In this document: positions 1 through 45,909 of the stretch, one piece after another
How the letters are laid out: each line of letters starts with the position of its first letter
Position numbering within the stretch: the stretch's first letter is position 1
Source: Jimgerdemannia flammicorona
Lineage: Eukaryota
DNA: 45,909 bases
NCBI GenBank assembly: GCA_003990765.1
Contig: RBNJ01000056.1
Span: 1-45,909, forward strand
Direction of reading: 5' to 3'
Position numbers and translations under genes: made by a program
The notes under the pieces: generated by a model
Told to the model about the DNA's origin: nothing
The model's input: the letters and a program-made list of their open reading frames with translations, nothing else
The model's database searches: none

Positions 1-517
1 CTAAGGTTTTCCACCTCCTCCCATGCATCCAGACCACCACTCCTCCTACCAGCATTTCTTCTCCATCAGTCCTATCCAACCACAAATCTCGAACCATGTT
101 AAAGTCCCCACCAAGAACATCGACCCCTTCCTCCAAGAAAATGCCCTCCTCCAGTAGTTCCTTGATCCACGCAATCCTCTCTCCCCTAGCCGCCAGGCAG
201 TAGCAGGAGCCCACCCTCACTGATTCCCACCTGGGCCGGTGCCATTCGCCCCAGACCAGTCGATCTCCCCAGTTCTTGATCCCCTCCAAATCTCCTCTAC
301 CCTTCTTCAACAGAATCGCCACTTTTCCAAACCAAGCAGTAGTCCCACCCCATTCCCTAGTCCATTCCACCTGATCATCCTCATCCTCACACCGTACATC
401 CTGCAGTAAAAAGAGATCAGCCTCCAATCTCTTTAGCCAAGTAAAAATGTTCTTTCACTGCCCAGATCCTTGAAGCCCATTCACATTGAGAGAGAAAATG
501 TTAGTTGTACTGTTCAT
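1..517 (-). pseudogene. LINE L-A ORF2, APE endonuclease N-terminal part (degenerate, partial)
   Basis: Reads MNSTTNIFSLNVNGLQGSGQ*KNIF...FLLQDVR...LGGDFNMV and contains in-frame stops. Confidence 0.88.
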
Positions 518-548
518 GATGAAAATTGTTAAAGATTAAGCCTCTCCT

Positions 549-2588
549 CTACAAATCCGCACCCAAGTCCACCTGTGCCAAATCCAAGTCGTGTCCTGTA
601 GCCAGTTCCTTCTTCTCAGCTTCCTGTGCCTCCAACCCCTCCAGAAGTTCAACCATTGCCCCATCCTCTTTCTCCTCAAAGTCCTCCCTATACTCCCTAC
701 AGGCCTCCTGCCAGAACTGCAAACCATGACATTCTGCCCAACAGTAGGCTGTCCGCTCACCCACAACAACCACCAGCTCTGCCTTCCTCATCTCATCCAC
801 CTCATAACCCTCTTCCTCCAGTAGTATCGTAAGAATCTCCATCTGCAGCATCTCCACCACTCCCTCACCATGCAGAACCTGTGCCCAGTGCTCCTCTGGC
901 ATGACCCTCAGATCCACTTCCCCCAACACCTCAGCAGCAAGGTTATCCATTACCTTGCTCATCCATAGCAGATTTCTGATCTCCTTCCCTCCAGGGGTCC
1001 CTGGCCGCCCTGCATCCAGCATCGTAGTATCTGCACCCACACTAGCATCCTCATTCCACTCCTCCTCTGGGACATCCACCAACTCATCCTCTCTGACAGC
1101 TACCACCTGGCCCCCTTTCGCCACATCTGGGACCCCAAAGGTAACCCGCTGGGCCCCCTTCATTGATACATCTTCCACCACCCCTTGCCACCCCACCGGG
1201 CCCCTCCTAATAAGTGGGGGGGGGGTACCATCCGACTCCTCCTCCCAGACCTCGAAAGTACCATCAGCATAAGGATTCCTGCCCAGGACCTTCGCAGCCC
1301 ATTCTTCCGGCACCACCGCCTCCTTTCCACCTTCGCTAGCCCATACACTAGCTTTGATGCCTCCAGACCCTTCAGCCCCATCAACCTTCCTCTTCTCCCC
1401 TCCTGTCATACTCGCCAAGAGCTCCCTCTGCCTCAAGCACCCCTGAGCCCTCTCCTACTGCCTCTTGTCAGTATGGATACGCTTCCCCTCCACAATCTCC
1501 AAATGTGTCGACTCCTCAAAGAGCTTCCAGGCCTTCGTCCGCCGTTCCACCGCACCACTCATCTCCTCCAATGCCTCCAACAAATCCTCCTCCTCCTCCT
1601 CACTCCCCTTCACCCTCGACACCTTATACATAAAGGCCCCCCACATCAATACTGAGGGCCAGTCACCAGTCTTCCCTGTGGCCTCCCTCCCTGCCAGCCG
1701 AATCCTGACATCCACATCGCCAGTCCTGATCGTCATCCCCTCCCACACCTGGAAGCCAATATCCACCACATCTCCATACTCCGCCATCACCTCCTCTACC
1801 CTCCTCCTTGTCTCCTCCTTCATCACTGTGGGCACCCCCTTCACCAGCAGCTGCACCACCCTGGGGTCCCACCTCAAACATCGTACCATGGGGACCACTA
1901 CCTCGCCAACTGCCACCCCTGCCCTCAGCGCCTCTTCCAGTAGGCCCACCTCCTTAAAGCCCACCTCAACTCCCTCCAGACCCTTCAGGAATTTCACCGA
2001 TGCCACCCCAGCCACCTGCTTCGAGATAAGCCCCAAGACCATCCTTGCCGTCACCCCTAAGCCTTGGAAGCACAGAGTCACCACAAACTCCGAGATTGAC
2101 TTCTTGAGTAACGGTACCACCGCCAGCCCCGTAACACCATCGGCCAGGTCCCCCTTCTGCATTGGGACCCCCTGCCCCACCTGGCCATCAGCCGTCACAT
2201 CTCTTTTTTTTTCCTGATCTGCCGTCATACCCCCATCAGCAGTCCCACCCCCAGCCACAGATCCTCCAGACCCTATGCTCATACCTCCAACCTGAGGACC
2301 ACCCCCCCTCCCAAGGCTCACCTTGCCCTTCTCCACAGCAGCACCAGCCCTGTCGCCAGCCCTGTCGCCAACTGGCCATCCACTCTCCTTCATCTTGTCA
2401 GCAAAGCTGGGGGGACCAGCCCTTCCCCTGTTACCACCCAGCACTGGTCCTCCTCCAGAGCCCTCTCCACCTTTCGACCCTCCAAAGGCCCCCATCCCCA
2501 GGCCAAAACCCCTCCCCACCTCCTGCCAGCTGAAAGCCCCAGCTCTCCCCGACCCAGTACGCCCGTCGGAACTCTTGCTCGAAGACAT
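549..2588 (-). pseudogene. LINE L-A ORF1 (~679 aa; Gly-rich N-terminus, RRM-like core, acidic C-terminal domain) with one premature stop
   Basis: ORFs 1455-2588 and 549-1436 are in the same frame. The TAG at 1455-1457 is TGG (KRQW/KKQW) in copies L-C and L-D. Confidence 0.88.
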
Positions 2589-2884
2589 GATGATAGTACC
2601 TTTTCTCCTAGTAGTGTCGAAAACTGTTGCTTGAAGTCTTGTGTAACGCGAATTGTACTGGAGAAAGATGAGTATCTCCTATATCTTTATCATAATAGTA
2701 GTATAGAGTCTTTCTCTTAATATTCTTGAAGTCTATGGCTAGAATATTCTCAAATTTGCAAAGTATCTTCTTGAGTTTCTTCTTGAGTGGGAATTTATCT
2801 TCAATAGTATAACTGTACTTATTTGTGGTTTTCTCCTTCTTGTAATCCAGTTCAGTGATCTTAGTGCTGGTGAATACTCCTCTT

Positions 2885-3324
2885 TCTATAGATCTGAATT
2901 CTTTCTTTCCTCTTTCTGTTTCCTCCAACTTCTTAACTTCTATAATCTTTGGCTAAAGAACTGAGAAGATCAACATCTGTACTAATTGGTCCTTCTTCTT
3001 GATTGGAAATGGAATCTTGGAGTTGTGATTTCTAGCAATAAGTAGTATCTCTCCAATATAATCTGAATCAATGACTCCTCCTTTAATTATAATCTCACTC
3101 TTAGTCAGACTGCTTGTCTTGAGGATTCTGATATGGTCTTTTGGAATAGTCATCTCCAGATCAGTTGTGAGTAGAGTAGTTATTTGGGGCTTAAGTATAG
3201 TTTTCTCTACTATAGTGATATCTATTCTAGCTGTATTCTCTAACTTATATTCTGATAGAACTGCATCAGGATGGATCCTCTGAATCTTGACCTTGATTTC
3301 TTCTTCATCTTTACTGTCTTTCAA
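2885..3324 (-). pseudogene. Retroelement-encoded trimeric dUTPase domain (degenerate)
   Basis: All five dUTPase motifs are recognisable though mutated: ARIDI (AGxD), TSSL (RSS), GGVIDSDYIGEI, DQLVQM and ERGKKEFRS (RGxxGFGS). One internal stop at 2953-2955. Confidence 0.88.
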
Positions 3325-3639
3325 GAGGGCTGACTATTTGTCATCCTCTTCCTCCTCCTTATCTTCTCCTACCTACTTCTCAAGAGCCTTCTGTTTCCTT
3401 TCATAGTAGATCTTCTTAATTCTGCTGGTATACTGGTAGCAGTTATTGATATACTCTATATAGTATATTCTGATCTCATGGAGGCAGACTCCTTATAGTG
3501 CATATTCTTTAATGATCCTCTTACACTAGTTCTCTTTACTGATCTATCTAACTTTCTTCTTTTTTTTCTGAGTAGTTACCATATAGACTTCTTTTTGCTT
3601 ACTTTTTTTTTCTTCCATCTCAGGCAGTACTCTCTTATT

Positions 3640-4010
3640 GACATTGATGGGAATTTGCATCTTCTGACCTCAGTAGATAATCTATATCTTCTAGGCATTT
3701 AGGTCAATTATTGCTCTGATTTTATGAAGTCACTGATTCCTAGTAAGGATGTCATAATTAGTAGTATTAGTTATGATCATGTCTACTGAGATTGTTGCTC
3801 CTCTGAACTTGATGGAAATATCTCAAATCTTTCTTAGGAGTGTGGCTCTTATTCTATCTGCTATAATAAATACCAACTTGGTTACTTCTTCAACCTCTTA
3901 ACCTAAGCAGTCTGCTGCTTTTTTGCTAAGAAGACATCCTCCTGCTCTAGTATCAATAATAGTCTCAAAGATTCTATCTTTAATTTGGCAGATTACATAG
4001 ATAGAGGTCT
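3640..4010 (-). pseudogene. Retropepsin-like aspartic protease domain of G-A (degenerate)
   Basis: FETIIDTRAGGCLLSKKAADCLG...NYDILTRNQ*L matches the D[ST]G and ILG.DWL pattern after G>A reversion. Confidence 0.75.
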
Positions 4011-5603
4011 TGTAATTATCTTCACTTTCTTCTTCAGAGTCTTCTTAAATATTATTGGTCTCAGTTGTCTTCCAACCTTGCTCTTTAGTTATCTCAGTAT
4101 ATCCATATCTCATTTGCTATCTGAATATAAGTATTTCTACCAGCTGGCCAAAAGTTGTATTGATATTTTATTAGCTAAGATCCTTGAAGATATTATACTT
4201 AAAGGTCTTGATTTTGCAAAGCTTCTTCTCCTTTTCTCTTTTACTAGCTGGAGTAGTACCTTAAATGATATCTTGAACAGCCTATTCCAGTTCCATATCT
4301 TGATCCATCTCTTTAGCTTGGCTTTCTATAGTAGTCTCTATCTGTTTTTCCACAGAGTTCTTCTTGAATCTCCCTGGTGGTCTCTTATAGGGTTGCTTGC
4401 AGACATGCTTCTTAACAGTCTCAGCAGAGTAGACTTTCTATTCTTCTTTATCTGATTCTCCAATCTCCTCAAAGGTGATAGTGTTGGCTTATTTCTTATT
4501 TCGAGTAGTATTGCTAGACTGGACCTTATACTTGATTTTGCTTATATGTATATTCATATAAGTAGTGACCTTCTTCTCCACAGGTATAGCAGATATCTTA
4601 CTTCTTGTCTGAGGTGACAGCAAACTTCTGAACTAGGCAGTAGTCTCTTTCTCTAATTTCCTTTACCACATCTCCTAGATGAGTAGTTATTTTGACAAAT
4701 TTCTTAGCAAGTTCCTCTATAGAGTCAATATTTCTCTACTACTCAGTAGCTCTTGACTGAGGTATATTTTAATTGATTACTGTGATAGGAATCACCCTAG
4801 TTGCCTTAGGTACTTTAATTCTAACTTCAGTAACTCTTTCTATTATATGAACTTGTAGATGTCTGGCTATTCAGTATCACTAAGTATAGGTGATCTTTTG
4901 TGCTAAATTCAGAACTACTGGTGATAAGTAAATGATCAGAACTATCTCTGAGTAGACTCTCTTCATAAAGATTGCTTCTGCTACTTAATCTCAAATGACA
5001 GTAGTATTATCTATAAGGATTATCTGATATTAGATTCTGGTATAGAATGTATTTAGATCTTTACTTATTTTTTAATATGTTGTATTGAGCTAATCCTTTA
5101 GTACTTGCTTGATCTTGTCTATATAATAGGTAGTTTAGAGCCAGGTCTTCTGTGCTACTAGTATGGTATTATCATTATTTTCTATATAGGTTGCAGCTGT
5201 AAATACTACTCTTGCTGATCCTTAGAGACTAAAGAGCATAAGAGCTACTTGCTATCTTACTGTCAGGGTCCTTATAGTAGTATACTACTTGAAGTTATTA
5301 ATGAATATAATGATTGATTCATCTGAAGTATATCTATAGAATACTGATGGTCTCATATCTATCTTGTCTGGATGTCTTGATTTGATTTGTATAGTTGTTT
5401 GAGTGGTAACAGTTGTTTGTTATTCAGCTTAAAAGTGAGGGATTTATCTTAAATTATTAACTAATGAGCACTAAGTTATAATATAGTAGACACATAACTA
5501 TATAAGTATATCAGATTTCTGTATCTTGAAAACTTGATCTTCTTTGATTCTGCAGAGTTCTTAGGATATAGGAGTGGGTGAGTTTGAAGTATATCTGCCT
5601 ATA

Positions 5604-5606
<3 letters not shown>

Positions 5607-5652
<46 letters not shown>

Positions 5653-8600
5653 GTCACTTGGACTCCATCTTTATTACCAGTCTATGAATAAGTATACAAT
5701 ATCACCACCCACTATCCAATCCCCCTAGGGGGGCCCCTCTCCACCTCTTTCTGGATAAAGACCACCCTCTCACCAATGACTCCAACTCTCCCACCACTCT
5801 GACCACAGATTTTCTCTACCAAGCAGTGCCTCTAACCCCTCTGCAGCCCCCAACCAAGCCACCAGCCTGTCAAGGTGTCCTCCATAAGGTACTGCCACTG
5901 TGATAACCGGCTTCCTAAGCTCTGTCACCTCTCCTCCTCAAAAACAAATAGCCAGTGACTGGCCAGCCCAACCCATATAGCCAATGCCCAGCCTAAGGTA
6001 ATCCACTCCACCTCTACCCCTCCTACCAATCGATCCTTCAGGTCCTCCCACCTCTCCTATACATCATCTTCCCTATGCCTCACCCCCAAGCAGTCCCCAA
6101 TGGCCCATCAAAAGTCTCCCAACACCTCACACTCTCCTAGCCAATGTTCTGGCATCTGTACAAATCCCCCTTCTTGCCCTACATTAAGGCACTCCTTACA
6201 GTCAAAGCAACCCCCCACAATAAGGTGTCCTGAGCAGAAGTTGAGCATCACATTCCTCCTCAGCATGTGCCACCAGACTACCCAGTACTTCAGCAGCATC
6301 CATTTTTTCACTGTGGTACTCCAGGTCCAAACACCATACCAGTCTCACTCCTCTCCAATTCCAACTCCTTGCCAACCACTAGGCCACAGATTCTGGCCCA
6401 GTCCTCTTTGGCATTCTACTCCATCACCAATGTTGAACTCAAGTAAAGGTACGCCACTCAGTAGAATACCATCCCATCTCCACATTGCTGGGTCCCAAGC
6501 CCTCTCCCCCTCATTCCCTTGCCAGCGAATACCAATGTGGTGTGCCCCCTCTGCAATCCCCCACCTGAAACCTTTATATCACAATTGTGCAGTGTTCTGA
6601 AGTCCAACTAAAGAGAGAAGATCACCAGTCGAGCCTCTAGATGATGACTGCCTCTCCCATACCTTCTGCAGCAGGGGAACCCAACCCCCTCCATGCAACT
6701 CCACTACCCTCTTAAGCCACCATACCCTCAAGCAATGTAGTCATTTGGGAAAGTCCACCAGCCCAAGACCACCTCTCACTACCAGTAGGGACAAGGTCTT
6801 CCAACTGATCTGACTCCATCTGCCAGCCCAAATCCATCCCTTGGCCACCTTCACCAATCTCTTCACTACCCAGGCTGGGAAGTCCAGATGATAAGCCAAA
6901 TACCACAGCTTTGGCAGCCAGTATACATTCAAAATCAAGATCCTTCCCACCAGAGAAAAGGGTCTTCCCCCCCAACCCTGCAGATCCTCCTCCCAAGTTC
7001 CAACTTGCTGCTCCCACTACAGCCTGGGCAGAACAGACCCATAGACTGACAAATAGATACCCAAGTACCACACTGCCTCACTGGTGGGGACTATTGTTCC
7101 AATAACCTCTCCTCCCACCAGGTCATTGCCTAGTACTATTGTTTCACACTTATGCCAATTCAGCTTTGCCCCAGAGTACTCCTTGTACCACTCCACTGTC
7201 TTTCTGAGCTTCTCGACATCAGCAATTGCTCCCAAACCAACCACCATGTCATCTGCAAAGGCTCCAACTTTCCAGCCAATGCCATAGATAGAGAGCCCCA
7301 CTATCCTCTGCCGAATTCTGTCCATTAGGGGTTCCAAGGAAAGAGCATACAAGATGGGGGACAGTGGGTCCCCCTGGAGCACCCCCCTACTCAGAGGGAA
7401 TGCTACCCCTCTATGCCCATTACACATGAGTGCAACCCTACTCCCTTCCAGTAGGCTGACCATCACTGACCAAAATTAGACTGGAACCCCAATTCTATCT
7501 AATACTCTCACCAGCCAGACTCATCACACCTGGTCATAAGCCTTCTCCTGGTCCAAGAAGACAAGATGCCTATCAAATCCACAGGCTCTAGCACCTTCAA
7601 TAACTCCATATACCCAGGCTGTACCATCTCTAATAAGCTGACCCCCTACAAAGCCCCTCTGCTCAACACCTACAATTTGCTGGGCTACCTTCTGTAGCCT
7701 TGCGACTACTACCTTAGTCACTAACTTTCTGTCCATATCTAGCAACATTATTGGCTGCCAGTTCTTCCAATCCTCTCACCTTCCTTTGTTCTTATAAAGC
7801 AGTGTCACCAGCCCAAGATCCTGCTCTCCCACTCATCTCCCTGACTACAATATAAAGTCACACAGTGCTGTCAACTCCCCCAATATGCCTGGGACTCTAA
7901 CCATTTGCTTCCAGAAGTCCCAGGGTAGGCCATCCTCCCCAGGTGCCATATCTGAGACTGTCGCAACAAGAACCTGGTAGATCTCCTCCTCCTTTATAGG
8001 CATCATCAGGTCACCTAGTCCCTTAACTTGTGGTGGGCACCAATCCTCTAATATTCAGTCAATGGCTGTAGCATCTGCCCCACCCTCCTCCTTACTCCAC
8101 AATTCACTCCATCACTCCTTCAGTGATCCAAGAATGTTCTGTACACCATACACTAGTACACTATCTGAGTCAAGCACCCCTTCCCACCGCTGTTGTACCC
8201 TTCTCACCCTAAGTGTCCTCATGAGAAACTTGGAAGGCCTCTCCCCTTCCTCCAGCCCCTGCCAATGAAGCCATGCCACCAGGCCTTGCATCCTTGTCTC
8301 TTCCTCTTCCCGCAGCATCTGTTGTAGTTCTCCAACCTCCATCTTCACCCTCATTAATCTCCAATCCTCTTCTCCCTCTACTATCATCAGTCTTGCCCAC
8401 TCCTCCAGGAGCCTAGCCAATCTAGTAGAAGCTCAATGCACTCTCTGCCTTTGCTACTTCCCAGCCTCTTGGCCAGCCTCACTCCAGTATATCCTGGCTA
8501 TCTCTTTCATCCTCATCCACCAAACCCCAATTGAGGCCCCCTCCTGCTACCAGTTCTCTATCTTCAGCTGAATGTCTCTAGCCCACTCCTCCCACCAGGA

Positions 8601-11509
8601 CTCATCATCTAACAAGGAGGAATTTAGGCACCAATGTCCAGAACCATCTCCACTTCCCCCAAAACACCCCTGTCCCAAAAGGCCCCAGTAATCTGACTAT
8701 GGACACCATTCCACCCCCAGCATCTTCCAAACATCGTGGCCCCAACAGTTGGCCATCAGAATCCAGTCAATTCTTATCCCCAGGCCTCCAGCCCAATGCA
8801 TATATACCCTCCTGTCCCTCCAGTACTCCCTACCAGCATCTACCAGTACTCCTAGCCTTTTGACTTTCTCTCACACCATCAGCCCCCCACTCCTGCTCTC
8901 AGCACCCCATCCTCCATCAGTTCTATCCAACTGTATATCCCGAACCATATTGAAATCTCCCCCAAGCATATCCACCCCAGCCTCAGTAAGGATCTCACTC
9001 TCCTGAAGCTCTTTCACCCAACCTACATGCTCCCCCCACACAGCAGAGCAGTAATAGGAGCCAACTATAACTGGCTCCCAGCCTGCACGAATCCACTCAC
9101 CCCAGACCAGTCTCTCCCCCCAGCTCCTCACATCTCTTATCTCCCCTTTGCCTTTCTGAACCAGAATCCTGACCTTGCTGTTCCAAATTGCCATGCTACT
9201 CCATTCCTTTATCCATTCTATCCTATCAGAATCATCCTCACACCTGATATCCTGCAAGAGGAAGAGATTAGCCTCCAATCCCTTCAGCCAAATAAATATG
9301 TTCCTATATTTAATAGCACCCCTTAGCCCATTCACATTCAAAGAAAAAATGTTAATTGTACTGTTTATAATGAAATACGATTTGTTCTCAGTCGATCTCT
9401 ACTGCTCTATGCTCATCTCCTCCTGTGCCATGTCCAGATTATGTTCTGCCATCACCTCCTCCTCTGTAGCCCTCTGAGCCTCCAATCCAGCCAACAGCTC
9501 ATTCATCTCCTCATTGGCCTTCTCCTCAAACTTCTCTCAGTACTCGATGCAAGCCTCCTGCCAAAGCTGCAATCCATGACACTTGTTCCAACAGTACTCA
9601 GCCCTCTCCCCAGTGATAACCACCATCTCTGCTTCCCACTCCTTGTCTACCTCATACCCTTCCTCCTCCAGATACACTGTGAGAATTTTCGCCTTCAGTG
9701 CCATTACCACTCCTTCCCCCTGCAAAATTCTTGCCCAGTGCTTATCACCTATTGCACGCAAGTCCACCTCCCCCAACTCTTCTGCTGTCAGGTTATTCAT
9801 CATCCTGCATATCCAAAGTAGGTTCCCCACCTCCTTCCCACCAGGGGTTGCTGGCCTCCCTCTATCTAGCATTGTGGTGTCAGCTCTGACACTCATGTCC
9901 TCATCCCATACCTCCAGGACATCCACCAGTTCCTCCTCCCTGGTCGCCACTATATGACCCCCATTCATTACTTCCAAAATGCTGAATTTCACCTGCTGAG
10001 TCCCCAGCATCATCATGTCCTCCCCAGTCTTGTTTCTGGAAGTCGGGCCATACCTGATAAGAGGAGAAGGAGTGGGGGAGTTCTTCCAGACCTCCTCCCA
10101 AACCTCCAAGGTGCCATCAGCATATGGGTCGACAATCTTCACCTCTTTTGCCTTCCCTGTCTCCACCCCATCATTCCCACTTCTCTCACCAGCCCAGATG
10201 CTTGCTTTGGCCCCTTTCATACCCATCTTCTCACTCACATCCTTCTGTGGTCTGCCCTCCAGTTTAGCCAGCAGATCCTTCTATGTATCTCTTCCTCCCC
10301 TGAGCCCTTTCCCACTACATCTTGTCCACTCAAATTCTCTTTCCATCTACCACCTCCAGGTGCATTGACTCTATGAAAGCCTTCCAGGCCTTTGCTCACT
10401 GCTCCACAGCCCCATCCAGTTCTTCCAGTACTTCTAATAAATCCTCTTCCTCCTCTTCACTTCCTTTCACCCTCATCACCTTGTACAAGATCACTCCCCA
10501 AACCATCACCAAAGGCCAGTCCCTCGCCTTCCCAGTGGCTTCTTTCCCAGCCAGCCAAATCCTCACATCCACATCCCCAGTCCTGAGCATGGTCCCTTCC
10601 CAGACCCTGAATCCGATATCTACCACCTCTTCATACTCCACCATGATATCCTCAACTCTCTTTCTCATCTCCATTGCCATCACCATGGACACTCCTTTCA
10701 CCAACAGTTGAACCACCCTCAGATCCCATCTCAAACATCTCACCATTGGAACACACACCTCCCCAATCACCAACCCAACCTTCAGTACCTCCTCCAGCAG
10801 CTCAGCCTCCTCAAAACCCACCTCCACACCCTCCAGTCCCTTCAGAAACTTCACCGAAGCAGCTCCTGCCACCTGCTTAGCGATAAGCCCCAGCACCATC
10901 TTCACCATCACCACTAAGCCCCAGAAGCATAGTGTAACTGTGAATGCTGCGATCAATTTCTTGAGTAATGGGGCCACTGTCAGGCCCATCATACTATCCA
11001 CCAAATCTCCTTGTCTTCCAAGCCCCAGCTGCTCAGCCCCACCAACAGCTATCACATCTGGATTTTTTTCCAGATTAGCAGTCCTGTTGCCATCAGCAGT
11101 TACACTCCCTCCAGCTACTACTTCCCCAGCTTCACTGCTCTCTCTTCCAAGGGCCACTCCCCCACACACCACCACCTTCTCGGTCTCCTTGCCCCTTCTC
11201 AGCCAGCCCTCCAGCTCTAATGCCTGCTGCCTCCCCTTTACCATCTCTACAAAGCTCGCCCTCCCAGACCTCTGTCCTCCACCAGTACCTCTACCCCTTC
11301 CTCATCCTCTCACCAGTAGCCCCCTCATGCCCCCCCTCAGGCCTGGACCCCTCCCAACTTGCTGCCATTTGAAAGTACTTGGGCTGCCCTGCCCAGTACA
11401 CACCTTAGCTCATCTCTCAGTTGTTATGTTGTTAGTCTCTTTACTCCAAAAATGATATCATGAGTACCTTCCAAATATTGTGTAATCTGAATGGTATCAG
11501 AGAAAGATG
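5607..11509 (-). mobile_element. Full-length L1/Tx1-like LINE, copy L-B (~5.9 kb) with poly(A) tail and TSD
   Basis: Poly(T) at 5607-5649. TSD ATCTGCCTATATAC at 5593-5606 and 11510-11523. ORF1 ~11427-9400 and ORF2 ~9368-5712 carry NVNGL, GGDFN, LDQEKAYD, QGDPLSP, AFADD, YLG, a C-terminal CxxC..H..C and the end PPRGIG*. Many stops. Confidence 0.95.
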
Positions 11510-11523
11510 ATCTGCCTATATAC

Positions 11524-11801
11524 TTACTAGTTCTCTTACTTTCTCTTTACTTTGAACTATTTTGATCTGAGATTTATTCACTTTAAATACTAGAGTTATT
11601 TATATAAGTTTACTAGCTATAAGATAGCTAAGTTATAACTATATTTCCTATGAGTCATACTTTAATATCTACAAAAAGTTTCCACATTTGTTAAATATGA
11701 CTGCTATTTGTATGGCTATATAATATTTGGAAATTGGATTTAGATATTACAATCAAATATCTATTCTTCTGATTTATATTACTAATTCAGATCAACTATT
11801 A
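11524..11801 (-). mobile_element. 5' end (putative LTR/leader) of Gypsy copy G-A, separated from its body by L-B
   Basis: Reverse complement aligns with 24978-25360. Homology begins at TAATAGTTGATCTGAATTAG (TGATGGTTGATCTGAATTAG in G-B, a TG start). Confidence 0.75.
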
Positions 11802-13277
11802 TACTGTGTAATATAGTATATTTATCTATATACTAAGTACTTACTGAAGATAGAAAATATACAAACAGACTTACTGAGTTATATCTATTCTAATCCTAAT
11901 AATTAGAAACTTTACTCCTTTATTTTTCAGCTTTTTCTTCACTAATGAGATCTGATCTATATAGATCTTTTTACCTCTCAGATGATCATATAGATCTCAC
12001 TCTTCTATAGCTAGAAAACCAATTCTGAAGTCTAGAGGATAGATGCTTTTTATCACTAATAGCTATCTATAGGAGCTTATACAAACTCTTCTAAAATTCT
12101 GCTCAACTATATCTTATATAAGATAAAGAGAACTATTATTTATATCTAATTTCCATTACTCTATTTTGATAGTAATAAAGCTGATAGTCCAAACTTCTGG
12201 AGATAGTGATAGCTCCTCTTGTTCTTCTCTCTCATTGAGTATTAGTAATAGTAAAGTAGATTTACTACTAAGATATTCTCATATTATTGATTAGTAGCAT
12301 TTTTCAGAAACTATAATATTAGTAGAAACAACTCACTATCTTATCAGGACTAGCATTTGAGTCTTATCATATATGAACTATGAGTTTATATATTAATATT
12401 ATATTTATTAGTATCATCAATAATATATTAATCTCTTTTATATATCTACTAAATAGCAGATTAACTACTTAGTTGATAAAGAAATGAGTATCTATTAACT
12501 TTATAGTATCTGAACTATTTTGGACTACTTGACTCTAGCTATTAATAGTATCTAATTTTCCAAACTTTCTATAGTCTTCTATCTTATTCAGAGAGCAAAC
12601 TTATACCTCTCTCTACTCAAAGATAAGGCCCAATAGTGGGATATCTCTACCCTTATCTAATAGTTAGACTCTCTAAACTTCTTCAATTTTATCAAACAGA
12701 GAGTCTTGCAAGATAAGAAGATATATATCCTCCTTGTACTTTATACTTTATAATATATAGCAAGTGACTTTGTCTATTATTAGACTGTAGTTAACTTTGG
12801 GGCAGCCAAGATAACTAATCTACCAAAATGATTCTTTCTATAGACATGATTAAAGAGTATATACTAAATATCTATTTTCAGACTTTATATCTCATCTTAG
12901 TCCTTCTGGAAGTTAAGGATATATACTCAGTATACTGGATTTTCTACTAGATATACAAATGAAAACTCTATACCCACTAACTAATAGTGACTATCTCTTT
13001 ATTAGCATATGGTTTCCCTATTACAATCTGACCACTAATTGCCTTTATAACTGGTTTTTAGAATATATAGTAGTCACTAGCATTAATTCTATTTACTATC
13101 TCTACTCTATCTATATTGAGTCCTCTACCAAAGCATTGAAAAGATAGATACCCATTGATGAGATGCTTAAGAGTGGAAACTGGAGCTCTAAGATCACCTT
13201 TGAATATCATTATCACTTATTCTACAGGATGCTGGTTCTTTCTCAATTCTCTCAGGCCATATCTCTCATTTATATAG

Positions 13278-13282
<5 letters not shown>
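11802..13282 (+). mobile_element. DIRS-type retrotransposon remnant: RNase H end, methyltransferase-like domain and tyrosine recombinase (all degenerate)
   Basis: ENIQTDLLS (~11853; N..AD.LSR), IDLFTS (~11961; IDLFAS), IDAF...AYTNSS (DAF..W...Y.xPP), WDIS (~12637) and YLFIS...SSTKALKR*IPIDEMLKSGNWSSKITFEYHY (12959-13215), the typical DIRS YR C-terminus. Domain order RH-MT-YR is that of DIRS elements. Confidence 0.78.
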
Positions 13283-13346
<64 letters not shown>

Positions 13347-14374
13347 CTATCTATCGCTTTATTGATGCAAAGCTAGTGTACATATACGATAAAATATTCT
13401 GGGAAATGCAGAATAAGGCAGACAAAAGGTCGAACTCAAACATATTTGGGAAATAGAGAGGGAATAATCCGATTATGCGCTCATTGTCTTCACATCTCCA
13501 CCCTCTTCGGTTTGTACCCAATTGCACCAGGGACTTTAACCCAGCTCTCATTCTCCTTCATCCCATCGAGGATTTCCAACAATAGCTTGTCATACTCCTC
13601 ATCACTCCTAGCACAGGCGCAATTAGCGGTTTGAGAGCCACAAACGCCGAGTGTATCGACTTGCTACACATGTCGCCTACAGGACCATGCCCTAGGGGAC
13701 ACGAAAGATAATCACCTCGCACGTCCACATGCCCCGCGTCTAAAAGCAGCGACGGTAATTGCTCTGAAATGGAAATGTCTGTACCTTGGGAAGCCATCAC
13801 TTAGGCTTTGTAATAGCGGTCGTAGGCAGCCGGATTAGTTAGTTGAATTCGGTGAGCTCGACAACACCGCCCGGGGCCGTGATCTGGTCGAGCTCACGGG
13901 TCGCGACGTGCCAGTCTGAAGGCAATCATCATGAGCCTCTGAAATACGAAGTCGAAGCTCTCGTCCTCGAACAGCAGACCTTCGAGTGTGTTCGCGCGCA
14001 TGAAGGAACAATTTTAAGGGATATCTTTCCTGGAAAAACGGTTGCGCAATCGATTCCGACGAAGGTGGAGTTGGTAATCCGAAGCCATTTCTATTATCCA
14101 CCTTCCGGACCACGTGGATTCCCTCCTCCAGATTTTTGTCAAGGGGTGCGCTAAAATTAGCGTTAACGAGATGCCGGATCACGTAGTGCTGATAATCGAG
14201 CTGGTTGAGCTCCTCGTTGTCACAGGGAAGCATGTAGTTTGTATTTCCCTCGGTCATGAATGCCCTCTTGTGGATGATGCGGAACCCTTCTGGGAAAGAG
14301 CTACCAGTGCTGTCGCTGGTCGGATGAAAGGGGAGTAGAAAAAATAACGGAAAGGATATATATACCATTGACGC
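13283..14374 (-). pseudogene. Processed pseudogene (retrocopy) of a class I SAM-dependent methyltransferase (LaeA/Methyltransf_25-like family)
   Basis: Reads YMLPCDNEELNQLDYQHY...GIHV/GRWIIEMASDY/STFVGID/NTLEGLLFEDESFDFVFQR/APGGVVELTE...AIGYKP, stop at 13490, with several frameshifts. AATAAA (13358-13363) lies 16 nt before a 59-nt poly(A) (13283-13341). 16-bp TSD CATTTATATAGTTCTC at 13267-13282 and 14375-14390. Confidence 0.9.
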
Positions 14375-14390
14375 CATTTATATAGTTCTC

Positions 14391-14830
14391 AAACACAAGG
14401 CCTCTATACTAGCCTGGTGCTCTACTTACCTATGGTCTACAAACAACCAACTCTAAAATGGTCTGGAACAAAGTGATGCTTAGTCCTAGACAGATGAGGT
14501 GCTGTAGGCACTGAAGTCTGTCCCAGACTTTGTGAGCATGTGGACAACCATGAAGAGTTGGTTTCCTGCCCTTGTCTGTCATTCTTAAACAACCCTACCC
14601 TCTTCCTTTCTTTATTGGGTTTTTGTTTTCTTTTTCTATCCTGTTTGGCTTCCTGGGCATCTTCGTTGCCCAGCCCCCATTTTCTCTCTGGCTCACGTGC
14701 CAAGCTTTTTGGGCTAAGGGACTCCACAGGAGTTGAGAGGTTCTTTTATTGGGACTACTGTCTTACTATATCTCAATCACATATGTCCGTAGAACATGTT
14801 ATTTCACACATAAGACATGTCTAAGACACT
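14391..14830 (+). mobile_element. Probable 3' non-coding continuation of the DIRS remnant
   Basis: Contiguous with the YR region once the retrocopy is removed. CpG-poor until ~14830, where CpG-rich DNA starts abruptly. Terminal repeats were not resolved. Confidence 0.4.
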
Positions 14831-16122
14831 ACAAATAAAGCACGCCATTGCCTTCGGAACGGCAGAAACCAACTCTTCACGGTCCTCCACAATGCTCGCA
14901 AAGTCTGGGACAGATTTCGGTGCCTACGGCACCTCGTCCGTCCGGGACTACGGAATGACGTATTCATAACCTGTGATCGACTGCGTCTGCAGCTCTGTCT
15001 CATTTCAGATACATTGTTTGCATGCTGCGGTTCAGGTAGAAAGCAAATATTCTGAATACCGTCCTAATTATATATTATATTACTGTATTTGTGCAGCAGG
15101 CGAGCCACAACGCTACAACCCAATTGCATTATGGCGAAGGAAACCAACGATGACTGGCCCAGTACTGTAATCAGCTGGCACAGACTCGTGTTCGTTGAGA
15201 TCAAGCACCAGACCAAACCCGAGTCCCAACGCGAGGGTCGAGATTGTACACAACCTCCATCCACTTATCCTCGCGTCCCCTTGCTGACTCCTCCACCCCT
15301 CCTGCCGACAAGGGAAAAAGATTTCACCTCCACCGTATTATCCTCAACAACTTCGCCGCCTTTGCCTCCTGCCGCAATCTGCAATCCTACCACCACACAC
15401 GCGACTACAACCTTATCGTGCGATTCCACCATTGCCATGCCTCCGCTCCCCAACAATCCCCCCGACAACATGACCCCAGCTCGGATATTCACACCCTCGT
15501 CGTCTAGCTTGCCATCTCCTGCTCCCATATCAAAGGCCTCGAGCTCATTTGTCCCCGTTCAAGCTCACCAGCGACGCAACCCTGAGCAAATCGCCACTTC
15601 TAATCTAAGAAGGGTCCGTGCACCAAATATTATGTTTCGAGTGGCGGACCCGTTGTGAGACACCAACGGCAAGCCTGTTATATGCCACATGCTATCTACA
15701 AGATGGATTCCATAAATATAACGCGCCCCATTCCCTGGGTTGGGCTGCATTTCGATAATTGACCGTTTGTGCTTTCGCGAGCACGAAATTACTCAATACC
15801 CGCACTTTGAAAATTCTCACGAGATAGCCCATTTTAAAAGATGTTTGGCTACCTTCAATTATCCAATGAGAGATCTATTCGGAGCGCGTGTCAATGGGAA
15901 ATGACCACAATTTCGTGCTTAAAGTGATCTCTAATCTAGGTTTCTTTCTACACTCACAGCTTATTGCTCATCGCTTGCGCGTTACGTTCATGTTTTTCCC
16001 GCACTCCTTTTCCGATAGGCCCGTCTCCTCTTCCAGTATTAATCTATTTTACTCGCTCAGTACGTACCTTAAAAAAAATAAAATAAATTAAAACCAAAAA
16101 AAAAATAACAAAGAAATATATA

Positions 16123-16125
<3 letters not shown>

Positions 16126-16216
<91 letters not shown>
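16126..16216 (+). repeat. Poly(A) run followed by (GA)n
   Basis: About 91 consecutive A followed by GGGAGAGAGAG. Confidence 0.95.
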
Positions 16217-16219
<3 letters not shown>

Positions 16220-17129
16220 AGAGAGAGAGAGAGAGAATATTCCAGTCAGATAGACATATTCTTAGAAGAGGCGGTAGACTGAAAACTAACGAGTTAAAAT
16301 TCTTGTAATTATGATGTGCAGTCACATAAGAATTTGTTGACACAAGTTAGTGGATTGCGGAGATTTTTACAGCTCCAAAGTCACGATAGCAAACTATGAG
16401 GAAGTCGAGCTTATCACACAGCAAACGACATTTCCCGCTTTTAGCAAACAGCCATTTTTAAGAAAATAATATATTCGAATAAGGTCGCGCATTTCATCTG
16501 AGCTCCAATTCTGTGGATAAACCAGGGAATCGGCGACTGATTGTCAGGTGACGCCTCACTCAAATTGTGTTCAGTGTACAAATTTTTGGGAGATTGTGAA
16601 GCATTCCCTCGGGTGTAGGGTGTGAACATTGATAACAAGTAGTTTATTTCATACTGCTGCACCGACGATCGCACATGGTACCGATTCTGATTGTACTACG
16701 TGATCCCATTGTGTATCTGGTATCTAGTGACTGGCAAATTGGGCTCAGATATCCCTTCAAGGTAATTATATATTAGCATATCCAGATGTAAGGAAACGGC
16801 ACGTGACATGGTCGGTCATGCGACATCGAGATTCGGTCTTGGCAAGCGCCACACTACTCTTTCTTCCCTCCCTTGTCCAAGTCCACACTCTACACCCTGC
16901 TGTAATGACGGACTGCCCCCTCCTACTGCCATAAGGCACCCTGCTGTGAACGCACTGCACTCCACGGCCTCTCCATACCCTGCTGCAATGACGAACCGTC
17001 GAAATCGCTGTGAATACCGCAGTGGTTGTATTTTCACATCTTGGGAGGTCATTTGGGAAATATTTCGCTGAGGTTGGGTCTTGGGGTCATTCTGAAAATA
17101 TTTCGCGGTTGCTAGAAGCCACTTTGTTA

Positions 17130-18090
17130 TTGTCGTCGTTCTGCGCTTAGTCGTCGTTCATCGTTCTACGCTTAGTTGTCGTTCATCGTTCTGCGCTTAG
17201 TCGTCCATCGTCCGTCGTCATCATCGCTTAGTCTTGTCGTTCATAATCGTTCTGGGCTTGGCCGTTCGCGATTAGTCATCGTTCTGCGCTTAGTAGTCGT
17301 CGTTATTAGTCTTTCTTCACCGTTCATTGTCCATTGCCCTTCTGCGGTTAGCCGTCATCGTTCTGCGCTACTTTGGGCTTAGTCGTCGTTTATCGCTGCT
17401 CTGGATATCGCTGTTCCGGGTTTAGTCGTCGTTTGTTGTCATTCTACTCTTGATCGTCGTCATCGTTCTGCGCTTAGTCGTCGTCGTTCAGCATCTTTCC
17501 GTTCATCGTCCTTCGGTGCTTAGTCGTACATTCTGTACTGCTCTGAGTTTAGTCGTCGTTTACCGTCTTTCTGCGCTTGGTCGTCGTTCATCGTCATTCT
17601 GCGCTTGGTCATTGTTCATCGCTCTCTGGGCTTGGTCATATTCATCGCCGTTCTGCGCTTAGTCATCGTTCTGCGCTTTGTCGTCGTCATCGTTCTGCGC
17701 TTAGCACTCAGTCGTCGCCATCGTTCGTCGTTATTCTGCTCTGCGCTTAGTCGTGTTAATCGAGATAGGTTCATTCTGCGCTTGGTCGTCCGTCCATCGT
17801 CCTCATCGCTGTTCGATGCTTAGTCGTCATTCATTGCCGTTCTGCGTAGTCATCATTCTGCGCTGCACTGGGTTTAGTTGTCGTTCATCGTTCATCATCG
17901 CCGTGCGGAACTTAGTCGTCGGTCGTTGCTGTTCTGCGCTTAATTATCATCGTTCTGCGTTTAGTCTATATTCATCGCTATTTTGCACTTGGTGTCATTC
18001 ATCATCATTCTGCACTTAGCCGTCTGTCATCATGTCCTGTGCTTAGTCATTGTTCTGGACTTAGTCGTTGGCTGTCATCCGTCTTTCAAC
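17130..18090. repeat. Degenerate minisatellite, unit approximately CGTTCTGCGCTTAGTCGTCGTTCAT
   Basis: Dozens of variants of TTCTGCGCTT(A/G)GTC with TCG/TCA triplets. CpG-rich, no long ORF. Confidence 0.9.
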
Positions 18091-18844
18091 TCATTTATAT
18101 GTAAATTAGCTTTAGTTAGTCTTACTCACTCATTATTTTTATTTCTAGTAATCTTGGTATTATAATAATAATAAAAGCAATTCTAATGGTATCAGACAGT
18201 ACAAACATAATCAGAACAGATGTACACCAGAGCTGTTCCAGATATATGCTAGAGCTTTTCCAGATATACGCTAGAGCTGTTCCAGGTACATACCAGATAT
18301 GTATCTAGGCCACGGAACAGTCCTCAAGATAATGCGCCATTGTGACTGCGAATTTGTATCATATGGACCGTGCGATTTTTCACATGTATCGGTCGAAATA
18401 GGTGACATGAGCTGAATAAGAATATTCAGCGTTTGATAGTCCAACACTGGGCCTTGGCTTTCATTCAACTTCATTGAACCGCAGTCAATTTTCACGTGGT
18501 CTTACCCTACTTCGCACCTCGTTAAGCAACCAATCCATTCCCAAGTTTTCCATTCCCCACCCATACCGCATGTTTAGTCTCTGGACCGGATCCTTAAAAC
18601 GACGTTCCTTCATGCTTTTTCTGCCCAAAAATAAAGACTAACTATATGATAGCGGAACGTTGATAGACAAGTGGGTAGGGGACTATCGCAAAATCGCCGA
18701 TGTGTCACTTTTGGGGATTAGGCTTTGTGAAACCATATGTCCTGACGATCTGGCGAAAGCCCCGTGACCGGATACGGTGAGACAAGTAAATACCATCATA
18801 AATAAGACATACCCGACTTTCTCACCAGTCACCCAACATACATC

Positions 18845-21010
18845 ATGAACGAAGACGATTACGATTACGAATCATGGAAAACAATTGAACTCGAAAGATA
18901 TGGGCAAGTGAAACTCTCGGATCCCATCACTAACATTCGCCTGCTCATCTCTGAATTGAAGGTATGCTATTTCATCCAAATGTCATACGTGCGGTTTTCG
19001 GCCTACTCCCCACACGCGCTGACACATTCTCACCCTCGAACAGACCACATACTGGGGGACCATCGATTCGATATTATGGTCCACAGTCAACGTTGTGGTT
19101 TTCGCCGCCTTCTGCTGGCTTCTACCCATTTGGACAGTGCTGCAATTCACGCTCCGCACCGCCTCTAAAAAAACCACCGGCATCCCACATGTGTATAAGA
19201 AATACAACGAGAAACTTACAAACGAATTCTGGCTTCAGCTTGTCGAAAAGCTGACTCACAATACGCAAGACGCTTCGTTCGACCTGGATCTCGCCGAATT
19301 CCATGCAGTACTGACGTCATTGGCTAATGAGCCCGTAGAGTTGGTTGATGACATAATCAAAATGTGGAATCGAGACATCGGGTTAACCTACCATCGATTC
19401 GGGCATGAAGGTGGGTTTGGTGGGGCGTGGTGTAACACTGTGCGAATAGCCACAATCTGATATGTAATGTTTCACGACAGGTTGTGTAATCACCATGGTG
19501 TATAGCGTGCAGAAGAACTTTGTGGTCCTTGCCTTCAAAGGTTCCAGCGTGTTCAATCTCTCAGAGTGGCTCATCCACGCCACGACACGAAAAATACCTG
19601 CCAAGAACAGCGTACTGCCAGGCCTGGTGCATGCGGTAAGCACCGTCAGCCGCAACTCGGATGACATGGTCGCAATCTTCAATACTCACACCACCTTGTT
19701 GGATTCTATGATGAATTGACAGGGTTTCTACAGCGCCCTTGGGTTCTCCACAAAGTCGAAAGCCACACCTGACATGGAGGGGTCGGCAACATTCGGGAAT
19801 GGTCAATACAAAGCACCTGTCGAATTCGATGTAAAAAGCGTGGACGTCACCGACGAAATCGAGGACCGCCATCTGGATGAAGTATACGAGAAGTACGATG
19901 GATCGGGAGAGGGCTTAATGAAGGTCAAGCTGATATACTTGAAGAGACAATTTGGGGAGCAGATTCCGCATTTGTGGATAACGGGACACAGCCTTGGCGC
20001 GGCCACAGCCACCATTTTCACATCCGTGTTGCTTTGGAAGAGAACAAAAAGGGGAAAAATCTCCGGGATTTACGGTGGCGTGGACATCGATTCCGTAAGT
20101 CGTTTTTGTTTCTGAACTGACTGATGGGTTGAATCATAGTTAAACTATTTGCATTTGTCCTCTTGCAGTGGTTCAAACTCCACGGCACGTTTACGTTCGG
20201 AAGCCCGCGTGTAGGAGACTCCGAGTAAGTCATATAGATAGATGCCATTACCTTGGTACATGTCACATGTCTTCCAATTAACCGAATTTGTTTGGTTCTC
20301 GACGGACGATGTATACGATAGCTGGAAAGATGCCATGGAAACAATTCTCCAAAATTCGTACCAGTTCCGACCGTGGGATCAGCCCAAATACCAATTCTGG
20401 AGGTGAGTTCGCTCCCATCCCTTCAGCACAAACGCTATTTTTTTTTTTTTTTTTTTTTCTTCAAGCCTCTCAATCCTAACCAAACCCCACTTTTCATTCG
20501 TAGGATTATCAACGCCAACGACATCGTCTGCTCCATCCCGCCAACGACTCTAGGCAGCTTCTTGAGTAAACAAGATAAATCCTCCAGAGCACCTGGCTTG
20601 ACGCTTAACGATTTCCACCATCTTGGTACACCACTGACCCTGGGGTACCATGGAAGTTTTCACAACTGGGATAAGGAGCGGACTATCCAAGACATGCTCA
20701 GGAACTTGGTGACGGAGTGGGTGTCCGTACCGGTAGACCTTTTGAGGGGTTCGTACTCCGAAAAAATCATGGCCATTTTGACTTTCACGACGCTGGGGAC
20801 GATCGGGCTCGTTAGGGATCATGACATAGGGTATGTTGTATTTTCTTCTTTATGGATTTGCATTTTGACTTTGTTCTCGTGACTCACGTTTTTCGCACGC
20901 TCCAATGTAGAGAATATATCAAGAACCTTCAAACTTTGGCAGACCTGTATGAGCGATATGAACGAAGTTATGCGGCGAAAGCAAAATTGGAAGGCCCAAC
21001 AGATGATTAA
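18845..21010 (+). CDS. Class 3 (fungal triacylglycerol) lipase, alpha/beta hydrolase, 8 exons, 524 aa
   Basis: Exons 18845-18961, 19044-19410, 19481-19635, 19723-20094, 20169-20224, 20322-20402, 20504-20830 and 20911-21010. All introns are GT-AG and the exons sum to 1575 nt in frame. Motifs VLAFKGS, VHAGFY, ITGHSLGAA, TFGSPRVGD, RIINANDIVCSIP and DH give a full Ser-Asp-His triad. Confidence 0.93.
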
Positions 21011-21045
21011 ACCAAGTCATTTATGTAAATGTTCGTTAGTAAATG

Positions 21046-21046
<1 letters not shown>

Positions 21047-21122
<76 letters not shown>
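21047..21122 (+). repeat. Poly(T) run downstream of the lipase
   Basis: About 76 consecutive T. Confidence 0.95.
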
Positions 21123-21123
<1 letters not shown>

Positions 21124-21299
21124 TTAGTTTATCACTATTATTATTTTTGCTTTCAATTTTGCTTTGTTTTCACCGTTGTCGTCTCGCTGCCAAATCTCGA
21201 AATGGCAAAATTTATAAATAAATTGAGTCTTACGATGCACAGAACAACTATCTACTGTAATGCTACGGGGGCTCACACTGTTCGTAGATCGGGTCACGA

Positions 21300-21948
21300 A
21301 AGTCGGATTGTTTGAGGAAGTACACTCAGTGGTTGTGCGGAATACGTCGAGACCTTCGGGTGGAACTCGAGCAGGAAGCGGGATTCGGAGGGAAGCGGAA
21401 TTTGGACGACAGGGAGTCGGAAGGGGGAACGGAATTCGGACGACAAGAAGTTGGAAGGGAAACGGAGTCCGGACGACAAGTCGGAAAGGGGAAACAGAAT
21501 TCGGGCGAGGGAACGTGAAGTAAATTCAGGTAGGAGACGAGGGGGAATTCGGATGAGGGATATGTTGGGATGGACGTGCGGGATCAGAACAGGATTAGCT
21601 GAACACTGGCAAGCGGAATTCGAAGGGGGGAAGCGAATTCAGATGGAAAACGGATGAGGGACCCCGAGTGGGACAGAATTCGGAGGAGGGATGTGTTGGA
21701 GAGGATTTGGAAACGGACGTCGGGTTGAGCTGAACTCAGGCAGGCGGAATTCGAAGGGAAAACGAATTCAGAATTCGGGCGACGGGAAGTCGGAAGAGTC
21801 GGTGGAAACGCACTCGGAAAAGGACCCCCGGTCGGAATATGTGGAAAGGGAACTTGGAAAAAGAGACATGAGAAAAATAGAGGTGCTGGAATGGAAAGGA
21901 TGTAAACACAGAAGGAAAGGAGAACTCGAAAAAGAATGCTAGAATTTG

Positions 21949-22005
<57 letters not shown>
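21300..22005 (+). repeat. Purine-rich low-complexity repeat with recurring (G/C)GGAATTC(G/A)G, ending in poly(A) at 21949-22005
   Basis: About nine GAATTC copies among GGAAG/GACGA units. CpG retained. Confidence 0.7.
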
Positions 22006-22007
<2 letters not shown>

Positions 22008-22429
22008 GGAACTTGAGAGACCGGACTCAGAATGAAAAGCTGGTGAGTATACAAAATAAAATACTTTACAATTCTGAATGATGACGTAATTCAGTCTAAT
22101 TTTAATGCTTACTACTTAAAGTTATAAAGCTAATTAAGATAAAGACAGAGAGTTAGCAGTAAGGTAGAGAAAAGATATTATTTTGGTGACTTGTGAGCAA
22201 ACCTGAGAACTGCTTTATTCATATTCAAGCTACTAAAGTATTCATATAAATTTATCAACTAAATTATAAGAGTAGTAGATAAAAAGAGAAAATATTAAAT
22301 ATTAAAATAAATATAGCTGATCTGTATATACTAAATATTTCGAGCTAAAATGAATACAGCAGTTAAAATGTGAAACACTAGGATGAATAAAGCAGATTTG
22401 CATATACTGAAGATTTAGAGACTACACAT

Positions 22430-24440
22430 GTGACAACTTTATCGCGCGATTTCACGAATGTCATGCCTCCGCTCCTAACAATCCTCCCGGATATCGGACA
22501 TGACCCCAGCCCGGATATTCCCACCCTTGTCGTCTAGCTTTCTGTCTCCTGCTCCTGTCCCAAAGGCCTCGAGCTCATTTGTTCCTGTTCAAGCTCTTCA
22601 GCGACGCCATCCTCCAACCCTCAGATCTCACGATGCGGTTTTTTGTCTCTACCTCACAATCCTCTCCTTCGCCGATAACGCAAGTGCTCAGGAGAGATGC
22701 TATGTATCTCTGCCGGCTTGATATTAGGGATTGTCCCGTGGGTCAGAACCGGAGGCATCGGCTCTGACGATCGACAGTGACCGGAACTGGCGCTTCTGCG
22801 GATACGTGTTACGCGATTAGACCAGAATTTGTTCAGATAGGGGCGACAAGCTGCATAAGATTTTGATATCTGAATAGGTGAAGATCGAGCCAGATGAAGA
22901 TACGCAGTTAACGGGGCGAGAGCCTTATGCGGCGGAAGATGTGAGACTGCATTTGTATTGGGAGGAGGGAAATGACAAATATTACCGATATGGATGACGA
23001 AGTATTTAATGACGACAAGGGGGTTGTCGGCGTGGGATAAGAGGCATGCTAGACTGACAGTCAATGGGTACGCACAGGTGAATTTGGAACGCTGCGCTAT
23101 AATTCCGCAGAAGAATACACAACATGGGACTCAGTGTGAATTGAATCGATTCGTGCACATAATAAAAAAAAATTCTAGTCGGTAACCATTTCTCACCAAT
23201 ATTTTAAATGTTGCCATTTCTAATCTGAGAAGGTTCCGTGCACCAATTGTTATGCCCCGAGCAGAGTACCCCTGTTATACGCCGCATTACTAATCTACAG
23301 GCCAGAGGGATTCCATAAACATAACGAATCCTTTCATTGCCCTTTTGTGCTTTCGCGAGCACGAAATTACCTCTGAGAGATAGGCATAGTCTTAAAGGGC
23401 GTGTCAATGAGAAATAACAGCTTAAAGCGACCCTCTGTCAACGTGTGGCCGTAATGTTCGAAACTTACGCTACGCCGCGCCAAGTCCCCCAACCACGTAA
23501 GCACGTACGAAAAAGAAACGCGCGAAAGGATCATTGTGGTCAGTGTATGTATTTGGGAAAAAATAAATGAGAGAAGGTGTGGTGAAACCGGCCCGCTTAT
23601 GAACATAAGATGAGAAGACGGGGGGGAGGGAGGTACCGAAAACGAGTACAGCATAGGTGAATGCGCGCTGAGCGTATGTGTAAAGACGGATGTATAGTGC
23701 GAGAGCGAAAGGAAGCGTTTCTAGCTAGTGTATATATACAACATGGGCGGGGCATTTTACAATCAGCCGAACGCCTAAAACCTCGTTCCACCCCGCCTTG
23801 CGCCTCGACGAGACATCCGCGCCCTCCGCCCCGTTGACTTGTGGGTTCTAACGAACCCCCTCATATCTAGGTTTCTTTCTACACTGATTTGCGGAACAAT
23901 TCTATCCGCCACATTAGAAGATTTTACAGCTACATAGTTACGATAGCAGACTATGATTATATCTCCAGCAAGTCGAGTTTATCACACAGCAAATGCCTGC
24001 AAACAGTCATTTATTTAAAAATAATAATATATGCGAATAAGGTCTCGAAGGGATCAGCAGCACCCCACACTCAAATTGTCGTGCAACAGCTTGAGAGATT
24101 GTACAGCATTTCCAGATTTAATTGAGTTTATTGCTATGATTATCCGGGTGCGAACATTGATAACAAGTAGCTTCGGAAATCGTACTGTACCGATTGTCTT
24201 CGACCTTACGAACGATCGCACATGATACTGATTCTGTTAGTATATACTACGTTGATTTGTTTGTGTTGCTCAATCACTTTTGTGAAAACCGAAATATGCG
24301 CGTTTGTCGGCTGATTCACTGTAATAGGACTGAGTAGAGTGAAAACCACATGTTTCATATGTTTCCGTTGAACAGAATAAGCGACATGGGCTGAATAGGA
24401 ATGTCCAGCGCTTTACGGTCCTTGCCTTTTATTCAACACT
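22430..24440 (+). repeat. Diverged segmental duplication, copy 2
   Basis: Same ordered blocks as 15405-18480, with reciprocal indels. Confidence 0.85.
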
Positions 24441-24977
24441 CTTTATAGATCCATCAACTTTAATATTTGAGGTTGGAGACACCAATAGTAAATAAAGTGA
24501 GCAAAAACCTTCTATCTTAAATCAGAGTACAGACAATAAAAATAATGATACCAGCCTCATACCTTAGTCTTATTAAATAATTTAATTAATATAGATATTA
24601 ATTTCTAAAGATAGAGAAATGTAATAAATATTATATAAAAAATAAGCAAAATATAAATAAGATGAATGAGGTGAATGAGGTGAGCAAAGTAATATAGAAA
24701 ACAATATTCTAAATATTAGGCTATAGTAATGAGCTACAGTATATAAACTATATATAGTAAAGTATAATTATTTAACTTATTATTTAATCTACTATAACTT
24801 GTATTTTTATTTTGAGTATAAATGAATAAACAGAGTAACTATATATTCTAAATATATCTAGAATATAAAGTTATCTGCTCAATTTAGCCTAGTATTAATT
24901 AATTAAAATTAATATACATTAGTTAGTCAATATGAATATCCCTAGTAGTAAATCTGAACAAATTCTTATATATATTA

Positions 24978-26347
24978 TGATGGTTGATCTGAATTAGTAA
25001 CATAAATCAGGAGAATAGACATTTGATCACAGTACCTGAATCTGATTTTCTGATTTATTATAATATAGCCTTATAAATAACAAATATAGAAACTTTAATA
25101 AATATTAAAGTATTCACAGATGTTAAAGTATTTGCAGATGTTAAAGTATTTATAGATGTTAAAGTATTCACAGATATTAAAGTATTCATAGATGTTAAAG
25201 ATTTAACAAATATTAAGAATTAATACTTATAAAAGAAAATATAGTCATAACTTAGCCACCTTATAGTTATTAAACTTATATAAATATCTCCAGTATCTAG
25301 AGTAAATAAACCTCAGATTGAAATAGTTCAAAGCAAAGAGAAAGCAAAGGAACTAGTAAGTCTGTAGGCAGATATACTTCAAACTCACCCACTCCTATAT
25401 TTTGAGAACTCTGCAGAGTTAAAGAAGATCAAGTTTTTAAGATATAGAAATCTAATATACTTATATAGTTATGTATCCATTATATTATAACTTAATATCT
25501 ATTGGCTGGTGATTCAAGATAAATCTCTCACTTTTAAGCTAAACAATGAACAATTACTATTACTTAAACAATTATATAAATTGAATCAAGACATCTAGAC
25601 AAGATGGATATAAGATTACTAGTATTCCATAAATATATCTCAGATGAATCAATCATTACCTTTATTGATAATTTCAAGTAATATACTACTATAAGAACTC
25701 TGATAGCAGTATAGCAAGTAGCTCTCATACTCTTCAGCCTATGAGATCCTGTAAGAGTAGTATTTATAGCTATAACCCATACAGAAAATAATACTAATAC
25801 TATACTGATAGTATAAAAGACCTAGCTCTGAGCCACCTACTATATAGATAAGATCAAGTAAGCTCTAAAGAATCAGTTCAATATAATATACCAAGGAATA
25901 AGTGAGGATCTAAACAATTCTACACCAGAATCCAATATTAGATAATTCTTGCCAATATACTGATGCTACCTAAGATCAAGTAGCTGAAGCAATCTTTATG
26001 GAAAGAGTTCACTCAAAGATAGCTATAGCCATCTGCTCATCACTAGTAGTTCTAGATTTACCACAGAAGATCATCAATACTTAGTAATACTAGATAGTCA
26101 GATATGTATCTATAAAACTATATAATGGAAAGAGTCACTGGAGTTAGAATTAAAGCACCTAAGGCAACTAGTGTGATTCTCACCATAGTGATCAACTGAA
26201 ACACATTTCAGTCAAAAGCTACTAAGCAGTAGAGGAACAGTAATCCTATGGAGGAACTTGCTAAGAAGTTTGCTGAAATAACTACTCACCTAGGAGATGT
26301 AGTAAAGGAAATCAGAGGACAAGATTACTGCTCTATTCAGAAGTTTG
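24978..26347 (+). mobile_element. Gypsy-like remnant, copy G-B (putative LTR/leader and gag, truncated before the zinc knuckle)
   Basis: Reverse complement of 11801-11524 joined to 5606-4620. Contains an 18-bp tandem (TTAAAGTATTCACAGATG, about 5 copies) at 25103-25200. Confidence 0.85.
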
Positions 26348-26970
26348 CCACTATCTGACTTTTGAAGATATAACTCATTACCTACACTTGACAAGTCTGA
26401 AAGCTGTCCCATAATATATAATTTACTATCCTATAATATATAATTTACTACCACCTGACTTTTGAAGATATGATCCATTATCCATACTCAATAAGTCTAA
26501 AAGCTATCTTATAACATATGATTTGACATCCTGTGACATATGATTTACCACTCTGCTCTAAAGTCTGTTACTTATACTTAATGAGCCTAAATACTATTCT
26601 GCAATATACAATTTGCTATCTCATAATATACAATTTGCCACCCTACCCCAAAGTCTGTTATCTATACTCAACAAAGCTATCCTGTGATATACAATTTGCT
26701 ATCCTGTGATATATAATTTGCCACTCTGCCCTAAAGTCTATTACCTATACTTGATGAGTCTAGAAGCTATCCTACAATATATAATTTGCCATCCTGTAAT
26801 ATATGATTTACCACCCTACTCTGAAGTCTATTACTCATACTTAGTAAGTCTAAAAGCCATCCCACAACATATGATTTGTCATCCTGCAATATACAATTTG
26901 CCACCCCACTCTAAAGTCTATTACCCACACTTGATAAGCCTGGAAGTTATCCTATGATATATGATTTGCT
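26340..26970. repeat. Tandem array with ~90-bp unit
   Basis: CCACYCTRCYCYRAAGTCTRTTA recurs at 26548, 26638, 26721, 26811 and 26901. Confidence 0.88.
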
Positions 26971-27230
26971 GTCCATATAGGAGAAACTGGTTCATATATA
27001 TATATATCATCATCTGATGAGTTATTTGCTATCAAAACTATACTTAACAAGCTTAGAAGCTAATATATAGTTTACTTATTTTCTGTACTCTGAACTAAAA
27101 CCCCCTGCAAGCCATTATATATTAAAAGTCTATATAGAAGAAACAAATACATATCAAAGTATCTAAAACTGCATATTTTTGAGTTTAAATAGGATATCTC
27201 AAAAATGAGATCACCTATGAATCTGTTGAC

Positions 27231-30200
27231 CCTTTCTCCACTATGATTTATGTAACACAAACTTCAAAACATACTTTTGAACTATTTATTAGAGAAAGAT
27301 ACTAAGGTCATAGTAACTAACAAGCAAGCAAATATGTATACCAGGTCAGGTAGACCTGGAGTCTTCAACTGGCAATATATTAGACAAGAGTATGGACTAG
27401 GGATGGAGTCTTTTGGTGGTCCAAGTGGGCAGGGCAGTTCAGGCAGTAGTAGTGGCAATAAAGGAGGGGCAGGAGGGCAGAGGGAGAGGAGCTTTGTAGA
27501 TATGCTGAAGACTGGAGGATGGCCTGTTGGTATTTATGACAGACAGATAGAAGGGAAGGGAAAGCAGAGAGAAGGAGATGTGAGAGATGCTGGACCTCAG
27601 CTGGTAGGTGAAAGGGCTAGTGGAGTGGCAGCTGGAAGTAGGGGGGAGACTGCTGATAGTGGCATGATTAGGAATCTGGAAAAAAATCCAGATGTGACTA
27701 TTGATAGTGGGGTTGCACAGATGGGCCCAAAGAGGAAGAGAGATCTGGTGGATAGTGTGATGGGGCTAGTGGTGACACTGTTACTCAAGAAGTCAATCTT
27801 GGAGTTTATGGTAATCTTGTACTTCTGGGATCTAGCAGTGATGGTGAGGATGGCCCTGGGGATTATCTCAAAACAGGTAGTGGGAGTTGCCTCAGTGAAG
27901 TTTCTGAAGGGATTGGAGGAGATTGAAGTGGGTTTTGAGGAGACAGGTCTACTAGAGGAAGTACTGAAGACTGGAGTAGCTGTAGGAGAGGTGGTAGTCC
28001 CTATGGTGCAGTGCTTGAGGTAGGACCCCAGAGTGATTCAGCTACTGATAAAGAGAGTGCCTACAGTAATGATGGTGGAGACCAGGAGGAGGGTTGAGGA
28101 GGTGATGGTAGAGTATGGCAATGTAATGAATATTTAATTTCAGATGTGAGAGGGGACTACTTTCAGGACTAGAGATATTGATGTCAATATTTGGCTGACT
28201 GAGAAAGAGGCCACTGGGAAGGCAAGCAACTGGCCTTCAGTAATGCTGTGGGGGGCTTTCATCTGTAAGGTGTTGAGAGTGAAGGGAAGCAAGGAGAAAG
28301 AGGAGGATCTGTTGAAGACTCTAGAAGAAATGAGTGGTGCAGTTGAGTAGAGGGCTAAGGCCTAGAAGATATATGTAGAGTTGACACATTTGGAGATTAT
28401 AGATGGAAAACATCTCCACACTGACAAGAGGCAGTGGGAGAGGGTTCAGGGGTACAAGAGGCAGAGAGAGTTGTTGGCAAGTCTGGAAGGAAGAGCAAAG
28501 AAGAATGTAGGTGATATTGAGGAGTCTGGGGTCACCAAAGTGAGTGTCTGGGCCAGTAAGAAGAGAGAAGATGACAAGGATGGAGCAGGAAAGCCACTGT
28601 GCAATGACTCTTATGCAGATGATATGTTCAAAGTCTGGGGACAGGACTTGGATAGTACTCTCCCTCTTGTCAAATGAGGTCCTACTGTAAGAAGCTGGGC
28701 AGCAGAGGATGTACTGATGCATAGAGCCCAGCAGATACATTTTGGAGTTCCAGATATGATGAAGGAAGGACAGGTGGTGGCAGTTGATAAGGATGAGCTG
28801 GTGGATGTGACAGAGGAGAAGTGAGATGAGACTGTGAGTGTAGGGGCTGATACCAAAATGCTGGATACTGGAAGGCCAGTGATACTAGGAGAGAAGGAGG
28901 TGGAAAATCTACTGTAGATACACTAGATGATGAATAACTTAGTGGCTGAAGAGTTGGGAGAAGTGGACCTGAGAGTGATGAGTAAGGAGCATTGGACACA
29001 GATCCTGTATGGTAACAGAGTAGTGGAGGCACTGAAGATAGGGGTGCTTGTAATTCTTCTAGAGGAGGAGGGGTATGAGGTTGTTAAGGAGAGAGAGGCT
29101 GAGCTAGCAGTTGTTGCTGGTAAGTGGGCTGCCTTCTGTTGGGCAGAACATCATGGTCTGAAACTCTGGCAGGAGATCTGTCTAGAGTACTGTGAGGACT
29201 TTGAGGAAAAGGAGGATGGGGAGATAGCAGAACTTCTGGTGGAATTGGAGGTAAAGGAGGCTGAAGAGGAGGAATTGACTACTGAATATAACTCAGACTT
29301 GGCACAGGAGGAGAGGCATGTGGATTTGTAGAGGATGAGCAGGATACTACTTCTAAACATTATTTCCAATGAATAGTATAACTAACATTTTTTCTCTGAA
29401 TGTGAATGGGTTATAGAGATCTGGGCAACATAAGAACATTTTCACTTGGCTTAAGAGTTTGGAGGCTGATCTCTTTCTGCTGTAGGATGTATGTTGTGAG
29501 GATGATGAGGATCAAGTGGCATAAACTAGAGAATGGAGAGAAGTTGTAGCTTGGATTGGCAAAGTGGCAATTTTGGTGCAGAGTGATAAAGGAGATTTAG
29601 GTGGAATTAGGAGCTGGAGAGACTGTTTGATATGGGGGAAATAGCATTGACCTGGGAGAGAGCCAGTGAGAGTTGGCTCTTGCTACTGTCTGGCAGCTAG
29701 AGGTGAGAGAATTGTATAGATTAAAAGTCTTTTAGAAGAGGGCACTCTTTTGGAGGAGGGGGTAGATATTCTGGGAGAGGACTTCAATATGGTATAGGAT
29801 TCTCAGTTAGATAGGACTGATGGAGGGAGGAGTGCTAGTGGAAGGAGTGGTGGCCTAGACACATGGGAGGAGGTAGAGAATCTTAGCTCTCTAGGAGATA
29901 TAGGCAGAACACAGTGGGGAGACAAAAGGATCTACACACACTGAGTGAATAGACTGGGTACAAGGATTGACTGGATCCTGACAGCTAAATACTGGGACAT
30001 GGATATTTGGAAGACTCTGGAGGTAGAGTAGTGCCCATGGTCAGATCATTGGGGTCTCTTAGGGCAGGGGCAGTTTGGGGGGAGTGGAGATGGACCTGGA
30101 CATTGGCACCTTAACTCCTCTCTGCTGGCTAAGAAGATATTATAGAACCCATGAGTAGAGGACATCTAAGTGAAGATCACTAGCTGGAAACATGAGGGTT

Positions 30201-31058
30201 TGCCAGTGGGTGTCTGGTGGATAAAGTTAAAAGAGACTATGAGGGTTTACTGAGAAGGGGCTGGTAGGGAGGCTGGGAGGCAGAGAAGGAAAAGGGTAAG
30301 GTGTGCTTCCAATTGGTTGATTAGATTGCAGATGGAATGAGCAGAGTTGATAATTCTGAAGAGGTGGATGATTGGAGGTTGGCATGAGCAAAATTGGAGG
30401 TAGTGGAGCTGCAACAGGTGCTGAGAGAGGAGAAGAAGATGTATATGAAAGAAATGGCAGCTAGGCTGAGGTAGCAGGAGCTTCAGGAGGGGGAGAGGCC
30501 TACTAGGTACTTGTCAAGGCTTCTCCAGACTAGAAGGGTGTAACATCAATGGGATGGAGTCCTTGATACAGAGGGAGAAATGGTACATGGCATACAATAG
30601 ATCTTGGGGTTGCTGAAGGAGTGGTGGAGAGATCTGTGGAGTAAGGAGTAAGGGGGTACTGATGAAGAGGCAATTGGAGACATGCTAGAGGATTGGGAAT
30701 CACCACAAGTGGAGGGCCTGGGGGATTTGATCCTACCAGTCCAAGAGGAGAAGATCCAGAGTTCTTGTGACAACTAAGCTTGGGATATTACCAGGAGAGG
30801 ATGAATGATCTTGGGACTTTTGGAAGAAGATAGTGAAGATCCCTGAAGTGTTAGGAGAGATGATGGCACTCTGTGACCTTATTCTTCTGAATGGTGAGTG
30901 GGTTGGAGGGCAAGATCTAGGGCAGGTGGCCTTGTTATATAAGGATAAGAGAAGGAGAGAGAACTGGAAGAACTAGAGACTGATCATACTTCTAGATATA
31001 GACAGGAAGATGGTTACTAAGGTAATTGTCATGAGGTTACAAAAAGTTACCCAACAGA
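27231..31058 (+). mobile_element. L1/Tx1-like LINE copy L-C, 5' part (ORF1 ~27310-29331; ORF2 from 29369 into RT)
   Basis: Collinear with L-A, L-B and L-D. It is the most stop-ridden copy and breaks at RLQKVTQQ inside RT. Confidence 0.93.
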
Positions 31059-31079
31059 TAGTGCTCTGCAAACCTGACT

Positions 31080-31440
31080 CAATTAACCTGAAACCTGACC
31101 TGTAAAATAGCCAATCTGGAATTAGACATTACCCATCTTTAACCCAACTCAGAATTATATATCACCCATCTTTAATTCAACCCAGAATTATATATTACCC
31201 ATCTTTAACCCAACCCAGAATTATACATCACCCATCTTTAACCCAACCTGGAAAGATACATTATCTGTCTGTAACCTGACCTGAAATTAAACATAACCTA
31301 TCTTTAACCTAACCTGGAAATATATATCACCTGATCCATTATTTACCCTTAACTCAAACCTGAACCCAACCCCTGAACCTGACCCTGAACCCAACCCCTA
31401 AATTCAATCCTGAACTCAACCCTCTGAACTCTGCTCTGAA
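31080..31440 (+). repeat. hAT left subterminal repeats (~36-bp unit ACCCATCTTTAACCCAACCCAGAATTATAYATC)
   Basis: Several tandem copies. The reverse-complement array is at 42670-42960. Confidence 0.85.
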
Positions 31441-31504
31441 AAAATGATTCAGATAATATTTGGATAATATTCAGAGCAATTGGAAGTGAAAAATATCTGA
31501 AGAC

Positions 31505-33881
31505 CACTAAGAATCCAAACACATATATACATGAATTGTATTTACACACAAGCTGTTTTGATGTTCAGTCACCAGCTCACTAGCAATAGAAAAAATACAT
31601 TCAGATAGAACAGATGTTGCTGAAATAGCAAGATAATTGCAAGCCATTATGAAAGATTAGGATATACTGACTGATTTTACTGCCACCAATCTAGTATATC
31701 TATACAAAGATCAGCTAGATTCTCTGACAAATAACTAAAACAGAGAAATATGAGTGAAAATTAACCAAGCCAACCAAAAAACATAAAAACAACACCTACC
31801 ATTCAAGCTCATCATCTATATTGACATGCTGTTTCTTCTTATATATTGAGTTGATAAAATCATTGACATCATGGAATATTGAGAGTATAATGACAGTATT
31901 AACAGACTTATACTCCTTTTTCCAGATATATTCCATCTGATTCTTTCATTCATCAATTAAGGATTTTTTTCCATTACTCATAATGGAAATAACACATGTT
32001 AATATATAGATCTAAGGCTGAAGCTATGCTGTATAATAGTGTCATCTTACAGTAGTACTTTAGAAGTTTCATATGTATATTCTCAGCAGCAGTAATCATT
32101 ATCTATAAAAAATAAAAAATAAATAGAAATATACACATATTACTTTCCAATTACTTACTAAATTAGTTTCTAAATTCACAAATAAAATTACTTTCAAAAT
32201 CATATATATATATCTGATTAACATATTCACCAGTTTGATATATATTGATGATATCTTCAAGATGATCATATAGCTAATTAAATAGTGAGATAACAGCCAC
32301 TATTGTAGAATACTTTAAAGCTGACATCACAGTTGTCACTTTGGCAAAAGACTTGAGAAATTGGCAAATCAATTCAAATTGTTACTATGTATCTTCAGAT
32401 ATATTGCTCATTTGCTTATCTATAGCACACAATATATCCAAGCTCTATTTGGATGTAATATCAATTTATTTAGTACCAAAATACTTCTGAATTATATTCC
32501 AAAATCTATTCAAATAGATTCAAAATCTTACCTTATGAATCTCTAGAGTATATGCTAACATTTTATGTGTAGAACTCCATCTCATCATAATATCTAAGAG
32601 AGGCTTCAAATGGATATTCCAGAGGATTTACAGACTTTTAACAGTTGTGTTTATCATTGCACTGAATTTTTGATCTTCTTTATCAACTCTCATAGCTTTC
32701 CAATAGGCTCACTAAGAGAACCAAGAGCATCATGAATGATGAGATTTAACATATGCTTGAAATAGTATACATGAGCAAGTGGATAATGGAGATTCTCAAA
32801 CAGAGTATTATTGTTACTGACATTATTACACACAATAGCAATGATTTGATTGTCACTAGGTAATAAATTATCTATTATCAGTTTCAGACTTTTTGTAAGA
32901 TTGGTACCCATGTGTATTATTTTACTGATATTCACAAAGTCTAAAATAATGTCATGCATCTTCCAATCACTGTCAATCCAATAGGTTGTTATTCCAAGGA
33001 AGGCCTTGATGTTAATATCTGATGTCTAACAATTAAGTATAAGTGACACCTTCAACTTGAGCCCTGCTAGCTTTGCTTTCACTTGAGTTTACAATAGTTT
33101 GAATTCCTTTTGAATAACTTGCAAAATCATATCAGCCAATGGAAGGGCCAAATCAGGGTGTAATATATAAAGGAGATACTTGAAGTCAGTATTTTCAATA
33201 GTAGAGAATGGCTGATATCTAGTGAAAATGAAGTTGGCAATTAACTGACAGAAATTTTCATCACTTAAAGTCTTGCTAGTATGTTCCTATTTGTAATAAT
33301 AAAATTTGATGAATTATTTTTCTAATAACCTCCTAAGTACTTCCTAAATTTCATTCTATCTATACTCACAATCTCATCTTTCTTAGACCAGTGAGGATTC
33401 TCAGCATGCTGGAGAGGTAAGAGCATGACATTGTAATGCTTTCAGAGATGTTATTTAAGATTGTTGATATTGCCATCCTTTGATATATAGCTCCAAGTTG
33501 TGCAATGGTTGCAACTGATGAGCTTACTTTGTAAATTCTATTTGAATAGAGAGATATAAGACTATATTAGAACCTCAACCACTTACAACTAACCACCCTT
33601 ATGACTGACCACTCTTATGACTGATCACCCTTATGACTGATGAGATCAACTACTCCTATAAATGCAACCATTAGCACAATGTATAAAACTATCTTTGTGG
33701 TATGATTCCACACCCAGCTATCACCAGATTTTGTTTTTATTTTTATTCTCATGCTCATTAGTGATAATAAACTGGTGGAGATATCTGATATATTCTCCAA
33801 TATATCCTCTAATATATTCTCCAATATATCATCCAATAGTTCTGAGATTTCTCCTAAATGTACTTCTTGATCTTTAGACAT
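31505..33881 (-). pseudogene. hAT transposase with BED zinc finger (degenerate, intron-containing)
   Basis: SWVWNH...CNHC...HL*KH (BED), AFLGITTYWIDSDW, CNNVSNN (DNASNN), YFKHMLNL (CFAH.LNL), MRWSST (TRWNST) and the dimerisation motif NYLAISATSVLSECIFS (DYLAIPATSVPSERVFS). Confidence 0.9.
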
Positions 33882-34250
33882 TTCAAAAAGTGTTTAATGA
33901 TGGCAGAGACTGGAAGCTTGAGTGGGAGGCCAAGAGCTGGAAAGTGGCTAGGAAGTGACAAGCTAGAGAGTGGTGAACTGGGGAATGAGCTAGAGGGAAA
34001 TGAGCTAGAGAGGCAGTGAACTAGAGGGCAGAGAGTTGGGGGGAGGCAGCAAGTGGCAGGAAAAGCCAGAAACTGTGGGGCCTGGAACAGGAGTCAGTGA
34101 GCTGGGGAGCAGTGAGATAGAGAGCAGTGAGGTGGCAGCATAAGGTATGATAGCTAATGATTGATTGTAGATAGAGAATGGATGAATAAATACACATGGG
34201 TAGTAAACTGGTACCCATCATGCAACTGCAAATAGCAAACATACTTTGGA

Positions 34251-34719
34251 GATTCAGTGTGTTCTGCATAAGCCCCAATTGAGCAAGGTTTACAATAATG
34301 TTTGAGTGAGATTTGTGGTGCAATTGAGCAAGATTTGTAATGAGGTTTGAGCAAGATTTGCAAGCAAGATTAAAGTAAGATTTGTAAGCAAGATAAAAGT
34401 GAGATTTGCAAGTAAGAGTAAGATTTGTATAAGCCAGGCTTTGCAAGCCTTGTGCTTGTAAGCCTAGACAAGCTCAGTCATAAGCTAATATGATATATAT
34501 ATAAGCTGATATCACATGATATCAGCTATTGGCTGAGCTTGCAAGCATAAGGCTTACAAAGCCTAACTTATATAAATCTTGCTTTAATCTTACTTGCAAA
34601 ATCTCACTCAAACCTTGCTATAAATCTCACTGCAAATCTTGCTCAAATGTACCACAAACCTCACTCAAATGTCATTACAAACCTCACTCAATCGGGGCTT
34701 ATGCAGAACCCACTGAATC
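34251..34719. repeat. Long imperfect palindrome 1 inside the hAT
   Basis: GATTCAGTGTGTTCTGCATAAGCCCC (34251) mirrors GGGGCTTATGCAGAACCCACTGAATC (to 34719). Core AGCTGATATCACATGATATCAGCT at 34504-34527. Confidence 0.9.
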
Positions 34720-34725
34720 ACACAG

Positions 34726-34930
34726 AGAGGAGTGGAACACAGTGAGGAAAGCTCTGGATTACAAGCATAAGCATAAGTATAAGCATAAGCTTTGCTCTGC
34801 TCAGTCTGACAAGCTAATAATAAGCTGATATCATATGATATCAGCTATCAGCTGAGCAGAGCAAAGCTTGCACTTACACTTATGCTTATGCTTACAATCC
34901 AGAGCTTTCCTCACTACACTCCACTCCTCT
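34726..34930. repeat. Imperfect palindrome 2 inside the hAT
   Basis: AGAGGAGTGGA..AGTGAGGAAAGCTCTGGATT mirrors AATCCAGAGCTTTCCTCACT..TCCACTCCTCT. Core AGCTGATATCATATGATATCAGCT at 34823-34846. Confidence 0.9.
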
Positions 34931-35137
34931 TGCATTCTACTCCTCTTGCACAACCCTCATGTATTCCTCCACCTCCCTCACCCTCATTTCTCAGATTGCA
35001 AATAATATGTAATTTAGAAATAGGTTTTAAAAGAGATTTCAAAGAGATTCCAAACGAGATTTTGAAGAGATTCTGAAAGAGCTTCTGAAAGATGTTATAG
35101 CTTTTGAACATTTAAGATATCAAAAGCTTACTTTCAT

Positions 35138-35140
<3 letters not shown>

Positions 35141-35177
<37 letters not shown>

Positions 35178-38100
35178 GTCACTTGGACTCCATTCCTTTA
35201 TTAACACCCCTCTATCCCATATAAATACAGTGATCCCACCCCCTATCCAATCCCCCTAGGGGGGCCTCCTCCCCCTACCTCTTCCCGAGGAAAGACCACT
35301 TTGTCTAACACCACCGCCACCCTCCCACCACTCTGCTCACAGATCCTCACCACCAAACTGCAATGGCGTCCCCCCTGAGGACCCCAACCCACCCACCATC
35401 CAGTCAGCAGATCCCCCAACAGCCCCTCCCACCTTAACACCTTCTCCTGCAGCCCCAACCACTGCCCTTCCTCAAATACAAAAAGTCAATGTCCTGCCAG
35501 TCCCACCCAAACTGCCAATACCCATCCTACAGTGAGCCAACTATTATCCACCCCACCCACAAGCCGAGATCGCAAGTCCCCCCAGCGACCCCCCTCCCCT
35601 ACCAGCCTACACCCCACATCCAGTCTATCTCCTATTTCAGTCCAAAATTCCCCCAAAACCTCACACTCTCCAAGCCAATGTTCAGGCATCTGTATATGAC
35701 CCCCAGCTCACCCAACATCATAACACTCCTCACAGTCGAATTGTCCACCCTCCACCAAATACCCCATGCGGAAATTCAGCATGACATTCCTCTGCAACAT
35801 TCTCCACCATACCACCCAGAACTTGGGAGGAAGCCACCTCCACACCTCTGCACTCCAAGACCAGATACCAGCCCAGTCCCATTCCTCGCCGATCCCTGCC
35901 ACCTGCCAGCCACTCGGCCAAAGATCCTGGCCAAGCCCCCGCTGACAGTCAACTTCCTCCCCAATATCGAATGAAGCAAGTGGAGCGCCCCCCAGGAGCA
36001 GTCTATCCCACCGCCATATATTAGGCCCCCAAACTGCCTCCCCCTCATTGTCTTGCCAGCGCAGACCAATTCGGTGTGCACCATCTGCCACCCCCCACCA
36101 AAAGCCCTTGAACTGCATCCTCTGAACTCCATTCAGCCCCACCAAAGAGAGCAGATCTCCAGAGGACCCTCGAGGGGATGTTTGCATCTCTCATATCTTC
36201 TGCAGCAGAGGCACCCAACCTCCGCCCTGTAGTTCCACAGCTCTCTTCAACCACTAGGCTCGCAAGCAATGCAGCCTCTTAGGAAAATCCACCAGGCCAA
36301 GACCCCCCCTGACTACCGGCCTTGCCAGAGTATCCCAACTGACCTGGGACCTCCTCTCTGCCCAAATCTATTCCCGAGCCACCTTTGTCAGCTTCTTCAC
36401 CACCCACACTGGGAAGTTGAGGTGATATGCCACATACCACAGCTTGGGGAACCAATATATATTCAGGATTGACACCCGCCCAGCTAGAGAGATATAGCAG
36501 CCTCCCCATCTTCTAAGGGTCTCCCCCCAAACATTCACCCTGTTCTCCCACCACACTCGTGGCAAGACCAAACCATATACAGAGAGAAAGATGCCCAGAT
36601 ACCGCACCATCTCACCAGTAGGGACAATTGTTCCAATGATGTCCCCACCCACTAGTCCATTCCCTAACACCATTGTCTCACACTTATGCCAGTTGAGCTT
36701 TGCTCCTGAGTGAGCCTCATACTATTCCACAGTCTCCTGAAGTGCCTCTACATCTGCCACAGACCCAAGTCCAACCACCATATCATCAGCAAAGGTCCCA
36801 CCTTCCACACTATACCATATATAGAGAACCCTGCCACCTTTCGGTGAATCCTATCCATCAACAGCTCCAGCAAAAGGGCATAGAGAATAGGGGACAGAGA
36901 GTCCCCCTGAGGAACTCCTCTTCCCAAGGAAAATGCCCTTCCATGGTGACCATTACACATCAGAGCTGCCCAACTGCTCTCCAGCAGACCCACCATAGAG
37001 GCCCTAAATCTTGGTGGAACCCCAATTTGGTCCAGTACCTTGCCCAGCCACACCCGCCATACCCGGTCATAGGCCTTCTCCTGATCTAGAAAGACCAACC
37101 TTCCATCCAGTCTACAGGCCCCGGCCCCTTCAATGACATCATGAACCCATGCAGTTCCATCTCTTATAAGTCTGCCCCCAACAAAGCCCAGCTGCTCCTC
37201 CCCCAGCACCTGTTGGGCAACTTTCTGTAGCCTTGCGACAATCACCTTCGTCACCATCTTCCTGTCCATATCCAGAAGCATGATCGGCCTCCAGTTCTTC
37301 CAGTCTTCCCTCCTCCCCTTGTCTTTGTACAATAAGGCCACCAGCTCAAGATCCTGCTCTCCAACCCACTCACCACTCTGAAGGACATGGTCACAAAGAG
37401 CAGCCATCTCCCCCAAAACTCCGGGGATGTTTACCATCTTCTTTCAGAAGTCCCATGGCAATCCATCCTCCCCTGGCACTGTCCCAAGCTTAGTTGCTGC
37501 CAGGACACTCTGGATCTCCCCTCCCTGCACTGGTAAAATCAAGTCACCCAGACCAGCTACTTGTGGTGGCCTCCACTCTTCCAGTATATCTGCAATCTCC
37601 ACCTCATCAGCACCCCCTTCTCCCTCACTCCACAGGCCCTGCCATCTCTCCTTCAAAACCCCTAAGATTTGTTGCATGCCATGTACCATGTCCCCATCAG
37701 CATCCAGGACCCCATCCCACCGATTTCTCACTCTCCTAGCTTTGAGAAGTCTTGATAAGTACCTAGTAGGCCACTCCCCCTCCTCAAGCCCCTGCCACTG
37801 TAGCCTAGCAGTCATACCCCGCATATGAATCTCCTCCTCTTCCCTCAACACCTGTTGTAGTTTCACTATCTCCAATTTCGCCCTCTCTATCCTCCAATCC
37901 TCCACCCCAACAACCGTGAGCAAATCCGCCCAATCCATTTGTAGTCTCCTCAGCCTGCTGGAAGCACACCTCATATGCCTCCTCCTCTGCCTCCCAGCCT
38001 CTCTACCAGCCCCTCCCCAATAAACCCTCACAGCCTCTTTCAATCTCATCCAACAGACATCCACAGGCAAACCCTCGCGCCTCCAGATAAAAACTTTCAC

Positions 38101-41032
38101 CTGAATGTCCTCCACCCATACTTCCCACAACCCCTTCTTAGCCAGCAGGGAGGAGTTAAGGTGCCAATGTCCGGGTCCATCTCCACTCCCCCCAAACTGC
38201 CCCTGCCCCAACAGTCCTCAGTGATCAGACCATGGGCACCACTCCACTTCCAATGCCTTCCAAACATCTGCACCCCAGCACTCTGCCATCAGAATCCAGT
38301 CAATCCTTGTGCCCAAGCCATTCACCCAATATGTGTAGACCCTGGCATCACCCCACCTTGTTCTGCCCATATCCCCCAGAGAGCTCAATGTCTCCACCTC
38401 CTCCCATGCATCCAGACCTCCACTTCTACCCCTGGCACTCCTCCCTCCATCAGTTCTGTCCAGATGCAGATCCCTAACCATATTAAAGTCCCCACTGAGC
38501 ACATCAACCCCTTCCTCCAAGAGAATACCCTCCTCCAGCAGCCCCCTAATCCACGCAGTCCTCTCACCTCTAGCCACAGGGCAGTAGCAAGAGCCCACCT
38601 TCACCGGTTCCCACCCTGGCCGATGCCAATCTCCCCAGACCAAGAAATCACCCCAGCTCCTGATTCCCCCCAAGTCTCCTCTGGCCTTCCTCACCAGAAT
38701 TGCTACCTTTCCAAACCAAGCAGTAGCCCCACCCCATTCCCTAGTCCACTCTACCTGATTGTCCTCATCCTCACACCAGACATCCTGTAGTAAAAAGAGA
38801 TCAGCCTCCAATCCCTTGAGCCAAGAGAAAATGTTCTTATGCCTCCCAGAGCCCCTTAACCCATTCACATTCAAGGAGAAAATGTTGGTTGTACTGTTCA
38901 TAAAGAATAATGTTATATCATGTTCCCATCCTCTACAAGTCCACATTCCACTCCTCCTGCACCAAGTCCAAGTCCCATTCAGCAGCTAGTTCCCTCTCCC
39001 CAGCTTCCCGGGCCTCCAACTCTCCCAGAAGTTCTACCATTACCCCATCTTCATGCTCCTCAAAGTCCTCACGATATTCCAGACAGGCCTCCTGCCAGAG
39101 CTGTAGACCATGATGCTCTGCCCAACAGTAGACTGCCTGCTTACCAGCCACCATCCCCAGCTCAGCCTTCCTCACCTCATCAACCTCATACCCCTCCTCC
39201 TCCAGAAAGATTTCCAGAATCTCTACCTTCAGCGCCTCCACTATACCATCTCCACGCAGAATCCATGCCCAATGCTCCTCAGGCATCGCCCGCAAGTCCA
39301 CTTCCCCCAAAGCCTCTGCTGTGAGATTATCCATCACCTTGCACATCCACAACAAGTTCCCCACTTCTTTCCCTCCCAGAGTCCCCAGCCGCCCTGCATC
39401 CAACATCGTGGTGTCCACTCCTACACTGGCAGCCTCATCCCACTCCTCCTCAGGGACATCCACCAGCTCATCCTCACCAACTGCCACCACCTGACCCCCT
39501 TACATCACATCAGGGACCCTAAAGTGCACCTGCTGGGCCCCCTGCATCTGTGTATCCTCCGTCTTCCCTCTCTTCCCAACTGGGCCTCTCCTGATAAGTG
39601 GGGGGGTGGCATCCAACTCTGGCTCCCACACTTCGAAGGTATCATCAGCAAATGGGTCCTTGTCCAGTATCTTCCCAGCCTCTGCCTCCTTCACCTCCAC
39701 CTCCTCTCCTCCTTTACCGGCCCAGACACTGGCCTTAATGCCTCCAGACTCCTCAGCCCCAACCGACTTCTCCTTCATTCCTCCAGTCATACTTGCCAAC
39801 AGCTCCCTCTGCCTCTTGTATCCCTGGGCCCGCTCCCACTGCTTCTTATCCATATGGATATGCTTCCCTCCTACAACCTCCAGATGCGTCGACTCCTCAA
39901 ACAGTTTCCAGGCCTTCGCCCTCCTCTCCACAGCACCACTCAACTCCTCCAGTACCTCCAACAAGTCCTCCCTTTCACCCTTGACACCTTGCAGTTGATG
40001 GCCCCCCACATCAGTACTGAGGGCCAGTCACTCATCTTCCCTGTGGCCTCCATCCCCACCAACTGAATCCTTACATCAACATCACCTGTCCTGATCATTG
40101 TCCCCTCCCACAACTGAAAGCCAATGTCCACCACATCGCCATACTCTACTATCACCTCCTCCACCCTCCTCCTAGTCTCCTCCTTTGTCACAGTAGGCAC
40201 CCCCTTCACCAGCAGCTGTACCACCCTGGGGTCCCACCTCAGGCAGCACATCATTGGAACCATCATCTCACCCACTGCCACTCCAGTCTTCATTGCCTCT
40301 TCCAGTGGGCCTGCCTCCTCGAAGCCCACCTCGACTCCCTCCAGGCCCTTCAAGAACTTCACCAAGGCCGCCCCAGCCACCTGCTTCGAGACAAGCCCCA
40401 AGACCATTCTCGCCGTCACTGCCAAGCCATGGAAGCACAGTGTCACTGCAAACTCCGAGATCGACTTCCTGAGTAATGGTGCCACCACCAGCCCCGTTAC
40501 ACCATCAGCCAGATCTCCCCTCTGCATCGGGAACCCCTGTCCCCCCTGTCCATCAGCCATCACATCTCTTTTTTTTTCCTCCTGATTCACCATTACGCCA
40601 CCATCAGCAGTCCCGCCACTACCCCCAGCAGCTACCCCACTTCTCCCACCTCCCACCGACGAAGGCCCAGCTCCCCCAGCATTCCCAGCCTTCTTCTTCC
40701 CCTTCCCTCCTGTCTGTCCACTACGATCCCCCATCGGCCAACCTCCTGTCCTCAGCATGTCTGCAAAGCTCCTTCCCTGTAGCCCTCTAGCCCCCCCTCC
40801 AATGCTGCTTCCACTACCCAAGCTGCCCTGCCCACCTGAGCCACCAAAAGACCCCATTCCCAGTCCATACCCTCTCCCAACATGCTGTCAGTTGAAAGCC
40901 CCAGGTCCACCTGACCTAGTACGTGCATTGGCTTGCTTACTAGTCGACATTGCCTTAGTATCTTTCTCCAATAAATGACTCGAAAGTGTGTTGTAAAAGT
41001 GTGTGTAACACGAATTGTAGTGGAGAAAGGTG
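35141..41032 (-). mobile_element. Full-length L1/Tx1-like LINE, copy L-D (~5.9 kb) with poly(A) tail and TSD, nested in the hAT
   Basis: Poly(T) at 35141-35174. TSD TTACTTTCATCTC at 35128-35140 and 41033-41045. ORF1 40950-38933 and ORF2 38901-35243 (APE, RT, zf-RVT-like, ends PPRGIG*), with stops and frameshifts. Confidence 0.95.
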
Positions 41033-41110
41033 TTACTTTCATCTCTCATTCTTTTCATCTTATCCTTCACTTTGTCTCATCCTTTACTTCGCCTCACTTA
41101 ATTCACCACT

Positions 41111-42513
41111 ATGTTGAGAAAATATAGATATGACCCCCCAGTCAATAAGTATTTACTTGGCTCTCTCCAAGCTCAATGTGCTTCAGCTTGCTGTCCCAAA
41201 GCTCGGTGCCCTAAAGATGTCCAGCTTGCTGATACCCAGCCTGCTGAGCTTACCAACACCCAGCCTGCTGAGCTTACTGACACCCAGCCCACCAAGCTTA
41301 CCAATACCCAGCCTGCTGAGCTTGCTGACACCCAGCCTGCTGAGCTTGCCAACACCCAGGTTGCTGAGCTTGCTGACTCTCAGCTCGCTAACCCTCAGCT
41401 CTCCAATCTTCAGCTTGACTGCCAGCTTGCTACTGGTCTGCAAGCATAAGGTCCCCCACCAGATCCCAATAATGTAGCTCAAAAAAGTTAGTTTTTTTTT
41501 TTTTTTTTTTTCTTTTTAAATCAATGTCTGAATTTTTTTCCTAATAACATTCAAAATATACATATCCTCCAGCTTCTAAGCCTGGGCCAGAGCACAAATC
41601 TTGCTACAATTTCCATTTTTGCCATCAAGTTTGCCCAAGCACTACCTGGAAGCATTGCCAAACCAATTTCCCAGATGCCCCAAACCTCACAGAGAAAAGG
41701 CTTTATAAATTGGACATTAGGCATGCTTTCACTGCAGCCAATAAACACATTAAGAAAGTATATGATGACCAACTGAGGCAAGATGTCATAAGAGTGATAG
41801 AAAACCATGTGAAAATCATGGAACATTTGTCATACCACACTGGCTTCAAGGTGAATGCCAAAGCATGGAATAAGCAAGATTGTCCAGATGGAATTGTCAT
41901 CATGGATGAACACAAAAAACTGCTGGCCATATTTGAATGAGTACTAGTGAAGAACAATAAAATGCTTTATATGTGACTGATGGATGGCAGGCTTGGGTAT
42001 TTTGTTGAGAGGGGTGGTAGTGGAGGAGATAGAGAGGTGAGAGAGGTTGGTACCAGTGGAGGGGTCAGCACCTGTGGAGAGGTCAGTGGAGAGGTCAGTG
42101 TGGGGGAGGTTGGTGCAGGAGAGGTCGACATGAGGGAGATCAGTGTGGAGGAATATAGAGAGGTCAGTGTGGGGGAGGTCAGTACAGGAGAGGTTGGTAC
42201 AGAGGAATATGAGGAGGTCAGTGCAGGGGAGGTTGGTGCAGAGGAACATGGAGAGGTCAGCATGGGGGAGGTTGGCACAGAGAAATATGGAGAGGTCAGC
42301 ACAGAGGAATATGGGGAGGTCAGCATAGAGGATGAAATGGAGGTTAGCATAGAGAAGGTCAGCACAGAGGAGGATATGGAGGAAGAGGATATAGAGGAAA
42401 GCAGTTTGGAATATATGGAGGAAGATGGTTCAGAATATGAGAAAAAGGAGGATCAGTTGGTTTATAGCAATATAGAGGAGGAGGATCAGTTGGTTTATAG
42501 TAATAAAGAGTAA
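41111..42513 (+). pseudogene. Putative second (cargo) gene of the hAT, unknown function, degenerate
   Basis: 24-bp tandem coding-like repeat at 41225-41420, a probable intron from GTTAGT at 41487, then one frame ~41560-42513 (CYNFHFCHQVC..WKHC...IVIMDEHKKLLAIFE*...EVSVGEVG repeats) broken only by two TGA codons. Confidence 0.55.
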
Positions 42514-42669
42514 GATCTGTTCATACCAGCAAGTTCTTTATTTTCCTGATTTACTTCTTATTTATTTCTGATTTCATTTTGATTTCTGATTCCTAATTAT
42601 GTTTCTGTTATTTATTCTAAATATATATCTTAGATATGCAATATATTTTTTTTGGTACCTTGTAACTTA

Positions 42670-42960
42670 AAGACAGATTAAAGATGGGTCTGTATTGAGT
42701 TAAATACAGGTCAGAGTTGGATCACATATATTTCTCAGGTTGGGTTAAAGATGAGTTATATATAATTCTGGATTGGGTTAAAGATGAGTAACATATGTTT
42801 CTAGGTCAAGTTAAAGATGGGTGAAGTTTAATTCTAGGTCAGGTTAAAGACAGGTGATATATAATTCTGGGTCAGGTTAAAGATGGGTGATGTATATTTC
42901 TGGGTCAGGTTAAAGATGAGTGACATATTATTCCAGGTCAGGTTAAATATATACATAGGT
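42670..42960 (-). repeat. hAT right subterminal repeats
   Basis: GGTTAAAGATG(G/A)GT...TCTGGGTCA repeated about every 36 bp, inverted relative to 31080-31440. Confidence 0.85.
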
Positions 42961-42982
42961 TGGCTCAGGTGGCAATGCACTA

Positions 42983-45014
42983 CCAATAGGTGCTGGGTGA
43001 GGAGCAGTGGGACTTTGTTGGAAGTAGACTTATTAAAGATGGGACAGCCTGGGTTCATGAAATCATTGAAGAGATATGGACTAGTGGATTGAATGGGAGA
43101 CTGGTCTTTTTGGACCAGAAGAAGGCCTATAACTGTGTTCAGCAGATGTGGCTAGACAAGGTGCTAGATAGAATTAGTATTCTTCTATAATTTTGAGCTT
43201 CTATATTGAATCTGTTGGAAGGCAGTAGAGCAGCTCTGATGTGTAATAGTCACTGGGGTCTGGCATTTCCCTTGGGAAGGAGGGTTTCTCAGAGAGATCC
43301 ACTGTCCCCTATTCTATATACCCTTTCATTAAAACCTTTTGTAGATAGGATTTGCTGGAAGGTTGCAGAGCTCTCTGTTTATGGTATGGTATAGAAGATG
43401 GGGGCCTTTGTGGATGACATGGTGGTTGAACTTGGATCAGTGGTAGATGTTGAGGTACTTAAGATGATGGTGGAATGATATGAGGCACACTCTGGAGCAA
43501 AACTCAACTGGCATAAGTGTGAGACAATGTGCTGGGAAATAGGCTAGTAGGAGGGGATATCATTGGAACAATTGTTCCTACAGGAGAGGCAGTGTAGTAC
43601 TTGGGCATCTTTCTTTTAGTATATAGCTCTATCTTGCCCCAAGCATGGTGGGAGAGAAGGGTGGCCATCTGGGGGGGGGCTCTTAGAGGTTGGGGAGGTT
43701 GTCACATCTCCCTGGTAGACTGGGTATCAATTCTGAATGTCTACTGGTTTCCCAAGCCATGGTATATTGCTTATTACTTGAATTTTCCAGCTTGGATGGT
43801 GAAGAGACTGATGAAACTAGTTAGAGATTAGATTTGGACAGGGAGGTAGTCTCAGATTAGTTGGAATACCCTTGCAACACTGATAGTTTGTAGGGGGCTA
43901 GAACTGGTGGATTTTTCTAAGAGACTATACTGCCTGGGAGCTTGGTGATTGAGACAGACTATTGAACTGCAGGGAGGGAGATGGGTGCTGCTGATGCAGA
44001 AGGTGTGAGAGATAAGATTCTCCCTGTGAGGGTCCTTGGGAGATTTGCTATCTCTGATGGATCTGGGAGAGAGCTGACAGCTACAGTATAAAGGCTTCTG
44101 GTGGGGGGTGGCAAATGGTGCACACTATATAGACCTGCACTGACATAGTAATGAGAGGGAGATACAGTGGGGACCAGCTATGTAGCAATGAAACAGACTG
44201 CTTTTGGGGGGCACTCTACTCACAGAGTTTGATATTAGTGATGGAGTAGAGTATCAGTAAGGACTTGGTCAGAATCTTTGGCCAAGCAGTTGACAGGTAG
44301 TGGAGATTGGTAAGGAGTGGAACTGGGCAGAAGTCTGGTCATGGAGTGCTGAGGTGTGGAGGTAGATTCCTCCCAAGTTCTGGATAGTATAGTAGCAGAT
44401 ACTGTGGAGGAATATCATATTGAATTTCCATATGAGATACCTGGTGGATGGTGGACAATTAGAATGTGAGGAGTGTTATAATATAGGATAAGTTGGAGGA
44501 TCTGTGCAGATGCCAGAACATTGGCGGAGAGAGTATGAGATTTTGGGGGACTTTTGGATCATAGTAGGAGACTAGCTGGGTGTTAAGAGGAAATCAGATG
44601 GGGAGAGAGGTCACTGGGAAGATTTGAAATCTAGGTTAGTGGGTGGTATGGGCAATGAATAGCTCACTGTAGGGTGGATTTTAGCTATATAGGTAGGGTT
44701 GGCTGGATATTGGCTCTTTGTTTTTTAGAAGAGGTGATAGCTGAGTTTGTAGAAGAAATTGTTAAGATGAGAGGAGTTGATGGGAGATTTGCTAATAGGG
44801 TGGTGGATGGGATGGGGTCTCTAGGGTGAGTGTCATCACTGTCTGGTAGAAGGGATCTGTGAACAGAGTAGTGGACAGGTAGTAATGGTTAATGACCTAG
44901 TAGTCTTTAATCAGGAGAGTATGGAGAAGGGGCCCCTAGAGGGATTGGATAGAGGTGGGATCAGTGTATTTTATATGGGATAGATGAGTGTGTTAATAAA
45001 GGAAGGAGTCTAAG
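42983..45014 (+). mobile_element. LINE copy L-C, 3' part (RT, zf-RVT-like, 3' UTR; no poly(A))
   Basis: Resumes at VLGEEQWDFVGSRLIKD and carries LDQKKAY, QRDPLSP, AFVDD and the end PPRGIG* (44952). 3' UTR matches L-D up to GGAGTCTAAG. Confidence 0.92.
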
Positions 45015-45909
45015 AGAGTCAGCCAACCTTGAGCATCAAGTGCTCAGTATAAGTTACCTACAGGTCCTCAGTACCTGTGGTGGGGCCCTCTGGTATTGGC
45101 AAGCTTCCCAGTGAGCACGGTTCTGATATAAGTGACTGTTTTTTGGGTATTGTTGGGATGGGAGGGGAGATGGCTGTCACAGATAGGAGGAAGGATGATA
45201 ACAGTGAACCAGTGGGGTGCCAGGCTAGGGGTAGTTATTGGGGCTGGGGTGGACAATATTTTGGTGGGGCCTTTCGATTGGCTGGTGGGGGGTGGGGTGG
45301 TGCAGGGACTGGTGTCCTGGCTGTACCCAACTGGAACCAGGAGCTGACACAGCAATGCAATCAAGGCCTGCAGGCTTGGGGAGTAGGGCCTTCCTCATTT
45401 GGCTATACCCAACTGGAACTGAGAGCTGATATGGTAATGTGATTGAGGCCTGCAGGTTCGGGGAGTGGGAGTGGGGTCTTTTCTGGTCCTAGCCCATATG
45501 TAATTTTTTGTGGAAGATTCTGCATATAAGTTCTTTACTCACCTGCTTTGAATCTGCTTTGCTCTCTATTAGTTGGTTGGGGGATTTTTCTTTTGCCTTA
45601 GGCTTTCTTTTGGGGTTCAGGAAGCTATTCTTTATTCAGTCCCAGCACTGCTAGATCTGATGCATAGGTGTGCTCTTGCATGTAAATGACGATCCTGCCC
45701 TGGTGAGCAGACAAGTCTAGTCTATATTATAGGGGTCAATGTAGCCAGTGTTTGACAGGCATAGCTGGAGTAGTGGGACTGCTGGACAGTTTAGTAGCCT
45801 AGGTTAATGAGGGTATATTGTTTGGTGGGTGGTGGGGGAGGGTTTTGGCCTATATAGTCTAGGTTCCCTTCTAATAAAAATCTGCAGGACTATGAGTTCA
45901 TTTAAAAAA
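45015..45909. other. Unclassified CpG-depleted sequence, probably another TE fragment
   Basis: Abuts the truncated L-C end, has few CpG and an ~82-bp direct repeat (45319, 45401). No recognisable domain. Confidence 0.35.

Follow-up and report, generated by a model that had tools for sequence, protein, structure and literature searches.

In mammals, L1 activity is classically recognised by the processed pseudogenes that it leaves, which are known in plants as well. A target-site duplication (TSD) combined with a poly(A) tail is, in the sections of PMC2104539 and PMC3747384 that deal with L1, the mark of target-primed reverse transcription by a LINE of the APE type. In fungi, the topic has been little pursued according to passages of a 2017 review (PMC5470649), and fungal processed pseudogenes appear to have been hardly surveyed so far; the published fungal cases found are the LINE-fused chimeras of Magnaporthe, as treated in parts of PMC2104539. 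In Magnaporthe grisea, the LINE termed MGL gives rise to chimeric retropseudogenes (MINE), in which a non-coding RNA is fused to the 3ʹ part of the LINE by template switching (from the account of MINE in PMC2104539). A keyword search of open-access text listed nothing on processed pseudogenes of Mucoromycota.

The stretch of DNA analysed here, 45,909 bp in all and referred to as the window, contains on its minus strand an insert (13283-14374) that is very probably a young processed pseudogene. It would have been made in trans by an L1-like LINE from an RNA that was spliced and most likely already non-coding. Like the processed pseudogenes of mammalian L1, the insert is free of introns, runs from near the 5ʹ end of its RNA to the poly(A) site, has a pure tail after AATAAA, is bounded by a 16-bp TSD and contains no LINE sequence. 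Unlike them, it resides in what is apparently an early-diverging fungus, the three nick sites compared share no clear TTTT/AA-type motif, and the template seems to have been the RNA of a pseudogene. The resemblance to MINE lies in the use of cellular RNA by the reverse transcriptase of a fungal LINE, and MINE products are likewise described, in portions of PMC2104539, with direct repeats of 10-20 bp. However, in contrast to MINE, a single mRNA-like RNA appears to have been copied whole at this locus, its own poly(A) tail included, and nothing of a LINE is attached to it.

Structure of the insert

The features of the insert and of two comparator LINEs are listed in Table 1. The direct repeat that bounds the insert (CATTTATATAGTTCTC) is identical at 16 of 16 positions, occurs exactly twice in the window and cannot be extended on either side. 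One copy directly adjoins the tail and the other the opening base of the RNA-like unit, with 1,092 bp between them. When up to two mismatches are allowed, the window still yields two matches, against a shuffle expectation of 0.09, and two matches were reached in 0 of 100 shuffles. By hand arithmetic, the chance that a given 16-mer recurs within ~1.1 kb is ~1,100/4^16, or ~3e-7. Thus, the original prediction of an insert bracketed by an identical 16-bp TSD and ending in AATAAA, 16 nt and A59 holds in each of these details, all of them read on the minus strand. It had also placed the ATG of the annotated open reading frame (ORF) within target DNA, and rightly so: the start codon of this longest ORF (180 aa), at 14377-14375, is wholly contained in the repeat, and the ORF is homologous to methyltransferases only over approximately residues 19-90. 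In a blastn comparison with the window, the retrocopy body matches itself only and has no similarity to any LINE there.

Table 1. Positions of the insert, its putative source-locus junctions and the comparator LINEs within the window
Feature	Position	Strand	Remarks
Upstream (5ʹ) target-site duplication, GAGAACTATATAAATG in element sense	14375..14390	-	exact 16-mer, immediately next to the insert's first base
Retrocopy body of 1,033 nt, comprising a short leader, the disabled methyltransferase frame and a 3ʹ UTR	13342..14374	-	
Probable start codon of the ancestral gene, 6 nt inside the 5ʹ boundary of the insert	14366..14368	-	ATG, in the frame of the N-terminal homology
Class I SAM-dependent methyltransferase homology region	13510..14320	-	frameshift-aware alignment and tblastn frames
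Exon-exon junction 1, putative source-locus intron missing here	14174..14175	-	84 extra letters between these bases in X2 record 12
Exon-exon junction 2, probable second source-locus intron missing here	13936..13937	-	X1 and X2 contigs depart
Six frameshifts	near 14107-14110, 14073, 14027-14033, 13917-13926, 13802-13823, 13605-13608	-	
Stops, two or three	14017-14015, ~13841, ~13803	-	TAA
Polyadenylation signal AATAAA	13358..13363	-	16 nt (13357-13342) before the tail; read directly
Pure A59 tail (T59 on the plus strand)	13283..13341	-	adjoins the 13267-13282 repeat
Downstream (3ʹ) target-site duplication	13267..13282	-	
Comparator LINE_B	5593..11523	-	body 5650-11509, A43 tail 5607-5649, 14-bp TSD 5593-5606 and 11510-11523
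Comparator LINE_D	35128..41045	-	body 35175-41032, A34 tail 35141-35174, 13-bp TSD 35128-35140 and 41033-41045

A broken methyltransferase reading frame

The insert aligns colinearly, over residues 23-309, with SAM-dependent methyltransferases of ~310 aa from Jimgerdemannia flammicorona, the organism of its closest proteins, at ~51% identity and with no intron-sized gaps. In the frameshift-aware alignment, identical residues make up 135 of 266 aligned pairs with the homologue P0002, where only small gaps occur, and 115 of 250 with P0014. These homologues match Pfam Methyltransf_25/11/23; the separate frame pieces of the insert produced a Methyltransf_11 fragment only, at an E value below the cut-off (0.14). 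A search of a protein collection that seemingly did not include the organism's own proteome returned no match to the 180-aa ORF (near lengths) or to an 80-aa C-terminal ORF (longer lengths). The N-terminal block of the insert is one that we take to be typical of LaeA-like fungal methyltransferases. This block (Y-x-LP-x-D-x-E-x-x-RLD-x-QH) and the post-motif regions are shared with the class I methyltransferases of Mucoromycota (J. flammicorona RUP48898.1 and relatives). However, unlike these proteins, the insert has six breaks in its frame and has lost the SAM-binding motif I (LDxGCG), at the 14107-14110 frameshift.

The disablements total nine in ~930 nt. No intact open reading frame was found; the copy is not a functional retrogene, has no enzymatic function, and is a relic of the class I SAM-dependent methyltransferase family rather than a working member. 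Assembly indel errors were considered as the source of the frameshifts and rejected, because independent short-read-derived contigs match the window at those sites. The insert had been described as an intronless coding region. Its alignment to whole proteins does lack any intron-sized gap, but "coding" was too generous for a frame broken this many times. It had further been suggested that retroposition expands this methyltransferase family, a proposal that gains no support from a copy that is dead, with six frameshifts, two or three stops and motif I lost.

LINEs as the probable source of the enzymes

Two full-length LINEs in the window, LINE_B and LINE_D, have the same 3ʹ anatomy as the insert, with AATAAA and pure tails of A43 and A34, respectively. 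Their TSDs reach 16 bp (LINE_B) and 14 bp (LINE_D) once the A residues masked by the tail are included, in agreement with the earlier statement that the TSD of the insert is similar in length to those of the local LINEs (13-16 bp). Because both LINEs share this combination of AATAAA, tail and TSD with the insert, retroposition of the insert in trans by a LINE is well supported. The two elements are only 67% identical to each other, and both are decayed. Domains of the APE and RT type are present in the pair: LINE_B has RVT_1 matches within decayed ORFs, and LINE_D matches Exo_endo_phos (1.3e-12) and RVT_1 (1e-19).

The best solved relative of the LINE_D reverse transcriptase is human LINE-1 ORF2p (E 4e-16, residues 42-201, as against 1.7e-8 for R2), in a comparison with the PDB, where few LINE clades are represented and which is therefore weak for clade placement. 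LINE_D resembles LINE-1 ORF2p (PDB 8c8j, 9hdo, 8sxt) in its reverse transcriptase, in the order of APE followed by RT and in the AATAAA and poly(A) of its 3ʹ end. No solved structure was related to the APE ORF at E <= 0.01. Within the ORF1 region of the two decayed copies, neither a Pfam match nor a Transposase_22-type ORF1 was found, and a Cys-rich or CCHC-type pattern is absent from both. The L1/Tx1-like character that had been proposed for the enzyme source is supported only insofar as human LINE-1 ORF2p is the closest solved reverse transcriptase. The window contains no intact LINE copy that could serve as this source.

A mechanism can be proposed from this anatomy. The template would have been the capped, spliced and polyadenylated RNA of a methyltransferase-derived locus, and a resident poly(A)-tailed L1-like LINE would have supplied endonuclease and reverse transcriptase in trans. 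The endonuclease would nick the bottom strand between ...GTGTTT and GAGAAC..., the poly(A) tail would prime reverse transcription, and the entire RNA would be copied. A staggered second nick 16 bp away would then create the 16-bp duplication. Recognition of the RNA was presumably through its poly(A) tail, because the 3ʹ sequence of the insert has nothing in common with that of the local LINEs. Such anatomy implies a poly(A)-based, or relaxed, choice of template, as reported for mammalian L1 in sections of PMC3747384 and PMC2104539. Whether this reflects a very recently active fungal LINE with mammalian-type relaxed template choice, which takes any polyadenylated RNA, including that of dead genes and dead LINEs, is a more tentative matter, and we regard this broader reading as possible but somewhat doubtful. 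The signs of recency are the pure A59 tail, the perfect TSD and a distance of ~0.5% between the copy and its putative expressed source.

A putative source locus with the same defects

Evidence on the template comes from short-read-derived contigs of two public sequencing runs, X1 and X2, whose type was guessed as RNA. Together, their contigs cover the insert from 13357 to 14354 or 14359 at ~99-99.5% identity and leave the flanks uncovered. Contig depth is 0 over 11802-13311, 14369-14670 and 14973-15425, which means that no contig was placed there and nothing more; neither insert junction and neither flank is spanned by any contig. The contigs stop at 14354 and 14359 without a loose end, which suggests that the 5ʹ end of the RNA lies near the 5ʹ end of the insert. 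Additionally, one contig has a GT..AG joint that skips 93 nt (13691-13783), a feature that points to RNA.

The contigs also suggest where introns of the source locus would have been. X2 record 12 contains 84 extra letters at junction 1 (14175/14174) and then departs from the window at junction 2 (13937/13936), where the loose letters start with GT in gene sense (GTGTGCATTTT...). Both junctions are also bridged colinearly, the first by X1 record 6 and the second by X1 record 4. In the homologue P0004, a 12-residue insertion followed by off-frame sequence occurs just after DYQHYMAR, the same codon position as junction 1, and the P0004 gene model appears to read through an intron at this site. 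The 84 letters and the GT departure look like introns of a near-identical source locus, known from contigs alone. Past 13936, X2 record 12 continues for 752 letters or more that match nothing in the stretch. This is long for a fungal intron, and these letters may represent a rearranged or different locus instead.

Over 13936-14175, X2 record 12 aligns to the window with 0 gaps, although this stretch holds three frameshifts and a TAA stop. The window copy and the intron-bearing contig thus have at least four defects in common (the frameshifts at ~14107-14110, 14073 and 14027-14033, and the stop at 14017-14015). Because the intron-bearing contig has the same frameshifts, a transcribed pseudogene, rather than a working methyltransferase gene, probably supplied the RNA that was copied. 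A near-identical, apparently intron-bearing and transcribed locus (under the same organism label) with the same frameshifts and stop would mean that the copy was dead on arrival, its template most likely being non-coding before it was copied. The original prediction of a LINE-made retrocopy of a host methyltransferase mRNA is therefore upheld with respect to TSD, tail and colinearity; the four or more shared defects make RNA of a transcribed pseudogene the probable template in place of the mRNA.

Alternative histories of the copy

A template that was already non-coding would also suit a multi-copy, non-autonomous retroposon family derived from a methyltransferase pseudogene, with another retrocopy serving as the immediate template. 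As the whole RNA seems to be represented in the insert, a promoter located internally or downstream could move along with it, and LINEs that are themselves defective yet retain pristine hallmarks demonstrate the mobilisation of defective RNAs in this genome. However, the insert is present as a single copy in 45.9 kb, contig depth gives no copy number, an exact 40-mer from it had 0 matches among metagenome contigs, and there is no sign of more than one processed copy. Membership of such a family is accordingly very unlikely.

The copy might instead derive from the mRNA of a working methyltransferase and have decayed after insertion, the ~99.5% contigs then being its own transcripts or DNA. The colinear contigs (X1 records 3, 4 and 6; X2 records 9-11) fit parent and copy alike, and the run type is a guess only. 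Nevertheless, the contig with 84 extra letters cannot derive from the window copy, yet it has the frameshifts and stop of that copy. Moreover, a tail of pure A59 and a TSD identical at 16/16 positions denote a young insert, whereas nine disablements in ~930 nt would require long decay, and no contig extends over either junction or flank. Decay in place is for these reasons very unlikely, and the copying of an RNA that was already defective is preferred.

Implications for fungal retroposition

As a clean and complete example accompanied by LINEs of matching anatomy, the processed pseudogene described here indicates that cellular RNA can be a substrate, in trans, for a poly(A)-tailed LINE of a fungus. 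A search image for a genome-wide census follows from it as well, namely a 13-16-bp TSD together with AATAAA and a long tail of pure A. If such retrocopies prove common across the genome, RNA-mediated duplication would add to the large gene-family and genome expansions of Mucoromycota (Endogonales-like) fungi. If relaxed template choice is true of this lineage, it would offer a natural non-mammalian system in which to study trans-mobilisation and cis-preference. The locus carries a caution as well: an intronless family member with perfect hallmarks of retroposition may be the copy of a dead gene, and counting it towards expansion of the family would mislead.

Sequence around the insertion site

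Long A/T homopolymers without a detectable TSD are common in the window, including A91 (16126-16216), T76 (21047-21122) and A57 (21949-22005). These three, together with a T21 and a T20, were considered as retro-insertions and rejected, as none has a repeat of >=10 bp within 9 kb. The presence of such tracts lends some plausibility to a DNA-level duplication or to chance, whereby an intronless gene fragment came to lie beside an A/T homopolymer and a fortuitous direct repeat. Against this, the 16-mer abuts both the tail and the RNA-like unit exactly, AATAAA stands 16 nt before the tail, no shuffle reproduced the pair of 16-mers, and the contigs end within the insert instead of continuing into the flanks; such an origin is highly improbable.

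The insertion site had been assigned to a DIRS element, an assignment that found no confirmation: across 11524-16070, ORFs of >=75 aa contain no RT, RNase H or recombinase domain, and the window holds no second copy of the site. Copying by template switching, with the reverse transcriptase of an LTR retrotransposon or DIRS element in place of that of a LINE, draws on this assignment and on the hint of other retroelement classes close by, but it can hardly be correct given that no LTR or element sequence lies beside the insert, that the flanks are devoid of DIRS domains, and that target-primed reverse transcription by an APE-type LINE leaves the signature seen in this 16-bp TSD and A59 tail, to which the local LINEs conform in TSD length and tail. 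The hint in question is a dUTPase ORF at 2956-3333. The only repeat structure around the insertion site is an inverted repeat of 85% identity, with arms at 14481-14573 and 14858-14950.

Anatomy of the retrocopy

By mechanism and anatomy, the methyltransferase-derived insert at 13283-14374 is an L1-type processed pseudogene. Both strands of 13000-14700 were read directly, and this reading agrees with the original prediction of a target-site duplication (TSD), poly(A) signal and tail (see the table). One TSD copy abuts the A59 tail, the other abuts the first base of the unit, and neither can be extended. With up to two mismatches allowed, CATTTATATAGTTCTC has no other match anywhere in the 45,909 bp; shuffled sequence gave an expectation of 0.09 copies, and two were reached in none of 100. 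The insert's longest ORF (180 aa) is opened by an ATG at 14377-14375 that lies within the TSD and is therefore target DNA, as predicted. Judged from sequence, the ancestral start is likely the in-frame ATG just inside the insert. A/T homopolymers lacking a TSD are frequent in the window (A91, T76, A57), so the A59 tail is by itself weak evidence; the combined features are not.

Features of the insert and of two comparator LINEs
Feature	Coordinates	Strand	Details
TSD copy, 3ʹ side	13267-13282		CATTTATATAGTTCTC; read directly
TSD copy, 5ʹ side	14375-14390		CATTTATATAGTTCTC; read directly
Retrocopy unit	14374 down to 13342	minus	1,033 nt
In-frame ATG	14368-14366	minus	6 nt from insert 5ʹ end
AATAAA	13363-13358	minus	followed by 16 nt, then A59
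A59 tail	13341-13283	minus	uninterrupted
Frame changes (six)	near 14107-14110, 14073, 14027-14033, 13917-13926, 13802-13823, 13605-13608	minus	frameshift-aware alignment
Stops	14017-14015 (TAA), about 13841	minus	frameshift-aware alignment
Further stop	about 13803	minus	P0014 (homologue) alignment only
LINE_B	body 5650-11509	minus	pure A43; TSD 14 bp
LINE_D	body 35175-41032	minus	pure A34; TSD 13 bp

A methyltransferase relic

The 180-aa ORF served as query in an exhaustive HMMER search that returned 57 proteins with E of 0.001 or less; every match is confined to about query residues 19-100. The six matches looked up are all SAM-dependent methyltransferases or unnamed proteins of Jimgerdemannia flammicorona (Endogonales, Mucoromycota), and three full-length homologues carry Pfam Methyltransf_25/11/23. 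No close relative turned up in word-indexed protein searches, and Pfam returned only a sub-threshold fragment from pieces of the window (E 0.14). Both tblastn and a custom-scripted frameshift-aware alignment place the insert in colinear order along residues 23-309 of the homologous protein P0002 (310 aa), with 135 of 266 aligned pairs identical and no intron-sized gap. All six residues of SAM-binding motif I (LDxGCG) are missing. The insert is a relic, not a gene.

The source RNA

Contigs were taken from two public sequencing runs, X1 and X2, which represent the same coded organism in two studies (0.41-0.47 of sampled words present) and are RNA by guess only. When contigs with a likeness of at least 80% were placed on 11500-16000, with 13269-13356 masked, their coverage of the insert ran from 13357 to 14354 for X1 and to 14359 for X2, with an identity of about 99-99.5%. 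Among the differences from the window that were listed, at least five are common to both runs (13649, 13730, 13866, 14159 and 14327); 18 differences lie beyond those listed. Contig depth is 0 over both insert junctions and flanks, including bins 13161-13311 and 14369-14519. The contigs stop at 14354 and 14359 without any overhanging letters, which places the RNA start near the first base of the insert.

One X2 contig (record 12; 1,259 letters) has an insertion of 84 letters at the 14175|14174 boundary and departs from the window at 13936, the departing letters starting with GT in gene sense. The departure at 13936 is present in X1 too. In X2 record 12, at least 752 letters beyond it match no part of the window, a length unusual for an intron in a fungus. 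X1 records 6 and 4 span both intron-like sites and are colinear with the window. The 84-letter site directly follows the HYVIR codons, and at the same site the model of the homologue P0004 has a 12-residue insertion and then off-frame sequence, as expected of a model reading through an intron. The combined pattern is what RNA-seq would give for a gene with two or more putative introns that are missing from the window copy. The intron-containing parent anticipated by the original prediction gains indirect support from the 84 letters and the GT departure, the run type being guessed. Separately, one X2 contig skips 93 nt at 13691-13783 (minus strand; GT..AG ends in gene sense) within conserved coding sequence, which suggests that the pseudogene RNA undergoes cryptic or alternative splicing.

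Because of its extra letters, X2 record 12 cannot derive from the window copy. It has no gaps over 13936-14175, where the TAA at 14017-14015 and three of the frameshifts (those near 14107-14110, 14073 and 14027-14033) lie, so the intron-bearing locus already had these defects. The copying of a good mRNA, with decay after insertion, is disfavoured because the defects are common to the intron-bearing contig and the window copy. Nine disablements in about 930 nt contrast with a pristine tail and TSD, which fits defects older than copying. Spliced RNA from a pseudogene that was still transcribed is the most likely template; that the insert instead belongs to a multi-copy retroposon family arisen from the pseudogene is unlikely. 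X1 record 5, about 80-85% identical to the insert, has 163 letters between 14013 and 14157 against the window's 143. It is probably an expressed, more distant paralogue that retains motif I, the extra length being about the size that would restore motif I and the frame. Retroposition had been proposed to expand the methyltransferase family; with a template that was probably pseudogene RNA, its defects already in the intron-bearing locus, this copy lends functional expansion no support.

Insertion site and local LINEs

The predicted DIRS host was not confirmed: no RT or recombinase domain was found among ORFs of at least 75 aa in 11524-16070, and the insertion site occurs just once in the window. 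Flank parts 11500-11800 and 14822-14972 match many diverged contigs and are thus repeats of some kind. The right flank also holds a 93-bp inverted repeat (85%; 14481-14573 and 14858-14950), whose second arm reaches a contig depth of 540 and so belongs to an abundant repeat. Copying by an LTR or DIRS element does not fit the 16-bp TSD and A59 tail, and chance arrangement or DNA-level duplication is ruled out by the insert's anatomy.

Several LINE copies in the window carry Exo_endo_phos and RVT_1 domains (Pfam). LINE_B and LINE_D are full-length, with hallmarks matching those of the insert; counting A residues hidden in the tail, their TSDs reach up to 16 and 14 bp, respectively. Both end in ...AATAAAG..GGAGTCCAAGTGACTAT-A(n), the 17-mer GGAGTCCAAGTGACTAT being restricted to these two ends, and they share only 67% identity. 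The best solved structure for the LINE_D RT is human LINE-1 ORF2p (E 4e-16; R2, 1.7e-8); no solved relative of the APE ORF was found. Across their full extents (5593-11523 and 35128-41045), TSDs are perfect and tails pure, with ORFs broken by many stops and frameshifts. This pattern is that of the methyltransferase copy, which suggests that trans mobilisation of defective RNAs is routine in this genome. In element sense, the three nick sites read ..CTAGT|AAGTAT, ..GAATG|AGAGAT and ..TGTTT|GAGAAC; the TSD starts purine-rich, and none of the three has a clear TTTT/AA motif. No blastn similarity was found between the insert and any window LINE, and its 3ʹ end shares with them only AATAAA and poly(A), which corresponds to the way mammalian L1 is reported to choose templates by poly(A), termed "relaxed" (PMC3747384).

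Chimeric retropseudogenes fused to a LINE are described in the fungus Magnaporthe (PMC2104539), and a review describes fungi as little studied for retroposition (PMC5470649). A keyword search of open-access text found no publication on processed pseudogenes in Mucoromycota. The insert is a clean, well-supported example from an under-surveyed lineage. It is useful mainly in two ways: it provides a search image, and it points to a fungal LINE mobilising RNA in trans on the basis of poly(A).

Other features of the window

Two plus-strand pieces (27231-31057 and 42983-45017) are 73% identical to LINE_D positions 3-3823 and 3817-5854, and so represent one older LINE interrupted by a nested insertion of 11.9 kb, within which lie LINE_D and its TSDs; the older element's 3ʹ end keeps AATAAA and has lost the poly(A) tail. 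LINE sense strands show a very strong G-over-C bias: plus-strand GC skew is about -0.5 over minus-strand LINEs (1-2700, 5650-11509, 35175-41032) and +0.35 to +0.55 over plus-strand LINEs (27000-31000, 42000-45000). This is unlike mammalian L1, whose sense strand is A-rich.

At 21047-22005, T76 and A57 tracts, for which no TSD was found, flank an 826-bp G-rich stretch of about 17/34-bp GGAAGCGGAATTCGGA-like repeats. The A-rich run at 16071-16216, also with no TSD found, ends in pure A91 followed by (GA)n and could be a decayed plus-strand retroelement tail or a microsatellite. A plus-strand ORF series in differing frames (18806-20882), with T21 inside at 20438-20458, includes a Lipase_3 match with a GHSLG motif (19720-20112; E 1.2e-6) and may be an intron-containing gene or a pseudogene. 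A dUTPase-domain ORF (2956-3333, minus strand; E 3.9e-14), in an AT-rich stretch with a LINE on each side, may belong to a retroelement of a different class.
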